Assembly (NCBI GenBank): GCA_045539995.1
Contig: JAZQGJ010000069.1
Location: 1-56,236 of the forward strand
Direction: 5' to 3'
Length of the DNA: 56,236 bases
Source of the DNA: Eubacteriales bacterium
GTDB taxonomy: Bacteria > Bacillota > Clostridia > Oscillospirales > CAG-272
The translations under genes and the position numbers were made by a program. Positions 1 through 56,236 of the stretch are shown one piece after another. Positions within the stretch are counted from its first letter, which is position 1, and the number at the start of each line of letters is the position of its first letter. The notes beneath the pieces are model-generated. The model did not search any database. It had not been told where the DNA came from and was given only the letters and a program-made list of their open reading frames with translations.

Positions 1-19
1 CTTAAAATTTATTCTAAAA

Positions 20-1246
20 TTATTTCTGTGGAATTCCGTAATTTTCAATAACGTAATCCATATCCTTATCGCCTCTGCCCGAAAGATTTACGAGCACAGA
101 GCCGTGTCCTAACTTCTCTGCGAGCTTTATCGCGTACGCGACGGCGTGAGCGCTCTCAATAGCGGGAATAATTCCCTCTGCGCGTGAGAGACGGAAGAAG
201 GCGTGTATCGTCTCATTATCGTCTATTACGTCATATTTTACTCTGCCGATATCACGCAAGAACGCGTGCTCGGGGCCAGACGAGGGATAGTCGAGTCCGC
301 TTGCGACGGAATATACGGGGGCGGGGTCTCCGTTTTCGTCCTTCAGCATTATGCTGTTAAAGCCGTGCATAATACCCTCTGTTCCATACTTAAGGCTCGC
401 CGCGTGGTCGCCCAGCTTCTCTCCTCTGCCGAGAGGCTCAATTCCGTAAATATTTACGGTCTCGTCCTTTAAGAAGCCCGAGAAGAAGCCTGCCGCATTG
501 GAGCCTCCGCCGACACAGGCAACGATATGGTCGGGCAATTCGCCCGTCATTTCGAGAAACTGCTCTCTCGCCTCAATTCCGACAACGCTCTGGAAATCAC
601 GCACCATCATAGGAAAGGGATGAGGGCCTAACACAGAGCCTATGCAGTAAATGCAGTCCTTGTATTCCTTGCTATAGGCTTCAAATGCCGCGTCAACGGC
701 TTCTTTAAGAGTAGCCAAGCCGTGTGTGACCTCTATTACGTTCGCGCCGAGTATCTTCATTCTCGCAACGTTGGGGGCTTGCTTTTTAATATCTACAGAG
801 CCCATATATATGTCGCATTCAAGTCCGAAATAAGCGGCGGCGGTAGCGAGAGCCACTCCGTGCTGTCCCGCGCCCGTCTCGGCTATTATCTTTTTCTTGC
901 CCATATATTTAGCGAGCAACGCCTCACCCATACAGTGATTGAGCTTATGAGCTCCCGTGTGATTCAGGTCCTCGCGCTTCGCATATATCTGAACGTTGCC
1001 TATCTGACTCGAAAGTCTTTCAAGATGCGTTATAGGAGTAGGTCTTCCTTGAAACTCCTTTCTTATTCTGCGAAGCTCGCTTATAAATCGGCGCGACTTG
1101 CAGATATTGAAGTAGGCGTCGGTTATTTCCCGCATAGGAGCCTTCAGCTCTTCGGAAATGTAGCAGCCGCCGTACTTACCGAAATAACCGTCGGTGGAAG
1201 GATAATCCTTAAAATAACTTTCATAATTTATTTTCTTTTCTTCCAT
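20..1246 (-). CDS. trpB: tryptophan synthase beta chain, stand-alone (no trpA in window)
   Basis: 408 aa. TrpB signatures HTGAHKLN (PLP lysine), [16 protein letters not shown] and [11 protein letters not shown] are colinear with canonical TrpB. AGAGGT RBS lies before ATG 1246. There is a 12-bp gap to the upstream gene, so it is the last visible gene of the Leu-T-box operon. Confidence 0.85.
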
Positions 1247-1258
1247 TCGTCTTACCTC

Positions 1259-2065
1259 TTATTTTAATTTATATGCGCGGAGCGCGTTTTTTGCAAATAT
1301 ATTCTCGTATTCGCTTTCACTGTAGCCGAGCGAAAGAAGATATTCTATCTCATTGTCTGCCCGCCACATAGGATAGTCGGTGCCGAAAAGCACTCTGTCG
1401 GTGCCGTAAGCGTCTATTATCCTCTTCATTTCATCCTTTAGAAGAAAGGCTGAGGATGAGGAAGTATCTACGTAGAGGTTTTCAGCGCCCTTCAAGGCTT
1501 TCGCTGCCTCTCCCCAGACAGACCAGCCGCCGAGATGAGCCGCGACAAAGGTGAGGCTCGGGAACTTTTTGATAACGGGCAATATCCTGTTGGGGTTCGA
1601 CCTGTCGTATCTCTTGTCTCCCGCGTGCATCAGTATGGGCACGCCCTTTTTTTCGCATAGGCTGTATATCTTGAGGCATCGCTCGTCATCTACGGCAAAG
1701 TCCTGTATATCGGCGTGCAGCTTTACTCCGTGAAGACCGAGCTCTATGAGATGCTCGAGGTCTGCTTCCATAGTCTTACTTTCGGGATGCATCGTTCCGA
1801 GTCCTATAAGACGGTCACTATGCTCGCAAACTTCTTTTGCTATAAACTCATTTATACGCTTGACCTGATGGGGCGAGGTCGCAAGCGACTGAACTATAAA
1901 CTTGTCAACGTCTGCCCGTCCCTCTCCCGAAAGCAAATCCGAAACTGTTCCCAGATGAAGTGATTTAAGTCCGTAAAAGGTGTCGGTGTGTGCGACTGCT
2001 ATCTCTGCTATTCTGTCGGGATAAACGTGGCAGTGAGCGTCAATTATATAATACTTCTTCGCCAT
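1259..2065 (-). CDS. metal-dependent TIM-barrel amidohydrolase-superfamily protein (amidohydrolase_2/ACMSD-like hydrolase or decarboxylase)
   Basis: 268 aa. N-terminal HCHVYP (HxH metal motif), internal HAD/HLGG histidines and C-terminal FGTDYP aspartate are typical of the family. Its start overlaps the stop of the upstream gene at 2065. Confidence 0.6.
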   Translation of the reverse strand: MAKKYYIIDAHCHVYPDRIAEIAVAHTDTFYGLKSLHLGTVSDLLSGEGRADVDKFIVQSLATSPHQVKRINEFIAKEVCEHSDRLIGLGTMHPESKTMEADLEHLIELGLHGVKLHADIQDFAVDDERCLKIYSLCEKKGVPILMHAGDKRYDRSNPNRILPVIKKFPSLTFVAAHLGGWSVWGEAAKALKGAENLYVDTSSSSAFLLKDEMKRIIDAYGTDRVLFGTDYPMWRADNEIEYLLSLGYSESEYENIFAKNALRAYKLK

Positions 2066-4584
2066 TACGCAGTTACCACGCCTGCCGCCTTCTGCAAGCC
2101 AAGCTTCTCTATAGCGTTCTCACGCATCTTATATTTGAGTATCTTACCCGCCGCATTCATAGGAAATTCGGTGACAAAATCTATATATTTCGGCACCTTA
2201 TGACGAGCCATATGAGCGTTTATATACGCTTTCATCTCTTCTACCGTCATCGTCTCGCCGTCCTTAAGAATTATACAAGCCATAATCTCCTCGCCGTACT
2301 GCTCGTCGGGCACGCCTATTACCTGTACGTCCTTTACCTTTTGGTGAGTATATATAAATTCCTCAATTTCCTTCGGATATATATTCTCTCCGCCTCTTAT
2401 TATCATATCCTTGAGTCTGCCCGTAATTCTGTAGTTGCCCTCGGGAGTACGGCAGGCAAGGTCTCCCGTATGAAGCCAGCCGTCAGCGTCGATAGCCGAA
2501 GCCGTCGCCTTGGGCATCTTGTAGTAGCCCTTCATAATATTGTAGCCTCTTGCCACAAATTCTCCCGTTACCTCGTCGGGACAGTCCTCTCCCGTTTCGG
2601 GATTTACTATCTTACACTCAATTTCGGGCAAGGCTCTGCCGACGGTGCCGACACGTACCTCTATAGAATCGTCTGTCGAGCTCATAGTACAACCGGGCGA
2701 CGCCTCCGTCTGTCCGTAAACTATAGTTATCTCTTTCATATTCATCTTCTCGACAACGTCCTTCATTACCGAGATAGGACAGGGGCTTCCCGCCATAATT
2801 CCCGTTCTCATATAAGAGAAGTCCGTCTTTTTGAAATCCTCGTGCTCGAGAAGCGCGATGAACATTGTGGGAACTCCGTGGAACACGGTAATTCTCTCGG
2901 AATTTATACAGGAAAGCGCAGGCTTCGGCGAATAATACGGAAGCGGCAGAACCGTCGCCCCGTGTGTCATAGCCGCCGTCATAGAAAGCACCATACCGAA
3001 GCAGTGGAACATCGGAACCTGTATCATCATACGGTCAGCGCTGGAGAGGTCCATACGGTCTCCTATGCACTTTCCGTTATTCACTACGTTATAATGCGTG
3101 AGCATTACGCCCTTGGGGAAGCCTGTCGTGCCCGACGTGTACTGCATATTGCAGACGTCGTCCTTATCTACGGCAGAGGCGCGTCTCGCAAGCTCCTCCT
3201 CGGAAACCATATACGAGCGAGCGCAAACGTCCTCCCACGTCATGCAGCCCTTTTGTCTGAAGCCTACGGTTATTACGTTACGCAAGAAGGGCAGGCGCTT
3301 GCTGTGAAGCGGCTCGTCTGCTTTCTTTGCGCTAAGCTCGGGGCAAAGCTCTGCTATTATTTCAGAATAATTAGAGTCCCTGAAGCCGTCTACCAGAACG
3401 AGAGTATGAGTATCCGACTGCTTTAAAAGATATTCAGCCTCGTGTATCTTATATGCCGTATTCATAGTAACCAGCACCGCGCCTATTTTGGTAACTGCCC
3501 AGAAAGCGATATACCATTCGGGCACGTTCGTCGCCCAGACGGCAACGTGGTGTCCCGCCTTTACTCCAAGCGAGATAAGCGCGCGCGCAAAATTATCCAC
3601 GTCGCGACGGAACTCGTAATACGTCCTCGTATAATTGAGCGTAGTATATTTAAAGGCAAGGTGGTCGGGGAACTCCTCTACCATACGGTCAAGCACCTGT
3701 GAAAACGTGCAGTCAATGAGCAGGTCCTTCTTCCATACGTATCTTCCCGTATGCGCTTTGTTATAGTAAAGCGAGCTATCCGAGCGAGAGGGGTCGCTGT
3801 ATTGGCTCATAAAGTTTTCAAACTGCGAGAGAATAATCTCAATATCGTCTATCTCCTCGCACCAGGCGGGCGACCATTCAAGCGACAGAAAATCGCTGTA
3901 ATTTATAGAACGCAGAGACAAAATGAAGTCGGAAATGGGGAGAGAGCCCTCGCCCATAAGACAGTAATTCAATGTCTCGCCATCCCTTTCGGCGTCTTTT
4001 ATATGAATGTGCTTAACGTAAGCTCCCAAATTCTCGATAGTCACGTCGGGGGTCTCGTTGCCTATAAAATAGGAAGCGCAAACGTCCCAGAGCGCAGCCA
4101 GAGCGTCACAAGCAAATCTGTCTAACATCTCGCGCAGAGTCTTACTGTCGGAAAAGAGACCGCTCGTCTCAAGCAGAAGCGTAACGTGCGCGCTCTCTGC
4201 CTTGGGCAAAAGCTCTGAGAGAAAGCTCTCGACGTAGTTAAGGCTATTTTCTTCGTTTTTTGCAGCGTGCAGACGTATATAGGGAATATGAAGATTTTCG
4301 GCTATTCGGATACATTCCTCTATCTCCTCGCGCGCAAAATCCTTTTGCGCCTCGTCAGAAAAATCACATATACTGTCGATACACGGAATAGACAGCTTTT
4401 TTTCATAAAGCTTACGCAGAGTGGCAGAGGAAAGATAGTCGCAGAATGCGCTGTCGTTTCCCGTAAAAAGCTCGTTCTTTACGTTGTGAAGCTCAATACC
4501 TGAAAATCTCAGGTCCTTTGCTATTTCGCAAAGCTCGTCAAAGCTCTTTCCGTGCCAGCCCTTCGTGGAAAAGGAAAGCTTCAT
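2065..4584 (-). CDS. fusion protein: N-terminal xylose-isomerase-like TIM barrel (sugar-phosphate isomerase/epimerase family) + C-terminal AMP-forming acyl-CoA synthetase/ligase
   Basis: 839 aa. Residues ~1-260 show the AP-endonuclease-2/XylA-like TIM pattern (IELH..., LLLETSG, HIHIKD, LSLEW). Residues ~290-839 carry adenylate-forming motifs YTSGTTGFPKGV, GYGQTE-like YGQTEASP, TGD and GRLKDMIIRGGENIYP. ATGA overlaps the upstream gene. Confidence 0.75.
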   Translation of the reverse strand: MKLSFSTKGWHGKSFDELCEIAKDLRFSGIELHNVKNELFTGNDSAFCDYLSSATLRKLYEKKLSIPCIDSICDFSDEAQKDFAREEIEECIRIAENLHIPYIRLHAAKNEENSLNYVESFLSELLPKAESAHVTLLLETSGLFSDSKTLREMLDRFACDALAALWDVCASYFIGNETPDVTIENLGAYVKHIHIKDAERDGETLNYCLMGEGSLPISDFILSLRSINYSDFLSLEWSPAWCEEIDDIEIILSQFENFMSQYSDPSRSDSSLYYNKAHTGRYVWKKDLLIDCTFSQVLDRMVEEFPDHLAFKYTTLNYTRTYYEFRRDVDNFARALISLGVKAGHHVAVWATNVPEWYIAFWAVTKIGAVLVTMNTAYKIHEAEYLLKQSDTHTLVLVDGFRDSNYSEIIAELCPELSAKKADEPLHSKRLPFLRNVITVGFRQKGCMTWEDVCARSYMVSEEELARRASAVDKDDVCNMQYTSGTTGFPKGVMLTHYNVVNNGKCIGDRMDLSSADRMMIQVPMFHCFGMVLSMTAAMTHGATVLPLPYYSPKPALSCINSERITVFHGVPTMFIALLEHEDFKKTDFSYMRTGIMAGSPCPISVMKDVVEKMNMKEITIVYGQTEASPGCTMSSTDDSIEVRVGTVGRALPEIECKIVNPETGEDCPDEVTGEFVARGYNIMKGYYKMPKATASAIDADGWLHTGDLACRTPEGNYRITGRLKDMIIRGGENIYPKEIEEFIYTHQKVKDVQVIGVPDEQYGEEIMACIILKDGETMTVEEMKAYINAHMARHKVPKYIDFVTEFPMNAAGKILKYKMRENAIEKLGLQKAAGVVTA

Positions 4585-5978
4585 CTTTCTGCCTCCTCGT
4601 TTACAATCTTGTTCAATGCGTTGATGTACGCGCCAATAGACGCGCCTATAATGTCTGTGGAAATACCGTTACCCGAATAGAGCTTGCCCTCGTTGCGCAG
4701 CTTGATAAGCGCACTTCCTACTGCCTCTTTACCCTCGGTAACTGCCTGAATCTGAAAATCGTCAAGCTCAAAGTGATGTCCTACTATCTGCTCAAGAGCT
4801 CGGAAGGCGGCGTCTATAGGACCGTCTCCCATAGCTATTCCACTTAAAATTTCTCCGTCGCGGGAGAGCTTTATTTGCGCCGACGAGGAAATTATGTTGC
4901 CGTTGTTTATTACGTAGCTCTCCAGTTTATAGACGGGGGCTGCCTGCATAGCGACGCTCGCAACCACTGCGTCAAGGTCCTTTGCCGTGACCTTTTTCTT
5001 TGCGGCTACCTTTTTAAATTCCTCGTAAACGCGTACGTTGTCCTCGTCTGTGAGGTCATAGCCTAAGCGACGGACGGCGTCGCTCACCGCCTCTATCGTA
5101 TCGTTGATATCAAATACGGCATTGTCATTTTCTGCGTCAAAGGACTTCTTTCCCGAATGGGACGAGCTGTCGCTTCCGCATATCCAGCCTATCTGCTTGG
5201 TAATTCTGTGAAGCTCGTTGTCGTTGATATCCAATTTCACTCCGCAACGGTCACCGCAAAGGCTGAAAACAGATGAAAAAGATTCGGTTTCGGGAATGTC
5301 GGAGGCGCCAACCGCGCATTTCATTTCAGACGCGCCCGCGCGAATAGCCATAAATGCCGACGCGGTCGCCATTCCTATAGAATTTTTACAGAGTATTCCC
5401 ACGCTTACACGGGAAAGCTCGGGTATGTCTTTTTTCAAGTCGCCAAAGAATGAAGCAAATTCGTCGGGAAGCATTACGCCCTCGTCGTCACATAAGGTAA
5501 CGGTGCTTACTCCCGCCTCTATGGCTTCGCAGATAACACGGCGCAGATAATCCCTGTCGGCGCGCGTAGCGTCCTCAGCGAAAAATTCAACGTCGTCGCA
5601 TTTTGCCTTTGCCATAAGGAAAAGGCTGCGGCAAAGCTCAAGCATCTTCTCGGGCTTCTTATGGAATGAGTATTCCATCTGAACGGCAGAGACAGGCATT
5701 TTTACGGCAAGTCTCGCGCGCTTTGCGCCCGAAATAGCCGCCGCCGCTATATTCACACTCTCCTCTGTCACGCCTGTGTCAACGCACAGCGCGCTGTATT
5801 TAATAAACGCAGAGGCCGTTCTTATAAGCAAAGAATCAGTTTTTACGTTATCGATAGGCGGCATGTGGATAACGTCAACCTTCAAATGGTCAAGATGTCT
5901 CGCTATCTCTATCTTTTCTTTGAATGACAAAGCGCTGTGTCTTTGCAGCGTCATATCGGATATAACAATTTTTTTCAC
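4581..5978 (-). CDS. LeuA/HMGL-like protein with C-terminal LeuA allosteric/dimerisation domain; canonical catalytic residues missing
   Basis: 465 aa with a GTG start. It is colinear with 2-isopropylmalate/citramalate synthase. However, DTTLRDGEQ is replaced by SDMTLQRHS and the HxH(D) metal motif by ILCKNS. The C-terminal ~110 aa resemble the LeuA_dimer regulatory domain. Confidence 0.6.
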   Translation of the reverse strand: MKKIVISDMTLQRHSALSFKEKIEIARHLDHLKVDVIHMPPIDNVKTDSLLIRTASAFIKYSALCVDTGVTEESVNIAAAAISGAKRARLAVKMPVSAVQMEYSFHKKPEKMLELCRSLFLMAKAKCDDVEFFAEDATRADRDYLRRVICEAIEAGVSTVTLCDDEGVMLPDEFASFFGDLKKDIPELSRVSVGILCKNSIGMATASAFMAIRAGASEMKCAVGASDIPETESFSSVFSLCGDRCGVKLDINDNELHRITKQIGWICGSDSSSHSGKKSFDAENDNAVFDINDTIEAVSDAVRRLGYDLTDEDNVRVYEEFKKVAAKKKVTAKDLDAVVASVAMQAAPVYKLESYVINNGNIISSSAQIKLSRDGEILSGIAMGDGPIDAAFRALEQIVGHHFELDDFQIQAVTEGKEAVGSALIKLRNEGKLYSGNGISTDIIGASIGAYINALNKIVNEEAER

Positions 5979-6020
5979 TTTCTTCTTCCTTTCGAATATG
6001 ATTAAGCCTCATACCTTAAA

Positions 6021-6286
6021 ACAAAAAGCCCCTGAAGCCTTTTAGGGCTTCAGGGACGAAAAATACTTCCGCGGTACCACCCTGATTACCGTCAAAAAAC
6101 GGTCTCTTTAAGGCTCTGACAAGCCCTTTGCCACGGTAACGGGGCATACCGGAATTTCTTACTGAGGTTCGGAAATTCTGCTCGGGAACGAGACTTTACC
6201 TGCATTCGCACATCGGCTCGCACCAAACGCCGACTCTCTTGTGTACGTCAAAGCAGGAAATAATTCCTTCATAGCATTTAAAAACA
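6021..6286 (-). promoter_or_regulatory. T-box riboswitch leader, specifier read as CUC (Leu), with intrinsic terminator
   Basis: On the minus strand: K-turn GCU-AUGA-A-GGAA...UUCC-C-GA-GC, AG bulge AGAGAG, distal loop GGUGCGA. The T-box sequence AAUCAGGGUGGUACCGCG is the complement of 6069-6083. The terminator stem is CCCUGAAGCC/GGCUUCAGGG plus a U-run (6021-6057). The triplet CUC (6190-6192) followed by G lies immediately 5' of the K-turn-proximal helix. Confidence 0.85.
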
Positions 6287-6292
6287 TAAAGT

Positions 6293-6321
6293 ATTTTACC
6301 ACATAAAAAACGATTTGTCAA
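6293..6321 (-). promoter_or_regulatory. sigma-A promoter of the Leu T-box operon
   Basis: Minus strand reads TTGACA (6316-6321), a 17-nt spacer, then TAAAAT (6293-6298). Confidence 0.7.
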
Positions 6322-6401
6322 CAGTTTTCACTGATTTTTTTCGTTTTTCAGAGTTTTTTCAAATTTGCTCGGTTTGTTCTGAGATTTTGAAGTCCTTTCG
6401 G

Positions 6402-7463
6402 TCAAATCTGATAGGTCCAGCCGAACGTGTCTTCACGCTTGCCCCACTGAATTCCTGTAAGCACGTCATAAAGATGTCCCGTTACCTCGCCTATCTTGCC
6501 GCCGTTGATTTCAAAAACCTTATCCTTATACGCAAGCGTTCCTATAGGAGAAACGACAGCCGCCGTTCCGCAACCCCATGCCTCCTCAAGCTTGCCCTCG
6601 TCGAGTGCGCGCTCAAGCTCATCTATGCTTATTCTTCTCTCGCTTACCTTGTAGCCCTCGCTTTTGAGAAGCTCAATGCAGGACTTTCTCGTAATACCGG
6701 GAAGAATAGAGCCTACAAGAGCGGGAGTAACTATCTCGCCGTCTATTTTGAACATTACGTTCATTGCGCCGACTTCTTCTATATACTTGCGCTCAACGCC
6801 GTCAAGCCAAAGCACCTGAGCATATCCCTTTTCCTCTGCCTTCTGTCCCGCGCGTGTGCTTGCGGCATAGTTGCCTCCGCATTTAGCCTCGCCCGTACCG
6901 CCTCTTACGGCTCTTACGTCATCGGCCTCTATCATTATCTTAACGGGGTTAATGCCCGCCGCGTAGTAGCTTCCGACGGGAGACGTGATAATCACGTAGG
7001 TCGCGCGCTTTACCGAATGAACGCCCAAGCTCTCATCGTTACCGAACATAAAGGGACGGATATAAAGCGACGTTCCCTCTGCCGACGGTGTCCACTCCTG
7101 CTCGAATTCAATGAATTTGGTAAGAGTCTCGAGAGCCACGTCCTCAGGAATAGTAGGAAGGCAAAGGCGCTCTGCCGAACGGTTCATTCTTCTTATATTC
7201 TCGATAGGACGGAAAAGCTGAACCTTGCCGTCTGCCTTACGGTACGCCTTAAGTCCCTCAAATATCTCCGCGCCATAGTGCAGAGCTGTGCAGGCGGGGT
7301 GAATTTGCAGATTACCGAAGGGGACTATTCTCGCGTCGTGCCAGCCCTCGCCCTCTGTGTAATCCATAATAAACATATGGTCTGTAAATATCTTGCCGAA
7401 GCCCAATTTGGAAGGGTCGGGCTTTTCTGCAGGATTAGGATTTCTCGTTATTGAAATATTCAT
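6402..7463 (-). CDS. ilvE: branched-chain amino acid aminotransferase
   Basis: ~353 aa. Class IV aminotransferase pattern (FTDHMF, HYGAEIFEGLKAY, GEAKCGGNY, GITR). ATG 7463 has a GAAGGTGA RBS. The ORF track extends to GTG 7472. Confidence 0.9.
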   Translation of the reverse strand: MNISITRNPNPAEKPDPSKLGFGKIFTDHMFIMDYTEGEGWHDARIVPFGNLQIHPACTALHYGAEIFEGLKAYRKADGKVQLFRPIENIRRMNRSAERLCLPTIPEDVALETLTKFIEFEQEWTPSAEGTSLYIRPFMFGNDESLGVHSVKRATYVIITSPVGSYYAAGINPVKIMIEADDVRAVRGGTGEAKCGGNYAASTRAGQKAEEKGYAQVLWLDGVERKYIEEVGAMNVMFKIDGEIVTPALVGSILPGITRKSCIELLKSEGYKVSERRISIDELERALDEGKLEEAWGCGTAAVVSPIGTLAYKDKVFEINGGKIGEVTGHLYDVLTGIQWGKREDTFGWTYQI

Positions 7464-7501
7464 TTCTTTCACCTTCTTAATAATTAAAAAATTAAAGCTT
7501 A

Positions 7502-8041
7502 TTACTTATAATTTTTTCCTAAACGGATTGCGCCTAAGTTTACGTCAAGCATATCCGCGCGCTTTGCCGAAATTACCTTCTTAAGCGCAGCGAGGATTGT
7601 CTCCTCGTCGTCAAAGTCGCCCATATCAGCGAGCACCTTGCCCATAATTATCATATTTGCAAGGGTGGGCGTCTTGTTTTCGTCAGCCATCTTCGTGGCG
7701 GGTATGTAGTGAACCGTCACGTCCGTTCTCTTAACCTTGCGCTCGATAAGAGAGGAATCCACGTAAATCGTGCCGCCGGGCACAACGCTGTCCTCGTACT
7801 TGTCAAGCGAGGGGAGATTCATCGCTATAAGAACGTCGGGGTTAGATACTATAGGAGAGCCTACGGGCGTATCACTCAGAATTACGCTGCAGCTCGCCGT
7901 ACCACCTCTCATTTCGGGGCCGTAGGAGGGGAGCCAGCTTACGTTCTTTCCCAAATTCAAGCCTCCGTAAGCCAAAAACTTACCCGCGAACAAAATTCCC
8001 TGTCCGCCGAAGCCTGCGAATAAATATTCTGTCGTTTTCAT
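7502..8041 (-). CDS. 2-oxoacid:ferredoxin oxidoreductase gamma subunit (Kor/Vor type)
   Basis: 179 aa. GFGGQGI N-terminal motif and the POR/KOR/VOR gamma-domain pattern. It lies in a delta-alpha-beta-gamma gene string. Confidence 0.85.
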
Positions 8042-8055
8042 CTTCTTCTCTCCTC

Positions 8056-8799
8056 TCAGTTGTTTGCGCTTCTGTCCTTATATACTCCGAGAGGATAATA
8101 AGGAATCATTTTTTCGTCTATCCATTCAAGCGCCTTTTTAGGTGTCATACCCCAGTTGGTAGGACAGGAGGAAATAACCTCTACAAGAGAAAAGCCCTTT
8201 CCGTTCACCTGATTTTCAAACGCCTTTTTAATAGCCTTCTTCGCGTTCTTTACGTTCTTTACGTTGTTTACCGCAACGCGCTCAAGGTATTCGGGGCCGT
8301 CAAGCTGTGAAAGCATCTCGCATACCTTTATAGGAAAGCCGCAGTGATTTACGTCGCGTCCGTAGGGGGAGGTCTGCGTTACCTGTCCGGGAAGCGAGGT
8401 GGGCGCCATCTGTCCGCCCGTCATACCGTAAATCGCGTTATTTATAAAGATAACCGTGATATTCTCGTTTCTTGCGGCGCTGTGTACGGTCTCCGCCATA
8501 CCTATTGAAGCGAGGTCGCCGTCTCCCTGATATGTAAATACTATATTTTCGGGGTCAGAGCGCTTAACGCCTGTCGCTACTGCGGGCGCGCGTCCGTGTG
8601 CCGCCTCTATCATATCGCAGTTGAAATAATCATACGCCATAACCGAGCATCCTACAGGCGCTATACCTATCGTTCTGCCCTCAATTCCAAGCTCATCCAA
8701 AACCTCGGCTACAAGACGGTGAACAATACCGTGAGTACAACCGGGACAATAGTGCAGAGGCAAATCTGCCAATGCGTGAGGTTTATCAAATACTACCAT
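8056..8799 (-). CDS. 2-oxoacid:ferredoxin oxidoreductase beta subunit (TPP-binding)
   Basis: 247 aa. CPGCTHG cysteine motif and the GDGD...NN TPP-binding motif (YQGDGDLASIG...INNAIYGMTGGQ). Confidence 0.88.
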   Translation of the reverse strand: MVVFDKPHALADLPLHYCPGCTHGIVHRLVAEVLDELGIEGRTIGIAPVGCSVMAYDYFNCDMIEAAHGRAPAVATGVKRSDPENIVFTYQGDGDLASIGMAETVHSAARNENITVIFINNAIYGMTGGQMAPTSLPGQVTQTSPYGRDVNHCGFPIKVCEMLSQLDGPEYLERVAVNNVKNVKNAKKAIKKAFENQVNGKGFSLVEVISSCPTNWGMTPKKALEWIDEKMIPYYPLGVYKDRSANN

Positions 8800-8800
8800 C

Positions 8801-9874
8801 TTATTTACCTACCCTTTCTGCCGCTTTTTCAATAGACGCCAAAACCTGCTCGGGAGACGGAATCATACCGCCGCTTCTGTTGCAGAGTGTAACGGGCGCC
8901 TTGTCGCTTATAGCCAAACGAACGTCCTCTATCATCTGTCCCATAGAAAGCTCTACCGAGATAAATTCCTTTACCTTTTCTGCTGCCTTCGCAAAGGGCT
9001 TTTCGGGGAACGGCCAGAGAGTGATGGGACGGATAAGACCTACCTTAATTCCCTTTGCTCTCGCCTCGTTTATTGCGTTCTTGGATACACGAGCGGCGAT
9101 ACCGAATGCAGCTACGCAAATTTCAGCATCATCCATCATATATTCCTCATACATTACTTCGTTTTCTTTTATCGCCTCGTAACGCTCATAGCGCTCAAAG
9201 TTGGTACGCTCAAGCTCCTCGGGCTTCAAAAACAGAGAGTTTACTATGTTGTGCTTTCTCTCCATCTTCGTGCCAGTTACTGCCCAGGGCTTTTCGGGCG
9301 ACGGCGCAGGTGAGAAGTCGAGAGAAACAGGCTCCATCATCTGTCCCATAGTTCCGTCCGCCAAAATCATAGAGGTCATACGGTATTTGTCGGCAAGGTC
9401 AAAGCCGTGTACCGTAAGCTCTGCCATTTCCTGTACTGACGCGGGCGCTAAAACTATCATATGGAAGTCGCCGTGCGCGCCGCCCTTTGTCGCCTGAAAA
9501 TAGTCGGACTGCGAGGGCTGAATACCACCGAGACCGGGGCCGCCTCTCTGTACGTTTACGATAAGCGCGGGAAGGTCTGCTCCCGCAAGATATGAAATAC
9601 CCTCGCCCTTAAGAGAAATTCCGGGGCTTGAGGATGACGTCATAACTCTCTTTCCCGTAGCGGAAACTCCGTATACCATATTTATTGCCGCTATCTCGCT
9701 TTCAGCCTGAAGAAATACGCCGCCTATTTTGGGCATTCTCTTTGCCATATATGCCGCAATCTCCGTCTGGGGAGTGATAGGATATCCGAAATAGTGGCGG
9801 CAGCCTGCAATAATAGCCGCTTCGGCTATCGCTTCGTTACCCTTCATTAAAACCTTATCTGCCATTTCTTTCAC
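8801..9874 (-). CDS. 2-oxoacid:ferredoxin oxidoreductase alpha subunit
   Basis: 357 aa. N-terminal LMKGNEAIAEAAIIAGCRHYFGYPITPQTE is typical of KorA/VorB alpha subunits. Confidence 0.88.
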   Translation of the reverse strand: MKEMADKVLMKGNEAIAEAAIIAGCRHYFGYPITPQTEIAAYMAKRMPKIGGVFLQAESEIAAINMVYGVSATGKRVMTSSSSPGISLKGEGISYLAGADLPALIVNVQRGGPGLGGIQPSQSDYFQATKGGAHGDFHMIVLAPASVQEMAELTVHGFDLADKYRMTSMILADGTMGQMMEPVSLDFSPAPSPEKPWAVTGTKMERKHNIVNSLFLKPEELERTNFERYERYEAIKENEVMYEEYMMDDAEICVAAFGIAARVSKNAINEARAKGIKVGLIRPITLWPFPEKPFAKAAEKVKEFISVELSMGQMIEDVRLAISDKAPVTLCNRSGGMIPSPEQVLASIEKAAERVGK

Positions 9875-10077
9875 CTCTCTACCTTAATAATACAGTCGGG
9901 GCACATTGTCGCGCAGAACGCGCAGCCTATGCACGACTCCTCTTTCACCGCTTTTACAGGGTGGTGGCCTTTTTCGTTAATCTCGTCCTCTGCTATCGCA
10001 AGAACGCCCTTTGGACATACGTCTACGCAAAGACCGCAGCCCTTACATTTTTCGGTCTTGAATGTCAGCTTTGCCAT
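9871..10077 (-). CDS. 2-oxoacid:ferredoxin oxidoreductase delta subunit (2x[4Fe-4S] ferredoxin)
   Basis: 68 aa with two CxxCxxCxxxCP clusters (CKGCGLCVDVCP, CIGCAFCATMCP). It overlaps the alpha subunit start. Confidence 0.88.
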   Translation of the reverse strand: MAKLTFKTEKCKGCGLCVDVCPKGVLAIAEDEINEKGHHPVKAVKEESCIGCAFCATMCPDCIIKVER

Positions 10078-10090
10078 TTTTATATCTCCT

Positions 10091-10747
10091 TTACATATGT
10101 TTCTGTAATATTATCTCGCGGAAGCTCTCCCCTGTTTCGAGGAGTCTGTCGGTCAATTTACGTACCGTCGTATATATCATAGGAATATTTGCTCTTTCTG
10201 CAAGAGCCTTTGACATAGCAATGCTTCCTATAATATCGTCGTCGGAGGTCTCTGCCCCCAAATTCGAGTTGTTGACGATTGCCGTAAACTTAAGTTTACA
10301 CGCATCCTCTATCTCACGCATAACCTCGAGAGCGCTTTCAACGTCTCTTGTCAGAGGTCGGAACGTATTTAAGACGTATAGCATTTCGTAATCGTTTTCC
10401 TCGTCTATCTTCGGCGCTATGCGTCCGAGCGCCAAGGCGCCTCGCTCGTCTCCTCCCACGTCAAGCACGCAATAAAGCTCTTTATCGTCGGTTATCGCGT
10501 ATATATCCTGAGGGAGCGCGGGAATATCTATATTCGTGTTCGCGTACGGCGAGCATATAAGACGTATTCCCTTTTCACAAAAAAGCTCTTCGCTGTCCTT
10601 GGTTCTGAAATAGGGATTTACTATATCTATATCGGCAACCGCAACGCGCTCGTGTCTCGTTTTCAGGTCAAGCGCGATATTTACGGCTATATTTGTTTTT
10701 CCGCTGCCGTAATGTCCCGACAGTATTGTAATTCTTTTATCCTTCAT
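10091..10747 (-). CDS. P-loop NTPase (SIMIBI MinD/ParA/CooC-like), function unknown
   Basis: 218 aa. Walker A GHYGSGKT near the N-terminus and a Walker-B-like LDVGGD. It sits between the acyl-CoA synthetase fusion and the oxidoreductase genes with 13-23 bp gaps. Confidence 0.6.
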   Translation of the reverse strand: MKDKRITILSGHYGSGKTNIAVNIALDLKTRHERVAVADIDIVNPYFRTKDSEELFCEKGIRLICSPYANTNIDIPALPQDIYAITDDKELYCVLDVGGDERGALALGRIAPKIDEENDYEMLYVLNTFRPLTRDVESALEVMREIEDACKLKFTAIVNNSNLGAETSDDDIIGSIAMSKALAERANIPMIYTTVRKLTDRLLETGESFREIILQKHM

Positions 10748-10770
10748 TTTACTTCTTGTATAATTTGTTT

Positions 10771-13056
10771 TTAAAGCAGATTTCTCTGAATTTTTCCGCT
10801 TGCAGTCTTAGGAAGCGAGTCCTTGAATACTACTATTCTCGGATATTTGTAGGGCGCCGTATGCTCTTTTACGTAATTCTGTATTTCACGCTTGAGCTCG
10901 TCTGTGCCCTCCGTGCCCTTTACTAAGACTATGCTTGCCTTTACTACCTGACCTCTCACCTCATCGGGCGCGGCGGAAACTCCGCATTCAAGCACGTAGG
11001 GCAATTCCATAATAACGCTTTCTATCTCGAACGGACCTATGCGATAGCCCGACGACTTAATGACGTCATCGACACGTCCGACGTAGTAATAGAAGCCGTC
11101 CTCGTCACGCCACGCAAGGTCGCCTGTGTGATAATATCCGTCGTAGCGTACCTCGTCCGTCTTTTCGGGGTCGCCGTAATACTCGGTAAACAGACCGCAG
11201 GGAGAGCCGTTTGATATATTAACAACGATTTCTCCCGACTCACCGACGGGAACAGGCTTTCCGTCTGAGGAAAGCAGCTCGACGTCATAAATAGGCGCAG
11301 GCTTACCCATAGAGCCTATCTTGTGAGGCGCGCCTGTGAGGTTGCCTATTATCATCGTGCTTTCCGACTGTCCGAAGCCCTCGAGTATCTGAAGCCCTGT
11401 AGCTTCCTCAAACTTGCGGTAAACCTCAGGATTGAGTGCCTCGCCTGCCGTCGTCATATGTTTAATAGATGAGAGGTCATATTTTGAAATGTCCTCTTTT
11501 ATTAACATTCTGAGCATCGTGGGGGGCGCGCAGAAGGTCGTTATCTGATATTTTGCGAACATCGGCAGAATGTCGGACGCGTTAAACCTGTCAAAGTCGT
11601 ATACGAAGGTCGCGCCCTCGCAGAGCCACTGTCCGTAGAACTTGCCCCAAAGAGCCTTCGCCCAGCCCGTGTCCGAAATTGTGAAGTGAAGTCCGTCAGG
11701 GTCTACGTTATGCCAATACTTCGCCGTATGGAAATGACCGAGCGCATATTTATAGTTGTGCGCCGCTATCTTAGGATAGCCCGTAGTGCCCGACGTGAAG
11801 AACATCAGCATAGGGTCGTCTCCTGCGGGGGTGTCGTCCCTTCGCTCGAAATGCGTGCTGAACATACTGCATTCCTCGTCGAAATTACGCCAGCCCTCTC
11901 TCTCTCCACCTACGATTATCTTGTGAAGCAGCTGAGGGCATTTCTTCGCCGCGATATCCACCTGCTCGGCAACCGCGCCCTTCGAGGTGCAAAGTATGGC
12001 GCTTACGCCCGCTTTATTAAAGCGATACTCGAAATCGTGGTCTAAGAGCTGATTCATCGCGGGAATCGCCACCGCGCCTATTCTGTGAAGCGCGAGCATA
12101 GCGAACCAGAACTGATAGTGTCTGCCAAGCACGAGCATTACCTTGTCTCCCTTTTTAATACCGAGAGAACGGAAATAGTTTGCCGCGCGGCAGGAATTTT
12201 TCTTTATATCGGAATATGTAAAGCGGCTCTCCGTCTTATCGTTGGCTATATGCAGAAGCGCCAGCTTGTTCGGACTTTTCTTCGCTATTTCGTCAACGAT
12301 ATCGTAAGCAAAATTGAACTTGTCTATATTCTTGAAGGTGATAGAGGTAGGCGTTCCCTGCTCGTTTTCCTCCGTGTCGATAAATTTGTTATATACTCTT
12401 TCCTCGGTGTCACGGCGAACGGGGGCAGCCACTTCTCTTTTCTGCGCCTTAAGCTCGGGTATTTCCGCGCCTGTGGGATTAAGAACGAAGGCGTAGAATG
12501 AGCAGTCCTCGCCGTTTACGGCTATCATACCGTGAGGCGTCGAGCTATCGTAATAGATACTGTCGCCAGGACCGAGAATTTCCTTATGCTCGCCTATCTG
12601 TATCTTGAGATGTCCCTCAATTACGATATCGCATTCCTGTCCCTCGTGAGTTGTAAGCTCTATATCCTTTACCTGAGCGTCCTCGCTGTATTTACTGCAC
12701 ACGTAGAGGGGCTCGGCAATTCTCTTCTTAAAAGAGGGAGCAAGGTTGAAATAGGTCATTCCGTGAGCCTGCTCTATTCTCTGTCCCATTCTCGCGCGAG
12801 TGAGCGTATAGGACTTAAGCGTCGGGCTCTTACCCTCTATAATATCGGTAACGTCAACGTTGAAGGCAAGCGCGCAGCGATATATAAAGGCGAAGTTGAG
12901 GTCTGAGCGTCCGTTTTCGCAGTCGCTGTACTCCTCTTCGGAAACGTTGGTTTTCAAAGCCATCTCTGCTACGGTATAGCCCTCTATTTCACGAAGCTCA
13001 CGTATTCGGTTAGCCATTTCTTGAATTTTATAATCAAGAGCTGTGATGTTTTGCAT
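10771..13056 (-). CDS. tripartite fusion: XRE-family HTH + cupin + AMP-forming (medium/short-chain) acyl-CoA synthetase, paralog 1
   Basis: 761 aa. Residues ~10-75 form an HTH_XRE domain (RIRELREIEGYTVAEMA...). Residues ~110-195 form a cupin (HEGQECDIVIEGHL...GDSIYYDSSTPHG). Residues ~230-761 carry FTSGTTGYPK, GFGQSE, YHTGD and GRVDDVIKSSGYRIGP. AAGGAG RBS precedes ATG 13056. Confidence 0.8.
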   Translation of the reverse strand: MQNITALDYKIQEMANRIRELREIEGYTVAEMALKTNVSEEEYSDCENGRSDLNFAFIYRCALAFNVDVTDIIEGKSPTLKSYTLTRARMGQRIEQAHGMTYFNLAPSFKKRIAEPLYVCSKYSEDAQVKDIELTTHEGQECDIVIEGHLKIQIGEHKEILGPGDSIYYDSSTPHGMIAVNGEDCSFYAFVLNPTGAEIPELKAQKREVAAPVRRDTEERVYNKFIDTEENEQGTPTSITFKNIDKFNFAYDIVDEIAKKSPNKLALLHIANDKTESRFTYSDIKKNSCRAANYFRSLGIKKGDKVMLVLGRHYQFWFAMLALHRIGAVAIPAMNQLLDHDFEYRFNKAGVSAILCTSKGAVAEQVDIAAKKCPQLLHKIIVGGEREGWRNFDEECSMFSTHFERRDDTPAGDDPMLMFFTSGTTGYPKIAAHNYKYALGHFHTAKYWHNVDPDGLHFTISDTGWAKALWGKFYGQWLCEGATFVYDFDRFNASDILPMFAKYQITTFCAPPTMLRMLIKEDISKYDLSSIKHMTTAGEALNPEVYRKFEEATGLQILEGFGQSESTMIIGNLTGAPHKIGSMGKPAPIYDVELLSSDGKPVPVGESGEIVVNISNGSPCGLFTEYYGDPEKTDEVRYDGYYHTGDLAWRDEDGFYYYVGRVDDVIKSSGYRIGPFEIESVIMELPYVLECGVSAAPDEVRGQVVKASIVLVKGTEGTDELKREIQNYVKEHTAPYKYPRIVVFKDSLPKTASGKIQRNLL

Positions 13057-13083
13057 TTTTTCTCCTTTTTTGGAACTTACGGG

Positions 13084-13353
13084 ACAAAAAAACTCGTCCC
13101 AAAGATAAATACTTTGAGACGAGTCCTAAAAAACAAAACCCGCGGTACCACTCAAATTGCGATTCAAAATCGCCGCTCAAGGTCAAACAACCCGTATGTA
13201 CTAACGCAACATTATCGGAGAGAGTCTACTTGATTTCTCTTTCTTTCTCTCAGCTCGGAAGCTACAAACATACGCAGCGTCTTAACGGCTTGCACCATCT
13301 ACCGTCTCTCTGTGAAAACACACGCGAATATCCTCTTCGTCAAAGCCTTTATA
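13084..13353 (-). promoter_or_regulatory. T-box riboswitch leader, specifier read as GUA (Val), with intrinsic terminator
   Basis: Minus strand: K-turn GCU-UUGA-C-GAAG...CUUC-C-GA-GC, AG bulge AGAGAG, distal loop GGUGCAA. The T-box AAUUUGAGUGGUACCGCG is the complement of 13141-13161. The terminator stem is 13092-13104/13112-13124 plus a U-run. GUA (13263-13265) followed by G lies immediately 5' of the K-turn-proximal helix. Confidence 0.85.
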
Positions 13354-13359
13354 TCGGTT

Positions 13360-13388
13360 ATTTTATCACGACTCAAAGCATTTGTCAA
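13360..13388 (-). promoter_or_regulatory. sigma-A promoter of the Val T-box operon
   Basis: Minus strand reads TTGACA (13383-13388), 17 nt, then TAAAAT (13360-13365). Confidence 0.7.
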
Positions 13389-13433
13389 TATATTTTTCAA
13401 AAAAATCGAATTTTTGTTGAATTTGTCGCAGCT

Positions 13434-15695
13434 TTATAGCTTATTTCTTTGAATTTTTCCGCTTATTGTCTTGGGAAGCTCTTGCCTGAACTCGACAATT
13501 CTCGGATATTTATAGGGAGCCGTATGCTCTTTTACGTAATTCTGTATCTCACGCTTGAGCTCGTCTGTGCCCTCCTTGCCCGGCACGAGAACGATACACG
13601 CCTTAACGACCTGTCCTCTCACCTCGTCGGGCGCCGCAGTAACACCGCATTCAAGCACGTAGGGCAATTCCATGATTACGCTTTCTATCTCGAACGGGCC
13701 TATACGGTAGCCCGACGACTTAATAACGTCATCGGCGCGTCCGACGTACCAGAAATATCCGTCCTCATCGCGCCAAGCTGTATCGCCCGTATGATAATAG
13801 CCGTCGTGCCATACGTCCTTCGTTTTCTCTTCCTCTTTGTAATAGCCATTGAAGAGACCGCAGGGAATCTTATCGCTTGTCTTGATAACGATTTCGCCCG
13901 TCTGACCTGTGGGAACGGGATTTCCGTCAGAATCAAACAGAGAGATGTCGTAGAGGGGTACTGCCTTACCCATAGAGCCTACCTTACATTTGCTGCCCAT
14001 AAGGTTAGCTATTGACAGAGTAGTTTCGGTCTGTCCGAAGCCCTCCATTATGGAAAGTCCCGTCGCCAGCTCGAACTGACGGTGAACCTCAGGGTTGAGC
14101 GCCTCGCCTGCCGTCGTCATATGCTTGATTGAAGACAGGTCGTATTTCGAGATGTCCTCTTTTATTAACATTCTGAGCATTGTGGGGGGCGCGCAGAAGG
14201 TGGTAATATTATATTTTGCGAACATCGGCAAGATTTCCGACGCGTTGAATTTATCGAAGTCGTAGGTAAATACGCCGCTCTCACAAAGCCACTGTCCGTA
14301 GAGCTTGCCCCAGAGAGCCTTGCCCCAGCCTGTCTCGGAAATCGTGAAGTGGAGTCCGTTTTCATAGACGCCGTGCCAATATTTCGCGGTTATATAGTGA
14401 CCTAAGGGATATTTATGGCTATGCACGGCTATCTTCGGATAGCCTGTAGTACCCGACGTGAAGAACATAAGCAGAGGGTCGTTTCCGCAGGCGGTATTTT
14501 CGTCGCGGTAGAAATGCGCGCTATAGAGCGAATACTCATCGTTGAAGCTATGCCAGCCCTCTCTCTCTGCGCCGACGATTATCTTTGTAGCGAGAGGACA
14601 GCTCTTTTCGGCAAGCTCGACCTGATGCGCGACGTCTCCGTCAGAGGTGCACACGATGGCGCTGACCTCAGCCGCCTTGAAGCGATAATCGAAGTCGTGC
14701 TCTTGTAAGAGGTTTGTCGCGGGAATAGCGACAGCTCCCAGCTTATGTAGGGCAAGGATAGCGAACCAGAACTGATAATGGCGCTTAAGCACGAGCATTA
14801 CCTTGTCGCCCTTCTTAATACCGAGAGCGCGGAAATAGTTCGCCGTCATATTCGACGCGCGCTTCATATCACGGAAGGTAAAGCGGTTTTCTCTGCCGTT
14901 TTTGTCTATGTGAAGCATAGCGAGCTTGTTAGGCTCCTTTTTCGCTATCTCGTCGACTATATCGAAGGCAAAGTTGAACTTGTCCTCGTTTTCAAAATCT
15001 ATCTTTGTAAGGGTGCCGTTTTCGTCCTCCTCGGTATGAATGAAGCGGCTGCTTACAAGCTCCTTCTTTTCTACTCGCGAAGCGAGAGTCGCTCTCGTCG
15101 TTTGCTCGGGGATAGTCTCGCCGGGCAAAACGACGGCGAGGAAAAGGCACTCTCTGCCATCGACGGCAATCATACCGTGAGGGGTTGCGCTATTGTAATA
15201 AATGCTGTCGCCCTCGCTGAGATATTCGACGTGGTCGCCTATCTGTACCTTGAGTCGTCCACTCATGACGAAGTCGAATTCCTGTCCCGAATGAGTCGCG
15301 AGCGCTATAGGCTTATCCTGCAATTTTTCGTCATACTCGTATTTTACCCAATAGGGCTCGGAGAGCTTCTTGCGGAAAAGAGGTGCTAAGTTCTTTATCT
15401 CTATTCCGTCCTCCTTCGCAGTCTCCTGTCCGTTTCCTTTTCTTGTAATAGTGTAAGAGGAAAGCGATGCGCTTTGTCCTTCAAGCAGGTCCGTAATGTC
15501 GATGCCGAAAACCAACGCGCACTTGTGAAGAAATGAGAAGGGATAATCCTTGGAGCCCGCCTCGTATTCAAGGTATTGCTCTACGCTCACTTCGGTCTTT
15601 CGTGCCATTTCTTCTATTGAAATACCGTCTATCTCGCGCATTTCCTTAATTCGCAGAGCGACCTCTAAAAGCTTGTTTTCAGATGAACCTGACAT
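13434..15695 (-). CDS. tripartite fusion: XRE-family HTH + cupin + AMP-forming acyl-CoA synthetase, paralog 2
   Basis: 753 aa from ATG 15695, with a GGAGGTG RBS at 15701-15707. The domain order matches 10771-13056. It contains long identical peptide blocks (ITTFCAPPTMLRMLIKEDISKYDLSSIKHMTTAGEALNPEV). The ORF-track start at 15770 runs into a non-coding tandem repeat and is rejected. Confidence 0.8.
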   Translation of the reverse strand: MSGSSENKLLEVALRIKEMREIDGISIEEMARKTEVSVEQYLEYEAGSKDYPFSFLHKCALVFGIDITDLLEGQSASLSSYTITRKGNGQETAKEDGIEIKNLAPLFRKKLSEPYWVKYEYDEKLQDKPIALATHSGQEFDFVMSGRLKVQIGDHVEYLSEGDSIYYNSATPHGMIAVDGRECLFLAVVLPGETIPEQTTRATLASRVEKKELVSSRFIHTEEDENGTLTKIDFENEDKFNFAFDIVDEIAKKEPNKLAMLHIDKNGRENRFTFRDMKRASNMTANYFRALGIKKGDKVMLVLKRHYQFWFAILALHKLGAVAIPATNLLQEHDFDYRFKAAEVSAIVCTSDGDVAHQVELAEKSCPLATKIIVGAEREGWHSFNDEYSLYSAHFYRDENTACGNDPLLMFFTSGTTGYPKIAVHSHKYPLGHYITAKYWHGVYENGLHFTISETGWGKALWGKLYGQWLCESGVFTYDFDKFNASEILPMFAKYNITTFCAPPTMLRMLIKEDISKYDLSSIKHMTTAGEALNPEVHRQFELATGLSIMEGFGQTETTLSIANLMGSKCKVGSMGKAVPLYDISLFDSDGNPVPTGQTGEIVIKTSDKIPCGLFNGYYKEEEKTKDVWHDGYYHTGDTAWRDEDGYFWYVGRADDVIKSSGYRIGPFEIESVIMELPYVLECGVTAAPDEVRGQVVKACIVLVPGKEGTDELKREIQNYVKEHTAPYKYPRIVEFRQELPKTISGKIQRNKL

Positions 15696-15707
15696 AAAAA
15701 CACCTCC

Positions 15708-15927
15708 ATAAAAATTGAAAATTGAAAGTTGAAAATTGAAAATTATTGAATAAATCCTCTCGGAGTTCAATCAAATTAAATTAAAATAAAAATTGAAAAT
15801 TGAAAATTGAAAATTATTGAATAAATCCTCTCAGAGTTCAATCAAATTAAATTAAAATAAAAATTGAAAATTGAAAATTTAAAATTATTGAAAAAATCCT
15901 TTCGGAGTTCAATCAAACTAAATTAAA
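15708..15927. repeat. tandem repeat, three units (78+71+71 bp), each containing an internal AAAATTG heptad run
   Basis: Units start at 15708, 15786 and 15857, each beginning ATAAAAATTGAAAATTG...AATCCTCTCGGAGTTCAATCAAATTAAATTAAA. The first unit carries one extra heptad. The array lies in the 5' UTR between the Ile T-box terminator and the RBS. Confidence 0.9.
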
Positions 15928-15928
15928 A

Positions 15929-16232
15929 TAAAAAACGCCTCAAAGAAAAATCTTCTTTGAGACGGGTGAAATCTATACACTCGCGGTACCACTCAAATTG
16001 CGTCGATGACGCCACTTAGGGAGACTAACAACTCCTGCGCACTAACGCTGCGCTCCTCGCGAACTCCTACTGCACTTTTCAGAATTCGGGCTCAAAAGCG
16101 ATGGGTAATGACCTACTGCGTTATGGCTTGCACCTTCCGCCACTTCTCTGCGCCGCATAAAAAGGGTTACCGTCTTTATCATAGCCTTTATGAAATTACC
16201 TGCGGGGAAATAAGAACTATTTCCACATTTAT
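15929..16232 (-). promoter_or_regulatory. T-box riboswitch leader, specifier read as AUC (Ile), with intrinsic terminator
   Basis: Minus strand: K-turn GCU-AUGA-U-AAAG...CUUU-U-GA-GC, AG bulge AGAGAAG, distal loop GGUGCAA. The T-box AAUUUGAGUGGUACCGCG is the complement of 15982-16002. The terminator stem is 15936-15945/15955-15964 plus a U-run. AUC (16100-16102) followed by G lies immediately 5' of the K-turn-proximal helix. Confidence 0.85.
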
Positions 16233-16238
16233 GCCGTA

Positions 16239-16267
16239 AGTATATCACAGTATTTTTGATTTGTCAA
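16239..16267 (-). promoter_or_regulatory. sigma-A promoter of the Ile T-box transcript
   Basis: Minus strand reads TTGACA (16262-16267), 17 nt, then TATACT (16239-16244). Confidence 0.65.
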
Positions 16268-16299
16268 GAGTTTTTTTATATTTTTTTTGCAAAATTCAA

Positions 16300-16371
16300 A
16301 AAGTATAAATAAAAAAGAAGAAACACCGCCAAACGAAACCGTTTGTTCAATCAAACCTTAATAAAAGCTCG
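16300..16371 (-). terminator. putative terminator after metA (long-loop hairpin)
   Basis: The 10-bp arms GAAGAAACAC (16308-16317) and GTGTTTCTTC (16361-16370) are followed by a U-run on the minus strand. The loop holds a nested CAAACG/CGTTTG hairpin. Confidence 0.45.
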
Positions 16372-16468
16372 TGTTTCTTCTATAAATATTATACCATAAA
16401 CAAAATAAAAAGTCACCTTTTTTCGTTTAGAAACCTTGCTCTTTATCTGCCTTGCAGGAGGGCGTCGG

Positions 16469-17392
16469 TCATTTTCCGACACCGTCCTTTATATCGTAGG
16501 GTGTTGTCTGATATACGTAATAATTGAGCCAGTTCGAATATAAGAGGTTTGCGTGAGAGCGCCAGCTTACAATCGGGGGCTTCGTATCGTCATTGTCGGG
16601 GTAATAGTTTTCGGGGGGAAGTATCGGAAGGTTCAGATTTTTATCTCGCAGATACTCCTTTTCAAGAGTACGGGGGTCATATTCGGGGTGTCCTGTGATA
16701 AACACTCTGCGATTTTCCTCGTCCTCCACAGCGAAAACGCCCGCCTTTTCAGAGGAAGCTAAAATTTTAAGGCTCGGAATTTTTTCTATATCCTCTCGCA
16801 AGACCTCCGTATGTCTCGAATGAGGAATCATAAACACGTCGTCAAAGCCTCGAAACAGTCTCGACTCGCCATGCTCGACGGTGTGAGGAAATACTCCGAA
16901 AAGCTTCTCATTCAGCAAATACTTATCCACGCCGTAGAAATAATGAAGTCCTGCCTGAGCGCCCCAGCAAACGAAGAACGTGCTGAAGACGTGAGTCTTA
17001 CTCCACTCCATAATTCTGCAAAGCTCTTCCCAATATTCTACCTCTTCAAACTCCATTTTTTCAACGGGCGCGCCCGTTATGATCAGTCCGTCGAAATATT
17101 CCTTTTCTATGCTTTCAAAGTCAACGTAGAAGTTCAGAAGATGCTCTTGCGAGACGTTCTTCGACTTATGCGTTTTCGTATGCAGCAGAGTAAGCTCTAT
17201 CTGAAGCGGCGTGTTTCCCAAAAGCCTCGAAAACTGCGTCTCTGTGTCTATCTTTGTCGGCATAAGGTTGAGAAGCGCTATTTTAAGAGGTCGTATGTCC
17301 TGCGTTATAGCGCGCAGCTCTGTCATAACGAAGATGTTCTCCGACTCCAGAACCTTTACGGCAGGCAGGTCATTCGGTATTTTTATCGGCAT
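16469..17392 (-). CDS. metA: homoserine O-acyltransferase (MetA family)
   Basis: 307 aa. MPIKIP...[11 protein letters not shown]-terminus and the FFVCWGAQA region containing the active-site cysteine are typical of MetA. Confidence 0.9.
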
Positions 17393-17412
17393 AAATTTAC
17401 TCTCTTTCTAAA

Positions 17413-18696
17413 TCAGTTAAGCGTCGAAAGCGCAGCGTCAAGGTCGGCTATAAGGTCCTCTGCCGCCTCCAGACCGCAGGAATAACGGATAAGGTCGGGG
17501 GTAATTCCCGCAGCCTCCAGCTCCTTGTCATTCATCTGTCTGTGCGTTGCGTTCGCGGGGTGCAGGCAGCAGCTTCTCGCGTCTGCCACGTGCGTTTCTA
17601 TAGCGGCTATTTTCAGCTCCTTCATTACGCGCTCAGCAGCGGCGCGTCCGCCCTCAACGGCGAAGCTGATAACTCCGCAGCAGCCGTTCGGCATATACTT
17701 ATTCGCTATATCGTAGTATTTATCCCCCTCAAGCATAGGGTATCTTACCCATTTTATCTTGGGGTGCTTTGATAAGAACTTAGCTACCGCCAAGGCATTT
17801 TCAAAGTGGCGCTTCATTCTCACGTGAAGGCTCTCAAGTCCTAAATTGAGTATAAAGGCGCTCTGAGGCGAGGGAGACGAGCCGAAGTCACGCATAAGCT
17901 GAGCCGTCGCCTTGGTAATAAACGCGCCCTCAAGTCCGAACTTTTCGGCGTAAACTATTCCGTGATAGCTATCGTCGGGGGTGGTAAGACCTGGGAAACG
18001 CTCGGCATTAGCAAGCCAGTCGAATTTTCCCGAATCAACGATACAGCCACCGACACAAGCGCCGTGTCCGTCCATATATTTCGTAGTCGAATGAGTAACT
18101 ATATCCGCGCCGAATTCAAAGGGACGGCAGAATATAGGGGTTGCAAAGGTATTATCAATTATTAAGGGCACTCCGTGAGCGTGAGCCGCGGAAGCAAAGG
18201 TCTCGATGTCTAATACGTCGAGCGACGGATTGGATATAGTCTCTCCGAATACCGCCTTTGTGTTGGGACGGAACGCCTTTTCAAGCTCTTCCTTTGTAGC
18301 CGTCGGGGAAACGAAGGTGAAGTCTATGCCCATCTTCTTCATCGTGACTGCAAAAAGATTGTAGGTTCCTCCGTAAATAGCAGACGATGCTATCACGTGG
18401 TCTCCGCAATTAGCTATATTGAATACTGCGTAGAAGTTGGCCGCCTGTCCCGACGAGGTCAGCATAGCGGCGCAGCCGCCCTCAAGCAAGGCTATTTTAG
18501 CTGCGACGGTGTCGCAGGTGGGGTTCTGCAGACGGGAATAAAAATATCCGCTCGCCTCCAAATCAAAGAGCTTTCCCATATCCTCGCTAGTTTCATATCT
18601 GAAGGTCGTGCTTTGAATTATCGGTATCTGTCTCGGCTCTCCGTTGCCTGCGTGATAACCGCCCTGTACGCATACTGTATCTCTTAACATATCCAT
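17413..18696 (-). CDS. metY: O-acetylhomoserine sulfhydrylase (Cys/Met-metabolism PLP enzyme)
   Basis: 427 aa. The HSTTKYMDGHG PLP-lysine motif and overall MetY/CysD pattern. It lies 20 bp upstream of metA. Confidence 0.88.
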   Translation of the reverse strand: MDMLRDTVCVQGGYHAGNGEPRQIPIIQSTTFRYETSEDMGKLFDLEASGYFYSRLQNPTCDTVAAKIALLEGGCAAMLTSSGQAANFYAVFNIANCGDHVIASSAIYGGTYNLFAVTMKKMGIDFTFVSPTATKEELEKAFRPNTKAVFGETISNPSLDVLDIETFASAAHAHGVPLIIDNTFATPIFCRPFEFGADIVTHSTTKYMDGHGACVGGCIVDSGKFDWLANAERFPGLTTPDDSYHGIVYAEKFGLEGAFITKATAQLMRDFGSSPSPQSAFILNLGLESLHVRMKRHFENALAVAKFLSKHPKIKWVRYPMLEGDKYYDIANKYMPNGCCGVISFAVEGGRAAAERVMKELKIAAIETHVADARSCCLHPANATHRQMNDKELEAAGITPDLIRYSCGLEAAEDLIADLDAALSTLN

Positions 18697-18713
18697 ATTA
18701 TAACTCCCTTTTC

Positions 18714-19562
18714 CTATCTTATTCCGTGAAGCGCCGCGCCTATTACCGTCGCGTACTGCGCGTTTTCGGGTATCATAAAGTTTACGTCAAAATTGTCGTT
18801 CATACCGATAAGCCTGTCGTGTATCGGCATAACCGTGGCCAAATTTCCCGTAAGAACTATATCCTTTATGTTAAAGCTTCTTGCCGCAAAGATTGCCATC
18901 ATACCTATAGTCTCGGCTACAAGGTTGGCAATACCAAGCGCGATGTCGTGCTTGTTCGCAAGGTCGGAAAGCTTTCCGAAGTTTGATGCGGTGAGAGTAG
19001 AATCAACTCCTCCGTACTGCTGCTTGTCGGTTATGTCCTGAATTCTTAAGTCTATGTTCGCAAGGTCGCCCGACTCGCAAAGCTGCTCTATGTGCTCTAT
19101 ATTGTCAACTCCGAGAATCTTTCTTGTAAGGCCTATGAGCGTGCCGCCGCCGACTCCCGTACCGCCGAGGTATTCGTTACATATTTCGTCTCCCTCTTTT
19201 TTCGCGTGTACGATAGCCGTGCCTGTTCCCATACTCACGACGATAGCCTCGTCGAGACCTGAAAGGTAGAGTCCTCCGCGTCCTATGCAGTCGAATTCAC
19301 TCGCTCTGTGCAGCTCTACCGTATAGATAGGCTTTTCTATAACCGAAGCTCCCGCGCCCGTTATCATAGCTCGGTCTATTTCTTCAAGCGCAATACCGTT
19401 TTCCATAGTAAAGCGCCCGAATGCGCCGTACGCCGAGGTCAGCGGGTCTGTGGCGCGTACGAACTGGGGCTCTATCAAGCGTGGCTTTTCTCTCTTTTCG
19501 TACTCAAAGCCGACTATTTTCGTCGTAGTTCCGCCTACGTCGATTCCTATTACTGTTTTCAT
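18714..19562 (-). CDS. coaW: type II pantothenate kinase (CoaW-like, ASKHA fold)
   Basis: 282 aa. GIDVGGTTTKIV, SMGTGTA, GGTGVGGGTLIGL, NIDLRIQDI, LTASNFG and a C-terminal ENAQYATVIGAA block are colinear with staphylococcal-type CoaW as I recall it. Confidence 0.65.
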   Translation of the reverse strand: MKTVIGIDVGGTTTKIVGFEYEKREKPRLIEPQFVRATDPLTSAYGAFGRFTMENGIALEEIDRAMITGAGASVIEKPIYTVELHRASEFDCIGRGGLYLSGLDEAIVVSMGTGTAIVHAKKEGDEICNEYLGGTGVGGGTLIGLTRKILGVDNIEHIEQLCESGDLANIDLRIQDITDKQQYGGVDSTLTASNFGKLSDLANKHDIALGIANLVAETIGMMAIFAARSFNIKDIVLTGNLATVMPIHDRLIGMNDNFDVNFMIPENAQYATVIGAALHGIR

Positions 19563-19588
19563 TTTTCTCCAATCCTATATAAAGAAAA

Positions 19589-20902
19589 TTACTCGTCCTG
19601 CGCCGATATATCCTCAAAAGTCTGCCGTCTTACCGCGACGTAGTCTCCGTCGCTCGATAGCATAACCAACGCAGGCTTGCCTATTCTGTTATAATTAGAT
19701 GCCATTGAATAATGATACGCGCCCGTCGTAAGAGTGGCTATTAAATCGCCTCTCTTGATGCTCGACGGAAGCATTACGTTCTCCTGAATTATGTCTCCGC
19801 TTTCACAGCATCTGCCAACGACAGACGCCTGCATATCCCGTTTTTCGTTCATTTTAGAGGACGGCAAAACGGTATAAGGCGCTCCATAGAGGGCGAATCT
19901 TATATTATCGGTCATGCCTCCGTCAACAGAGACGTAATTTTTATATTCGGGTATTCTCTTTACAGTACCTACCGTATAAAGCGTCAGTCCTGCGTCGGCA
20001 ACAATGCTTCGTCCGGGCTCGAGAGATATAAGAGGAAGCTCTATTCCGAGCCTTGCCGCCTCTTTTTTCATAAAGTCGCCGAGCGTCAAAATACTGCTGT
20101 AGATATCTATTTTCGGCTGCTCGGACACGTATCGCACGCCGTATCCGCCGCCTATGTCAAGCTCTTCGGGGAAAAAGCCGAGAGACTTGCCAATATCCGA
20201 AATGAATTTCAGCATAACACGCGCCGTCGCAATATACACGTCCGACTCGAAAACCTGAGAGCCCACGTGGCAGTGATAGCCGCAGAGCTTTATATTTTTA
20301 AGCGAAAGGGCTGTTTTCGTTATCGCTTCAGCCTGTCCCGTCTCTATCGCCGAGCCGAATTTGGAATCCACCTTTCCCGTTGCTATAGCCGCATAGGTGT
20401 GAGGGTCTATTCCGGGGGTAATTCTCAAAAGCACCTTTTGTATGTGGCTTTTCTCGGACGCAATTCGGTCTATGGCGAAAAGCTCTTCCTCGTTGTCGAC
20501 CACGAAGTAGCCGACACCGCAATCTATCGCGTAATAAATGTCCTCGTCGGTCTTGTTGTTTGAGTGAAAATAGGACTTCTCCATAGGAAAATTCGCCTTC
20601 AGAGCAGTATATATCTCACCGCTTGAAACAACGTCGATTCCCATCCCTTCCTCGCGCATTATCTCGTAAAGGCGCTTAAAGGATGCCGCCTTTGATGCGT
20701 AGAGCGCCTGACCCTTCTCGCCGAAAGCGTCGAAGAGCGCCTTTTTATAGGTGCGGCAACGCTCGCGAATGCGACATTCGTCCATAAGATAGAGGGGCGT
20801 CTTGTATTTTTTTGCGAGAGAAACTGTATCATATCCCGCAAATAAAAGCACGCCGTCGGACGATACCGACAAGTTTTCACAAAGTAGGTCCCTGTTTTCC
20901 AT
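19589..20902 (-). CDS. lysA: diaminopimelate decarboxylase
   Basis: 437 aa. Orn/DAP/Arg decarboxylase fold-III pattern (YASKA PLP lysine region, HCHVGSQ, GGGYG, EPGRSIVA, CESGD). Confidence 0.9.
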   Translation of the reverse strand: MENRDLLCENLSVSSDGVLLFAGYDTVSLAKKYKTPLYLMDECRIRERCRTYKKALFDAFGEKGQALYASKAASFKRLYEIMREEGMGIDVVSSGEIYTALKANFPMEKSYFHSNNKTDEDIYYAIDCGVGYFVVDNEEELFAIDRIASEKSHIQKVLLRITPGIDPHTYAAIATGKVDSKFGSAIETGQAEAITKTALSLKNIKLCGYHCHVGSQVFESDVYIATARVMLKFISDIGKSLGFFPEELDIGGGYGVRYVSEQPKIDIYSSILTLGDFMKKEAARLGIELPLISLEPGRSIVADAGLTLYTVGTVKRIPEYKNYVSVDGGMTDNIRFALYGAPYTVLPSSKMNEKRDMQASVVGRCCESGDIIQENVMLPSSIKRGDLIATLTTGAYHYSMASNYNRIGKPALVMLSSDGDYVAVRRQTFEDISAQDE

Positions 20903-20941
20903 TTTTATCTTCCTGTTCTTTTTTTAGAGCGTATTCCTTTT

Positions 20942-21916
20942 TCAGAGCATATGCGCGCGCAGCTCTTCTGCCGTGAGAGTCGAAAGGTCTGCGGGCGCGA
21001 CGTCAAAGACCGTCTTACAGCCGCGAACGCCTCTTTTATACATTCTGTCGAGCGCGCGAGCGAAGGCTACTAACACGCTCGCCGTAAATTCGGGGTTTGA
21101 GTCCAATTTCAAGCTATATTCTATTACGTGACTGTTTTCTCCGTTTATCCCCGTTTTTCCGCTTCTTATAACTCTTCCGCCGTGCGGAATTCCCATATGA
21201 GTGCGCTTTAATTCTTCTTCACTTATAAAATTGACCGTCGTGTCGTAGTCGGCGAAATAATTGGGCATCGTCTTGATTTCTTTTTCAATTCTCGCAAGGT
21301 CTGCCCCATCCTCTGCTACCACGTAGCACTCTCGCGTGTGCTTCTCTCTCGTGCAAAGCTCGGGCATTTCCCCGTTTCTTACTGCCGAAACTGCGCGTTC
21401 AACAGGAACGGTGTACTGTCTTGCGTCGATAACTCCTTCAATTCTGCGAATGGCGTCGGAGTGTCCCTGACTTACGCCCCTGCCCCAGAAGGTATAATCC
21501 TTTCCATTCGGAAGAATGGCAGAGGAATAGAGACGGGCGATAGAAAACATACCGGGGTCCCAGCCACCTGAAATGAGCGCGATATGGTCTGTGTCAAGCG
21601 CGCTTTCATTCACTCTGTCGAAATGCGCAGGGATCGACGCGTGGGTATCGAAGCTGTCTAAAACGTTGAAATTCCTTGCAAGCGCAGGCGTCATTTCGGG
21701 CAGGTCGGTAGCGCTTCCCGCGCAGATTATAAGAACGTCTATTTTGTCACTAAAGCTGTCAAGCTCCGACACCGAATAGACGGGCGCGCCCAAGCTCTTT
21801 ACCTTTTCGGGCGCTCTGCGCGAAAATATTCCGACAAGCTCGACGTCCTCTGAGTCTCTTGCGGCGCATTCGACGCCTCTTCCTAAATTTCCGTATCCGT
21901 AAATTGCTATTCTCAT
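20942..21916 (-). CDS. ddh: meso-diaminopimelate D-dehydrogenase
   Basis: 324 aa. N-terminal Rossmann motif IAIYGYGNLGRG, plus WDPGMFS and GVSQGHSDA blocks typical of Ddh. Confidence 0.85.
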   Translation of the reverse strand: MRIAIYGYGNLGRGVECAARDSEDVELVGIFSRRAPEKVKSLGAPVYSVSELDSFSDKIDVLIICAGSATDLPEMTPALARNFNVLDSFDTHASIPAHFDRVNESALDTDHIALISGGWDPGMFSIARLYSSAILPNGKDYTFWGRGVSQGHSDAIRRIEGVIDARQYTVPVERAVSAVRNGEMPELCTREKHTRECYVVAEDGADLARIEKEIKTMPNYFADYDTTVNFISEEELKRTHMGIPHGGRVIRSGKTGINGENSHVIEYSLKLDSNPEFTASVLVAFARALDRMYKRGVRGCKTVFDVAPADLSTLTAEELRAHML

Positions 21917-21937
21917 TTTTTATGCCTTTTATATTTT

Positions 21938-22681
21938 TTATTTAAGCAGGTCCTTCATATCGTAGAGTCCTGCGCTCTTATTGCAGAGGAACTCAGCCGC
22001 GACAAGCGCGCCTTCGGCAAAAATGGCTCTGCTGTGCGCCTCGTGCTTAAGTGAGATCGTCTGCGTATTGGTCGCCACGATGACCTCGTGCTCGCCGACG
22101 ACGTTGCCCATACGGAGAGAATGAATCCCTATCTCGTTCTGCTCTCTCTTCGCGTGTCCGCTTCTGCCGTTTTTGGCGTAAGACTCGGGTCTCGCTTCCT
22201 TTATAGCGTCAAAAAGCATTTTCGCCGTTCCGCTCGGGGCGTCCAATTTTCTGTTATGATGCTTCTCTATAATCTCTATTTCTGCGTCAGGCATTGCCTC
22301 GGCAGTCTTTTTCGCAAGCTCGACTAACAGCGCAACGCCATATGACATATTAGCCGAAAAGAAGATAGGAATCTCCTTTGACGCTGCTTTTATCGCCTCA
22401 CGCTCGCCCTCAGTCTGTCCCGTTGTAGCGATGACTAAGGGCAGCTTTGCGCTTTTTGCAAAGTCAAGCAGCTCATTTGTGCAGACGTGATTTGAAAAGT
22501 CAACGATGCAGTCAACGCGTTTTTCAGCCGAAGCGAAATCGGACGCGCAGGGGCACTCAAGGCCCTCCCTTGCGTTAACGTCAACGCCCGCCTTTATCTC
22601 TATTCCTCTGAAACCGTTTTTTGTCAATGCGCGGACCTCTTTACCCATATGTCCGTCAAAGCCGCATAACAATATCTCCAT
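21938..22681 (-). CDS. dapB: 4-hydroxy-tetrahydrodipicolinate reductase
   Basis: 247 aa. The E(I/K)HHNRKLDAPSGTA signature is present. Confidence 0.9.
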   Translation of the reverse strand: MEILLCGFDGHMGKEVRALTKNGFRGIEIKAGVDVNAREGLECPCASDFASAEKRVDCIVDFSNHVCTNELLDFAKSAKLPLVIATTGQTEGEREAIKAASKEIPIFFSANMSYGVALLVELAKKTAEAMPDAEIEIIEKHHNRKLDAPSGTAKMLFDAIKEARPESYAKNGRSGHAKREQNEIGIHSLRMGNVVGEHEVIVATNTQTISLKHEAHSRAIFAEGALVAAEFLCNKSAGLYDMKDLLK

Positions 22682-22709
22682 TTTTACAATTCCCTTTTCT
22701 TTTCACAAA

Positions 22710-23603
22710 TTACTTGTTTATTTTTACTCCGGCCTTTTCCATAAGAGAAAGAAGCATCTTCTCGTTTGCTTCTTCCATAGGTGTAAGAGGAAGTCTCAAA
22801 TAGTTCTCGCAATATCCCATAGCAGCGACAGCCGCCTTTACGGGAATCGGGTTTACCTCGCAGAAGAGCGCGTTTATAAGGGGAAGAAGCTCTAACTGCA
22901 ATTTAGCCGAGCCCTTTACGTCTCCAGAGAAGAACCTGTCGCACATCTCGACGGTCTCTTTAGGCAAAACGTTTGAGAGCACCGAAATTACGCCCTTTCC
23001 ACCGAGAGCAAGAATAGGTACTATCTGGTCGTCATTTCCCGAATAGACGTCTAATTTATCGCCGACAAGGGAAATAAGCTCGGCTATCTGCGAAATGCTT
23101 CCGCACGCCTCCTTTATCGCCACTATATTCGGGTGGTCGGCAAGCTCGAGAACTGTAGAGGGCAAAAGATTGCAGCCCGTTCTGCTCGGTACGTTATAGA
23201 GAACACATGGCTTCGTGCTTGCGTCAGCTATCGCGCGAAATGACGCGACAAGTCCCTTTTGCGTTGCCTTATTATAATAAGGCGTTACCAAAAGCATAGC
23301 GTCGGCGCCTACCTCACAGGCGTACTTCGTAAGGTCTATGGCGTAGGCGGTATCGTTCGAGCCTGTTCCCGCAATTACGGGTACTCTGCCCTTTACCTGC
23401 TCTACGCAGAAGCGTATAGCCTCCTTATGCTCCTCGTCCGTAAGAGTCGAGCCCTCGCCCGTTGTACCGACGGCAACAATGGCGTTAACTCCCTCGCTTA
23501 TTTGCCATTCTATGAGACGGGCAAACTGCTCGTAATCTATACCATCAGCGGTAAGCGGCGTAACTATAGCCGTCGCTACCCCCGTAAATACTGAATTTTT
23601 CAT
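22710..23603 (-). CDS. dapA: 4-hydroxy-tetrahydrodipicolinate synthase
   Basis: 297 aa. GTTGEGSTL, YNVPSRTG and IVAIKEA (Schiff-base lysine) motifs. Confidence 0.92.
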   Translation of the reverse strand: MKNSVFTGVATAIVTPLTADGIDYEQFARLIEWQISEGVNAIVAVGTTGEGSTLTDEEHKEAIRFCVEQVKGRVPVIAGTGSNDTAYAIDLTKYACEVGADAMLLVTPYYNKATQKGLVASFRAIADASTKPCVLYNVPSRTGCNLLPSTVLELADHPNIVAIKEACGSISQIAELISLVGDKLDVYSGNDDQIVPILALGGKGVISVLSNVLPKETVEMCDRFFSGDVKGSAKLQLELLPLINALFCEVNPIPVKAAVAAMGYCENYLRLPLTPMEEANEKMLLSLMEKAGVKINK

Positions 23604-23663
23604 TTTTATTCTCCTGACTTTTCTTTGCCTTTAAAAAGATTGGTTTTATCTTTACAAATCGCC

Positions 23664-24977
23664 TTATTTTACAAACTCGTCGTAAATTGCGTTTATTGCC
23701 GCGATATAATCGTTTTCATCTATACCGACGATTATATTAAGCTCGCACGAGCCCTGATCTATCATACGGATATTTATGTCGGCGTCGGAAAGCGACTTGA
23801 AGATACGCATAGCCGTACCCTTCGTCTTTACCATTCCGCGTCCTACGACGGCGATAAGAGCTAAATTGTCCTCGACGAAAATGTTGTCGGGATTTACAGC
23901 CTTGCATATTCCCGCCAGAATGTCGGCGCGGCAACGGTCAAGCTCCTTCGTCGAGAGGACCAGACTCATAGTATCAATGCCCGACGGAAAATGCTCGTAT
24001 GAGATATTGAGCGATTCTATTACCTGAAGCACGCGGCGTCCGAAGCCAAGCTCAGCGTTCATCATAGCCTTTTCAATCGTAATGGTGGAAAAGCCTACCT
24101 TGCCCGCAATACCCGTAATGACGTTCTCGCTTACCTTGTCGGTCATAGGAACTATAAAGGTTCCCTTGTCCTCGGGCTTGTTTGTGTTTCTTATATTTAT
24201 CGGAATTTTCGAGCATCTTACGGGGAATATTGCGTCCTCGTGCAATACCGTCGCTCCCATATAGGAAAGCTCTCGAAGCTCTTTATAGGTAATCGTATCT
24301 ATAGGCTGAGGATTCTCTACGCAACGGGGGTCAGCCATAAGGAAGCCCGAAACGTCGGTCCAGTTTTCATAGAGTGATGCATTCGCCGCCCTTGCAACGA
24401 TAGAGCCCGTAATATCGGAGCCGCCTCGTGAGAAGGTCTTTATCGTACCGTTGGGCATCGAGCCGTAGAAGCCGGGAATTACCGCGTAGGGATGCTTCGA
24501 CAGAGCGTCGTGAAGCACGGTATTCGTCTTGTCTGCGTCAAGAGTTCCGTCGTCCTTGAAGAAGATGACCTTCTTCGCGTCTATAAAATCAAAGCCGAGA
24601 TATGCGGCAAGAATTTTCGCGTTCAGATATTCACCTCTTGAAGCGACGTAATCGCGTCCTGAGTTATTCAAAACGGCGAGTCTTATTTTTTCAAAGGTCT
24701 CGTTTAAGTTTATGTCAATGTTAAGCTCGTTTACGATATAGGTATATCTTGAGCAGATCTCGTCAAAGACCTCGCTTATGTCCTTCTCCTCTACCGCAAG
24801 CTCATAGCATTTATAGAGAAGGTCGGTAATCTTATTGTTGCTCGTTTTGCATTTACCGGGAGCCGACGCAACCACGTATCTCCTCTCAGGCTCGCTCTTT
24901 ACTATATCGCGTACCTTGATAAAATGCTCGGGATCGGCAAGAGAGCTGCCGCCAAATTTCAATACTTTAACACTCAT
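23664..24977 (-). CDS. lysC: aspartate kinase (monofunctional, C-terminal ACT domains)
   Basis: 437 aa. KFGGSSL N-terminus, the GGSD(I)TG nucleotide motif and C-terminal ACT repeats. It is the first gene of the lys/met super-operon. Confidence 0.85.
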   Translation of the reverse strand: MSVKVLKFGGSSLADPEHFIKVRDIVKSEPERRYVVASAPGKCKTSNNKITDLLYKCYELAVEEKDISEVFDEICSRYTYIVNELNIDINLNETFEKIRLAVLNNSGRDYVASRGEYLNAKILAAYLGFDFIDAKKVIFFKDDGTLDADKTNTVLHDALSKHPYAVIPGFYGSMPNGTIKTFSRGGSDITGSIVARAANASLYENWTDVSGFLMADPRCVENPQPIDTITYKELRELSYMGATVLHEDAIFPVRCSKIPINIRNTNKPEDKGTFIVPMTDKVSENVITGIAGKVGFSTITIEKAMMNAELGFGRRVLQVIESLNISYEHFPSGIDTMSLVLSTKELDRCRADILAGICKAVNPDNIFVEDNLALIAVVGRGMVKTKGTAMRIFKSLSDADINIRMIDQGSCELNIIVGIDENDYIAAINAIYDEFVK

Positions 24978-25159
24978 TGTTATTCCTCTCCGAATAATGT
25001 ATTCTTAAAAATTTTCTTCTAAATAATCTTTAATAATATATTTTACCACAAAATATTTGTTTTTTTGAGTATTTTTTGTAATTTTTTTGAAAATCGTCAA
25101 TTTTAACAAGTATTATACTGTAATTATGTCTGTTTTGTTAATTTTAACGCTTTTTTGCA

Positions 25160-25942
25160 TCAAAAGGGGTATTCCTTGATATTTGCGCCCAAGGAGAGCA
25201 GTGTTTTTTCCGCCGTATCAAAGCCGAAGCATACATCCTTTGCGCTATGCGAGTCGCTCGACAGAATAAAAGAGCACTCCCTCTTTACCATATCCGAGAT
25301 GATATCGGAGTCGGGATAAAAGGTCTGTCTGTAGCCTCTTGAAACTGCGCCCGTATTAACTTCAAAAACGGTTTCGCTTCCCAAAGCGTCGAGGGCTTGT
25401 CGGTACGCCTCTATATAGCGCGCGTCTTTTGTGTCGGGACATGCGCCCATATCCTTGAATTTCGTTAATAGGTCGAAATGCCCTATAATATCTGCCCGTC
25501 GTTTATCCTTGAGGCGCGCGACGTAACCGAAATATGCCTCAGCATATGCAGAAAAGTCGCCGCCGAAAAGCTCATTTACGGTTTTTTGCACGTCGTCGGG
25601 GGAAAGGTCTATAGGATAAAGCTCGCCCTTATGCTCAATATAATGCACCGAGCCTATAATATAGTCTATTCTTTCGTCCTCTGTGTAGTTCTCAAAATAG
25701 TCAAGCTCGAGTCCGCAGAATATTTCTATCTCGCCCTCGTATTTCTTCTTCAGCTCGGCAAGCTCGGAGATATACCCTTCCTTTTTTTCGGGCGGGAAAT
25801 ACAAATCCGTATCTATACGGTCACTGTGCTCAGAAAAGCCTATCGACCTCACGCCCTTTTTTATCGCCGATTTTATAATATCCTCGCATTTATCCTTGCC
25901 GTCGCTGTAACGGCTGTGAATATGAAAATCACGCAAAATCAT
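25160..25942 (-). CDS. hisK: histidinol-phosphatase, PHP family
   Basis: 260 aa. The [14 protein letters not shown] motif. It is the last gene of the his operon and overlaps the hisIE stop. Confidence 0.85.
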
Positions 25943-26586
25943 TTCGTCATCTTTTCCTGCTTTACCTTATGGTCTATTACGTGACGGGAGGCGAGCTCGC
26001 GATGCACGTCCTCAAGCGAAATGCCCGCCTCTACCATAAGCACCATTACGTGATACGCAAGGTCTGCTATCTCGTAAATCGTTTCCTTTTTATCCTCTGC
26101 CTTCGCCGCGATTATAACCTCGGTGGATTCCTCGCCTATCTTTTTGAGAATTTTGTCAAGTCCCTTTTCAAATAGATAGGTGGTATAAGAGCCGTCCTTC
26201 TTCTCCTCTTTTCTGCCCTTTATAAGAGAAAGAAGCTGCTCATAGGAAAATTCACGCAGCTCTTCGCTCTCAAAAAGAGAGTGAGTAAAGCAGCTATCGG
26301 TTCCCGTATGGCAGGCGGGGCCGTCCTTTTCTACCGTAACGAGCAAAGCGTCGTTATCGCAGTCTGCGGTAATCGAGACGATATGCTGATAATTGCCGCT
26401 TGTCTCCCCTTTAAGCCACAGCTCGCCCCTCGAACGGCTATAGAAGCAAGTAAGCCCCTTTTCCATTGAAATTTCAAGGCTTTCTCTATTCATATAAGCA
26501 AGGGTAAGCACCTTTTTGTCTATTGCGTCAACAAGAATGGCGGGAATGAGCCCGCGCTCGTCAAATTTAAGTTCATCTATATTCAT
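25939..26586 (-). CDS. hisI: bifunctional phosphoribosyl-AMP cyclohydrolase / phosphoribosyl-ATP pyrophosphatase
   Basis: 215 aa. The HisI half ([18 protein letters not shown], CDxD...C zinc site) is followed by the HisE half ([11 protein letters not shown]...ADLaYH). Confidence 0.9.
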
Positions 26587-26589
26587 AAT

Positions 26590-27348
26590 TTATAACCTCA
26601 CCGTAATCTGATTTTTCTCTAACTCTTTTTTTAAGTCGGGAATTTTTATTTCACCGAAGTGAAAGACCGAGGCGGCAAGTCCCGCGTCTACCTTGGGAAG
26701 AGCTTTAAAAAGCTCTGTAAAATCCGCGACGCAGCCCGCGCCGCCTGAGGCGATAACGGGTACGCTTACCGTATTGCATACGGCGTCAAGCATCTCAATA
26801 TCGAAGCCCTTTTTCACTCCGTCGGTATCTATCGAATTTACGACTACCTCGCCTGCGCCCATATCCACGCAGCGCTTTATCCATTCGAGCGCGTCCATGC
26901 CCGTGTTTTCTCTGCCGCCCTTAGAAAAGACGGTAAACTTTCCGTCAACTCTCTTTATATCGGCGGAAAGAACTACGCACTGGTCTCCGTATTTTTTCGC
27001 CGCCTCTTTTACGAGAGACGGATTTTTTATAGCGCCCGAATTGACGCTTACTTTGTCAGCGCCGCATTTCAGTACTCTGTCAAAGTCGTCAAGCGTATTT
27101 ATGCCGCCGCCTACAGTCAGAGGAATGAATATCGTTTTTGCTACCTCCCGAAGAATATCGGTAAAGAGCGCTCTGCCCTCGACTGACGCCGTAATATCGT
27201 AGAAAACAAGCTCGTCGGCGCCGCACTCGCTGTAATAACGCGCAAGCTCGACGGGGGAATTTACGTCTCGCAGTCCTTCAAAATTAGTCCCCTTGACCAC
27301 GCGCCCGTCACGGACGTCAAGGCAGGGTATTATTCTTTTCGTAATCAT
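26590..27348 (-). CDS. hisF: imidazole glycerol phosphate synthase cyclase subunit
   Basis: 252 aa. KRIIPCLDV and GGGI motifs. Confidence 0.93.
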   Translation of the reverse strand: MITKRIIPCLDVRDGRVVKGTNFEGLRDVNSPVELARYYSECGADELVFYDITASVEGRALFTDILREVAKTIFIPLTVGGGINTLDDFDRVLKCGADKVSVNSGAIKNPSLVKEAAKKYGDQCVVLSADIKRVDGKFTVFSKGGRENTGMDALEWIKRCVDMGAGEVVVNSIDTDGVKKGFDIEMLDAVCNTVSVPVIASGGAGCVADFTELFKALPKVDAGLAASVFHFGEIKIPDLKKELEKNQITVRL

Positions 27349-28058
27349 TTAGCCACCTCAATAGCGGAAGAAATATCTATCGCCCCTATATAATAAGCCT
27401 TTCCTATTATAGCGCCGTAAAGGTTCATTTCCCGAAGCGCCTTTATATCGTCAAGCGAGGAAACGCCGCCCGACGCGACTATATCTATGCCGTATCTCTC
27501 TGAAAGCTCGGAATAAAGCTCTCTGTTCGTTCCCTGCATAGCGCCGTCCTTTGAAATATCGGTGCAGATTATAGTTTTAACGCCGATCTTCTCTGATTTC
27601 TCGCAGAATTCGTGCAAGGTATAGGCGCTCTTTTCGGTCCAGCCCTTTATTGCGACGTATCCGTCCTTTATATCTATACCGACTGCAATTCTGTCGCCGT
27701 ATTTCTCTACTGCCCTGCAAAGAAAGCCCTCGTCGGTTACTGCCGCCGTGCCGAGAATAACTCGCCCTACCCCTACAGAAAGGTACTTTTCTATCGTTTC
27801 AAGGCTACGTATTCCTCCGCCTATTTCGGCAAAAAGTGAAGTTTTGTTTACAATTTCCGAAACCACGTCAAGATTGGGCGTAGTTCCGTCCTTTGCGCCC
27901 TCAAGGTCAACCAAATGTATGTGTGTCGCGCCGCTTTTCTCAAAATCCTTTGCGACGGAAAGGGGGTCCTCGCTATACACGGTCATTTGAGAATAGTCGC
28001 CGCGATAAAGCCTTACCGCCTTTTTGTCATATAAATCTATTGCGGGAAAAATAATCAT
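27345..28058 (-). CDS. hisA: ProFAR isomerase
   Basis: 237 aa. The IIFPAIDL N-terminus and GGGIRS motif. Confidence 0.92.
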   Translation of the reverse strand: MIIFPAIDLYDKKAVRLYRGDYSQMTVYSEDPLSVAKDFEKSGATHIHLVDLEGAKDGTTPNLDVVSEIVNKTSLFAEIGGGIRSLETIEKYLSVGVGRVILGTAAVTDEGFLCRAVEKYGDRIAVGIDIKDGYVAIKGWTEKSAYTLHEFCEKSEKIGVKTIICTDISKDGAMQGTNRELYSELSERYGIDIVASGGVSSLDDIKALREMNLYGAIIGKAYYIGAIDISSAIEVAK

Positions 28059-28675
28059 TCATTGCCCTCCCACTCGCAGAACGCGCGCAAAATATTGAGT
28101 CCCGTTTTTCCGCTTTTTTCGGGGTGGAACTGGCAGCCGCAAACGTTAGCCGACGCTACCGCCGCCGTAAGAGGCGCGCCGTATTCGGCAGTCGCAATAA
28201 CCGACCTTTCACAGTCGGCGCCGTAAAAGGAGTGAACGAAGTAGACGCACTCTCCTTCTTCCACGTACTTGAATATCGGGTGCTTTTTGCCCCTGAAATG
28301 AAGAGCGTTCCAGCCGATATGAGGAATTTTCAGCTCGCTTGGAATTACCTCGCCTATATATCTGACGCTTCCCTCTATAAGAGAAAGTCCCTTGTGCTCG
28401 CCATATTCAAGGCTGCGCTCAAAAAGCATCTGCATTCCGAGACAGATACCCATAAGAGGAGTACCGTCCTTTACCTTGTCGCATATTACTCTGTCAAGAC
28501 CGCTTTCCTTTAATTTCTTCGACGCATCGGCGAAAGCGCCAACACCGGGAAGTATAATTCTGTCTGCTTTTGCTATAACGTCTCTGTCTCCGCTTACCTC
28601 GACTTCCTGTCCTATAAAGGCAAACGAGCTTTTAAGCGAAAACAGATTTCCTACTCCGTAGTCGACAATAACCAT
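28055..28675 (-). CDS. hisH: imidazole glycerol phosphate synthase glutaminase subunit
   Basis: 206 aa. Class I amidotransferase triad context (GICLGMQ, HSF, QFHPEKS). Confidence 0.92.
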   Translation of the reverse strand: MVIVDYGVGNLFSLKSSFAFIGQEVEVSGDRDVIAKADRIILPGVGAFADASKKLKESGLDRVICDKVKDGTPLMGICLGMQMLFERSLEYGEHKGLSLIEGSVRYIGEVIPSELKIPHIGWNALHFRGKKHPIFKYVEEGECVYFVHSFYGADCERSVIATAEYGAPLTAAVASANVCGCQFHPEKSGKTGLNILRAFCEWEGNE

Positions 28676-28676
28676 A

Positions 28677-29264
28677 TTAAAGCGCTCCCTTGGTTGACGG
28701 AATCTGTCCCGCTCTTCTCTCGTCGAAAGAAAGAGCGTCGCAAAGGCTTCTTGAAACAGATTTGAAAGCGCCCTCTATCACGTGGTGCGAATTATCTCCG
28801 CATATGCTTCTTATGTGTAAAGTTAAGTTTGCATTGCTTGCAAAGGCGATGAAAAATTCCCGTACAAGCTCGGTGTCGAAGTCACCTACCTTTTCAGTGG
28901 GGATAAGGACGTCATACACGAGCATTCCTCTGCCCGAAATATCGACTGATGAGAGAATGAGAGACTCGTCCATAGGAAGAATTTTACTGCCGTAACGGGC
29001 AATTCCCTTTTTGTCTCCCATAGCCTGTAAGAATGCCGCGCCGAGCGCTATTCCTATATCCTCCGTCGTGTGGTGGAAATCGACCTCACAGTCGCCCTTG
29101 CAGGACACCTTTAAGTCAAAGAGCCCGTGAGACGCGAAAAGCGTAAGCATATGGTCTAAAAAGCCGCAGCCCGTATTTATATCCGATTTTCCCTTTCCGT
29201 CAATATTCAATTCAACAGAAATATCGGTCTCCTTCGTTTTTCTCTTTATACTGCCTGTTCTCAT
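28677..29264 (-). CDS. hisB: imidazoleglycerol-phosphate dehydratase
   Basis: 195 aa. RKTKETDI, HHTTED and HH(V)IEA motifs. Confidence 0.93.
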   Translation of the reverse strand: MRTGSIKRKTKETDISVELNIDGKGKSDINTGCGFLDHMLTLFASHGLFDLKVSCKGDCEVDFHHTTEDIGIALGAAFLQAMGDKKGIARYGSKILPMDESLILSSVDISGRGMLVYDVLIPTEKVGDFDTELVREFFIAFASNANLTLHIRSICGDNSHHVIEGAFKSVSRSLCDALSFDERRAGQIPSTKGAL

Positions 29265-29265
29265 T

Positions 29266-30333
29266 TTAAATTCCTCTTTCCTTGATTATTTCTTCGATTG
29301 CCGACACGAGAGTGCTCATCTGCGTTTTCGTACCGACTGTAATTCTGTTATAATCCTTTATTTCGGGCGTCGAAAAGTGACGTACTAAAATTCCTCTTTC
29401 TCTTAATTTCAGATAGAGCGACTCGCCGTCAATTTTTTCGTGCTTGGCGAAAAGGAAGTTAGCCTTTGAGTCGGTTACAAAAAAGCCGAGCCTCCGAAGC
29501 GCGCCCTTCGCTTCCTCTCTGTTTTCTATAATCGTTTCACAGTTTTTCTTATAATAATCGGAGTCGCCGAGCGCCGCGTATCCCGCCGCCATAGTCATTC
29601 TGTTGACGTTATAGGGATTCGTCGAATACTTTATCGTATTCATATCAAAAATAAGCGAGTCGTTCGCTATAGCGAAGCCGAGCCTTGCGCCCGCCATTGA
29701 ATAGGACTTCGAAAAGGTACGGGTTATTATAAGGTTGTCGTATTTGCTTATAAGAGGCAGAGCGCTTTCTCCGCCGAAGTCTATATACGCCTCGTCTATT
29801 ATAACGACGTTTTCTCTGTTCGTCTTTAAAATACGCTCTATCTCATCGAGCGAAAGTATAAGTCCCGTCGGCGCGTTAGGATTGGCTATAACTATATTCA
29901 TTCCTATATTTTCGTACTCCGACACGTCGATGGAAAAGTCCTCTTTTAAGGGAATTTCCTTATAGGGTATACCGTTAAGACAGGCAAAGACGGGATAAAA
30001 GCCGTACGTCAGAGCGGGAAATGCAAAGGGGTGATTTTCGTCTCCGAAAGCCATAAAAGCAAAATTGAGTATCTCGTCGGAGCCGTTCGTCATAAGAATC
30101 TGATTTTTTGATACTCCGTAGAACTCGGCTGCTCTTTCGTTTAAATCTCTGCATTCGGGGTCGGAATAGAGCTGAAGGCGAGAGGCCTCCCTCTCTACTG
30201 CCTCTATTACGCTTTTCGACGGCGGAAACGGAGACTCGTTCGTATTTAATTTTATATATACGGCGTCCTTCGGCTGCTCGCCCGGGGTATACGCCTTAAG
30301 AGCCGAATGGCGCTTACTGAAAAAACGGCTCAT
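29266..30333 (-). CDS. hisC: histidinol-phosphate aminotransferase
   Basis: 355 aa. Class II aminotransferase with the RTFSKSYSMAGARLG PLP-lysine motif. Confidence 0.9.
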   Translation of the reverse strand: MSRFFSKRHSALKAYTPGEQPKDAVYIKLNTNESPFPPSKSVIEAVEREASRLQLYSDPECRDLNERAAEFYGVSKNQILMTNGSDEILNFAFMAFGDENHPFAFPALTYGFYPVFACLNGIPYKEIPLKEDFSIDVSEYENIGMNIVIANPNAPTGLILSLDEIERILKTNRENVVIIDEAYIDFGGESALPLISKYDNLIITRTFSKSYSMAGARLGFAIANDSLIFDMNTIKYSTNPYNVNRMTMAAGYAALGDSDYYKKNCETIIENREEAKGALRRLGFFVTDSKANFLFAKHEKIDGESLYLKLRERGILVRHFSTPEIKDYNRITVGTKTQMSTLVSAIEEIIKERGI

Positions 30334-31613
30334 TTTCCTTTTTCCTCCATTCTGACCGTCGCGCTTCTTCCGTGGGCAGTCAAGCCCTCAGTACGCGCGA
30401 ATTTATCTACGTCGTACGCCACCTCTTTAAACGCTTCTTCGGGATAATAAATGAACTGCGACTTTTTAATGAAGTCGTCAACGGACAAGGGGCTTGAAAA
30501 CCTCGCCGTACCGCCTGTGGGAAGCGTATGATTGGGACCTGCGTAATAGTCGCCGAGGGCCTCAGGGCAATTTTTGCCCATAAATACCGAGCCCGCGTTC
30601 TTTATTTTTTCAAGGTAGTCAAAGGGGTTGTCCACGCAAAGCTCAAGATGCTCTGGGGCTAACTCGTTTGAAATATCTATAACCACGTCAAGCGTGTCGG
30701 CTACTATTATTTTTCCGTTATTATCTATAGACGCTCTCGCTATTTCCTCTCGCTCAAGCAGAGGAATCTGTCTTTCAAGCTCGTCTCTTACCTTAACGGC
30801 AAGCTCTTCGCTATCGGTAACAAGCACAGCCGACGCGAGCTTGTCGTGCTCTGCCTGAGATAAGAGGTCGGATGCCACATTTTTTGCCGACGCCGTACCG
30901 TCTGCTACTACTAAAATCTCGCTCGGGCCTGCAATCATATCTATCGAGACCTGACCGAACACCTGCTTTTTCGCCTCAGCGACAAAGGCGTTCCCGGGAC
31001 CTACTATTTTATCGACTCTCGGCACGCTATCTGTTCCGTAGGCGAGCGCGGCTATCGCCTGAGCGCCACCTATTTTGAACACTCTGTCAACTCCCGCTAT
31101 TTTTGCGGCGGCAAGAATGGGGGCGCTTACCTTACCTTCGGCGTTAGGCGGCGTCACCATAACTATTTCCGAGCAGCCCGCAATTTTTGCGGGAATGGAA
31201 TCCATAAGCACGGTTGACGGATAAGCGGCTGTTCCACCCGGAACGTAAAGCCCCGCCTTTTCTATAGGAATTATTCTCTGACCGAGTATAACTCCCTTTT
31301 CTCCGTTTAAGATATAGCTCTGTCTTACCTGAGCCGAATGGAAGCGGCGAATGTTTTCGGCGGCGGTCTTTAAAATTCTTATAAAGTCGGCGTCTACGAG
31401 TGTCATAGCCTCATCAAACTCGCTCTCGCTCACCTCAAGCGAGGAAAGAGACGCGCGGTCGAATTTCTCGCAGTATTCATAGAGAGCCTTGTCACCGTTT
31501 TCGCGTACGTTTGAAATTATATCGGAGACTATAGCCTCTACGTCGACTTTCGGCTCAACGCGCGCAAAAATCTCTCCCTTTTCTACTTCTCCGTATTTTA
31601 ATATGCTGATCAT
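30330..31613 (-). CDS. hisD: histidinol dehydrogenase
   Basis: 427 aa. The QAEHD motif and GDYxAGPNHxLPT motif. Confidence 0.93.
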   Translation of the reverse strand: MISILKYGEVEKGEIFARVEPKVDVEAIVSDIISNVRENGDKALYEYCEKFDRASLSSLEVSESEFDEAMTLVDADFIRILKTAAENIRRFHSAQVRQSYILNGEKGVILGQRIIPIEKAGLYVPGGTAAYPSTVLMDSIPAKIAGCSEIVMVTPPNAEGKVSAPILAAAKIAGVDRVFKIGGAQAIAALAYGTDSVPRVDKIVGPGNAFVAEAKKQVFGQVSIDMIAGPSEILVVADGTASAKNVASDLLSQAEHDKLASAVLVTDSEELAVKVRDELERQIPLLEREEIARASIDNNGKIIVADTLDVVIDISNELAPEHLELCVDNPFDYLEKIKNAGSVFMGKNCPEALGDYYAGPNHTLPTGGTARFSSPLSVDDFIKKSQFIYYPEEAFKEVAYDVDKFARTEGLTAHGRSATVRMEEKGK

Positions 31614-32251
31614 TTTCTCGCCTCCACTTGAGTCTTCATCTTATTAAGCAAACGGCTTATAGCGTCGTATTTGAACTGATAGGCAGAACGGTTTGCAACA
31701 AGTCGGGCGCTCACCTCAGAGACTGTTTCAAAGGGCTCTAAATTATTTTCCATTAAGGTTTTTCCCGTTTCGACTATATCGACTATTACGTCGGAAAGCC
31801 CTAAAATGGGCGCAAGCTCTATTGAACCGTTCAATTTTATTATATCTATATCTCTGCATCTTCGTCCGTAATAGTCCATTGTTACGTTAGGGAATTTCGT
31901 CGCCACTCGCAGAGTGTTTTCCGTCCTGTCGTGAAAGCCGACCTTACCCGCGACTGCGAGACGGCATTTTCCCATATTCAAATCGAGAAGCTCAAAGACG
32001 TCGGGCTTCGACTCCATAAGGATATCCTTGCCGACAACGCCTATATCAGCCGCGCCCCTCTCTACGTATATCGCCACGTCGGAGGGCTTTACCCAGAAGT
32101 AGCACACGCCTGCTTCCTTGTTTTCAAAAATCAGCTTTCTTGTATCTTCAAGCGCTTCGGGGCACTCAAAGCCCGCTTCTGCGAACATCTTATAAACCTT
32201 TTCGCCCAGCCGTCCTTTTGGCAGGGCTATCTGAAGCATATCAGACATCAT
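31610..32251 (-). CDS. hisG: ATP phosphoribosyltransferase, short (HisZ-dependent) form
   Basis: 213 aa. The LPKGRL N-terminus and DIVETGKTL motif. It is short and lacks the C-terminal regulatory domain. Confidence 0.92.
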   Translation of the reverse strand: MMSDMLQIALPKGRLGEKVYKMFAEAGFECPEALEDTRKLIFENKEAGVCYFWVKPSDVAIYVERGAADIGVVGKDILMESKPDVFELLDLNMGKCRLAVAGKVGFHDRTENTLRVATKFPNVTMDYYGRRCRDIDIIKLNGSIELAPILGLSDVIVDIVETGKTLMENNLEPFETVSEVSARLVANRSAYQFKYDAISRLLNKMKTQVEARK

Positions 32252-33351
32252 TTTTTCTCCTTTGTCAATCTCTCTAACGTACGGTAACGAAGCTTGCTTG
32301 GTATTTCATACTGCACCGAGACGCTTTTTCCGTCTCTCGTCAATTCCTCGCCTCTCTTTGCGATAAGCGAGGGCTCAGTATCGGCGTCGGCAAGTAAAAG
32401 CACGTCGACGTCGAACTCGGCAGGCTCTTCAAGCCTTGAGAGGCAGTCGAGATATACGGCGAAGCCTATCGCGCGCGAGCTTTTTCCCATCTTTTGCATA
32501 AGACGGTCATACTGTCCTCCGTTAAGGACGCTTGTGGGTATACCCTTTACGTATCCTCGGAAAATAATTCCGTTATAATAATTCATATCTCCTATAAGAG
32601 AGAAGTCGGCGCATATGCGAACGCCCGAAAGCTCGCCGAGCAAATTTACTATATTCTCAAATTCAGAAAGGGCGGAAAGCAAGGCTTGGTCGTCGGTCAT
32701 AGCCCTTAAAGACGACACGACCTCGTTTACGTCTCCGTAGCACTCGGTAAGCGCGACAAGCAATTCTTCCTTTTTTTCGTCTATTCCGCATTCAGCGCAT
32801 ATCTCTTTTATGCCGTGAGGATTTTTCTCGCCTATGCATTTCAAAAGAGGGGCGCGAAACGCGCCGAGCGCTTCTCCGTCAATCAAGGCAGACACAATAC
32901 CGAGATGCGAAATATTAAGCGCACACTCCGAAGAAATGGTCTGCAAGCTCCTTGCGGCAAGGTATAAAACCTCGCTCTGATTATATTCGTTTAAGTCGCC
33001 TATACACTCAATACCCGTCTGCATAATTTCCTTATACTGATGCGTGCTGTCAGACACTCTGTAGACGTTTTCATTATAATAAAGGCGCTCGGTAATATTC
33101 GGCGTATCGGCTGTGTTTTTAACTATCGAAAGAGTAACGTCGGGCTTGAGAGCCATCAGCTTTCCACTCGTATCGGTAAAGGTTATTACTCTGTCGGACA
33201 AGAGGAACTCTTTATTTCTGCTATAAAGGTCGTATTCCTCGAACTTGCTCATCTTGAAGCAGGTGTAGCCGTACGAGCGATAAAGGCTTCGCAGATTGAA
33301 AATTACCTTTTCCTCGCACTTAAGCAGACTGTCATCTATTCTCATTTTCAT
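32248..33351 (-). CDS. hisZ: ATP phosphoribosyltransferase regulatory subunit (HisRS paralog)
   Basis: 367 aa. Class II aaRS-like core with no anticodon-binding domain, directly upstream of the short hisG. Confidence 0.85.
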   Translation of the reverse strand: MKMRIDDSLLKCEEKVIFNLRSLYRSYGYTCFKMSKFEEYDLYSRNKEFLLSDRVITFTDTSGKLMALKPDVTLSIVKNTADTPNITERLYYNENVYRVSDSTHQYKEIMQTGIECIGDLNEYNQSEVLYLAARSLQTISSECALNISHLGIVSALIDGEALGAFRAPLLKCIGEKNPHGIKEICAECGIDEKKEELLVALTECYGDVNEVVSSLRAMTDDQALLSALSEFENIVNLLGELSGVRICADFSLIGDMNYYNGIIFRGYVKGIPTSVLNGGQYDRLMQKMGKSSRAIGFAVYLDCLSRLEEPAEFDVDVLLLADADTEPSLIAKRGEELTRDGKSVSVQYEIPSKLRYRTLERLTKEKK

Positions 33352-33631
33352 TCTCCTCTAATCTTTCCATAGCGAGCCTGTATCCCCCCGAGCCGTACAT
33401 AAGCGCTCGGTTTACTCGGCTTATGGTAGCGGTAGACATTCCCGTTTCCTTCGCTATCACCGCGTAGCTTTTCTTGTCGGAAAGCATCTTCGCGACCTCA
33501 AAGCGCTGCGCTATATCGAGAATTTCCTTGACGGTACACGCGTCGTCAAAAAAGCTGTAGCATTCGTCTATTGTTTTTAAAGATAAAATAGCCTTAAAGA
33601 GCTTGTCGGTCGCCTCATTATGATAATTCAT
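33332..33631 (-). CDS. YerC/YecD-family TrpR-like DNA-binding protein (candidate his operon regulator)
   Basis: 99 aa. TrpR-like HTH (QRFEVAKML...SYAVIAKETGMSTATISRVNRAL). It overlaps hisZ by 20 bp and is the first gene of the his transcription unit. Confidence 0.75.
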   Translation of the reverse strand: MNYHNEATDKLFKAILSLKTIDECYSFFDDACTVKEILDIAQRFEVAKMLSDKKSYAVIAKETGMSTATISRVNRALMYGSGGYRLAMERLEENENENR

Positions 33632-33659
33632 TTACGTTTCTCCTGTATCGCTTTTTTGT

Positions 33660-33710
33660 TTTATCACTTTATCACGCTAATACAATAGCACACTTTAAAG
33701 AAAAAGTCAA
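33660..33710 (-). promoter_or_regulatory. promoter of the yerC-like/his operon plus a tandem GTGATAAA direct repeat (candidate operator)
   Basis: Minus strand reads TTGACT (33705-33710), 17 nt, then TATTGT (33682-33687). Just downstream lies GTGATAAAGTGATAAA (complement of 33660-33675). Confidence 0.55.
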
Positions 33711-33748
33711 GTGTTTTTTTTAATAATATAAAAAAAGTAAAGTAATTT

Positions 33749-33794
33749 AAAAAATACCCGAAGTTTTAAGCGTCAAGGCGCGCCTTCGGGTATT
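33749..33794 (-). terminator. intrinsic terminator after bioY
   Basis: The 10-bp arms ATACCCGAAG (33754-33763) and CTTCGGGTAT (33784-33793) are followed by a U-run on the minus strand. Confidence 0.7.
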
Positions 33795-33799
33795 TATTT

Positions 33800-34354
33800 T
33801 CAAATCTTAAGGATTCTTTTTAATCTGTCGGAAATGGCTGACGCGAAAACGATTTTTATAATATCGAAAAGCAAAAACGGCAGTACGCAGACAGAAATGA
33901 TTCCCAAAAAAGAACTCTCGCCCCCGCCTCTCGCGTAGAAAAACCAAAACCAAAAGGAGCCCATAGCGTAGGACACGAGCTGTCCTATCAGCATTGACGC
34001 AAGGCGAAAAAGAGCTTTTCCTCTAAAAAGAAAAGTAAAGAGCGATAAAATCAGAGCTATAAAAGGAAAGCTCAGAAGAAATCCGCCCGTCTCTCCGAAA
34101 AGCCTGCCGAGCCCTCCCGTAAAGCCTGCAAAAACAGGCAGTCCGAGCGCCCCAAGCGCAAGATAGACCGATATGGCGAAAAAGGCGCGCCTACCCCCTA
34201 AAATTCCTATAACGAGAAAAACGCCAAAGCTCTGCATCGAATAGGGGATAGACAATAGGGGAAGCTGTATCCAGGCGCAAACGGCGATTACCACAGCCGA
34301 CAGCGCGATGAATACAGTGCTTTTTATCCTATCACTCATATTAAAGCCTGTCAT
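33800..34354 (-). CDS. bioY: biotin transporter, ECF S-component BioY
   Basis: 184 aa, ~6 TM segments. The motif run PITLQ-like SIPYSMQSFGV, LGLPVFAG and GGFLLSFP is typical of BioY. The start may instead be the internal MSDRIK. Confidence 0.85.
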   Translation of the reverse strand: MTGFNMSDRIKSTVFIALSAVVIAVCAWIQLPLLSIPYSMQSFGVFLVIGILGGRRAFFAISVYLALGALGLPVFAGFTGGLGRLFGETGGFLLSFPFIALILSLFTFLFRGKALFRLASMLIGQLVSYAMGSFWFWFFYARGGGESSFLGIISVCVLPFLLFDIIKIVFASAISDRLKRILKI

Positions 34355-35853
34355 TTACCGTTTACAAAATCTATAAAGCGCATAAACGCCTCTCTGCCGC
34401 CTTCAGTACACTTATAAACTCCCGCGTCCTCTAAAACCGCAACAAAAGTCTTTCCTATTTCTTCTCTTAAAATTTCGTCGGCGTTGTCCTTTTTAAAGGT
34501 GTAGTTCTCTTTAAACGCGTCAAACCAGTCGGCGTGCTTTGATATCTCCTCACACTCTCTCACGTCCTTGCCCTCTATCGCGTATTCGGCGAGCAGAGCC
34601 ATTTCCTTCTTAAGACGCGACGGAAGCACCGCAAGTCCCATAACCTCTATAAGACCTATATTTTCCTTTTTGATATTGTGATAGCTTTCACGGGGATGAT
34701 AAACGCCAAAGGGGCGCTCGTCCGTAGTTATATTGTTTCTCAAAACCAAATCAAGCTCGAAGCGCTCGCCTCTGCGACGGGCAATCGGGGTAATGGTGTT
34801 ATGACCTTCGCCGTCGGTCTCTGCAAATATAAAGGCGTTTTCGTCTGTGTACTCTCTCCACGCGCAAAGAATCTTGTCGGAGAGCGAAATAAGAGAGTCC
34901 TTATTTTCCGACGATATCCTGATTACAGACAAGGGCCAATGCACGATAGCGGCGCTGACGTCGCCGTAGCCATTAAACGACAGAGGAATTTCGCTCTCTG
35001 CCCTCTCCATAGCGAAGGTATAACGACCTCCCTGCATATGGTCGTGCGTCAGAATAGAGCCGCCCACTATAGGCAAATCGGCATTCGAGCCTAAGAAATA
35101 GTGCGGAAATATCTCGACGAAATCAAGCAGCTTCACAAAGGCGGAACGGTCTATCTTCATAGGCGTATGCTCGCTTGAAAGCGCTATACAATGCTCGTTA
35201 TAGTAAACGTAGGGCGAATACTGTAAATACCAGCGCTTGCCGTCCATAGTAATAGGAATTTGTCTCAAATTCTGTCTGGGGGCTGAGGAAAGCGTACCCG
35301 AATAGCCCTCGTTTTCGTGGCAGAGCGCGCATTTCGGATATCCGCTCTGCTTCATGCTTTTCGCGGCGGCTATCGCCTTCGGGTCCTTTTCGGGCTTCGA
35401 AAGATTTACGGTTATATCTATTTCACCGTATTTGCTGCCGACCTTCCACTTCAAATCCTTTTTAACTCTGTATGTACGGATATAGTCGCAATCAAGACAG
35501 AATTTATAAAAATAATCGGTAGCCTTTTCGGGCGACTCGGAGTAAAGCTCGAAGAATTCCCTTATGACCTCGCTCGGTCTCTTTATAAGACGCCCCATAA
35601 GAGAGGTGTCAAAAAGGTCTCTGTACACTACGCTGTCGCTCTCTATAAGGTGATTTTGCACAGCATAATCGTCAAGGTCACGCAAGACTTCCTCAAGCTG
35701 TCTCTCTTCTTTTGTCTCTGCGTCCTCATACGAGTCGAGTCGAAGCGCCGAAAGAAGCGAATTCGTTATAAAGGTCCTGTCGCAGTCCTCAGCAAGAGAA
35801 TGTGATACTGCGTAATTTACCAATTCTTTTATCGCTTTGTTTATATCCGTCAT
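34351..35853 (-). CDS. galT: galactose-1-phosphate uridylyltransferase, type 2 (long Gram-positive form)
   Basis: 500 aa, the size and pattern of family-2 GalT (GYPKCALCHENEGY, ILTHDHMQGG). Confidence 0.85.
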   Translation of the reverse strand: MTDINKAIKELVNYAVSHSLAEDCDRTFITNSLLSALRLDSYEDAETKEERQLEEVLRDLDDYAVQNHLIESDSVVYRDLFDTSLMGRLIKRPSEVIREFFELYSESPEKATDYFYKFCLDCDYIRTYRVKKDLKWKVGSKYGEIDITVNLSKPEKDPKAIAAAKSMKQSGYPKCALCHENEGYSGTLSSAPRQNLRQIPITMDGKRWYLQYSPYVYYNEHCIALSSEHTPMKIDRSAFVKLLDFVEIFPHYFLGSNADLPIVGGSILTHDHMQGGRYTFAMERAESEIPLSFNGYGDVSAAIVHWPLSVIRISSENKDSLISLSDKILCAWREYTDENAFIFAETDGEGHNTITPIARRRGERFELDLVLRNNITTDERPFGVYHPRESYHNIKKENIGLIEVMGLAVLPSRLKKEMALLAEYAIEGKDVRECEEISKHADWFDAFKENYTFKKDNADEILREEIGKTFVAVLEDAGVYKCTEGGREAFMRFIDFVNGK

Positions 35854-35866
35854 TTGAATCTCCGTT

Positions 35867-36382
35867 TTATTTTATTTCTGATAAAAGCTCAAAGAGCCTT
35901 TCATAAATGAAGTCTACGCTCGCTTTTCTTACTCTGTTGCGTCCGAGCGCGCCGAAATATTTCGTATAGGTATACACTCTGCCGAGTATATAAAAGCCGA
36001 AGCAAACCATACCGACAGGCTTTTTGTCCGTTTCGCCCGTCGGCCCCGCTATTCCCGAAACCGAAACGGCAATAGAAGCAGAGCCTGCTCTTGCCGCTCC
36101 CTCTGCCATCTCGCCTGCCACCTGCTCGCTTACCACTCCGTAGCTATCTATCGTTTCGGGCAAAACACCGAGCCTCTTGATTTTAGAGTCATTTGCATAA
36201 GTGACAAAGGACTCAGAAAGAACGTATGACGCGTCGGGAATACTCACGAGCCGCGCCACCGCCGCGCCGCCCGTACAGGATTCGGCAAAGGTAATATTAA
36301 GCCCCTTTTCCTTTAAAATCGAAACGACTCTCGCCGCATTTTCCGTCTCGCGTATTCCGTCAAAAATAACATTTTCTCTCAT
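35867..36382 (-). CDS. pncC: CinA C-terminal-domain protein / nicotinamide-nucleotide amidohydrolase
   Basis: 171 aa. The ESCTGG motif and GIAGP motif. Confidence 0.8.
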   Translation of the reverse strand: MRENVIFDGIRETENAARVVSILKEKGLNITFAESCTGGAAVARLVSIPDASYVLSESFVTYANDSKIKRLGVLPETIDSYGVVSEQVAGEMAEGAARAGSASIAVSVSGIAGPTGETDKKPVGMVCFGFYILGRVYTYTKYFGALGRNRVRKASVDFIYERLFELLSEIK

Positions 36383-37272
36383 TTTGCTTTTTCGCCCTTA
36401 TACGCCTCTATCCTGCTGATAAGAAGCCGTCCCGTGTCGTGCATAAATTTAAGCGCTGTCGGGATAAATTCGGGTGAATAGCGCGTCAAAAAGCCGTCGG
36501 CTTCAAAGGTGAAGTTTCCTCTGTAGCCTATGTCGGCGAGAGCGCGGCATATCTCATCCCAATTCATATTTGCGGTATAAGGTAACGTGTGAAGGTCCTT
36601 TATATAATCGTTGTCGTGAACGTGGAGCGCGTTTATTCTGTCGGCGCCCATATATCGCAATATATCGTGAGCTTCCCTGCCGCAAAGTCCCGCGTGTCCC
36701 AAATCGAGACAGCCCGTTATCCATTCGCTTCCCAAGTCGTCTATATATTTACAGAACTCGTCGGGCGACGCGCAGGCGCTGTCTCTGCATACGCCTCTCT
36801 TCTGGTCAGGCTCATACATATTTTCTGCCGCCACCCTTATTCCGTACCTTTCGCAATAAGGAATAAGCGAACGGTAAAACTCCATATTCATCTCGTAAAG
36901 GGCTTCTGCGTTCATATAATACTTCAAATGCTTTATGGGATGAACGACTATAATCTCTGCCCCGAGGAAAGCGGAAATTTCCATTGAACGCGCTATTTTC
37001 TCCCTTATCGTCGCATTAAAGCTCTCGTCTGTTGCCGAGCTCGACGGACAGGGCGCGTGCGCTTGTAAAAAGCGAATTCCGTTCTCGTCGGCCTTGTCCT
37101 TCATAGCCCTCGCTATGTCCATATAGCCGTCGGCGTTATACGGGCTGTCGTCCTTCAGCATATCTATAGCGTAAAAGTCTATGCCGTCGAAGCCCGCCTT
37201 GGCTATCGCCTCTATCGTTTTATCCATACCGAGAATAGGCGCTGAATATTTTGTGGTTGTCACTAAACGCAT
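36379..37272 (-). CDS. xylose-isomerase-like TIM-barrel protein (sugar-phosphate isomerase/epimerase family), paralog A
   Basis: 297 aa. Conserved blocks VVHP, AAENMY, CLDLGHA, LHVHDN and FEAD are putative metal ligands. GGAGGAG RBS. It resembles the next two genes along its whole length (well over half of positions identical by eye). Confidence 0.75.
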   Translation of the reverse strand: MRLVTTTKYSAPILGMDKTIEAIAKAGFDGIDFYAIDMLKDDSPYNADGYMDIARAMKDKADENGIRFLQAHAPCPSSSATDESFNATIREKIARSMEISAFLGAEIIVVHPIKHLKYYMNAEALYEMNMEFYRSLIPYCERYGIRVAAENMYEPDQKRGVCRDSACASPDEFCKYIDDLGSEWITGCLDLGHAGLCGREAHDILRYMGADRINALHVHDNDYIKDLHTLPYTANMNWDEICRALADIGYRGNFTFEADGFLTRYSPEFIPTALKFMHDTGRLLISRIEAYKGEKAK

Positions 37273-37320
37273 ACTTCTCCTCCAAATAATCTAAAATATA
37301 ATCAAAGCCTGCAAAAAGCC

Positions 37321-38208
37321 TTATTTATGATTCTTATATCCCTCTATCTTGCTTATAAGATATCTCCCCGTATCGTGCATAAATTTAAGCGCGGTCGGGA
37401 TAAATTCGGGGGGATAGGGCCAAAGGAACGCGTCCGCCTCATACGTAAAGTCGCCGTTATAGCCTATATCGGCAAGAGTCTTGCATATATCTTCCCAATT
37501 CATATCCTTGGTACAAGGGAGCGTGTGAAGGTCTTTTACACGGTTGTTATCGTGAATGTGAAGCGATTTTATTCTGTCTGCGCCCATAAAGCGCAGCATA
37601 TCCGACGCAGGCTTTCCGCAAAGCTCGCTGTGCCCGAGGTCAAGGCACCCCGTTATCCATTCGCTTCCCAAATCGTCTATGTATTTACAGAACTCATCGG
37701 GAGAGGCGCAAACACTGTCTCTGCCTCCGTCTCTGCTCTGGTCTTTCTCATACATATTTTCGACTGCAACCTTTATTCCGTACTCCTCGCAGTAGGGGAT
37801 AAGCGAACGGTAAAACTGCATATTGGTCTCATAAAGAGCCGCTGCGTTCATATGATATCTCATGTGCATTATCGGATGCACGACTATGATTTCAGAACCG
37901 AGAAATGCCGAAATCTCCATAGAGCGTATTATTTTATCCCTTATCGTCGCGTTATACGCCTCGTCGGAGTCCGAGCTTGACGGAAACGGTGCGTGAGCCT
38001 GTAAAAAGCGAATTCCGCACGAATCAGCCTTCTCCTTCATTTGTCTGGCTATATTCATATATCCGTCAGAATTATAGGGCGAGTCGTCTCTCGTCATAGG
38101 AAACGCCGAAAAGTCAAGCCCATCGAAGCCGGCCTCCGCTATCAGCTCTATCGCCTTATCCATTCCGAGCAGCGCAGCGGGATAATTTGTGGTCGTCGTC
38201 AATTTCAT
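37321..38208 (-). CDS. xylose-isomerase-like TIM-barrel protein, paralog B
   Basis: 295 aa from ATG 38208. A GGAGGA RBS lies 9 nt upstream, and the ORF-track TTG start at 38226 contains that RBS. Motif set: VVHP, AVENMY, CLDLGHS, LHIHDN, YEAD. Confidence 0.75.
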   Translation of the reverse strand: MKLTTTTNYPAALLGMDKAIELIAEAGFDGLDFSAFPMTRDDSPYNSDGYMNIARQMKEKADSCGIRFLQAHAPFPSSSDSDEAYNATIRDKIIRSMEISAFLGSEIIVVHPIMHMRYHMNAAALYETNMQFYRSLIPYCEEYGIKVAVENMYEKDQSRDGGRDSVCASPDEFCKYIDDLGSEWITGCLDLGHSELCGKPASDMLRFMGADRIKSLHIHDNNRVKDLHTLPCTKDMNWEDICKTLADIGYNGDFTYEADAFLWPYPPEFIPTALKFMHDTGRYLISKIEGYKNHK

Positions 38209-38253
38209 ATGCTTGTATTCCTCCAACTCAATAAAATCTGCAAATAAATATAC

Positions 38254-39144
38254 TTATTTTTGATTCCTGTAGCTCTCTATCTTGCTTATAAGATATCTTC
38301 CCGTATCGTGCATAAACTTAAGCGCGGTCGAAAGGAATTCGGGAGAGTACTGCTTCAAGAAATTGTCCGCCTCGTATGTAAAGTTGCCCTTATAGCCTGT
38401 TTCCGCTATCGCCTTACATATCTCTTCCCAGTTCATATTTCTTGTGTAAGGAATCATATGGCTATCCTTTATATAGTCGCAGTCGCTTACGTGGAGCGCG
38501 GTTATTCTGTCTGCTCCCACCTGTCTTAACACGTCGTAGGAGGGCTTTCCGCAAAGGTCGGCGTGCGCGAAATCGAGACAGCCCGTTATCCATTCGCTGT
38601 TTAAATCGTCTATGTATTTACAAAACTCCTGCGGATTGGCGCAGACGCCGTCTATGCAGACGCCTCTCGTTTTATCTGTCTGATACAGGTTTTCCACCGC
38701 TACTTTAATTCCGTACTTTTCGCAGTAGGAGATAAGCGAACGGTAAAACTCCATATTCATTTCGTAAAGGGCTTCTACATTGGTGCTATAATCTAAATGC
38801 TGGATAGGATGAACAACTATAGTTTCAACTCCAAGCGCTGCGGAAAACTCCATAGAGTGTACTATTTTGTCCTTTATGGTTGCGTTGTATTCGTCATTTC
38901 CCTCCCAGCTCGACGGGAAAGAGGAATGCGCCTGTACGAAGGGAATTCCGCACTCGTCTGCCTTCGCTTTCATAGCCTTCGCCATATCCAAGGTCCATTC
39001 ATACCATTTGATAGGACATTCGGCGCTCGTCTTATAAAAAGCCGAAAAGTCGATAGCGTCGAAGCCTGCCTCGGCTATCATTTCTATTGTTTTTTCCATT
39101 CCGAAAACTCGGGCAAGGTGGTCTGTTGTAGTAACTAAAAGCAT
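38254..39144 (-). CDS. xylose-isomerase-like TIM-barrel protein, paralog C
   Basis: 296 aa. It is the most diverged copy (CLDFAHA, LHVSDC instead of LHxHDN). GGGGGA RBS. Confidence 0.75.
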   Translation of the reverse strand: MLLVTTTDHLARVFGMEKTIEMIAEAGFDAIDFSAFYKTSAECPIKWYEWTLDMAKAMKAKADECGIPFVQAHSSFPSSWEGNDEYNATIKDKIVHSMEFSAALGVETIVVHPIQHLDYSTNVEALYEMNMEFYRSLISYCEKYGIKVAVENLYQTDKTRGVCIDGVCANPQEFCKYIDDLNSEWITGCLDFAHADLCGKPSYDVLRQVGADRITALHVSDCDYIKDSHMIPYTRNMNWEEICKAIAETGYKGNFTYEADNFLKQYSPEFLSTALKFMHDTGRYLISKIESYRNQK

Positions 39145-39186
39145 GTTTTTGTCCCCCTGGAATACAAATTTATTTAAGTTAATTTT

Positions 39187-39214
39187 ATTATAGCATTTTT
39201 TTAATAATTGTCAA
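39187..39214 (-). promoter_or_regulatory. strong sigma-A promoter for the TIM-barrel x3/pncC/galT/bioY unit
   Basis: Minus strand reads TTGACA (39209-39214), 16 nt, then TATAAT (39187-39192). Confidence 0.7.
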
Positions 39215-39461
39215 GCAAAAAAGGGGATTTTTGTCTGTTTTGTTTCTTCTTGTTTTTTGTAATTTATTACGCCTTCATTTCCTTTTTTACCCCTTACGGA
39301 AATTTGCTTTAATATAAAACGGCTTTCATAGACTTTCATATAATTTAAAAAAACTCTTGACTTTTTCTTCTGATTATGCTTTCATTATAGTGAGAAAGCC
39401 ATTTGATTATGTAAAAAAGCAAAAGGAAAGCGAACGTAATTTAGCTTAAAGGTACTGCGAT

Positions 39462-40385
39462 ATGAAAATAATAACTCTTACACTTAACCCCGCCTTCGAT
39501 ATGCATTGCTTCGTCGAGGATTTTAAGCCCTGTTTTGAAAATCTTGCCGACGTAGTCTCACTTGACGCAGGCGGAAAAGGGATAAACGTCTCACGCGCGC
39601 TTCTCTCGCTCGGTGTTGAATCGAAGGCTATAGTAGCGCTTGGCGACGAAAACGGAGACGCCTTTCGCCGCGCGCTTGCCTCTGACGGAATAGATAGCAT
39701 TTTCATTGAGCAAAAAGGCCGCATACGTGAAAACATAACGCTTCACACGAAAGCCTCTGCCGAAACGAGAATAAGCTTTCGTGGCTTTTCGTCGGACGCT
39801 TCCCTGCTTCGCCGAGTCCGAGACTCCCTTGAAAATATTATCGACTCGGAAACGATAGTCACGTTTACGGGAAGCCTGCCCACGGGCGTAAGCGTTGAGG
39901 ACGCGAAAAGTATGCTATGTGACGTGAAAGCGATGGGGGCGAGGATAGTCATAGACTCCCGTTCCTTTAAGCTCGACGACATCAAAGCCGTTCGTCCTTG
40001 GCTTATAAAGCCAAACGAACAAGAGATTTCAATGTATTCCGAATTAAAGGTCACCGAGTTCGAAAGCGCGAAAAGGGCGGCAGCCGAGCTTCGCGAAAGC
40101 TGCTCGGAAAACGTTATGATAAGCCTTGGCAGTGCGGGCGCAGTTCTCGCCTGCGAAAGTGGAGTATTTACTGCAAACGCGCCAAAAATAGAAGTACTCT
40201 CCACCGTAGGCGCGGGAGATAGCTCTATAGCAGGCTTTATAGCCGCTAAAAAATCGGGATTTTCTTACGCCGATATGCTTAAATACGCCGTATGCTGTGG
40301 CAGCGCCGCCTGTATGACAGAGGGCACGCGCCCTCCCGAAAAAGCCGTGTTCGACGCGCTGCTATCGCAGGTCCAGGTCAGATAA
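39462..40385 (+). CDS. PfkB-family 1-phosphofructokinase / tagatose-6-phosphate kinase
   Basis: 307 aa. N-terminal TLNPAFD, GGKGINV, and C-terminal GAGDSSIAGF (PfkB signature 2). Confidence 0.8.
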   Translation: MKIITLTLNPAFDMHCFVEDFKPCFENLADVVSLDAGGKGINVSRALLSLGVESKAIVALGDENGDAFRRALASDGIDSIFIEQKGRIRENITLHTKASAETRISFRGFSSDASLLRRVRDSLENIIDSETIVTFTGSLPTGVSVEDAKSMLCDVKAMGARIVIDSRSFKLDDIKAVRPWLIKPNEQEISMYSELKVTEFESAKRAAAELRESCSENVMISLGSAGAVLACESGVFTANAPKIEVLSTVGAGDSSIAGFIAAKKSGFSYADMLKYAVCCGSAACMTEGTRPPEKAVFDALLSQVQVR

Positions 40386-40437
40386 CGAGGCCTTGTCTTT
40401 CCTTTTCAAAAAATAAATAACGTATCAAATTAAATAT

Positions 40438-40480
40438 AAAAAGCTCTCACAAGCCTTTTCGGTCTGTGGGAGCTTTTGCC
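40438..40480. terminator. bidirectional terminator between the convergent pfkB and glnN genes
   Basis: Arms AAGCTCTCACA (40441-40451) and TGTGGGAGCTT (40465-40475) are flanked by A-runs on one side and T-runs on the other. Confidence 0.65.
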
Positions 40481-40507
40481 GTTTTATTTTTTCTCGTAAA
40501 ATTTACG

Positions 40508-42598
40508 TCAATTATAGAAAAGCATATCGGCATAGGTAGGATAGGGCCAATACTTTTTCGCTGTTTTTTGCTCAAGCTCATCTATCGACGCGCGAAGCTC
40601 GTTTAAGAGACGGCGGACATCCTTGTCATATAAGCGCGCGCGCTCGCAGACGTTTTCCTTTTTCTCTGCCGAATTTACCGTCCTCTCAAGCTTGACGGCT
40701 GAGCTTGCAGTCTTGTCGCATGCAGAAGAAAGCTTCTTTAGAAGGTCGCGCTCGAAGCCTGAGGATATTCCTAATTCCGCCTTTCTGAGCGCAAGCTCGG
40801 TAAGTGAATTCATATACGATGCAACCGAGGGCAATATCTCCTTGTTTATCATATCAATAAGCGTAAGCGCCTCGATATGCACCGTCTTTGCGAAGCTCTC
40901 GAGCATTATGTCGCAACGGGAATTTACCTCTGACGCGGTAAAGATGCCGTGACGCTCAAAGAGCGCTACGTTCTGCTCGGAACGGAGATAGGGCAAAGAC
41001 TCCGCTGAGGTCTTAAGATTCGGAAGCCCTCTTTTTTCTGCCTCCTCAGTCCAGCCGTCCGAATAACCGTTTCCGTTGAAGATAACTCTCTTATGCTCGG
41101 CATAGGTTTCCTTTATAAGCTCGAGCACGGCTTCGTGCAGGTCTTTTGCGTCGCTTAAGCGCTCGGCAAATCTGTCAAGCACATCTGAAACTATCGTATT
41201 AAGTATAATGTTGGGCTCTGCTATGGAAAGCGACGAGCCAAGCATACGGAACTCGAATTTGTTACCCGTAAAGGCAAAGGGCGAGGTACGGTTTCTGTCG
41301 GTGTTATCCTTGCGTATTTTGGGAAGAACGTCGGCGCCTATATCCATATAGACCTTTCCCTTTTTGTCGTAGCCCTTGCCGTTTTCTATAGAGTCAAATA
41401 TCTCGGTAAGCTCGTCTCCCAAGAAGATAGAAACGATAGCGGGGGGCGCTTCGCTTGCGCCGAGACGGTAGTCGTTACCCGCAGACGCGACTGTCAGACG
41501 GAGCAGGGGCGCGTACTCGTCAACTGCGGCAATAACAGCAACTATAAAGAGTAAGAACTGCAAATTCTCGCTCGGAGACTCTCCCGGCTCCAAAAGATTT
41601 ATACCCGACGCCGTAGAGAGCGCCCAGTTGTTATGCTTTCCGCTTCCGTTGACTCCCATAAAGGGCTTCTCGTGTAAAAGACATACAAGCCCGTGCTTTT
41701 CCGCCACCTTTTTCATCATCTCCATCGTGAGCTGATTATGGTCGCAGGCTATATTTGTAGTCGAATATATGGGCGCAAGCTCGTGCTGCGCGGGAGCCGC
41801 CTCGTTATGCTCTGTTTTCGCCATAACGCCGAGCTTCCACAATTCAATATCAAGCTCCTCCATGAACGCCTTTACCTTGGGCTTTATAGCGCCGAAATAA
41901 TGGTCGTCCATTTCCTGTCTTTTCGGAGGAGTCGCGCCAAAAAGCGTTCTTCCGCAGAACTGCAAATCCTCTCGTTTGTCGTAAAGCTCTTTGGGGATAA
42001 GGAAATATTCCTGCTCAGCGCCTACGGTCGTGGTAGGCGTAAGGTCTCCTCTGCCGAAAAGCTCAAGTATTCTTTTTACCGAGCGCGATATCGCCTGCAT
42101 AGAGCGAAGCAAGGGCGTTTTTTTGTCAAGCACCTCTCCTCCGTACGAGCAGAACGCCGTAGGTATGTAGAGCGTGCCCTCCTTTACAAAGGCAGGCGAC
42201 GTGGGGTCCCACGCCGTGTAGCCTCTCGCCTCAAAGGTAGCGCGCAGGCCTCCCGACGGAAACGACGACGCGTCGGGCTCTCCCTTCACGAGCGCCTTTC
42301 CAGAAAAGCGCATAATTATCTGTCCGTTGTCAAGCGGCTCTATAAAGCTGTCGTGCTTCTCCGCCGTAATTCCCGTCATGGGCTGGAACCAGTGCGTAAA
42401 ATGAGTAGCACCGCGTTCCATAGCCCACTCCTTCATCGCCGTCGCGACAGAATTAGCTATGTCAAGCTTCAAAGCCTCTCCGTTCTCTATCGTGTTTTTT
42501 AATGCCTTATATACGTCCTTTGGCAGTCTCTCTCTCATAACGGCATCGCCGAATACCATACTGCCGAATATTTCGGGGACCTTCTTTGCGTTTTCCAT
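40508..42598 (-). CDS. glnN: glutamine synthetase type III
   Basis: 696 aa. The GSIII N-terminus ([11 protein letters not shown]..., THFTHWFQP) and the catalytic region ([26 protein letters not shown]). Confidence 0.9.
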
Positions 42599-42640
42599 AT
42601 TTATCTCCCTACGGATTTATTTAGATATTCTCATTTTATC

Positions 42641-42670
42641 ATTATACACTATAAAGAGTATGCTTGTCAA
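42641..42670 (-). promoter_or_regulatory. sigma-A promoter of glnN
   Basis: Minus strand reads TTGACA (42665-42670), 18 nt, then TATAAT (42641-42646). Confidence 0.65.
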
Positions 42671-42752
42671 GAAATATTTGTTAACATCCCTTGCCTAATA
42701 TCCCTTGCATAAAGGCATCCTGCCATTCACGCGCTCCCCATAAAAATACTCC

Positions 42753-42781
42753 TTGACAAAGGTTACGAAATCAAGTATAAT
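42753..42781 (+). promoter_or_regulatory. sigma-A promoter of the exonuclease gene
   Basis: TTGACA (42753-42758), 17 nt, then TATAAT (42776-42781). Confidence 0.7.
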
Positions 42782-42882
42782 ATATCTTGTGAAAAAATGA
42801 AAATCGGGCATGCCCCGCGAAAGCGCGTTAAATTCAGTGTCTGCGAGGCAATACCGTATCCATATATAAGAGAGAATTAAAT

Positions 42883-43893
42883 ATGAAGTACATTATGCTG
42901 GACCTCGAATGGAATCAGGCATATGCGCAGAAGGCTATTGCTGTGCAAAAGCGTCTTTCCGCGCGCCTGCGAGGCGAGGTCATTCAAATAGGCGCCGTTA
43001 TGCTGGACGAGGAAATGAATTTCTGCGGCAGCTACAGCGTTCTTGTAAAGCCTAAATATTTTTGTAAAATCCACCGTCACGTTATGCTTCTGACGGGGAT
43101 TACGCAGGAAATGATGGATAGCGGCGCGCCGCTTGAAAGCGCCATAGTCAAGTTCCACCAGTGGTGCGGAGACGACTTCGCCTTCTTCACCTGGGGCCCC
43201 GACGACATCCCGATGCTCAAAGAAAATTTAGCTGTCTGCGACGTAAGCTCGGAGTGGCTTGACAACGTTTTTGACCTGCAGCCCATCTTCAACGCCCAGA
43301 CGGACGGGCAGAAGCAGCAGCGCTCGCTCGAATTTGCTATGGAGCATTTCGGGATTGAGCAGACGCTTCCCTCGCACGACGCATTAAACGACGCCTACTT
43401 CACCGCGCTCGTCGCGCAGAAGCTCGACCTCAAAAAAGGAATGGCACAGTATCATAGCGCTGACGAGGATTGTCTCTTCGACGAGACCTACGGCGATTCC
43501 AATATAGGCGAGGACGGCTACGTGGAAATCTCCGAATTCTTCGCGGAGGAAAAATCGGGCATTACCCGTTGTCCGAAATGCAATTCACTTCTCTCGGACA
43601 AGCATAGCACGCTTCACTGCAAGGGACGAAGATATCTGACGCTTTTCAAGTGCGAAGAGCACGGCCCTATCTTCCTGCAAATAAAAATGCATAAGAATTT
43701 TGACGAGACCTGGCGCGCGAGAAAGACGGTGCTTTTAGCAAAGGAAAATGAAATTTCCGAGTACCTCGGCAGACTCGAGGAAAGCGAAATCAAAAGGACC
43801 AAGCGCAGAAGAACGAGACGCCCCCATTCGAGAAAGAAGCAACAGGGCGGCAATTCGGAAGCCAAACAAATACAGACCCCTGCTCCCACGTGA
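42883..43893 (+). CDS. DEDDh 3'-5' exonuclease (DnaQ/ERI-1/KapD-like) with a C-terminal Cys-rich segment and basic tail
   Basis: 336 aa. Exo I = MLDLEWN, Exo II = FFTWGPDDIPML, Exo III = HDALNDA. Then CPKC...C...C..H, and the tail KRTKRRRTRRPHSRKK. Confidence 0.75.
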   Translation: MKYIMLDLEWNQAYAQKAIAVQKRLSARLRGEVIQIGAVMLDEEMNFCGSYSVLVKPKYFCKIHRHVMLLTGITQEMMDSGAPLESAIVKFHQWCGDDFAFFTWGPDDIPMLKENLAVCDVSSEWLDNVFDLQPIFNAQTDGQKQQRSLEFAMEHFGIEQTLPSHDALNDAYFTALVAQKLDLKKGMAQYHSADEDCLFDETYGDSNIGEDGYVEISEFFAEEKSGITRCPKCNSLLSDKHSTLHCKGRRYLTLFKCEEHGPIFLQIKMHKNFDETWRARKTVLLAKENEISEYLGRLEESEIKRTKRRRTRRPHSRKKQQGGNSEAKQIQTPAPT

Positions 43894-43970
43894 CCTCGGC
43901 GCGAAAAACCGCCTATACGAGCAAGGATGCTTTCATAAGATAACTTGAATAAAGCTGTTTTCAGCATTAT

Positions 43971-44003
43971 GAAAAGACGGAGAAAAATCTCCGTCTTTTC
44001 CCG
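43971..44003 (+). terminator. intrinsic terminator after the exonuclease gene
   Basis: AAAAGACGGAGA (43971-43982) / TCTCCGTCTTTT (43987-43998) plus a T-rich tail. Confidence 0.8.
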
Positions 44004-44049
44004 TTTTCACTGAAAATGTGAAAATTTGTACAAAAATGTAAAAAAACTA

Positions 44050-44078
44050 TTGACGGTTTTGTTTTTTTATGTTAATAT
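44050..44078 (+). promoter_or_regulatory. sigma-A promoter of the lysine riboswitch-nhaC unit
   Basis: TTGACG (44050-44055), 17 nt, then TAATAT (44073-44078). Confidence 0.7.
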
Positions 44079-44084
44079 AGTAGC

Positions 44085-44312
44085 ATAAGTGATAGAGGTG
44101 CGGTTCTTAAAAGTAGGGATATAAAGGAGGGCGGATACCCGAGTCCCGAAAGGAATGACTGCCGAAGGAGTGGAAAGTATCCGTTATTCACTGCCTGGTC
44201 GTATATATAATATGTGTGCGACTGTCACGTAGGTGGAGCGCTATCATTCTATTCTGCTTTTAGCGGTTATGGCGTGGTTTCTGCTTTGCCATAACCGTTT
44301 TATATTTTTTTT
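44085..44312 (+). promoter_or_regulatory. lysine riboswitch (L-box) with terminator expression platform
   Basis: L-box core blocks appear in order: ATAGAGGTGCG, AGTAGGG, TGCCGAAGG, ACTGCCTGGTCG, CTGTCAC, GGAGCGCTATC. This matches my memory of the B. subtilis lysC leader. The terminator is GCGGTTATGGC (44263-44273) / GCCATAACCGT (44288-44298) plus a T-run. Confidence 0.88.
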
Positions 44313-44325
44313 GGAGGTTTTTATC

Positions 44326-45963
44326 ATGAAGAAAAGGTTAGTACAAGCAATTGTAATCGCGCTTCTTCTCGCATTGGTCGTTGTTTGCGCCGTAGTAGTA
44401 AAAACGAGCGTAGACGGCGCCGATAGCAATTACTATTCCACCTTTGTCGCATTGCTTCCTCCCTTGGTAGCAATCGCGCTCGCGCTCGTAACGAAGGAGG
44501 TTTATTCCTCGCTTTTCTGCGGAGTGCTTCTCGGAGGTCTTTTGGCTGCAAACTGGCAGCCCGTTAAGGCGTTCGACATATTTATGAACGACGGTCTCAT
44601 TTCTGCCGTATCAGGCACTGCGGGCATCTTCATTTTCTTGGTTGTGCTCGGAATTTTGGTTGCTCTGATAAACAAGGCGGGCGGCTCTGCCGCATTCGGA
44701 AGATGGGCTGAAGTACATATCAAGACGAGAGTAGGCGCTATGTTTGCCACCTTCGTTTTGGGAATTCTCATCTTTATCGACGACTATTTCAACTGTCTGA
44801 CAGTCGGAAGCGTTATGCGTCCCGTAACGGATAAGCACAAGATTTCCCGCGCAAAATTCGCTTACCTCATAGACGCGACGGCTGCTCCCGTTTGTATGAT
44901 AGCTCCCGTTTCCTCCTGGGCTGCTGCCGTTTCCAAGTTTGCTGAGGGCACAGGATATTCCGGAATCGAGCTTTTCGTTCGCGCTATTCCCTACAACTTC
45001 TATTCGCTTCTTACCTTCGTATTTATCATCGCCATCGTTCTTATGAAGTTCGATTTCGGTCCTATGAAATTGCACGAAATGAACGCTCTCGTAAACGGCG
45101 ACCTCTTCACGTCGGGTGAAAGAAATGAAGAAACGTTGGGCGAAAAGGAAAATGAAAAGGGCAAGGTCCTCGACCTCATTCTCCCCGTTGTTGTGCTCAT
45201 CATTATCTGCGTAGTAGCTCTGCTCTACGTCGGCGGTATGTTCGGCGTTGACGCTTGGGGCGGCACCGACTTCAAGGGCGACTTCATCGGCGCATTCGGT
45301 AACACCGACGCTACAATAGGCCTGCCTTGGGGCGCAACGATAGCTCTCGTTCTCACCATCGCATATCTTATCATCAGACGCGTAGTTACCTTCAAGGAAG
45401 CTATGGAATGTGTTCCGAAGGGCTTTATTGCAATGGTTCCCGCAATCCTCATTCTTACGTTCGCTACCGCCTTGAAGAATACGACAGGTCTCTTGGGCGC
45501 CGACGTCTACGTAGAGGGTCTTATGAAGAACGCGGCTGAAGGACTTGCTAACTTCCTGCCCGCCGTTATATTCCTCGTTGCTTGCGTACTCGCATTTGCG
45601 ACAGGTACCTCGTGGGGTACGTTCGGAATTCTCATTCCTATCGTTGCCGCTATCTTCGAGCCCACAAGCGAGCTTCTCATCATCGGTATGTCGGCTTGTC
45701 TCGCAGGCGCTGTTTGCGGCGACCACTGCTCTCCCATCTCGGATACGACAATTATGTCCTCCGCAGGCGCGCAGTGCAACCACTTGAACCACGTTTCGAC
45801 TCAGATTCCCTACGCTGTAACCGTTGCGGCGCTTTCCTTTGTAATGTATCTTGTAGCCGCATTCATTCAGAACGCTGTAATTCTTCTCTCGCTCGGCATT
45901 ATCCTCACGATTGCTACTCTCATAGTAATCAAAACTGTCACCGAAAAGAAGGAACAGAAATAA
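44326..45963 (+). CDS. nhaC: NhaC-family Na+/H+ antiporter-type membrane transporter (candidate lysine-related transporter)
   Basis: 545 aa from ATG 44326 (GGAGG RBS at 44313-44317). It is polytopic and hydrophobic throughout, with NhaC-family blocks (FIDDYFNCLTVG, CGDHCSPISDTTI). The ORF-track start at 44233 lies inside the riboswitch terminator and is rejected. Confidence 0.8.
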   Translation: MKKRLVQAIVIALLLALVVVCAVVVKTSVDGADSNYYSTFVALLPPLVAIALALVTKEVYSSLFCGVLLGGLLAANWQPVKAFDIFMNDGLISAVSGTAGIFIFLVVLGILVALINKAGGSAAFGRWAEVHIKTRVGAMFATFVLGILIFIDDYFNCLTVGSVMRPVTDKHKISRAKFAYLIDATAAPVCMIAPVSSWAAAVSKFAEGTGYSGIELFVRAIPYNFYSLLTFVFIIAIVLMKFDFGPMKLHEMNALVNGDLFTSGERNEETLGEKENEKGKVLDLILPVVVLIIICVVALLYVGGMFGVDAWGGTDFKGDFIGAFGNTDATIGLPWGATIALVLTIAYLIIRRVVTFKEAMECVPKGFIAMVPAILILTFATALKNTTGLLGADVYVEGLMKNAAEGLANFLPAVIFLVACVLAFATGTSWGTFGILIPIVAAIFEPTSELLIIGMSACLAGAVCGDHCSPISDTTIMSSAGAQCNHLNHVSTQIPYAVTVAALSFVMYLVAAFIQNAVILLSLGIILTIATLIVIKTVTEKKEQK

Positions 45964-45992
45964 GCGTATTGCTGATTAACGAATAATATAGA

Positions 45993-46027
45993 AGAGGCTG
46001 TCTCAATAAAGAGATAGCCTCTTTTTA
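45993..46027 (+). terminator. intrinsic terminator after nhaC
   Basis: AGAGGCTGTCTC (45993-46004) / GAGATAGCCTCT (46011-46022) plus TTTTT. Confidence 0.8.
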
Positions 46028-46160
46028 ATACCGTATCACACGACAGAGAAAAAATTGAAAATAAGCAAAGCAAAAAATGTCAAATAAAAGCGAAAGCTCC
46101 CCGCTCTTTTCGCCTGCCTTTAAAAATCTCGCAAAATCAAAACTAAATTCAAATTACCCC

Positions 46161-46189
46161 TTGACAACTTAAACTTTATTTGCTATAAT
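46161..46189 (+). promoter_or_regulatory. sigma-A promoter of tRNA-Ser
   Basis: TTGACA (46161-46166), 17 nt, then TATAAT (46184-46189). Confidence 0.7.
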
Positions 46190-46216
46190 AACTAAGCAAC
46201 CAAAAAGAATACTTAC

Positions 46217-46311
46217 GGAGAAGTACTCAAGTTGGCCGAAGAGGCGCCCCTGCTAAGGGTGTAGGTCGGATTTTAACCGGCGCGAGAGTTCAAATCTCTC
46301 CTTCTCCGCCA
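46217..46311 (+). tRNA. tRNA-Ser (anticodon GCU), class II with long variable arm, encoded CCA
   Basis: Acceptor GGAGAAG/CTTCTCC. The 3-bp D stem is CTC/GAG. Anticodon stem CGCCC/GGGTG with loop CT-GCT-AA. Long variable arm. T arm GAGAG-TTCAAAT-CTCTC. Discriminator G followed by CCA. Confidence 0.9.
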
Positions 46312-46314
46312 AAA

Positions 46315-46350
46315 ACAGAAGCATACCCTCGCGGTGCGCTTCTGTTTTTC
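46315..46350 (+). terminator. intrinsic terminator after tRNA-Ser
   Basis: ACAGAAGC (46315-46322) / GCTTCTGT (46338-46345) plus a T-run. Confidence 0.75.
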
Positions 46351-46373
46351 TTTTGGCGGAGAAGGAGAGATTT
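46351..46373. repeat. 23-bp perfect inverted copy of the tRNA-Ser 3' end
   Basis: TTTTGGCGGAGAAGGAGAGATTT is the exact reverse complement of 46292-46314 (T-arm 3' half, acceptor, CCA and AAA). Confidence 0.9.
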
Positions 46374-46503
46374 TCACCTCTTACGTCGCAGCATGCAGAG
46401 CATGCGGCGGCGCAGATAACCAAGCAAAGCCGAGTCGGCAAGCTCGCTTGTCAGTGAGGCTGCGACGGTTGCTCCGCGAGCGTTGCGACAAGGTCGCAAC
46501 ATA

Positions 46504-46560
46504 GCACGAAGTGCCAAAGCCAAAGGCTTTGAAGCTCGCAAGGAGTATAGTTCAAAGCTC
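46504..46560. repeat. 57-bp direct repeat, left copy (flanks the R-M cassette)
   Basis: GCACGAAGTGCCAAAGCCAAAGGCTTTGAAGCTCGCAAGGAGTATAGTTCAAAGCTC is identical to 51308-51364. Weaker similarity (GTCGCAA..) extends a few nt to the left. Confidence 0.9.
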
Positions 46561-46687
46561 CCTTCAGCCGACATAAAACAAAAATGTTTTTTAAGCAACA
46601 CTCAGAAAGAGCATGCTCCATAGGGCGTACTGCCCGAAAGGGCGAGCAGACCTGCAGAGGTCAATATGGCAAGGTTTCCTGACAAAA

Positions 46688-46733
46688 ATAGGGCGGTTTG
46701 AGAAAAAAGTTTAAGCCGCCCTATTGCTTTTTT
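46688..46733 (+). terminator. hairpin plus T-run upstream of the R-M promoter (insulating terminator or end of an unannotated small transcript)
   Basis: ATAGGGCGG (46688-46696) / CCGCCCTAT (46716-46724) followed by TGCTTTTTT. Confidence 0.55.
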
Positions 46734-46752
46734 CGTAAAAGCGTGCTATAAT
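46724..46752 (+). promoter_or_regulatory. sigma-A promoter of the HTH-mod-res operon
   Basis: TTGCTT (46724-46729), 17 nt, then TATAAT (46747-46752). Confidence 0.6.
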
Positions 46753-46796
46753 AGTAAAGTAGTTAGTTTACTTATATACTTTTAGGAGGTGGCAAG

Positions 46797-47126
46797 GTGG
46801 CGAAAAAGCAATATGCTGAAGGCAGCTTCGGCGCGTATCTGGTAGAGCTTATCAAGGCTCACCATTACTCACATGCAAAATTTGCTACTGCGCTGGGCGT
46901 TTCCAAGACATATCTATTTGACGTGTTCAATGGACGAGTGAAGCCGCCTGCGCCCGATATGCAGGATCGCATAGTCGATCTTTTGAAGTTGCAGGGGAAC
47001 GAGAAGAACGAGTTTTATAACAAAGCGGCTTTGGGGAGAAGTGAGCTTCCTAAGGACATTGTGGATTACCTTATGAAAAATCAGGACGAAATTGATAACC
47101 TTAGAGAAAGAATGAGGGCGATATAA
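46797..47126 (+). CDS. small HTH (XRE-like) DNA-binding protein, candidate controller of the R-M cassette
   Basis: 109 aa. GTG start with an AGGAGG RBS (46784-46789). HTH segment YSHAKFATALGVSKTYLFDVFNG. Its stop overlaps the mod start (TAATG). Confidence 0.6.
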   Translation: MAKKQYAEGSFGAYLVELIKAHHYSHAKFATALGVSKTYLFDVFNGRVKPPAPDMQDRIVDLLKLQGNEKNEFYNKAALGRSELPKDIVDYLMKNQDEIDNLRERMRAI

Positions 47127-49042
47127 TGGCAAACCTTTCTAAAATCAAAAGAGATAATATGATTGCCTTTCTTGAGGAGCTCAAGAAAGAGCATTCGGAT
47201 GATGCTTCCATTCGCGCCTTCAACGAGATTGAAAACCATCTGCGTGATAAGAAGTACGGTCTTGTTTGGGAAGAACATTCCGAGGCTGTTGACGAACTGC
47301 TGGAGGAAAATATTCCCGTATTGACCGCCGATCCAGAACGCCGCTTGTGCAAGGACGAAACGCTTCCGTGGAACTTTATCATTGAGGGTGATAATCTCCA
47401 AGCTCTCTATCTGTTGGAGAAAACCCATCGTGGCAAGGTGGATTGTATCTATATCGATCCCCCTTACAATACTGGAGCACGAGATTGGAAATACAACAAT
47501 GACTATGTAGATGGCAACGATGTATATAGACATAGTAAATGGCTGTCTATGATGAAAAATCGTCTACTGCTTGCAAAGCATCTGCTAAATCCAACGAATT
47601 CTGTTTTGATTTGCACCATTGATGAAAAAGAATTCTTGCACTTAGGATGCCTTCTTGAAGAAATCTTCCCCAACGAAAGTATACAAATGATAAGTTCGGC
47701 AATAAGTAGAGGTGGCTCTTCAAGAAAATCTCAGTTTGGAAGATGCGACGAATATTTGTTTTTTGTTCAAATTGGAAATTCCAAGCCATCGAAATTGCAA
47801 TTAGGTGACGACTGGAAAAGGAATCCTCAAGACAAACGAGCATCTAAATTGAAATGGTATCCGCTAGTACGTCAAGGAAGTGGTGCAATTCCAAAGCCGG
47901 GGACAAAGCTCTTATATCCGATATATTTATCTATGGACAAAACTGCATTTATGGGGGCGGGGGAACCTTTGAAAATAGGGGAAAATCCAGAAAACATTTC
48001 GCATCCAGATAACGTGGTCGTTGTCTGGCCTTTGCGATTGGATGGTTCAGAAGGTCATTGGAGCATGACCAGAGAAAAATTTATAGAGTATTCAAAAAAA
48101 GGATATGTTCGAATAGGGGAAAACAATCAAAAAAGACCCGCACTTTCATATATGACAGAATCAGATATTAAAAGAGTGGAAGATGGTATTTATAGTATTG
48201 AAGGAAGACGACCAGACGGTTCAATAATTTCCAACAGTGAACATACAGAATTCATACCATCTACGCAATGGAAAATAACATCTCATGACGCTTCTGCATA
48301 TGGAACAGACTTACTAAAAAGTGTTTTGGGGGAAAAAAGATTTTCTTATCCAAAATCTCTCTATGCAGTTCATGATGCACTTAGATTTTACATAAACAAC
48401 AAACCTGATGCGGTTATTGTTGACTTTTTTGCTGGTTCAGGAACCACAATGCACGCCGTGAACCTTCTCAATGCCGAGGATGGTGGCAATAGAACTTGTA
48501 TAATGGTTACCAACAACGAAATTTCTGCCGAAGAAGAAAAAAACTTCGCCAAGCAAGGCATAAAAAAAGGCGATGACGAGTGGGAAGAAAAAGGCATAGC
48601 CAAATATGTCACTTGGCCTCGTACTATGTGTTCTATCAATGGTATTGATGTAAATGGAAACCCCATCAAGGGTAATTACTTTGGCAGCGATATTCCAATG
48701 GCAAACGGCTTCCAAGCCAACGTTAAATACTTCAAGTGTTGCTGGACTCCCAGAAAACCAGAAGATTACCTTTTAAGCAACGTACTTTGTCTGCACATCC
48801 GAGAAATGATTGAGCTTCAAAACGCCATTGAGGTTGACAACGTTAAGAACGTGCTTATCCTCAACAAGAGCGACTTTAATAACATCATTCTCAATCCCGA
48901 CATTTACACTCAAATCGAGCACGTCTGGGTAAACCAAAACATCATTTTCAATGCCGAAGAGCTTAAATTGCTGGAAGCCAAGGGCTTCAAGTACATTCCG
49001 AAAGAGTTCTTCGGTCACGAACTAAAGGAGGCGGCAGAATAA
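47126..49042 (+). CDS. mod: Type III restriction-modification methyltransferase (Mod; beta-class N6-adenine/N4-cytosine MTase)
   Basis: 638 aa. Motif IV IYIDPPYNTG (~aa 110) precedes motif I VDFFAGSGTTMHA (~aa 435), with a long variable (TRD) region between them. The N-terminal KKYGLVWEE block is common in Type III Mod proteins as I recall. Confidence 0.8.
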   Translation: MANLSKIKRDNMIAFLEELKKEHSDDASIRAFNEIENHLRDKKYGLVWEEHSEAVDELLEENIPVLTADPERRLCKDETLPWNFIIEGDNLQALYLLEKTHRGKVDCIYIDPPYNTGARDWKYNNDYVDGNDVYRHSKWLSMMKNRLLLAKHLLNPTNSVLICTIDEKEFLHLGCLLEEIFPNESIQMISSAISRGGSSRKSQFGRCDEYLFFVQIGNSKPSKLQLGDDWKRNPQDKRASKLKWYPLVRQGSGAIPKPGTKLLYPIYLSMDKTAFMGAGEPLKIGENPENISHPDNVVVVWPLRLDGSEGHWSMTREKFIEYSKKGYVRIGENNQKRPALSYMTESDIKRVEDGIYSIEGRRPDGSIISNSEHTEFIPSTQWKITSHDASAYGTDLLKSVLGEKRFSYPKSLYAVHDALRFYINNKPDAVIVDFFAGSGTTMHAVNLLNAEDGGNRTCIMVTNNEISAEEEKNFAKQGIKKGDDEWEEKGIAKYVTWPRTMCSINGIDVNGNPIKGNYFGSDIPMANGFQANVKYFKCCWTPRKPEDYLLSNVLCLHIREMIELQNAIEVDNVKNVLILNKSDFNNIILNPDIYTQIEHVWVNQNIIFNAEELKLLEAKGFKYIPKEFFGHELKEAAE

Positions 49043-51285
49043 TGTTTAATGCAAAATTATATGAATTTCAAGAAAAGCACGAAGTCAATTTACTAAACAA
49101 GTGCGCCGACCACGAAGAAATGATTCTCTGCGCTCCTACCGGTTCCGGAAAGACGGTGATGATGTGCAAGTTTATTGACGATTACCTCGACGAGAATCCC
49201 AACACGGTATTTTTGTGGCTCTGCCCGGGAGCTGGGGGGTTGCATAAACAATCCGAGGACAGCTTTGCAGAAACCACTTCGGGCATCCCTTACGGTGATG
49301 TGTACGGCTTCATTACTGAACCCGACCCCAGAGGTCACGTGTTCTTCATCAACTGGGATAAGATCAATAGGAACTCCAACGTGGTGCTCCGTGAGGGCGA
49401 GCACAAGGACTTGATGAGCAAGGTGTTGGCGTGCCACAATAGCGGCGTCGACATCTTTATGCTCATCGACGAGGAACACAAGTACAAGGATACGGCTAAC
49501 GAGTACATCGGCAACATTCAGCCCAAGCACGTGCTTCGTATTTCGGCTACTCCTATCAGCCAAGGCGATCACGTGGAAACCATTAAGGATGATGAAGTAA
49601 TTGCCGCAGGGCTTATTGCTACTGGTATTTCCATCAACGAGGGCGTTTCTCACGCCATCCAAGAGAACAACAATCTGGATGATGATCTTCTGCTACTTGA
49701 TCTTGCCGACAAGAAGCGTAAGGAAATTCAAGCGGAGTATGATCGTCTGGGGCTGAAGATCCGTCCTCTCGTATTGATACAGTTTCCTAACGGTAGTGAG
49801 GAATGGATAGAAAGAGTTAAAGGGGCTCTTGCCGATATGGGCTACGGCGACAATTCTGGGCTGGTAGCATCGTGGTTTAGCGGCGACCATCCAGATAACC
49901 CCGAAGAAATCAAGAAGCTCGATGGACACTACGCATTCCTTCTGTTCAAGCAAGCGATTGCTACTGGTTGGGATTGTCCGAGAGCCAAGATATTGGTTAA
50001 GCTCCGTGAGGGCGGCACAGAACGCTTCAACATCCAGACGGTTGGACGAATCCGCAGAATGCCCCTGCGTGAGCATTACGATATTGATTTGCTGGATAAC
50101 TGCTATCTTTATACGCTGGATAGCCAGTTCCAAGAAGGACTTACAAGTGGTCTTAGCGACAGCTTCTACACCTATCAGTATCACAGAAAGTTCACATCAC
50201 CCAACATTGTGCTCACCAAGGAAACGCTGAATGGAAGTGACCGTTTCGCTGTCAATCCAGAAGCCGTGGTCAAGGTGGTGCGTGAAGCTATGCTCAGGGA
50301 GTGCGACATCGACAAGAACGGCAGACTTGACAAGCGTGAAATGGAAGTCAGCAAGGGCTACGTGTTCGGCACGAAGCTCAAGACAACTGCTATTGAGGGC
50401 GTGGCACGTACTACGCACGATATGATGAAGCTCAACCCCATCTTTGGCGGTGAGCACCAGATAAACAACCACGATGATGGTTTCATCATACGTGATGCCA
50501 AGCGTAGAATTGCCAGAGCTATCGGCGTGGACGAGAACATTTCCAACAACGCCTTGCGAATTCTTTTTGGACCAGAGGACATGCAAATGTCCTTACTCTC
50601 CGAAGAAGAAAAGGCGTTTGAGAGTGAGCACAAGCTCCTCTCTGATATGACACTCCGCGAGTATAACGCTTTCCTTGTCAACAACCGTGATAGGCTGGTC
50701 GAGGTGTTCAGCACCATCAGCGAAACCGAAATAGGTGACATCAAGGAAACCGATGTCATTGTATCGGATTGGGGCATTCCGTCCTATCAGTACTACAAGC
50801 AACACAAGAAGTTCGCCGTAAACAAGTTCTTAACCAAAAACGTGTTTGATAACTATGGTGACAACATTCTGTTGCCTCCTAACAGAACTGTAACCGAGGT
50901 GGAATTTGAGAGATGGTGCGAGGGCTACGACGCCGTCAAGCACATCTACAAGAACGGCGATAAGGGTGACGATTTCTTCAGCGTTATCTATCGCAAGGCG
51001 TTCCGAAGAAGCAACTTCTACCCCGACTACATCATCCAGCTTGAAAACGGCGATGTATGGGTGATTGAAGCCAAGGGCGGTATGACCGCCGAAGGTGCAT
51101 CCAACAACATCGACAGCTACGCCCCCAAGAAGTTTGAAGCATTGAAAGCCTACGCCGAAAGAGTGGGCGGCTTCAAGTGGGGCTTTGTTCGTGCCGTTGG
51201 TACACAGCTTTACATGTCCAACACCGTGTGGACGGAGGATGTGACCAATAGGAACGTGTGGAAGCCTATTGAAGTGTTCATCTAA
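49042..51285 (+). CDS. res: Type III restriction enzyme Res subunit (SF2 helicase + C-terminal PD-(D/E)xK nuclease)
   Basis: 747 aa. Helicase motifs I CAPTGSGKT, II IDEEH, III SATP and VI QTVGRIRR. The C-terminal PDYIIQL...VWVIEAKG is a PD...ExK nuclease motif. Its start overlaps the mod stop (TAATG). Confidence 0.75.
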   Translation: MFNAKLYEFQEKHEVNLLNKCADHEEMILCAPTGSGKTVMMCKFIDDYLDENPNTVFLWLCPGAGGLHKQSEDSFAETTSGIPYGDVYGFITEPDPRGHVFFINWDKINRNSNVVLREGEHKDLMSKVLACHNSGVDIFMLIDEEHKYKDTANEYIGNIQPKHVLRISATPISQGDHVETIKDDEVIAAGLIATGISINEGVSHAIQENNNLDDDLLLLDLADKKRKEIQAEYDRLGLKIRPLVLIQFPNGSEEWIERVKGALADMGYGDNSGLVASWFSGDHPDNPEEIKKLDGHYAFLLFKQAIATGWDCPRAKILVKLREGGTERFNIQTVGRIRRMPLREHYDIDLLDNCYLYTLDSQFQEGLTSGLSDSFYTYQYHRKFTSPNIVLTKETLNGSDRFAVNPEAVVKVVREAMLRECDIDKNGRLDKREMEVSKGYVFGTKLKTTAIEGVARTTHDMMKLNPIFGGEHQINNHDDGFIIRDAKRRIARAIGVDENISNNALRILFGPEDMQMSLLSEEEKAFESEHKLLSDMTLREYNAFLVNNRDRLVEVFSTISETEIGDIKETDVIVSDWGIPSYQYYKQHKKFAVNKFLTKNVFDNYGDNILLPPNRTVTEVEFERWCEGYDAVKHIYKNGDKGDDFFSVIYRKAFRRSNFYPDYIIQLENGDVWVIEAKGGMTAEGASNNIDSYAPKKFEALKAYAERVGGFKWGFVRAVGTQLYMSNTVWTEDVTNRNVWKPIEVFI

Positions 51286-51307
51286 TTAGAAGACCTCGTC
51301 GCAATAC

Positions 51308-51364
51308 GCACGAAGTGCCAAAGCCAAAGGCTTTGAAGCTCGCAAGGAGTATAGTTCAAAGCTC
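51308..51364. repeat. 57-bp direct repeat, right copy
   Basis: Identical to 46504-46560. It begins 23 bp after the res stop codon. Confidence 0.9.
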
Positions 51365-51485
51365 TTCCCCACATAAGAAAATTTTTTCGCCAAACAAAGA
51401 CCGCAATTCTATAAAAAGTGATTGCGGTTTTGCTTTTTTTGTGTTACAATATATTACCTTAACAATTTTACAGGAGGGAAATTTT

Positions 51486-51944
51486 ATGTGGTACAAAATA
51501 CTTGTAGAAAACGAGTTCGCAGATTATTTGATTAACTGCGCTGACTCCCCGCAGAATGCCGATGATGAGCAAAAAACAGAGCAAATGCTTAAGGAATATT
51601 CAGACCTTGTATATGGCGTAGTCATAGCGTGGGCGTTTTATGACTCACCTAAAATAGATAAAATTGCGGAAGGTCTCGCCAAAATGAGTCCACTCGCCGT
51701 GTACTCTTTTGATTTTTGTCTTAATCATATTCCACTCACAAAAACAAAAAATTTAGGCGCTGTTTTTCATTCCATTCCCCGTGATTCAGATTTGGAATCG
51801 TTGAGCGCAGAACAGTGTGCTTCCTCTCTTATATACCCTTTTCTATCCAGAATGGGACAGCCCTCATTTGAAAAAGAATTTCTAATGAGCGGCGGCTTGA
51901 AAGAGCATCTCGTCGTCCTTAAAAGTAAATGCGCGAGGGCTTAA
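51486..51944 (+). CDS. hypothetical protein (no recognisable domain)
   Basis: 152 aa from ATG 51486 with an AGGAGGG RBS. An extended -10-like TGTGTTACAAT lies upstream. The ORF-track start at 51315 sits inside the direct repeat and is rejected. Confidence 0.5.
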   Translation: MWYKILVENEFADYLINCADSPQNADDEQKTEQMLKEYSDLVYGVVIAWAFYDSPKIDKIAEGLAKMSPLAVYSFDFCLNHIPLTKTKNLGAVFHSIPRDSDLESLSAEQCASSLIYPFLSRMGQPSFEKEFLMSGGLKEHLVVLKSKCARA

Positions 51945-52011
51945 TATATAAAATTGCGTTTATTAGCCAAGATACAGAAAAAGAGGCGCCGTTCAATGCG
52001 CCCCTTTTTGC

Positions 52012-52287
52012 TCATTCCACATTTAAGCTCATAACCTCAATGGCAATTCTCGCTCCAAGCCGAAACGCATACACAAATATTTCACGCTCGTTGATATTCG
52101 TCAGCTCGGCGTAGCAGTCATCGAATTTTTCAAGTATTTCCTTTTGCTTCTCTGTGAGCGTTGACTTTAGGTTGTCGTGATGGTCGGCAATGTACCCCAT
52201 CAGCTCTCTTACCTCTTTGGTTGCTTCTCGGCATACAGTATTCGGATAAATATTACCGTACCACAGTTCTTCAAGTATACTCCTCAT
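52012..52287 (-). CDS. small hypothetical protein (helical), divergent partner of an XRE regulator
   Basis: 91 aa from ATG 52287 (AGAGAGG RBS). The MRSILEELWYGNI... type is seen in Clostridia accessory regions, but I cannot name the family. Confidence 0.5.
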   Translation of the reverse strand: MRSILEELWYGNIYPNTVCREATKEVRELMGYIADHHDNLKSTLTEKQKEILEKFDDCYAELTNINEREIFVYAFRLGARIAIEVMSLNVE

Positions 52288-52419
52288 TAAAACCTCTCTG
52301 TTGTGAATTTGATTGGAAAACATCCCATCAAAAATCATTATATCACATTTTGAGATAAAAGTCAATATCTCATATCGAGATGTGGTATTATTTTTATGAG
52401 AAAATGAAGGGGGTCAAAT

Positions 52420-52626
52420 ATGCGTATCAGAGATTTGAGAGAAGATAACAATTTAACTCAAGAAGATGTTGCGAAATATTTACATATAAAACAAAACACG
52501 TACTCTCAATATGAAAATGAGCAACGGCAATTACCGATATCCTGCTTAATTGCATTAGCTAAGCTTTACAAAACATCTACTGATTATATTTTGGGTTTAA
52601 CGGATAATAAAAATCCTATTCATTGA
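52420..52626 (+). CDS. XRE-family HTH transcriptional regulator
   Basis: 68 aa. The classic HTH_3 sequence IRDLREDNNLTQEDVAKYLHIKQNTYSQYENEQRQ. GAAGGGGG RBS. Confidence 0.85.
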   Translation: MRIRDLREDNNLTQEDVAKYLHIKQNTYSQYENEQRQLPISCLIALAKLYKTSTDYILGLTDNKNPIH

Positions 52627-52703
52627 ATTAACTTTTGTATCAAAATTTTAGCTTATATCCGAACAGGAAAAAGCATAGTAAAGCAGTTTTTTATCAATAT
52701 CAA

Positions 52704-52732
52704 AAGGGACGAGGATTTCTCGTCCCTTTTTC
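52704..52732 (+). terminator. intrinsic terminator after the XRE gene
   Basis: GGGACGAG (52706-52713) / CTCGTCCC (52719-52726) plus TTTTT. Confidence 0.8.
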
Positions 52733-52795
52733 ACGCGCCCTTACCTGCAAGGTATAGTACCTTTTCATTTTTCGGGTAGTAATAAGTGAAGTTTT

Positions 52796-52970
52796 CACTA
52801 ACGTGAAAGTGAAGTTGCTACGCAATGAAGTTTGCCGCTTTTCGATGCAAAGCATCAAGTGAAGTTAAGTTTGCCCACTTTGCCGTAGGCAAAACTTCAC
52901 TATCCGCAGGATAACTTCACTTACGAAGTAAACTTCATTTGCCCGCAGGACAAACTTAGTTCGGTGACCT
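52796..52970. repeat. array of RTGAAGTT octamers (4 forward) followed by AACTTCAY octamers (3-4 inverted)
   Basis: Forward copies: GTGAAGTT at 52796, 52819 and 52869, and ATGAAGTT at 52836. Then AACTTCAC twice, AACTTCAT and AAACTTAG on the right half. The arms are interleaved with short GC palindromes (GCCGTAGGC, ATCCGCAGGAT, CCCGCAGG). Confidence 0.8.
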
Positions 52971-52973
52971 GCT

Positions 52974-54452
52974 TCATCGCAGGTCGCCGTAAAGCTTCCT
53001 CAAGGCGCAGTATTTTTCATACTTTTTGTCATAAAGGGCCTTGTTTTTTTCGTTCGGCTGATACGGCTTTCCGTAGCGCAGAAAGGGCTTGGCGACGTCG
53101 AAAATCGGTTTTTTCTTGCTTGCGGCGAAGCCTAAGATTGCGCTGCCCATAGCGCCCGTCTCGTCTGCCAAAACGGGAATGATCTCAACTCCTAAGACGT
53201 CCGCCTTTATCTGAAGCCACGGGGCGCTTTTTGCGCCGCCGCCGCAGGCAAAAAGACGGTCTATTTTTATTCCGCCATCGTGTAGCTTCTCCTGATTATA
53301 GCGCATTTCCAGAGTTATTCCCTCAAGTGTCGCGCGATAAATATCGGGCAGTCTCGTGCTTGTCGTCAGCCCCGCGACAAGACCTGTCGCGGCAGCGTCA
53401 ACGTCGGGCGTGCCGCCCATTCCCTGTAAAAAGGGCAAGACGATAAGAGACGACGGCTCGTCGGGGCAGGTATCGTCCATATACGCATAGAGGCTTTTTC
53501 CCGCCTCCCTTGCCTTTTGTGAAAGCGCGTGTTCAAAGCAGTCTCTGTACCAACGGACAACCGAGCCTGCGGAAACGTTATACGCATACGTCACGTAGCC
53601 GTCCGTATCAAGATAGGGTACGCAGGCGAAGTGATTTTCCTGAAACTCCGCATTTTCGGGCATACTCGCAAAGAATGGCGTAACACATTCGCAGGTACCC
53701 GAGGTATCTACTGCGTCGCTTGGATTTAATACGCCTGCGCCAAGCGCGTTTACTATCTGGTCGTGTCCGCCGACAACGACAAGCGTGTCGGGATTAAGAC
53801 CAAGCGTCTTCGCAAGAGAGGGCAATATTTTGCCGATAACCGAGCCTGTGGGAACGACGTCGGGAAGCTCGTCTCTTAAAATACCCGTCGCGGAGAGAAG
53901 CTCATCTGACCAATCTCTTTTTTCCACGTCTAAAAGGAGACTGCGGCAGGCGAGAGAAACGTCTGTCGTTGTTTCGCCCGACAAAAGATAGGTAATATAG
54001 CTCGCAACGAAAAGGAATTTCCAGACGGGCTTTTCTGCGATCTCTTTAGTGTAGAGCATATTTGCGAGAGAGAAAGACGGATCGGGCAAAAGCTTCGCTA
54101 TTCTGACAAACTTATCCTTGCCGATGCCGTCAATAAGACGGTCAAAGGCGCTTGTATCGTGGTTTCCAAAGTAAAGAAGAATGTCTCCGACGCTCTGCCC
54201 GTCCCTGTCAATAGCGACAAAGGACTCGCCAAAGGAGGCCACCGTAATGGCGCAGACCTTTTGCGCGTCAATTTTCTTTATACATTCCTCTAAGACGAAG
54301 AACACGCTGTCCGCAAGTGTTTTCGGGGGGAGCGTAGCGCTGCCTGAGGGAAGACCGTATTCCTTATACGCTTTCGCTCTCTCTACGCCGCCGTCGGTAA
54401 AGGCTACGCATTTACAGCCCGTGCCGCCGATATCTATACCAAGACTATACAT
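52974..54452 (-). CDS. FGGY-family carbohydrate kinase (xylulokinase/ribulokinase-like)
   Basis: 492 aa. N-terminal GIDIGGTGCK, plus the HDQ and GGGAKS motifs of FGGY kinases. Confidence 0.8.
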   Translation of the reverse strand: MYSLGIDIGGTGCKCVAFTDGGVERAKAYKEYGLPSGSATLPPKTLADSVFFVLEECIKKIDAQKVCAITVASFGESFVAIDRDGQSVGDILLYFGNHDTSAFDRLIDGIGKDKFVRIAKLLPDPSFSLANMLYTKEIAEKPVWKFLFVASYITYLLSGETTTDVSLACRSLLLDVEKRDWSDELLSATGILRDELPDVVPTGSVIGKILPSLAKTLGLNPDTLVVVGGHDQIVNALGAGVLNPSDAVDTSGTCECVTPFFASMPENAEFQENHFACVPYLDTDGYVTYAYNVSAGSVVRWYRDCFEHALSQKAREAGKSLYAYMDDTCPDEPSSLIVLPFLQGMGGTPDVDAAATGLVAGLTTSTRLPDIYRATLEGITLEMRYNQEKLHDGGIKIDRLFACGGGAKSAPWLQIKADVLGVEIIPVLADETGAMGSAILGFAASKKKPIFDVAKPFLRYGKPYQPNEKNKALYDKKYEKYCALRKLYGDLR

Positions 54453-54464
54453 AAAATAGTCCCC

Positions 54465-55376
54465 TTAAAATTTCAGCTTGGAATGATTTCCCGTAGTGCG
54501 CAGGAATTCGTGAATTACCCAACGGGTGCGCTCGTAGACCTTCTCTTGCGCATACGCAATATCGCCCGGCTTTTCCTCAAGCGCAAATTCGTACGGCTGA
54601 CGGATCTCCGTCGCGACGTTAATCTTTGCAATACCGTTCGCGATAGCCTCTAAAATATAGCTCTGCTTTATTCCGCTTCCACCGTGAAGAACGAGGGGCA
54701 TTCCTCCCGTCGCTTCAAAAAGAGTAGCGATATGCTGGATATCGAGGCGAGCCTCAGGCTTCTTCAAATGCTTCGTCGAAGCAGCTATAGCGCCGTGGAA
54801 GCTTCCTGCCGCAACGCTTAACCAGTCGCATCCCGATTCCTTTGCAAATACTGCCGCTTCTTCGGGTACTGTAAAGCCCTTCTTCGTAGTGAAAAGCTCC
54901 TCGTAGCTTAAGCCTATACCGCTTCCCTCGTGTCCCGAAACTGCGCCAAGCTCTGCTTCAACAGCGGCGCCGAACGAATGCGCAAGCTCTGACGCCTTGG
55001 CAGTCGCTTCAATATTTTCCGAAAGAGAAAGACGGGAAGCGTCAACCATAACCGACTGATAGCCAGCGTCAAGCGCGCGCTTCAAAAGCTCGATATAGTC
55101 AACCTTCAACTGATCCTCGTCGATTACGGGAACGTGGTCGAGGTGCAAAAGCGTATAGCCCTCCTTGCAGTGCTTGAAGTATTCCTTCGCAACTGCTTCG
55201 GGGCTCTGTGACTCAAACTTCTCCCACTCAAGACGGGCAACCTGCACCATAGCGATAGAATCCTCGTCCATAATCGCCTGTGTAACGGGCTCCACCATGG
55301 GAAGATAGGGAATGTTGAATGCGGGAATGATTGTGCGGGCGTCAAGAGATGCGCGAACGATTTTTGCTGAACTCAT
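54465..55376 (-). CDS. class II ketose-bisphosphate aldolase (FBA/tagatose-bisphosphate aldolase family)
   Basis: 303 aa. LHLDH, VEAELG, GSFHG and LVLHGGSG zinc/phosphate-binding blocks. Confidence 0.8.
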   Translation of the reverse strand: MSSAKIVRASLDARTIIPAFNIPYLPMVEPVTQAIMDEDSIAMVQVARLEWEKFESQSPEAVAKEYFKHCKEGYTLLHLDHVPVIDEDQLKVDYIELLKRALDAGYQSVMVDASRLSLSENIEATAKASELAHSFGAAVEAELGAVSGHEGSGIGLSYEELFTTKKGFTVPEEAAVFAKESGCDWLSVAAGSFHGAIAASTKHLKKPEARLDIQHIATLFEATGGMPLVLHGGSGIKQSYILEAIANGIAKINVATEIRQPYEFALEEKPGDIAYAQEKVYERTRWVIHEFLRTTGNHSKLKF

Positions 55377-55399
55377 ATTAAAATCCTCTCAAAATTGTA

Positions 55400-56236
55400 T
55401 TATTGATGTAAACGGCGATATGCAGTCGCCGATTTTCCCTCTGTTTGCTGGAATATACGCGAAAAATGACCGTAGTCGGAAAAGCCTACCGCATAAGCGA
55501 TAGCCCCGACGGAAAGATCGGTTTCTCGCAGCATTTTACACGCATGGGCTATTCGCTGATTTCTTATGTAGGTCGCAATGCTACAGCCCAAATACTCCTT
55601 TGCGATACTGTAAAGGCGCGTTCGCTTGATGTGAAACTCCGAGCAAATATCGCCGACGTTAATATTCTTGTCAAGGTTCGCCTCTATAAAGCTATCCATA
55701 TGGCGTATAAATTCACTCTTGGCAGGCGTTACCCATTGGTTCGAAAGCAGGTATGAAACCAATGCGTTCAGTATAGTAACCGTCGCCTCAAATTCAACCG
55801 AGCGTTTAATCGGAATTGCGTCGATAGCCTCGTGAATTCCCGACAGACTCGAATTCTCAAAGCGTCGGTGAAGCTCCTCTCGCATAAGAGTCGCTCCCTC
55901 CTGCATAAGAACCTGTCCGAACATAACGAAGCCTAAAACTCCATTAGTGTCATATATGGGAACGATAGCCTCCGAAAGCCCTAAATGACAACGATAGTTT
56001 ACATTTTGCTTTGCCTTTGAGCATAATCTGAAGTTTTCTCTGTCGCAGTCTGTGCAGCGCTTATCCAACGTCTCGTCTTTTTCGATGAGGGTGCAGAATT
56101 TACTCTTCTTTTCGGGGTAGGCAAGTAAAATTTCTCCGTCCTTATCGAACAAAACTATTCTTATATTAGTCAGCGTATAAAAGTCCCTGAATGTCTTGTA
56201 TAGATTAGACATATCCATATTAAGCATATCAATCAC
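55400..56236 (-). CDS. PocR-sensor + AraC-family HTH transcriptional regulator (runs to the window edge, N-terminus may be incomplete)
   Basis: 278+ aa. The N-terminal PocR-like Cys-rich domain (CTLIEKDETLDKRCTDCD..CH) precedes a C-terminal AraC HTH (SIATYIRNQRIAHACKMLRETDLSVGAIAYAVGFSDYGHFSRIFQ). Confidence 0.75.
   Translation of the reverse strand: MIDMLNMDMSNLYKTFRDFYTLTNIRIVLFDKDGEILLAYPEKKSKFCTLIEKDETLDKRCTDCDRENFRLCSKAKQNVNYRCHLGLSEAIVPIYDTNGVLGFVMFGQVLMQEGATLMREELHRRFENSSLSGIHEAIDAIPIKRSVEFEATVTILNALVSYLLSNQWVTPAKSEFIRHMDSFIEANLDKNINVGDICSEFHIKRTRLYSIAKEYLGCSIATYIRNQRIAHACKMLRETDLSVGAIAYAVGFSDYGHFSRIFQQTEGKSATAYRRLHQ

Follow-up and report, generated by a model that had tools for sequence, protein, structure and literature searches.

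The four-gene operon at the left end of the window (the whole stretch of 56,236 nucleotides analysed here) carries a composite cargo rather than a single pathway. It is rather probable that this unit brings together the leucine arm of a branched-chain fatty acid assimilation system, a leucine-sensing relative of LeuA (hereafter pseudo-LeuA), an accessory amidohydrolase and a relocated indole-salvage TrpB. From the sequence, we infer that the locus would be the leucine arm of a three-part cluster in which branched short-chain fatty acids are turned back into valine, isoleucine and leucine. The first-pass annotation had left the cargo of the operon unexplained, and it is explained by the genes encoded upstream on the same strand, which specify the aminotransferase IlvE, a 2-oxoisovalerate:ferredoxin oxidoreductase (VOR) and two ligases with Val and Ile T-boxes (Table 1).

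In the T-box family, uncharged tRNA permits transcription readthrough by an established mechanism, and the features of the Leu leader predict antitermination by uncharged tRNA-Leu. With tRNA-Leu uncharged, the CUC T-box would read through and the module would be transcribed. The ligase domain of the TIM-barrel::ligase fusion would then convert isovalerate to isovaleryl-CoA. Gene content and linkage suggest that the ferredoxin-dependent VOR next door would turn this product into 2-oxoisocaproate by reductive carboxylation, and that IlvE would transaminate 2-oxoisocaproate to leucine. Two MbcS-like ligases (HCL1 and HCL2) behind the Ile and Val T-boxes would play the same role for the other two arms. 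Pseudo-LeuA would serve as a leucine-sensing subunit exerting feedback control on the fusion ligase, possibly docking via the TIM domain, which evolves fast and often has degenerate ligands. TrpB would have shifted from a Trp T-box setting to the end of the Leu operon.

Table 1. Coordinates of the features of the locus in the window.
Feature	Position	Strand	Description and model match
TrpB	20..1246	minus	tryptophan synthase beta, TrpB1 type, stand-alone; TIGR00263
Amidohydrolase	1259..2065	minus	Amidohydro_2 metal hydrolase, 268 aa, intact active site; PF04909
TIM::ligase fusion	2065..4584	minus	839 aa; AP_endonuc_2 + AMP-binding + AMP-binding_C
Ligase domain of fusion	2065..3729	minus	adenylate-forming acyl-CoA ligase, residues 286-839; PRK12583-like, 697 bits
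TIM domain of fusion	3730..4584	minus	xylose-isomerase-like TIM barrel, residues 1-285; AP_endonuc_2
Pseudo-LeuA	4581..5978	minus	465 aa; HMGL-like barrel + intact LeuA_dimer regulatory domain
Terminator of Leu T-box	6028..6057	minus	intrinsic; 12-bp stem (8 GC pairs), then T-run
Leu T-box leader	6049..6281	minus	specifier CUC then G, UGGU bulge; RF00230
Leu leader promoter	6293..6321	minus	sigma-70-type, TTGACA-17-TAAAAT, extended -10 TG; 11/12 consensus match
IlvE	6402..7472	minus	branched-chain aminotransferase, closes Val T-box operon; 481 bits vs cut-off 307
VOR	7502..10077	minus	2-oxoisovalerate:ferredoxin oxidoreductase
VOR gamma	8041..7502	minus	
VOR beta	8799..8056	minus	
VorB alpha	9874..8801	minus	
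VOR ferredoxin	10077..9871	minus	
ParA/NUBPL-like	10091..10747	minus	P-loop protein, conserved beside ferredoxin and VOR
HCL1	10771..13056	minus	HTH-XRE + cupin + MbcS-like acyl-CoA synthetase
Val leader	13112..13388	minus	promoter (13388..13360) + T-box, specifier GUA
HCL2	13434..15770	minus	second HTH-XRE + cupin + MbcS-like acyl-CoA synthetase
Ile T-box leader	15955..16191	minus	specifier AUC; 80.4 bits, E 1e-17, under Rfam gathering score

The Leu Leader and the Organization of the Operon

Only two promoters matching 11 of the 12 consensus positions occur in 13.5 kb, and the Leu-leader promoter is one of them. The leader, whose T-box sequence is GGGUGGUACCGCG with a UGGU bulge, scored 123.3 bits against Rfam RF00230 (E 6.6e-27; gathering score 93 bits) with the full length of the model covered, and its terminator and antiterminator are mutually exclusive. 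At the codon position of RF00230 the specifier is CUC followed by a purine (G), which matches one amino acid, Leu. Sequence alignments of 64 homologous Leu leaders showed CUC as the specifier codon in 57 and CUG in seven; since only synonymous codons are swapped, these alignments support the Leu reading. About 20 of 84 loci had no recognisable T-box upstream of pseudo-LeuA. The strong promoter and Leu (CUC) T-box proposed from the first reading of the DNA are thus borne out by the promoter match, the covariance score and the CUC/CUG specifiers of the 64 leaders.

The genes for pseudo-LeuA, the fusion, the Amidohydro_2 protein and TrpB follow in this order on the minus strand, as the first-pass annotation had placed them. 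The first two junctions are overlaps (ATGA, then a single base within TAATG) and the third is a gap of 12 nt with GAGG; no convincing intergenic terminator was found within the four genes. These overlaps and the short gap confirm the tight coupling claimed earlier, and domain calls and motifs agree with the identity given to each of the four proteins and with the reading of the LeuA-like one as having lost its catalytic residues. The identical four-gene order was found in four independent assemblies belonging to at least two species-level lineages, and therefore does not stem from misassembly. At least 590 stretches in species-representative genomes, mostly of gut and rumen Clostridia, were confirmed by tblastn, and pseudo-LeuA was found in the best 80 of them. 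Among 83 related loci, pseudo-LeuA and the fusion adjoin wherever the contig runs beyond pseudo-LeuA.

A LeuA-Like Protein Devoid of the Catalytic Motifs

LeuA is 2-isopropylmalate synthase, which undergoes feedback inhibition by leucine via its C-terminal regulatory domain. Pseudo-LeuA shares with it the GxGPxDA loop as well as the domain order and fold, that is, an HMGL-like barrel (107 bits), a linker and a LeuA_dimer domain (114 bits). The fold resembles full-length LeuA in 1SR9, 3RMJ and the leucine-bound entry 3FIG, and the alignment with the regulatory domain of LiCMS (3F6G) was weak and confined to the GDG..DA loop. The best equivalog score was 277.5 bits, short of the cut-off of 532, and the score against TIGR00973 (248.5 bits) likewise did not reach its cut-off of 598.7.

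LeuA has catalytic and metal-binding motifs comprising the Arg and Asp of DTTLRDGEQ, an HxH, and a His within the HESGIHQDG subdomain. In pseudo-LeuA, DTTLRDGEQ has become DMTLQRHSA and HxHNDxG has become LCKNSIG, with "c n s i g" facing "C H N D L G" of LeuA in the alignment, and the catalytic-His subdomain is swapped for a variable, low-pLDDT stretch at residues 266-290. These dead motifs hold family-wide, so that, unlike LeuA, the whole family is without the metal-binding Asp, the HxH and the catalytic-His subdomain; it is also paired with an acyl-CoA ligase fusion instead of leuBCD. It is justified on these motifs to regard pseudo-LeuA as catalytically dead, with the Claisen condensation predicted to be beyond its ability. 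The regulatory domain is the best-conserved part of the protein (0.6-0.77, versus 0.31-0.57 for the barrel), and its GDGPIDA loop is invariant.

The literature searched for pseudo-LeuA gave no description of it. We tentatively propose that pseudo-LeuA may found a widespread, unannotated pseudoenzyme family whose members sense leucine and allosterically control an isovalerate-CoA ligase as its subunit, with the TIM barrel as the docking site, although this proposal as a whole is less likely than not. If it is true, the LeuA feedback domain has been moved onto the first step of a reductive-carboxylation route to leucine, making pseudo-LeuA a candidate new pseudoenzyme regulator. HisZ, a dead HisRS paralogue, regulates short HisG as a histidine-sensing subunit (PMC9734150). 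The likeness would lie in the proposed logic only: an enzyme that binds the end-product amino acid gives rise to a pseudoenzyme, which comes to control allosterically, as a subunit, the enzyme of the first committed step towards that amino acid. The protein families of pseudo-LeuA and the fusion are unrelated to those of HisZ and HisG. A HisZ/HisG pair is also encoded in the window, at 33351..31610.

The TIM::Ligase Fusion and the Amidohydrolase

The two parts of the fusion differ in conservation, the TIM domain reaching 35-58% and the ligase domain 70-94%. The ligase domain (AMP-binding, 316 bits; AMP-binding_C, 65 bits) displays an invariant P-loop, YTSGTTGFPKG, and an invariant C-terminal K814. 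Considering the Leu T-box, the linkage with VOR and IlvE and the specificity of MbcS, we infer isovalerate to be its substrate; a literature search for a bacterial isovalerate-CoA ligase gave no description of this locus. The TIM domain scored 75.4 bits against AP_endonuc_2 (cut-off 31.1), and its structural model (pLDDT 89) gave AsbF, IolI and sugar epimerases as top folds (TM ~0.7). Three stand-alone AP_endonuc_2 paralogues encoded in the window were considered as kin of the TIM domain and found to be unrelated.

The amidohydrolase (120 bits against Amidohydro_2, above the cut-off) is, judged from its residues, an intact accessory enzyme, present in 33 of the 62 informative loci. PDB sequence and fold searches with it and the TIM domain returned generic or uncharacterised relatives only (Art22, AsbF, IolI, sugar epimerases, BB4693), which offer no clue to function. 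The intact, conserved amidohydrolase and the complete metal ligands of the TIM domain in the window mean that the module may include unrecognised catalysis. In its full form, this would make pseudo-LeuA, the TIM domain and the amidohydrolase active enzymes that convert another leucine-skeleton precursor to isovaleryl-CoA or 2-oxoisocaproate, with the ligase working on that intermediate, which we consider unlikely. The amidohydrolase residues H11, H13, K115, H147, H177 and D230 are invariant, and the gene is kept in the operon even where the order is altered (L027). Moreover, the TIM domain in the window has all four canonical metal ligands (E139, D167, H194 and E236, positions set by motif spacing), and the barrel of pseudo-LeuA retains the invariant polar residues D8, T10, E21, E102, K108, E131, D136 and R139. 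However, the TIM ligands, located by the same motif spacing, are degenerate in about half of the family (complete in 35 of 71 members, ENHV in 12), and their integrity shows no correlation with the presence of the amidohydrolase, which is itself missing from 29 of the 62 informative loci. Pseudo-LeuA has lost both its metal ligands and the catalytic-His subdomain, and the barrel is its least conserved portion.

Three T-Box-Gated Ligases Linked to VOR and IlvE

The window encodes an acyl-CoA ligase, a 2-oxoacid:ferredoxin oxidoreductase and a branched-chain aminotransferase together, and it contains three T-boxes (Ile AUC, Val GUA and Leu CUC), one per ligase. This pattern is kept across loci, with GUA in 15 and GUC in four of the aligned Val leaders, and AUC in 21 and CUC in one of the aligned Ile leaders. 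The promoter of the Val leader has the same architecture as that of the Leu leader. In most loci the pseudo-LeuA/fusion pair is linked to one or more HTH-cupin ligases, the ParA-like gene, VorBAC and IlvE in varied arrangements, and in some (L033, L041, L074 and L077) the linked genes form a single operon. Locus L008 has one T-box (CUC by eye) followed by the ParA-like gene, VorBAC, IlvE, pseudo-LeuA, the fusion and the amidohydrolase. In the close relative L084, VOR and IlvE are absent from the 3.7 kb of upstream contig, and the linkage is therefore not universal. The general idea of the first-pass annotation, an operon for amino acid salvage, is upheld.

The leader shares with the branched-chain T-boxes of Firmicutes (ilv-leu operons, leuS) the Stem I specifier loop, the UGGN bulge, the competing terminator and antiterminator, and CUC as a common specifier choice for Leu. 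Unlike those systems, it controls an acyl-CoA ligase module rather than leuABCD or leuS, and three cognate T-boxes (Ile, Val, Leu) gate separate branched-chain acid ligases in one locus.

Allison and co-workers reportedly found that rumen anaerobes reductively carboxylate isovalerate, isobutyrate and 2-methylbutyrate to Leu, Val and Ile. The locus encodes the enzyme set required for such reactions and is carried by Clostridia of the gut and rumen. Protein fermentation in these habitats has branched-chain fatty acids among its major products, and "isoacids" are given to ruminants to boost fibre-degrading bacteria. The physiology of converting these acids to amino acids has been recognised for decades, but its genes and control are poorly defined. 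The literature searched held no description of the gene-level organization of the cluster, the T-box triad or the TIM::ligase fusion, and in Prevotella the reverse reaction has been called "not proven yet" (PMC7709123). The locus offers a testable genetic blueprint, in which three tRNA-gated ligases would feed a common VOR and IlvE, and a marker to predict uncultured Clostridia that depend on isovalerate for leucine.

MbcS of S. aureus activates 2-methylbutyrate and isobutyrate, and isovalerate very poorly (PMC10026030). HCL1 and HCL2 resemble MbcS (NF047394; 432-444 bits) and stand behind the Ile and Val T-boxes, in line with its preference for 2-methylbutyrate and isobutyrate, but they fall under the equivalog cut-off of 850 and bear N-terminal HTH-XRE and cupin domains. 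The ligase of the Leu arm, unlike MbcS, is of a different class (PRK12583-like), which fits because isovalerate is a very poor MbcS substrate.

It is improbable that the module chiefly supplies isovaleryl-CoA as a primer for iso-odd branched-chain membrane fatty acids, in the manner of S. aureus MbcS, with the Leu T-box reporting loss of the normal leucine-derived primer. MbcS-type ligases do aid branched-chain fatty acid synthesis (PMC10026030), and leucine-derived isovaleryl-CoA would presumably also be depleted under leucine starvation. Nevertheless, the steady and at times co-operonic linkage with VOR and IlvE, which are needed for the amino acid and not for the primer, argues for leucine as the product; the matching Ile/Val/Leu triad of T-boxes indicates the amino acids themselves, and the leucine-type regulatory domain of pseudo-LeuA suits end-product control.

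TrpB as a Relocated Passenger

TrpB passed the equivalog cut-off of TIGR00263 (528.7 versus 392.45 bits). None of the 83 other related loci has TrpB beside the pseudo-LeuA/fusion pair, and its orthologues, 85-89% identical, are located elsewhere behind Trp (UGG) T-boxes, alone or following a TrpXYZ-like ABC transporter, with neither a ligase nor an amidohydrolase nearby. Because of this distribution and regulation, TrpB is, as far as the sequence comparison goes, a relocated passenger and an add-on in this lineage only. Base composition is even across the four genes, and TrpB is not foreign by composition. Neither the window nor the 6-10 kb around the TrpB orthologues yielded a trpA. We read TrpB as an ordinary Trp-forming beta-replacement enzyme; since trpA is not nearby in any lineage examined, it probably salvages indole.

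Stand-alone TrpB in indole salvage and Trp T-box regulons with a TrpXYZ transporter have been described (PMC9382623). TrpB in the window resembles the former in being of the TrpB1 type, without nearby trpA and with orthologues behind UGG T-boxes, and the latter in that one of its orthologues ends a TrpX-like ABC transporter operon. Unlike Trp-regulated TrpB, the gene of this lineage has no Trp leader and is placed behind a Leu T-box. The locus also shows that stand-alone TrpB, probably serving indole salvage, is widespread among these organisms and that its control can pass to a T-box for another amino acid.

These results do not support the earlier suggestion of a single small pathway made up of the ligase, the amidohydrolase and TrpB. 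That all four genes build or salvage an amino acid together, for example with TrpB adding a carbon nucleophile to the serine-derived aminoacrylate to give leucine (beta-isopropyl-alanine) or an analogue, is highly improbable: the single Leu T-box over four tightly coupled genes, the survival of their order across species-level divergence (pseudo-LeuA 74% and TrpB 94% identical between the lineages) and the formal nature of leucine as a beta-substituted alanine favour it, but TrpB is lacking in 83 of 83 other module loci, scores as a true TrpB, and has close orthologues that follow either UGG T-boxes or an ABC transporter of the Trp type, and the amidohydrolase is widespread without it. Leucine formation by TrpB-catalysed beta-replacement was dismissed because of where the TrpB orthologues occur and how they are regulated.

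The exact sequence of TrpB in the window is not on record, and near-identical relatives stood in for the leftward extension of the contig. The first-pass annotation had suggested that the operon may continue past position 1. A promoter-like site within the 50-nt gap after TrpB in L084 speaks against this continuation, which is nonetheless plausible, as asd follows directly after that gap and the first terminator lies only past asd.

The Leu operon and its branched-chain context

The first-pass annotation had described a strong promoter, a Leu T-box and four translationally coupled genes, of which ligase, amidohydrolase and TrpB looked like a small amino-acid pathway, and its observation of promoter, leader and gene coupling was borne out in every detail, from coordinates and CUC specifier to gene junctions. 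The first 13.5 kb of the window contain only two 11/12 promoter matches, of which the near-consensus promoter of the operon (TTGACA-17-TAAAAT, extended -10 TG) is one; in the leader that follows, the specifier position of the model reads CUC, then G, with a UGGU bulge. The LeuA-like gene and the gene for the TIM-barrel::acyl-CoA-ligase fusion share an ATGA overlap, the fusion and amidohydrolase genes overlap by one base (TAATG), and trpB follows after 12 nt that include a GAGG ribosome-binding site. No convincing terminator was found between the four genes, along which GC and GC3 are uniform.

The annotation left the upstream context unused. Directly upstream on the minus strand lie genes for the branched-chain aminotransferase IlvE, then the gamma, beta and alpha subunits of 2-oxoisovalerate:ferredoxin oxidoreductase (VOR, VorBAC) and a ferredoxin, together with a ParA/NUBPL-like P-loop protein and HCL1 and HCL2, two paralogous fusions of about 770 aa each that join an XRE-type HTH, a cupin and an MbcS-like short-chain acyl-CoA synthetase. 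The window holds three T-boxes, one ahead of each ligase. A terminator search between the IlvE stop and the Leu promoter detected none, so transcripts of the Val-T-box operon may read into the Leu leader and face a second round of gating. HCL1 and HCL2 are unusual in carrying DNA-binding and ligand-binding domains on a metabolic ligase, an architecture that many loci share.

Features of the window and of related loci (L numbers, other genomes)
Feature	Location	Strand	Remarks
Leu promoter	6321..6293	minus	11/12 matches
Leu T-box (Rfam, full-length)	6281..6049	minus	CUC; 123.3 bits, gathering score 93; E 6.6e-27; ligase downstream, TIM::ligase fusion
T-box terminator	6057..6028	minus	12-bp hairpin and T-run
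LeuA-like ORF	5978..4581	minus	
TIM::ligase fusion ORF	4584..2065	minus	
Amidohydro_2 ORF	2065..1259	minus	
TrpB ORF	1246..20	minus	
IlvE stop to Leu promoter	6322-6401	minus	
ParA/NUBPL-like protein	10091-10747	minus	218 aa
HCL1	10771-13056	minus	behind Val T-box
Val T-box	13352..13112	minus	GUA; 93.4 bits; ligase downstream, HCL1
HCL2	13434-15770	minus	behind Ile T-box
Ile T-box	16191..15955	minus	AUC; 80 bits, below gathering score; E 1e-17; ligase downstream, HCL2
Aspartate-family run	16469-24977	minus	
HisZ and HisG	31610-33351	minus	367 aa (HisRS-like) and 213 aa
AP_endonuc_2 paralogues	36379-39144	minus	three in tandem
Lysine riboswitch	44085-44251	plus	94.9 bits
DNA methylase, ResIII protein	47126-51285	plus	
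Short ORF	L088 7865-7960		
Short ORF	L089 3276-3320		
XRE-family regulator	L041 9425-9763		small, divergent
asd	L084 9725-10804		50 nt past TrpB

Conservation of the T-box triad across related loci

A search through species-representative genomes gave the best 80 of at least 590 tblastn-confirmed stretches encoding the LeuA-like protein, and neighbouring genes were tabulated by tblastn in 83 related loci. The fusion directly follows the LeuA-like gene wherever the contig goes on; the amidohydrolase comes next in 33 of 62 informative loci, and in L027 it is placed in front instead. Most loci are linked to one or more HTH-cupin ligases, the ParA-like gene, VorBAC and IlvE, with these genes lying upstream, downstream, divergently or within a single fused operon. 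The ParA-like gene stands directly 5' of ferredoxin and VorBAC in nearly all loci, and its product may act on VOR as an Fe-S or assembly factor.

With the Rfam alignments of the window as anchor, leaders were aligned and their specifier codons read off. The Leu reading held throughout the leaders ahead of the LeuA-like gene (CUC in 57 of 64, CUG in 7), the leaders before HCL1 carried Val codons (GUA 15, GUC 4), and those before HCL2 carried Ile codons in 21 cases (AUC) and a Leu codon (CUC) in one. The switches are synonymous only, strong evidence that register and amino-acid assignment are correct. In L008, one T-box (specifier CUC, read by eye) precedes the genes for the ParA-like protein, VorBAC, IlvE, the LeuA-like protein, the fusion and the amidohydrolase, tying VOR and IlvE directly to leucine supply. 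One group of loci (L033, L041, L055, L062 and L074) lacks a T-box ahead of the LeuA-like gene; there, this gene forms one operon with the fusion, IlvE, ParA-like, ferredoxin and VorBAC genes and a third ligase type, adjoined in L041 by an XRE-family regulator.

Proposed leucine synthesis from isovalerate

In the T-box family, uncharged cognate tRNA stabilises the antiterminator, and the conversion of branched-chain fatty acids to amino acids is a route known physiologically in rumen anaerobes. Leucine limitation would accordingly induce the fusion ligase, which would turn isovalerate into isovaleryl-CoA; VOR would then carboxylate this reductively to 2-oxoisocaproate, and IlvE would yield leucine. 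Isovalerate is proposed as substrate on account of the Leu/Val/Ile triad, the shared VOR and IlvE, and the specificity of MbcS. Staphylococcus aureus MbcS activates 2-methylbutyrate and isobutyrate, with isovalerate a very poor substrate (PMC10026030), which would explain why the leucine arm has a ligase of another class.

As a T-box the leader is ordinary, and the pathway is known biochemically; in the literature within reach, we found no description of three cognate T-boxes that each control their own branched-chain acid ligase, nor of a widespread LeuA-like family in obligatory partnership with a TIM::ligase fusion.

A LeuA-like pseudoenzyme

The LeuA-like protein combines an HMGL-like barrel with a LeuA_dimer domain and scores 277 bits, where the LeuA cut-off is 532. 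The LeuA motif DTTLRDGEQ is changed to DMTLQRHSA, LCKNSIG stands in place of the HxH motif, and the catalytic-His subdomain is supplanted by a variable stretch in which AlphaFold2 left residues 271-285 unplaced. These losses are family-wide in alignments of 28 and 85 members, and the predicted fold still resembles full-length LeuA, including the leucine-bound Mycobacterium tuberculosis enzyme (3FIG). Judged from these sequence features, the protein is a pseudoenzyme as regards LeuA chemistry.

Conservation is highest in the regulatory domain, where a fraction of 0.6-0.77 of family members share the residue found in the window, versus 0.31-0.57 in the barrel. In the regulatory domain, an invariant GDGPIDA loop aligns with the GDGGYDA segment of the Leptospira citramalate synthase regulatory domain, a segment that contributes effector-binding residues. 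Our preferred reading, a tentative one, is that the protein might serve as a leucine-sensing subunit giving the ligase feedback control, perhaps via its TIM domain; this logic would resemble, by analogy only, that of HisZ/HisG (PMC9734150). The same genome carries a classical pseudoenzyme regulatory subunit, HisZ, which adjoins a short HisG where a complete his operon begins. The LeuA-like family is large and unnamed, its database entries being "hypothetical protein" from Clostridia MAGs, and its carriers are mostly gut and rumen Oscillospiraceae, Acutalibacteraceae, Ruminococcaceae and Lachnospiraceae.

The fusion and the amidohydrolase

In the fusion (839 aa), a xylose-isomerase-like TIM barrel is followed by a complete adenylate-forming ligase whose nearest subfamily is PRK12583 ("fatty acid CoA ligase"). 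Conservation reaches 70-94% in the ligase domain and only 35-58% in the TIM domain, whose canonical metal site (Glu/Asp/His/Glu) has all its ligands in only 35 of 71 members (ENHV, for instance, in 12), with no relation to amidohydrolase presence. Fold searches with the TIM domain returned generic relatives only (AsbF, IolI and sugar 3-epimerases; TM ~0.7, 13-21% identity), and it has no detectable sequence relation to the three stand-alone AP_endonuc_2 TIM-barrel paralogues of the window (62-74% mutual identity). The amidohydrolase, with an intact, invariant metal site and an uncharacterised Bordetella protein (3IRS) as best solved relative, is predicted to be an intact accessory enzyme.

TrpB as a lineage-specific addition

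TrpB scores above the TIGR00263 equivalog cut-off, and Clostridia MAGs very commonly encode orthologues of 84-99% identity. TrpB was absent from all 83 related loci (tblastn); L084-L087, the closest relatives, were the only ones in which the four-gene order including it recurred, with 94-99% identity in TrpB and, in L084, likewise a CUC T-box. Its recurrence in four independent assemblies argues that the arrangement is genuine, and it spans divergence down to 74% identity in the LeuA-like protein and 76% in the amidohydrolase.

Among remoter relatives, the L088 orthologue is monocistronic behind its own T-box (UGG specifier, UGGC bulge, 84 bits), that of L089 closes a TrpX-like ABC transporter operon with a T-box-like leader (core motif from a pattern search, UGG specifier by eye; cf. 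PMC9382623), and that of L091 occupies another location without a leader. No trpA was found within 6-10 kb of these orthologues or anywhere in the window. The annotation had allowed that trpB might answer to Trp and not Leu, a point that the comparison settles in part: the family stands behind Trp T-boxes elsewhere, and here it is apparently wired to Leu. TrpB is therefore read as native and Trp-related, with indole salvage as its likeliest role; in the lineage of the window it appears to have shifted to the end of the Leu operon with loss of its Trp leader. Downstream of the Trp T-box terminator and ahead of the first gene, L088 and L089 share a short conserved ORF, MFLLV(R/K)RWR..., with a Trp codon, which may encode a leader peptide as a second layer of Trp sensing.

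The operon had also been suggested to run beyond position 1. In L084, the closest relative with a longer contig, asd (aspartate-semialdehyde dehydrogenase) follows TrpB and the first terminator comes after it, so asd probably lies just past position 1 and the operon may continue, but the TrpB-asd gap contains a promoter-like site.

Other features of the window

The whole left half of the window is a one-strand island of amino-acid biosynthesis genes. Its aspartate-family run comprises metA (acetyl type), O-acetylhomoserine sulfhydrylase, type II pantothenate kinase, lysA, diaminopimelate dehydrogenase, dapB, dapA and aspartate kinase. The lysine riboswitch lies directly 5' of a Na_H_antiporter (NhaC-like) membrane protein, probably a lysine transporter, whose listed start at 44233 overlaps the aptamer, so that the true start is probably later. 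What resembles a type III restriction-modification system is encoded further along, an N6/N4 DNA methylase coming first and a ResIII helicase-type protein after it.

Follow-up and report, generated by a model that had tools for sequence, protein, structure and literature searches.

The window analysed here, a 56,236-nt stretch from Eubacteriales bacterium (CAG-272; GCA_045539995.1, contig JAZQGJ010000069.1, positions 1-56,236 of the forward strand), derives from an uncultured gut Clostridia bacterium and carries a three-T-box locus which, judged from its sequence, is probably a tRNA-gated salvage regulon for converting exogenous branched short-chain acids to branched-chain amino acids (BCAAs). 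All modules lie on the minus strand, in an island of amino-acid biosynthesis genes that includes met, lys/dap, his and trpB. The original prediction proposed a route of acyl-CoA ligation, reductive carboxylation and transamination induced by uncharged tRNA, and the T-box specifiers, the match of ligase clades to these specifiers and the family cut-offs passed by the VorB-type subunit and IlvE make this reading well supported computationally; each computational check that might have refuted it turned out in its favour. The three modules were found where they had been placed (16267-6021), but the Leu operon was seen to continue further, so that the feature reaches down to approximately base 1259. 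The gene content expected (ligases, P-loop ATPase, oxidoreductase and ilvE) agreed with domain and NCBIfam matches. For the Leu operon the third ligase was correctly listed, while a LeuA-like protein and an amidohydrolase had been overlooked. The features are as follows.

16239..16267, minus strand: promoter P1, TTGACA-17-TATACT, TG extended -10 (11/12 match)
15955..16191, minus strand: T-box leader 1, Ile, specifier AUC at 16102-16100 (RF00230 and Stem I covariation)
15936..15964, minus strand: intrinsic terminator of T-box 1, 13-bp stem and U tract
15718..15934, minus strand: 71-bp unit in 3.1 tandem copies, located in the 5' UTR from terminator 1 to the ligA start
13434..15695, minus strand: ligA, XRE-HTH, cupin and short-chain acyl-CoA synthetase, 753 aa (domain and family matches)
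13360..13388, minus strand: promoter P2, TTGACA-17-TAAAAT, TG extended -10 (11/12 match)
13112..13352, minus strand: T-box leader 2, Val, specifier GUA at 13265-13263 (RF00230 and Stem I covariation)
13089..13127, minus strand: intrinsic terminator of T-box 2, 16-bp stem and U tract
10771..13056, minus strand: ligB, XRE-HTH, cupin and short-chain acyl-CoA synthetase, 761 aa (66% identical to ligA)
10091..10747, minus strand: conserved SIMIBI-class P-loop NTPase, 218 aa (sequence matches)
9871..10077, minus strand: oxidoreductase delta subunit, 2x[4Fe-4S] ferredoxin, 68 aa (domain matches)
8801..9874, minus strand: oxidoreductase alpha subunit, VorB subfamily (NF005507)
8056..8799, minus strand: oxidoreductase beta subunit, TPP-binding (domain matches)
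7502..8041, minus strand: oxidoreductase gamma subunit (domain matches)
6402..7472, minus strand: ilvE, class IV branched-chain aminotransferase (NF009897)
6293..6321, minus strand: promoter P3, TTGACA-17-TAAAAT, TG extended -10 (11/12 match)
6049..6281, minus strand: T-box leader 3, Leu, specifier CUC at 6192-6190 (RF00230 and Stem I covariation)
6028..6057, minus strand: intrinsic terminator of T-box 3, 12-bp stem and U tract
4581..5978, minus strand: LeuA-like pseudoenzyme, HMGL-like barrel and LeuA_dimer (allosteric) domain (domains, motif loss)
2065..4584, minus strand: xylose-isomerase-like TIM barrel fused to a FadD/ACSF2-type acyl-CoA ligase, 839 aa (domains, model)
1259..2065, minus strand: amidohydrolase_2 family enzyme (metal ligands conserved)
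20..1246, minus strand: trpB, tryptophan synthase beta, 12 nt 3' of the amidohydrolase gene

An RF00230 scan, a promoter search and folding confirmed three complete modules of promoter, T-box and terminator. The best three sigma-70 matches in bases 1-17000 were P1, P2 and P3. All three leaders covered positions 1-219 of the covariance model and were thus full-length T-box matches, with scores of 123.3 bits (E 6.6e-27) at 6281-6049, 93.4 bits at 13352-13112, which is at the gathering score of 93 bits, and 80.4 bits at 16191-15955, which is below it (E 1e-17, local scan). The model alignment placed AUC-G, GUA-G and CUC-G directly 5' of the K-turn-proximal helices CUUU, CUUC and UUCC, as had been claimed, and the proposed common architecture of a K-turn (UGA...GA), AGAGA bulge, GGUGNRA distal loop and GGUGGUACCGCG core was present in each leader. 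The UGGU bulge, which implies a tRNA discriminator A73, was found in the three leaders and in 166/166 related leaders; in leader 1 it lies in a T-box core at about 15998-15982, and this leader has an additional 5' hairpin (16224-16206). The default minimum-energy fold of all three expression platforms was Stem III and a terminator hairpin followed by the U tract (z -2.2 to -4.0), and the antiterminator helices aligned by the model are mutually exclusive with these terminators, which lie upstream of the regulated gene. By sequence, the leaders are transcription-attenuating T-boxes with predicted read-through on uncharged tRNA. No tRNA-Ile, tRNA-Val or tRNA-Leu gene was present within the window. 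The 71-bp repeat is apparently peculiar to the source species.

Relatives belonging to at least 80 species, for the most part gut and rumen MAGs of Acutalibacteraceae/Oscillospiraceae, keep the locus. Across 80 related loci the genes and leaders run T-box, ligA, T-box, ligB, P-loop NTPase, delta, alpha, beta and gamma subunits, ilvE, T-box, leuA-like gene and TIM-ligase gene, with or without the amidohydrolase gene, and the same order was obtained by independent gene calls on a 404-kb contig. In a scan of the 450 nt upstream of each gene, a T-box core preceded ligB in 72/78 evaluable cases, ligA in 52/55 and the leuA-like gene in 32/40, and none was detected ahead of internal operon genes of the related loci. 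The Ile specifier was AUC in 53/53 leaders, the Val specifier GUA (58) or GUC (3) in 61/62, and the Leu specifier CUC (23) or CUG (4) in 27/30, with CCC at this position in one related leader (L043). The changes GUA/GUC and CUC/CUG are synonymous, whereas neighbouring bases vary. When Stem I of 117 leaders was aligned, compensatory changes were found in 20/20 predicted pairs, and the specifier fell in unpaired columns with variable neighbours. Covariance model and cross-species conservation therefore agree on BCAA codons in the specifier loops, a point on which the prediction could have failed. A few lineages have no T-boxes and carry a single operon of leuA-like gene, TIM-ligase gene, ligA, ligB, P-loop NTPase gene, oxidoreductase genes and ilvE, which ties the Leu module to the remaining genes.

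All three ligases contain AMP-binding and AMP-binding_C domains (E 1e-62 to 1e-94), which places them by sequence among the ANL superfamily AMP-forming acyl-CoA synthetases. The best solved relative of the ligA and ligB catalytic domains was 3ETC from Methanosarcina (E 1e-181 to 1e-183), a protein whose preferred substrate we take to be 2-methylbutyrate. The best NCBIfam family was MbcS (NF047394 equivalog); membership was rejected, since ligA and ligB scored 443.7 and 431.9 bits against an equivalog cut-off of 850, and both are nearer to 3ETC. Their specificity is consequently predicted from sequence similarity and pocket residues. The acids that MbcS selectively activates are 2-methylbutyrate and isobutyrate, and it uses isovalerate poorly (PMC10026030; PMC13584741). 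Ligases preferring acetate, propionate or aromatic acids had been named as evidence against the proposed route, and ligA and ligB instead appear closest to enzymes for small alpha-branched acids. The HTH-cupin-ligase paralogues form two clades that agreed with the T-box specifier in 112/112 cases. Only three class-specific columns lie in the catalytic domain, in GW[G/A]K, where Gly is common to the Ile class and 3ETC and Ala marks the Val class, and just past the QTET/QSES motif; in acetyl-CoA synthetase both segments line the acyl pocket. A further 8/13 class-specific columns are in the N-terminal (HTH-cupin) region. We predict ligA to be a 2-methylbutyrate-CoA ligase and ligB an isobutyrate-CoA ligase.

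Strict specificity of the oxidoreductase for 2-oxoglutarate or pyruvate would likewise have spoken against the route. The full-length alpha subunit scored 547.6 bits against the VorB model NF005507 (cut-off 399), which points to a 2-oxoisovalerate-type enzyme, while the beta, gamma and delta subunits reached no curated NCBIfam cut-off and scored best with 2-oxoglutarate-type models. IlvE exceeded the equivalog cut-offs of NF009897 (480.9 against 307 bits) and TIGR01123 (399.9 against 250 bits). As a candidate role, the SIMIBI NTPase may mature the oxidoreductase or otherwise assist it. The idea of switching per amino acid fits the ligase modules, each of which has its own T-box, but not the oxidoreductase and ilvE, which are gated by the Val T-box only, so that pure Ile or Leu limitation would need basal read-through.

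The Leu module contains a catalytically dead LeuA-like protein, a TIM-barrel-ligase fusion and the amidohydrolase_2 enzyme. The first, a hypothetical protein in the NCBI annotation, was rejected as a 2-isopropylmalate synthase, as its best score was 277.5 bits against an equivalog cut-off of 532 and the catalytic and metal motifs are gone: HCHND is changed to LCKNS, and 41/41 orthologues have neither RDGEQ (deleted or replaced) nor the HxH metal ligands. Its best-conserved part is the C-terminal LeuA_dimer domain, and its stop overlaps the start of the TIM-ligase gene by 4 nt. The fusion protein is most likely an isovalerate-CoA ligase, and the poor use of isovalerate by MbcS, the best family for ligA and ligB, would account for a separate ligase type. 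In the TIM domain of the fusion, acidic and His residues characteristic of metal-dependent isomerases, epimerases and dehydratases are invariant, a confident predicted structure gave the barrel of such enzymes, and the domain is possibly active. The amidohydrolase gene follows the TIM-ligase gene in 19/30 evaluable loci and is dispensable in 11/30. The adjacency of trpB to it is not kept in relatives, so trpB is probably outside the module.

Under the salvage reading, Ile limitation would leave uncharged tRNA-Ile to stabilise antiterminator 1, giving ligA and 2-methylbutyryl-CoA. Val limitation would open T-box 2 and with it ligB (isobutyryl-CoA), the P-loop NTPase, the four-subunit oxidoreductase and IlvE, and Leu limitation would open T-box 3 for the TIM-barrel ligase, likely to activate beta-branched isovalerate. 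With reduced ferredoxin, the oxidoreductase would reductively carboxylate the acyl-CoAs to 2-oxoacids (this direction is proposed), and IlvE would transaminate these to Val, Ile and Leu. No terminators were found between the modules, and a transcript started at a promoter further upstream would therefore enter the next T-box and be checked again, a serial gating. Further metabolite control is conceivable, speculatively, through the dead LeuA-like protein, which has an allosteric domain and whose translation would be coupled to that of the third ligase, as well as through the HTH-cupin domains of ligA and ligB.

Two other uses of the same enzymes were weighed against salvage. The ligases could supply lipid primers only, making branched acyl-CoA primers when BCAA-derived ones run short, with the oxidoreductase and IlvE working oxidatively; supplying such primers is the role known for MbcS, the best-matching named family, in Staphylococcus aureus (PMC10026030). 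The T-boxes switch on with uncharged tRNA, however, so a Val-consuming flux through IlvE and the oxidoreductase would be counter-productive during Val starvation, and both the one-to-one match of specifier codon and ligase clade and the setting in an amino-acid biosynthesis island point to amino-acid supply. We therefore disfavour a function in lipids only and consider it improbable; dual use of the acyl-CoAs is likely, and those formed at this locus probably also prime branched-chain lipid synthesis. Scarcely credible is a catabolic BCAA fermentation, in which IlvE and the oxidoreductase would lead to acyl-CoA and acid with conservation of energy, as 2-oxoacid:ferredoxin oxidoreductases and branched-chain aminotransferases are used in proteolytic anaerobes (bioRxiv 10.1101/2019.12.11.873224). 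AMP-forming ligases work toward acyl-CoA at a cost of two ATP equivalents and so would not be used for acid release, a gene-content search of the cluster detected neither phosphotransacylase/kinase nor ADP-forming synthetase, and induction by substrate would be the opposite of T-box logic.

A doubtful but more serious variant accepts the Ile and Val modules as proposed and lets the Leu module process another Leu-related precursor to isovaleryl-CoA or 2-oxoisocaproate. The plain isovalerate route needs neither the TIM-barrel domain nor the amidohydrolase_2 enzyme, and yet the former keeps its acidic and His residues in a confidently modelled barrel and the latter its metal ligands and, in most evaluable loci, its place after the ligase. 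Against this, the ligase is the sole component of the module with clear chemistry, lineages lacking T-boxes have the module in the same operon as the ligA, ligB and oxidoreductase genes, the weak isovalerate use of MbcS already accounts for a different ligase, and the amidohydrolase can be dispensed with.

Returning to salvage, we also entertain, tentatively and as an unlikely whole, a multi-layer sensor-enzyme system, going further than a T-box regulon with unusual cargo and made up jointly of four readings. The HTH-cupin region may make ligA and ligB enzyme/regulators or ligand-gated enzymes; the dead LeuA may be a leucine-sensing subunit exerting feedback on the TIM-fused isovalerate ligase; the SIMIBI NTPase may mature the oxidoreductase or drive the thermodynamically hard reductive direction; and the locus may be the sole BCAA route in many Oscillospirales. 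The last, if true, would account for the long-known need of ruminococci for branched acids as growth factors.

T-boxes respond to uncharged tRNA by induction. The leaders described here resemble those of Firmicutes T-box operons such as Bacillus subtilis ilv-leu in the Stem I K-turn, specifier loop, AG bulge and distal loop, in Stem III, the UGGN antiterminator bulge and the terminator, and in uncharged-tRNA induction, which here is predicted; the Leu T-box of ilv-leu also shows that a T-box for one amino acid can gate enzymes common to three BCAAs. Unlike classical T-boxes, the Val leader only just reaches the gathering threshold of Rfam and the Ile leader stays below it, and unlike in T-box BCAA operons the cargo is acyl-CoA ligases and a ferredoxin-dependent 2-oxoacid oxidoreductase rather than the acetolactate/isopropylmalate pathway, with three T-boxes in series each gating one ligase of predicted precursor specificity. 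LigA and ligB share the ANL-family short-chain acyl-CoA synthetase fold of MbcS and Methanosarcina acetivorans 3ETC but carry about 235 N-terminal residues of XRE-HTH and cupin that both relatives lack, and whereas the MbcS product feeds lipid primers, the operon around ligA and ligB suggests amino acids as the destination. The oxidoreductase shares with the 2-oxoisovalerate:ferredoxin oxidoreductase (VOR) found in archaea and anaerobes its four subunits (delta, alpha, beta and gamma), TPP and [4Fe-4S] clusters, and a reaction that is reversible in principle; it differs in being encoded with a conserved SIMIBI P-loop NTPase and in the 2-oxoglutarate-type best scores of three subunits. With LeuA the LeuA-like protein shares an HMGL-like barrel and the LeuA_dimer domain, which in LeuA binds Leu for feedback inhibition, but it has lost RDGEQ and HxH and falls far under the equivalog cut-offs.

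Searches of the literature in full text turned up no account of tRNA-gated branched-acid salvage wiring. Labelling of branched volatile fatty acids into BCAAs of rumen bacteria has reportedly been followed by Allison and colleagues since the 1960s. The same three acid-to-BCAA conversions are proposed here; the earlier work was physiology, without genes or regulation, whereas we propose a gene set and tRNA control per amino acid. Rumen bacteria carboxylate isobutyrate to Val, 2-methylbutyrate to Ile and isovalerate to Leu (PMC7356843), and carboxylation of branched acids to BCAAs in rumen bacteria also figures in the reference list of PMC7709123, a 2020 Prevotella bryantii paper in which the reverse reaction is called 'not proven yet' at the enzyme level. 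The present locus would thus supply genes, and a mode of regulation, for a salvage route that labelling had revealed.

The whole window was scanned with Rfam at the gathering threshold, and the stretch 15700-16500 was rescanned permissively. Two T-box leaders, both on the minus strand, reached the threshold and the permissive scan gave a third. In a simple consensus scan of bases 1-17000 three promoter-like sites stood far above all others; all three scored 11/12, with a 17-nt spacer and a TG extended -10. These elements and the genes behind them are given here in the order of transcription.

16267-16239, minus strand: P1, promoter of leader 1 (consensus scan)
16191-15955, minus strand: T-box leader 1; permissive scan, 80.4 bits, below gathering, full model 1-219, E 1e-17
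16102-16100, minus strand: specifier AUC (Ile) of leader 1 (covariance-model alignment)
13434-15695, minus strand: ligA; XRE-type HTH, cupin and AMP-forming acyl-CoA synthetase
13388-13360, minus strand: P2, promoter of leader 2 (consensus scan)
13352-13112, minus strand: T-box leader 2; Rfam, 93.4 bits, barely reaching the gathering score of 93
13265-13263, minus strand: specifier GUA (Val) of leader 2 (covariance-model alignment)
10771-13056, minus strand: ligB; XRE-type HTH, cupin and AMP-forming acyl-CoA synthetase
10091-10747, minus strand: P-loop NTPase; adjoins ligB or ilvE, 5' of the delta gene, in 74 of 80 loci
6321-6293, minus strand: P3, promoter of leader 3 (consensus scan)
6281-6049, minus strand: T-box leader 3; Rfam, 123.3 bits
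6192-6190, minus strand: specifier CUC (Leu) of leader 3 (covariance-model alignment)
4581-5978, minus strand: LeuA-like protein, 465 residues; HMGL-like and LeuA_dimer domains
2065-4584, minus strand: TIM-ligase fusion, 839 residues; xylose-isomerase-like TIM barrel and FadD/ACSF2-type ligase
1259-2065, minus strand: amidohydrolase_2 enzyme; metal ligands conserved
20-1246, minus strand: trpB, above the TIGR00263 cut-off; 12 nt past the amidohydrolase

Rfam, the promoter scan and folding thus agreed on the three promoter, T-box and terminator modules of the original prediction, whose promoter positions match the consensus-scan sites exactly. All three expression platforms by default adopted Stem III and a long hairpin with a U tract behind it, and the leaders are therefore off-by-default transcription attenuators. 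Neither reading of the sequence nor a terminator scan revealed a terminator between ligA and P2 or between ilvE and P3, so that transcripts arriving from upstream would be re-checked at the next T-box. When the promoter regions were searched for an HTH operator, only TTTTTTnAAAAAA, an A/T-rich UP-like element, was seen; none of them held a class-specific palindrome.

Covariance-model alignment of the 3' side of the specifier loop (eight nt) gave ...cAUCG/CUUU for leader 1, ...UGUAG/CUUC for leader 2 and ...uCUCG/UUCC for leader 3, each specifier being followed by a purine and then by the basal helix. These are the Ile, Val and Leu codons that had been predicted. The antiterminator bulge was UGGU in 166/166 related leaders, as expected for the predicted pairing with an A73 discriminator, which is common to bacterial tRNA-Ile, tRNA-Val and tRNA-Leu.

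Several additional elements were observed around leader 1. The 5' UTR from its terminator to the ligA start is filled by 3.1 copies (95% matches) of a 71-bp unit (15718-15934, minus strand); the corresponding spacer behind leaders 2 and 3 measures just some 30-45 nt. Within each unit there are AAAATTG sub-repeats and a weak promoter-like TTGAAC-17-AATAAT, and elsewhere in the window only a 10-nt core of the repeat was found (16345-16354). Between the P1 -10 and Stem I lies a perfect 7-bp inverted repeat, GGAAATA-gttct-TATTTCC (16206-16224, minus strand), which lengthens the 5' end of the leader by about 35 nt relative to related loci and might act as an additional RNA hairpin or as an operator. 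The gap between metA and P1 (16300-16416, minus strand) contains a promoter-like GTGACT-17-TATAAT with TG and, downstream, a long-loop hairpin, GAAGAAACAC...GTGTTTCTTC, with a U tract that includes the TTGATTGAAC core of the 71-bp repeat. This element could specify a small transcript or be the metA terminator.

Conservation was examined using ligB as probe against a species-representative genome collection, where 574 stretches contained a relative and the best 80 were analyzed. Nearly all of these 80 loci were from gut or rumen MAGs that carry the labels Acutalibacteraceae, Oscillospiraceae, Ruminococcus, Eubacteriales or Clostridia. One of them, L001, was 99% identical to the window, which places the source of the window among the uncultured members of this group. 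Mapping of the window proteins and a T-box core gave a near-constant order: T-box, ligA, T-box, ligB, P-loop gene, delta, alpha, beta and gamma oxidoreductase genes, ilvE, T-box, leuA-like gene, TIM-ligase gene and, in some, the amidohydrolase gene. Variants had ilvE immediately 3' of ligB, or the Leu module (the genes behind T-box 3) divergent and upstream. The order was reproduced on a 404-kb contig with independent gene calls and precomputed Pfam matches. Among evaluable cases a T-box core lay within 450 nt upstream of ligB in 72 of 78, of ligA in 52 of 55 and of the leuA-like gene in 32 of 40, and never upstream of the internal genes.

The specifier of each leader was read as the triplet 5' of the purine preceding the K-turn-proximal helix. 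All 53 ligA leaders read AUC, the 62 ligB leaders gave GUA (58) and GUC (3), and the 30 leuA-like leaders gave CUC (23) and CUG (4). Four leaders (one ligB, three leuA-like) gave triplets other than branched-chain codons; two of these were heuristic misreads, and the leader 5' of the LeuA-like gene in related locus L043 (1256-1351) has the Pro codon CCC in place of CUC/CUG, which might reflect misassembly, decay or a genuine specifier change. RNAalifold analysis of 117 Stem I sequences aligned with MAFFT predicted 20 pairs, with compensatory changes in all 20. The specifier columns were unpaired, and the triplet was invariant or changed only synonymously while the flanking bases varied. A covariance alignment could have placed codons for other amino acids in these loops, which the original prediction had named as contrary evidence; the alignment placed branched-chain codons there, and these are kept across relatives.

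At the Rfam gathering threshold the Leu leaders were found reliably and the Ile and Val leaders only sometimes, with scores of about 93 bits (L009, L013, L020, L026, L064, L081 and the window). Of four examined loci carrying the full set of three, three have just one or two listed at this threshold. As the Ile and Val leaders lie at or under the gathering score in the window and in relatives, automatic annotation will often miss them. Recognisable T-box cores were absent, with the genes joined in a single operon, from L060, L070, L073 and L055, and from the Leu module in L056, L059 and L068. In the few T-box-less lineages the single operon runs leuA-like, TIM-ligase, ligA, ligB, P-loop, oxidoreductase and ilvE, which indicates that the Leu module is functionally tied to the rest.

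The remainder of the window is an amino-acid biosynthesis island (metA, O-acetylhomoserine sulfhydrylase, lysA, ddh, dapB, dapA, aspartate kinase and a complete his operon) in which no ilv/leu biosynthesis genes were found. No riboswitch or T-box was detected 5' of metY-metA in the window at the gathering threshold; related locus L062 has an additional T-box core (~7557) 5' of its metA homologue. A lysine riboswitch (RF00168, 44085-44251, plus strand, 94.9 bits) is followed by an ORF for a Na+/H+ antiporter-family membrane protein extending to 45963; a lysine riboswitch 5' of a predicted lysine transporter is a known and ordinary arrangement. The stretch 36379-39144 (minus strand) holds a tandem array of three xylose-isomerase-like TIM-barrel (AP_endonuc_2) paralogues, beside CinA, GalT and PfkB kinase genes.

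LigA and LigB are 66% identical, and the top NCBIfam family of both is MbcS, below its equivalog cut-off. The closest solved structure was by a wide margin 3ETC (E 1e-181 and 1e-183), which we take to be the acyl-CoA synthetase of Methanosarcina acetivorans with a preference for 2-methylbutyrate. MbcS is selective for 2-methylbutyrate and isobutyrate, works poorly on isovalerate and does not accept acetate (PMC10026030, PMC13584741). When 112 ligases encoded 3' of a leader with a readable specifier were divided into two groups by average-linkage clustering, the split fell between 52 AUC-linked and 60 GUA/GUC-linked ligases with zero errors, and the nearest neighbour was of the same specifier class for all 112. 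Only 13 alignment columns were class-specific. Three of these are in the catalytic domain, GW[G]K (Ile) versus GW[A]K (Val) and two shortly after QTET/QSES, in segments which presumably correspond to the acyl-pocket lining of acetyl-CoA synthetase; Ingram-Smith 2006, as cited in PMC13584741, is the paper of relevance here. These columns offer a lead to specificity determinants; 3ETC has Gly at the GW[G/A]K position, as does the Ile class, and pairing of the smaller residue with the larger substrate is as the salvage model predicts. Eight of the other ten columns are in the HTH end and the stretch ahead of the cupin, a hint from the alignment that the N-terminal domain may also tell the two pathways apart.

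The oxidoreductase alpha subunit exceeded the NCBIfam VorB subfamily cut-off (547.6 vs 399 bits), the delta, beta and gamma subunits had the expected domains and reached no curated cut-off, and IlvE exceeded two equivalog cut-offs. Sequence matches of the P-loop protein were weak and confined to the N-terminal Walker A region (ParA, CbiA and Mrp-like models), and the fold matches of its structural model (pLDDT 86.5) were limited to generic SIMIBI NTPases, among them SRP GTPases and ATPase-type HypB (TM 0.51-0.62). A NifH-like electron donor was considered and rejected, given these generic matches and a sequence with no Cys at switch II and no CxxC. Our guess is a cofactor-maturation or helper factor for the oxidoreductase. 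The protein has an invariant loop, LICSxYANxNxDIPALPQDIY, and one invariant Cys, in a region modelled at low confidence; the loop may be an interaction or ligand site.

The gene content originally predicted, two ligase fusions, a P-loop protein, the oxidoreductase, ilvE and a third ligase, was borne out; in the Leu operon the LeuA-like protein and the amidohydrolase had been missed. The LeuA-like protein, annotated by NCBI as hypothetical, scored far below the LeuA cut-offs. Alignment to solved LeuA structures showed the HCHND metal motif changed to LCKNS, and the RDGEQ motif and two histidines were absent from all 41 orthologues. Mean top-residue frequency was highest in the C-terminal allosteric domain (0.79, versus 0.61 in the barrel), and the stop codon overlaps the next gene start by 4 nt in the window and in L081. 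The best reading of these sequences is that the dead LeuA-like protein would be a regulatory, Leu-sensing partner. The family of the TIM domain in the TIM-ligase fusion is narrow (210 matches, almost all of identical fusion architecture) and has invariant Glu, Asp and His residues; the confident model of the domain (pLDDT 88.5) is a generic superfamily barrel, closest to AsbF, Art22, IolI and UlaE (TM ~0.7). That the domain is a paralogue of the AP_endonuc_2 genes at 36379-39144 was rejected, identity being only 23% over a fragment. The amidohydrolase gene was found 3' of the ligase gene in 19 of 30 evaluable loci; among solved structures the enzyme is closest to an uncharacterised protein and to decarboxylases of the ACMSD type. 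The trpB gene apparently lies within the Leu T-box operon and is the only trp gene that the window contains; a role in indole-to-Trp salvage is possible. We rejected it as a module member since this adjacency occurs in no relative with enough flank.

Isovalerate is the best reading for the predicted substrate of the fusion, since MbcS, the best named family for LigA and LigB, handles this beta-branched acid poorly and a different ligase type would be needed. That the Leu arm is instead a more complex precursor route we regard as a serious though less likely alternative. With isovalerate as the Leu precursor, the locus would provide one ligase for each branched acid, LigA being predicted to activate 2-methylbutyrate and LigB isobutyrate.

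That branched volatile fatty acids serve fibre-degrading rumen and gut Clostridia as growth factors and as precursors of BCAAs has been recognised since the 1960s, and for this reason branched acids are used in dairy cattle feed. To our knowledge the genes and control of the route have so far been vague. The locus supplies a definite and widely conserved set of genes in which every precursor ligase has its own tRNA-sensing switch, and this defined set and simple regulatory logic make the branched-acid pathway directly testable. As the original prediction had supposed, a full-text literature search found no description of the locus or of T-box control of acyl-CoA ligases or VOR (an earlier note is possible), and neither of two T-box surveys, Wels 2008 and the TBDB paper, mentions cargo of this kind. 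In Prevotella bryantii the reverse reaction was still called unproven at the enzyme level in 2020 (PMC7709123). The components have all been described before (T-boxes, VOR, BCAT, MbcS-type ligases and reductive carboxylation); what appears to be new is the class of cargo under T-box control, together with the serial, per-precursor design. The T-box regulon would thereby be widened from making, charging or importing an amino acid to scavenging its degradation product and rebuilding it. Three uncharacterised architectures are also brought to light, the HTH-cupin-ligase fusion, a dead LeuA with its allosteric domain and the TIM-barrel-ligase fusion.

Every computational test run was in line with the predicted salvage route, and from the sequences we consider it likely to be correct. 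Uncharged tRNA-Ile, tRNA-Val or tRNA-Leu would open its own module, the ligases would spend ATP to trap exogenous branched acids as CoA esters, the oxidoreductase would reductively carboxylate these with ferredoxin, and IlvE would complete the amino acid. The anabolic direction is favoured because T-box logic is starvation induction and AMP-forming ligases run towards acyl-CoA, and it agrees with classical labelling physiology (PMC7356843). The acyl-CoAs probably double as lipid primers. The weak point of the salvage model is that the oxidoreductase and IlvE are gated by Val only. Such control of shared enzymes by one amino acid has a precedent in the ilv-leu operon of Bacillus subtilis, where Leu alone gates the enzymes as Val does here for the oxidoreductase and IlvE.

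Follow-up and report, generated by a model that had tools for sequence, protein, structure and literature searches.

What does a head that looks like a transcriptional repressor do on a metabolic enzyme? Two tandem genes in a contig from a Eubacteriales bacterium (GenBank assembly GCA_045539995.1, JAZQGJ010000069.1; the 56,236-nucleotide (nt) stretch that was analysed is hereafter ‘the window’) raise this question, since each joins a helix-turn-helix (HTH) domain and a cupin domain, together the ‘head’, to an acyl-CoA synthetase (ACS) in a single chain. The two proteins are 66% identical, and their DNA is 69% identical. The start of ACS2 is taken as the ATG behind a GGAGG sequence, which gives a protein of 753 amino acids (aa); a longer open reading frame (ORF) reaches a TTG at 15770.

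10771–13056, minus strand: ACS1, HTH-cupin-acyl-CoA synthetase of 761 aa, ORF uninterrupted; Pfam domains are HTH (~12829–13020), cupin (~12490–12660), AMP-binding (~11218–12294) and AMP-binding_C (~10792–11028), with a variable linker at aa 193–218
13434–15695, minus strand: ACS2, HTH-cupin-acyl-CoA synthetase of 753 aa, ORF uninterrupted; Pfam domains are HTH (~15477–15662), cupin (~15132–15299), AMP-binding (~13839–14954) and AMP-binding_C (~13455–13691)

A sequence-only reading of this DNA had proposed an XRE-type HTH, a cupin and an AMP-forming ligase in one chain, and this architecture is confirmed, with every Pfam domain scoring above its gathering threshold in ACS1 and ACS2, respectively: AMP-binding at 215 and 211 bits (cutoff 29.9), AMP-binding_C at 74.8 and 74.6 bits (cutoff 24.5), HTH_19 at 36.3 and 36.5 bits (cutoff 30.2), HTH_3 at 30.1 and 25.8 bits (cutoff 23) and Cupin_2 at 44.1 and 41.6 bits (cutoff 27.2). 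The motifs quoted there, FTSGTTGYPK and GR(V/A)DDVIKSSGYRIGP, are found in both translations, as is PKT(A/I)SGKIQRN, which carries the C-terminal catalytic lysine in SGKI; the core motifs of the ANL superfamily, (T/S)SGTTGxPK, the hinge GRxDD(V/I)IK and the SGKI lysine, are thus intact in both proteins. The same reading had allowed for an assembly artefact, with a frameshift or stop hidden between cupin and ligase. There is none: independent assemblies yield 79 ACS1 and 56 ACS2 orthologs in which the four-domain frame runs unbroken, and this rules out the explanation. It had also allowed for a common, already characterised family. Common it is, as every one of the 80 related genomes kept and each of the best 120 protein clusters shows the HTH-cupin-ligase architecture, but no characterised member was found, and a literature search of incomplete coverage returned nothing on such a fusion or on XRE-cupin proteins associated with acyl-CoA synthetases.

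Both ligase parts are classed by homology as medium/short-chain (MACS-type) acyl-CoA synthetases of the ANL superfamily. The ligase part aligns end to end with Methanosarcina acetivorans Macs (PDB 3etc; E = 8e-182, residues 8–521 of the 524-aa query), with adenylation motifs and catalytic lysine in common. Only four conserved differences separate the paralogs within the ligase, A466G, M469L, M568L and G571A, all of them within two segments, GW(A/G)K and GFGQxE, that we take to line the acyl pocket of Acs. Gly466 and Ala571 of ACS2 are the residues found in 3etc, a Macs that prefers 2-methylbutyrate. The best NCBIfam model is MbcS (NF047394), at 431.9 and 443.7 bits, below its equivalog cutoff of 850, which by score makes ACS1 and ACS2 relatives of MbcS and not equivalogs. 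Neither Macs nor Staphylococcus aureus MbcS has an HTH-cupin head, and MbcS supplies fatty-acid synthesis (PMC10026030), whereas the role that we propose here is in amino-acid synthesis.

This role is suggested by what surrounds the two genes. They had been described as lying behind a T-box, and each in fact has its own promoter and its own T-box; ACS1 heads an operon with the genes of a 2-oxoisovalerate:ferredoxin oxidoreductase (VOR, VorDBAC) and the aminotransferase IlvE.

16239–16267, minus strand: sigma-A promoter of the Ile T-box/ACS2 transcript, TTGACA-17-TATACT with TG, 11/12 matches
15955–16191, minus strand: T-box with specifier AUC (Ile); RF00230, 80.4 bits, E = 1.9e-16, below the Rfam gathering score of 93
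15936–15964, minus strand: terminator hairpin of the Ile T-box
13360–13388, minus strand: sigma-A promoter of the Val T-box/ACS1 operon, TTGACA-17-TAAAAT with TG, kept in 66 aligned ACS1 promoters
13112–13352, minus strand: T-box with specifier GUA (Val); RF00230, 93.4 bits (gathering score 93)
~13093–13123, minus strand: terminator stem of the Val T-box followed by a T-run, read from the sequence
10091–10747, minus strand: P-loop NTPase (ParA/Mrp-like), encoded between ACS1 and VOR; marginal Pfam scores for ParA and CbiA
7502–10077, minus strand: VOR genes; Pfam Fer4, POR_N/PFOR_II, TPP_enzyme_C and POR
9871–10077, minus strand: VorD
8801–9874, minus strand: VorB; NCBIfam VorB, 547.6 bits, cutoff 399
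8056–8799, minus strand: VOR TPP beta subunit
7502–8041, minus strand: VOR gamma subunit
6402–7472, minus strand: IlvE, branched-chain amino acid aminotransferase, which closes the Val T-box operon; NCBIfam PRK13357, 480.9 bits, cutoff 307
6049–6281, minus strand: third T-box, in the Leu leader, with specifier CUC; RF00230, 123.3 bits

The Fer4, TPP_enzyme_C and POR subunits adjoin VorB and complete a four-subunit set of 2-oxoacid:ferredoxin oxidoreductase (OFOR) type. The order ACS2, ACS1, P-loop NTPase, VorDBAC, IlvE is repeated in most of the 80 genomes, and the NTPase gene keeps its position in nearly all related loci. The neighbours of the two ligase genes are VOR, IlvE, a LeuA-like gene and met genes.

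All three T-boxes contain GUGGUACCGCG, with the UGGN bulge sequence, and have terminator hairpins with T-runs; a purine follows each of the specifiers GUA, AUC and CUC. Across orthologous loci, with specifier codons called by a heuristic of our own, ACS1 leaders read GUA in 56 of 74 cases and GUU or GUC in three more (five unreadable), ACS2 leaders read AUC in 33 of 54 (14 unreadable), and leaders of LeuA-like operons read CUC or CUG in 19 of 27. The layout of the ACS2 promoter is kept across 39 aligned ACS2 promoters.

It has been recognised for a long time that gut and rumen bacteria convert isobutyrate and 2-methylbutyrate to valine and isoleucine, and Allison and co-workers reportedly found that rumen bacteria carboxylate isobutyrate, 2-methylbutyrate and isovalerate reductively to make valine, isoleucine and leucine. 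The ACS, VOR and IlvE set seen here fits the enzymology proposed for that pathway. Both ligases would catalyse its first step, from branched-chain fatty acids (BCFAs) of the gut or rumen towards branched-chain amino acids (BCAAs): the acid, ATP and CoA would yield an acyl-CoA, VorDBAC would carboxylate this reductively to a 2-oxoacid, and IlvE would transaminate the product. ACS1, behind the Val T-box and co-transcribed with VOR and IlvE, would activate isobutyrate for valine, and ACS2, behind the Ile T-box, 2-methylbutyrate for isoleucine. Because a matching T-box precedes each gene, transcription would proceed only with the cognate tRNA uncharged. We consider this salvage role and its T-box logic probable; the substrates are read only from the T-box specifiers and the two pocket residues, and the direction of the VOR reaction is presumed. 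T-box-controlled BCAA genes of Firmicutes likewise have an amino-acid-specific leader before genes that supply that amino acid, but those genes belong to the ilv/leu de novo pathway, whereas the T-boxes here would control salvage from fatty acids. We found no report tying T-boxes or the fused ligase to BCFA salvage, again in a search of incomplete coverage. The locus provides candidate genes, together with amino-acid-specific riboswitch evidence, for the route from isobutyrate and 2-methylbutyrate to valine and isoleucine in a large, mostly uncultured group of Clostridia, a route relevant to isoacid supplements for ruminants and to the exchange of BCFAs and BCAAs in the gut.

The HTH-cupin head is no recent add-on to these enzymes. 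Standalone HTH-cupin proteins of approximately 184 aa occur in several phyla, where their genes precede that of an orthologous ligase by approximately 20 nt. An ACS gene lies directly downstream in 56 of 67 metagenomic loci and in all five standalone genes that we looked up, and its product is approximately 50% identical to the ligase here. In the case of the standalone protein P0344, residues 10–192 of ACS1 align with P0344 itself and residues 245–758 with the adjoining ACS. Such pairs are found in Bacillota, Bacteroidota and Ignavibacteriota, where the annotation of the small proteins reads ‘XRE family / cupin transcriptional regulators’. Very probably, an ancestral gene pair has here become one fused gene. 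Through fused and standalone proteins alike, H137, Q140, E141, D165 and H175 are invariant at an overall identity of 33–44%. Between orthologs the head is conserved at 0.72–0.77, against 0.80 for the ligase, and 11 of the 15 paralog-specific positions lie within aa 54–117, that is, in the head.

We propose, at a probability of about 0.5, that the head senses a ligand, in a form specific to each paralog, and gates its own ligase; this mode of action is suggested by the conservation pattern and gene arrangement described here. The head would be a small-molecule sensor, probably metal-assisted, that tunes an ATP- and CoA-consuming ligase to the level of substrate or product, and it would not be a classical operator-binding repressor. 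That it acts on the enzyme and not on DNA we regard as close to an even proposition. Tentatively, the proposal may extend to the standalone proteins of approximately 184 aa, which together with the fused forms could be a ligand- or metal-binding subunit gating the ligase and perhaps no transcription factors at all. Acs is controlled by lysine acetylation; if our reading is correct, the head would represent a parallel, widespread and undescribed restraint on an ATP- and CoA-consuming enzyme, duplicated in this lineage into valine- and isoleucine-specific versions, each with a matching T-box. Conserved adjacency and fusion link one enzyme family to a very large family that carries no label beyond ‘transcriptional regulators’, which suggests either a new kind of acyl-CoA synthetase control or many misannotations.

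To date, the XRE-cupin proteins that have been characterised repress metabolic genes locally, in their own neighbourhood (PMC7901475), and the gene adjacency seen here fits such a function equally well. Like the head, Escherichia coli PuuR, Pseudomonas aeruginosa ErfA, PsdR and PauR, and the protein of PDB 1y9q combine an N-terminal five-helix XRE domain with a C-terminal Cupin_2 domain; like the standalone proteins, they are approximately 185 aa long and encoded next to a metabolic gene. 1y9q, annotated as a transcriptional regulator, is also the best Foldseek match to the head, end to end at E = 2e-13. The head might then be a functional XRE-cupin repressor that stays attached to its enzyme: it would occupy operators, at its own promoter or at others, until the cupin binds substrate or product, and so, as with BirA or PutA, initiation would be controlled in addition to T-box attenuation. 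Besides the fold match and the HTH_19, HTH_3 and Cupin_2 scores above gathering thresholds, this account can draw on purifying selection on the head and its divergence between the paralogs, as operator or ligand specificity would need, and on the conservation of a structural Arg22–Glu47 pair and several basic residues.

The sequence-only reading had likewise regarded the head as a canonical DNA-binding repressor architecture; this is the part of it that we doubt, from the charge of the HTH and the lack of palindromes in the promoters. The HTH has a net charge of −5.3 over the 79 ACS1 and −5.4 over the 56 ACS2 sequences and is strongly acidic in all 135; its helix2-turn-helix3 segment carries −4 to −6. 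In PuuR, a proven XRE-cupin repressor and the one experimentally proven control in this comparison, the corresponding values are +1 and 0. Positions 40–42, in the ‘recognition helix’ where bases are usually contacted, are mostly Glu or Asp in the head. The standalone relatives are acidic too, and helix2-turn-helix3 of P0344 is without any Lys or Arg. R17, R19, R22, K35 and R/K60 are conserved basic residues of the HTH and could be DNA-backbone contacts. Y43 and Y46, considered as a conserved surface, were dropped, as both align with buried hydrophobic positions of the HTH_3 consensus.

Promoters of the three leader classes in related genomes tell a similar story. An alignment on the −35 element of 66 promoters of ACS1, 39 of ACS2 and 22 of the Leu operon, scored by per-position information, shows no conserved palindrome or dyad motif such as would be expected of XRE-cupin factors with palindromic operators; the only features conserved in these 127 promoters are the −35 element, a TRTG-extended −10 element and an A/T tract. 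The T-run/A-run upstream of the −35 element resembles an UP element and was rejected as an operator because all three classes carry it, even that of the Leu operon, where there is no HTH-ligase. A palindrome search upstream of standalone HTH-cupin genes, covering 71 metagenomic loci and five taxa, gave no shared motif either, and many of the genes lack an intergenic region of their own upstream. The partner is always the same ligase, either fused or downstream by approximately 20 nt, which sets the family apart from the characterised XRE-cupin factors, and one-to-one fusion to an abundant metabolic enzyme would be unusual for a repressor. We consider a tethered repressor the less likely reading, though a serious rival, and DNA binding by the head doubtful.

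Enzymes with a regulatory function are in themselves an established concept. The trigger enzymes BirA, PutA and NadR embody it with unrelated domain families, and P. aeruginosa FadD1 has been reported as a non-canonical regulator (PMC12754631). BirA and FadD1 are adenylate-forming, as are the ligases here. DNA binding has been demonstrated for the trigger enzymes and for FadD1, whereas the sequence features of the head argue against it.

A fold related to the head also occurs in enzymes. Foldseek matches it to HppE, Psf4, HEPD and MPnS, with E-values between 1e-13 and 1e-9, and these proteins similarly join an HTH-fold domain, one not known to bind DNA, to a cupin of the 2-His-1-Glu type; they thereby lend our preferred reading a structural precedent. 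Taken with the five invariant residues of the cupin, the matches could also mean that the head is itself a metal-dependent enzyme that catalyses a reaction of the acid or the acyl-CoA, so that the whole protein would be bifunctional. The resemblance is distant, with TM-scores of just 0.3–0.5 and identities of 17–20%, and the His/Glu/His positions (H137, E141 and H175) are shared by the repressor PuuR, for which reason we dropped this triad as a marker of enzyme versus regulator. HppE, Psf4, HEPD and MPnS act in phosphonate pathways with oxygen- or peroxide-dependent chemistry, which we would not expect in strictly anaerobic gut Clostridia; no phosphonate-pathway genes occur near ACS1 and ACS2, where the neighbours are those named above. 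Conversion of a branched acid to its CoA ester needs no further chemical step. A catalytic head is accordingly very unlikely.

A further possibility is a head that serves only oligomerisation or solubility, with no part in sensing or regulation. XRE domains and cupin domains both commonly dimerise, and an AlphaFold2 (AF2) model of the full-length protein (pTM 0.62, with pLDDT below 50 in the linker at residues 203–212) shows, at that quality, no confident contact between head and ligase. Against such a structural relic stand the conservation of the putative metal- or ligand-binding residues across phyla, the concentration of conserved paralog-specific substitutions in the head, and the escape of the head from a homogenisation that has affected the ligase part. 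We regard it as highly improbable and retain the sensor that gates its ligase as the preferred reading.

This homogenisation is visible as patches of near-identity between ACS1 and ACS2, from which ongoing gene conversion or strong constraint had been suggested. Gene conversion is supported, as a recurrent process confined to the ligase part. For the head, a nearest-neighbour comparison in 55 genomes gave no evidence of it: the paralog in the same genome was the nearest neighbour in 0 of 55. The within-genome excess of identical codons is approximately 0.10 in the head and approximately 0.22 in the C-terminal domain, and this gap, with the run lengths below, shows that codon usage common to the two genes cannot by itself account for the patches. 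In this tandem pair, sensor and pocket residues are kept distinct as the rest of the gene is homogenised, a pattern that marks where specificity resides. Two tracts stand out in the window.

10850–10918, minus strand: conversion tract in ACS1 (counterpart ACS2 13513–13581, aa 713–736), adjacent segments of 33 and 35 nt with one mismatch each
11489–11538, minus strand: conversion tract in ACS1 (counterpart ACS2 14152–14201, aa 507–523), 50 nt with one mismatch

Within the first tract, the single mismatch in 55 nt claimed between 10858–10912 and 13521–13575 is reproduced; for the second, the claimed near-identity holds, at one mismatch in 50 nt, but its coordinates were off by 3 nt and are corrected in the list. 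Identity within the genome is 0.95 for the first tract and 0.92 for the second, against maxima of 0.82 and 0.85, respectively, to the paralogs of other genomes. ACS1 and ACS2 of the window share a run of as much as 57 nt with no more than one mismatch, which is beyond chance: the maximum is 38 nt (median 24) against the paralogs of 54 other genomes and 44 nt against ACS1 orthologs. In 76% of genomes, near-identity runs are longer than the 95th percentile of between-genome values.

ACS1 and ACS2, tandem paralogs that each join an HTH–cupin head to an AMP-forming acyl-CoA synthetase (hereafter the ligase part), lie on the minus strand with their T-box leaders, as does a third leader:

13434-15695, minus strand, ACS2, 753 aa, uninterrupted ORF with an ATG start behind GGAGG
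10771-13056, minus strand, ACS1, 761 aa, uninterrupted ORF
15955-16191, minus strand, T-box leader of ACS2, Ile specifier AUC (Rfam, E = 1.9e-16, below the gathering score)
13112-13352, minus strand, T-box leader of ACS1, Val specifier GUA (Rfam)
6049-6281, minus strand, T-box leader, Leu specifier CUC (Rfam)

Domain searches bear out the architecture proposed by the sequence-only reading. In both unbroken frames, Pfam places HTH_19/HTH_3 at about aa 13–76, Cupin_2 at about 133–189, AMP-binding at about 250–615 and AMP-binding_C at about 670–755, all above the gathering score; the ligase motifs quoted in that reading occur in both proteins, and each gene is preceded on its own strand by a T-box leader, as it had stated. 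ACS1 and ACS2 are 66% identical as proteins and 69% as genes, with a variable head–ligase linker of about 25 residues (aa 193–218) that has low confidence in the predicted model.

The four-domain layout recurs in 120 of the 120 best protein clusters (77–99% identity), which are named solely ‘AMP-binding protein’ or ‘cupin domain-containing protein’. Across species-representative genomes, a scan gave at least 574 relatives, not all of which need be fused because some scan patterns fall in the ligase part; all 80 loci kept from it match residues 1–761 (ACS1 numbering). These loci come from gut MAGs (animal and human) of Acutalibacteraceae, Oscillospiraceae, Ruminococcus and other Clostridia, and the relatives in all our comparisons are MAGs or metagenome contigs. 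The fused architecture is neither an assembly artefact nor rare. The recurring gene order, ACS2–ACS1–P-loop NTPase–VorD–VorB–VorA–VorC–IlvE, often followed by a LeuA-like gene, a TIM-barrel–ACS gene and an amidohydrolase gene, indicates that the tandem pair is old, and ACS1 orthologs are separable from ACS2 orthologs in 55 genomes. The possibility of a common, already characterised family, raised earlier, holds for frequency and fails for characterisation: as far as we searched, the literature contains no description of the HTH–cupin–ligase architecture.

Standalone relatives point to the origin of the head. A profile-free search with residues 1–245 found 2,732 relatives, and the closest non-fused ones are HTH–cupin proteins of about 184 aa that align over the whole module at 35–43% identity. 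In all five look-ups (records labelled Bacillota, Clostridiales, Petroclostridium-like, Ignavibacteriales and Prolixibacteraceae), the standalone gene lies 17–22 nt upstream of an AMP-binding gene of about 550 aa on the same strand, and all other neighbours differ among the five. Among 78 metagenomic loci fetched with one standalone HTH–cupin protein, 67 were evaluable; directly downstream, 56 of these have an ACS with about 50% identity to the ligase domain of the window proteins, and 4 more have one within about 0.5 kb. In one split pair, the small protein matches ACS1 residues 10–192 (38%) and its ACS neighbour, from its own residue 27, matches residues 245–758 (51%). Such pairs, matching head and ligase separately, indicate that ACS1 and ACS2 most probably arose by fusion of an ancient two-gene module, which would connect a large ‘regulator’ family with a single family of enzymes.

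The head appears to be functional, judging from its conservation. Ortholog conservation is 0.72 in the HTH, 0.77 in the cupin and 0.80 in the ligase N-domain, and R17, R22, E47, G49, D52, G75, H137, Q140, E141, G164, D165 and H175 are invariant in fused and standalone proteins that share only 33–44% overall identity. Eleven of the 15 paralog-specific fixed positions fall in aa 54–117, which covers the final HTH helices and the strands running up to the barrel; this concentration suggests that each paralog has a partner or ligand of its own.

The domain names, like the sequence-only reading, point to a DNA-binding repressor, and several results argue against this. The mean net charge of the HTH (aa 14–76) is −5.3 in 79 ACS1 and −5.4 in 56 ACS2 proteins. 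In the columns aligned with these, E. coli PuuR, a proven XRE–cupin repressor and the only proven control, has +1 and 0. The start of helix 3, the usual base-contact positions, is mostly Glu or Asp (S39-E-E-E42); an acidic HTH is common to the standalone relatives, one of which has no Lys or Arg in the helix2–turn–helix3 segment. Promoters aligned at −35 (66 ACS1, 39 ACS2 and 22 Leu-operon leaders) conserve solely the −35, a −10 extended by TRTG and, upstream, an A/T tract that all three classes have, and no dyad was found in them. The head has the domain composition of XRE–cupin regulators but lacks two further features of theirs that we tested, a DNA-suited HTH surface (judged against one charge control) and, at its promoter, a palindromic operator.

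An AF2 model of the head shows five helices and a cupin barrel (pLDDT 83.7). Its Foldseek matches are 1y9q, annotated as an HTH_3 regulator, and then the enzymes HppE, Psf4, HEPD and MPnS, which like the head fold combine an HTH-like domain with a cupin (2-His-1-Glu), which shows that DNA binding is not obligatory for a fold of these two domains. We rejected the His/Glu/His triad as a mark of enzyme versus regulator, since PuuR has it too. We favour, at a probability of roughly 45–50%, a head that acts as a paralog-specific sensor on its own ligase, although the full-length model (pTM 0.62) does not predict head-on-ligase docking. A trigger enzyme with the head as its DNA-binding part is rather unlikely given the HTH charge and the lack of a promoter dyad, even though the head exceeds HTH Pfam thresholds, keeps some basic residues and, in its adjacency to a metabolic gene, fits the known XRE–cupin proteins, which repress neighbouring metabolic genes locally (PMC7901475). 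We consider a catalytic cupin very improbable and a purely structural head slightly more so.

Of the two near-identical DNA patches reported earlier, one is exact (10858–10912 versus 13521–13575, 1 mismatch in 55); the other was placed 3 nt out of register, and in true register, 11489–11538 versus 14152–14201, has 1 mismatch in 50. In 20-codon windows over aa 661–740, same-genome paralogs are 0.81–0.89 identical, compared with 0.70–0.79 for other-genome paralogs and orthologs, and 56%–65% of 55 genomes exceed the 95th percentile of between-genome values; the excess is weaker at aa 281–320 and 501–540. The head shows no same-genome excess (0.47–0.59 within and between genomes, with orthologs clearly closer). 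Identical residues use identical codons at 0.51 in the head, rising to 0.66 in the C-terminal domain, within genomes and at 0.41–0.44 between genomes, so shared codon usage accounts for only about half of the excess. In nearest-neighbour terms, ACS1 is closest to the ACS2 of its own genome in 9/55 genomes for the C-terminal domain and 0/55 for the head. Allowing one mismatch at most, the window's two genes share a run of up to 57 nt, whereas no foreign paralog gives more than 38 nt; over all genomes, this longest run has a median of 44 nt within a genome and 26 nt between genomes, with 76% of genomes above the between-genome 95th percentile. Together, these measures indicate recurrent short-tract conversion between the tandem copies, as had been suspected, confined to the ligase part: it is tolerated in generic catalytic parts and kept out of the head.

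Only four paralog-specific fixed differences persist in the whole ligase despite conversion: A466G, M469L, M568L and G571A. They fall within two segments, GW(A/G)K and GFGQxE, which in Acs line the acyl pocket. Over its full length, the ligase part aligns with PDB 3etc (E = 8e-182), the Methanosarcina acetivorans Macs, which is known to favour 2-methylbutyrate (see also PMC10455477 and PMC11300592). Gly466 and Ala571 are common to ACS2 and 3etc, and ACS1 has the bulkier Ala466. The top NCBIfam model is S. aureus methylbutyryl-CoA synthetase MbcS, with a score below the equivalog cutoff; the ligase part is a MACS-type ANL ligase and not an MbcS equivalog.

Downstream of ACS1 lie a four-subunit 2-oxoacid:ferredoxin oxidoreductase (VOR), with an alpha subunit above the VorB model's threshold, and a branched-chain aminotransferase passing IlvE models. 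In the Stem I specifier loop of the Rfam alignments, each specifier is followed by a purine, with a 4-bp helix below the loop. A home-made heuristic rule, applied to all related loci, reads GUA ahead of ACS1 in 56/74 leaders (GUU/GUC in 3 more), AUC ahead of ACS2 in 33/54 (14 unreadable) and CUC/CUG ahead of the LeuA-like operon in 19/27. Ligase homology, downstream genes, specifiers and pocket residues together support two putative parallel salvage routes. ACS1 would convert isobutyrate to isobutyryl-CoA, VOR in the carboxylating direction would yield 2-oxoisovalerate and IlvE valine; 2-methylbutyrate would become isoleucine by way of ACS2, each route being switched on once the matching tRNA is uncharged. 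This reductive-carboxylation route has been described biochemically in rumen bacteria, and we found no paper linking it to T-boxes or to a fused HTH–cupin–ligase. The loci supply candidate genes for a pathway long known from gut and rumen, together with riboswitch evidence for it.

A P-loop NTPase gene between ACS1 and VorD (10091–10747, minus strand, 218 aa) is kept in almost every related locus; its ParA/Mrp (NUBPL-type) and CbiA matches are marginal, it has no NCBIfam family, and it may encode an Fe–S or assembly factor for VOR. Genes for metA (homoserine O-acetyltransferase) and O-acetylhomoserine sulfhydrylase (16469–18696, minus strand) lie directly upstream of the ACS cluster. Several relatives share this placement, the loci noted being L051, L062, L065 and L074; in L051, both genes sit in the gap between the P-loop gene and VorD. 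The Leu T-box operon (20–5978, minus strand) has four genes:

minus strand, divergent LeuA-like gene, 465 aa, below isopropylmalate synthase cutoffs
minus strand, TIM barrel–ligase fusion, 839 aa, xylose-isomerase-like AP_endonuc_2 with a different acyl-CoA ligase
minus strand, Amidohydro_2 protein
minus strand, PLP enzyme

In the related locus L081, TIM barrel, ligase and amidohydrolase are each encoded by a gene of their own, side by side and next to a split HTH–cupin and ACS pair; the 839-aa protein adds another enzyme fusion to this lineage, possibly as part of a leucine-related branch.

Each of the three T-box leaders has its own strong promoter, TTGACA-17-TGnTAnAAT. Directly upstream of the −35, all three classes carry a T-run and then an A-run (for example, TTTTTTTGAAAAA) at 16239–16300, 13360–13420 and 6293–6360, and at the same positions in related loci L001–L080; the tract resembles an UP element and also has weak dyad symmetry. 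A perfect inverted repeat, GGAAATA-N5-TATTTCC (16206–16224, minus strand), sits between the −10 and Stem I of the Ile T-box, in an extra stretch of about 35 nt absent from aligned ACS2 leaders of other genomes, and could be a small hairpin or candidate binding site. The leader stretch that separates the ACS2 start codon from the Ile T-box terminator (15718–15934, minus strand) contains 3.1 copies (95% matches) of a 71-nt unit, with internal 7-nt CAATTTT repeats and a weak promoter-like TTGAAC-17-AATAAT per copy; the unit is absent from the rest of the window, and the repeat widens the gap from T-box to ACS2 start to about 296 nt, compared with about 90 nt in related genomes. A lysine riboswitch (44085–44251, plus strand, 94.9 bits) precedes a 576-aa plus-strand ORF.
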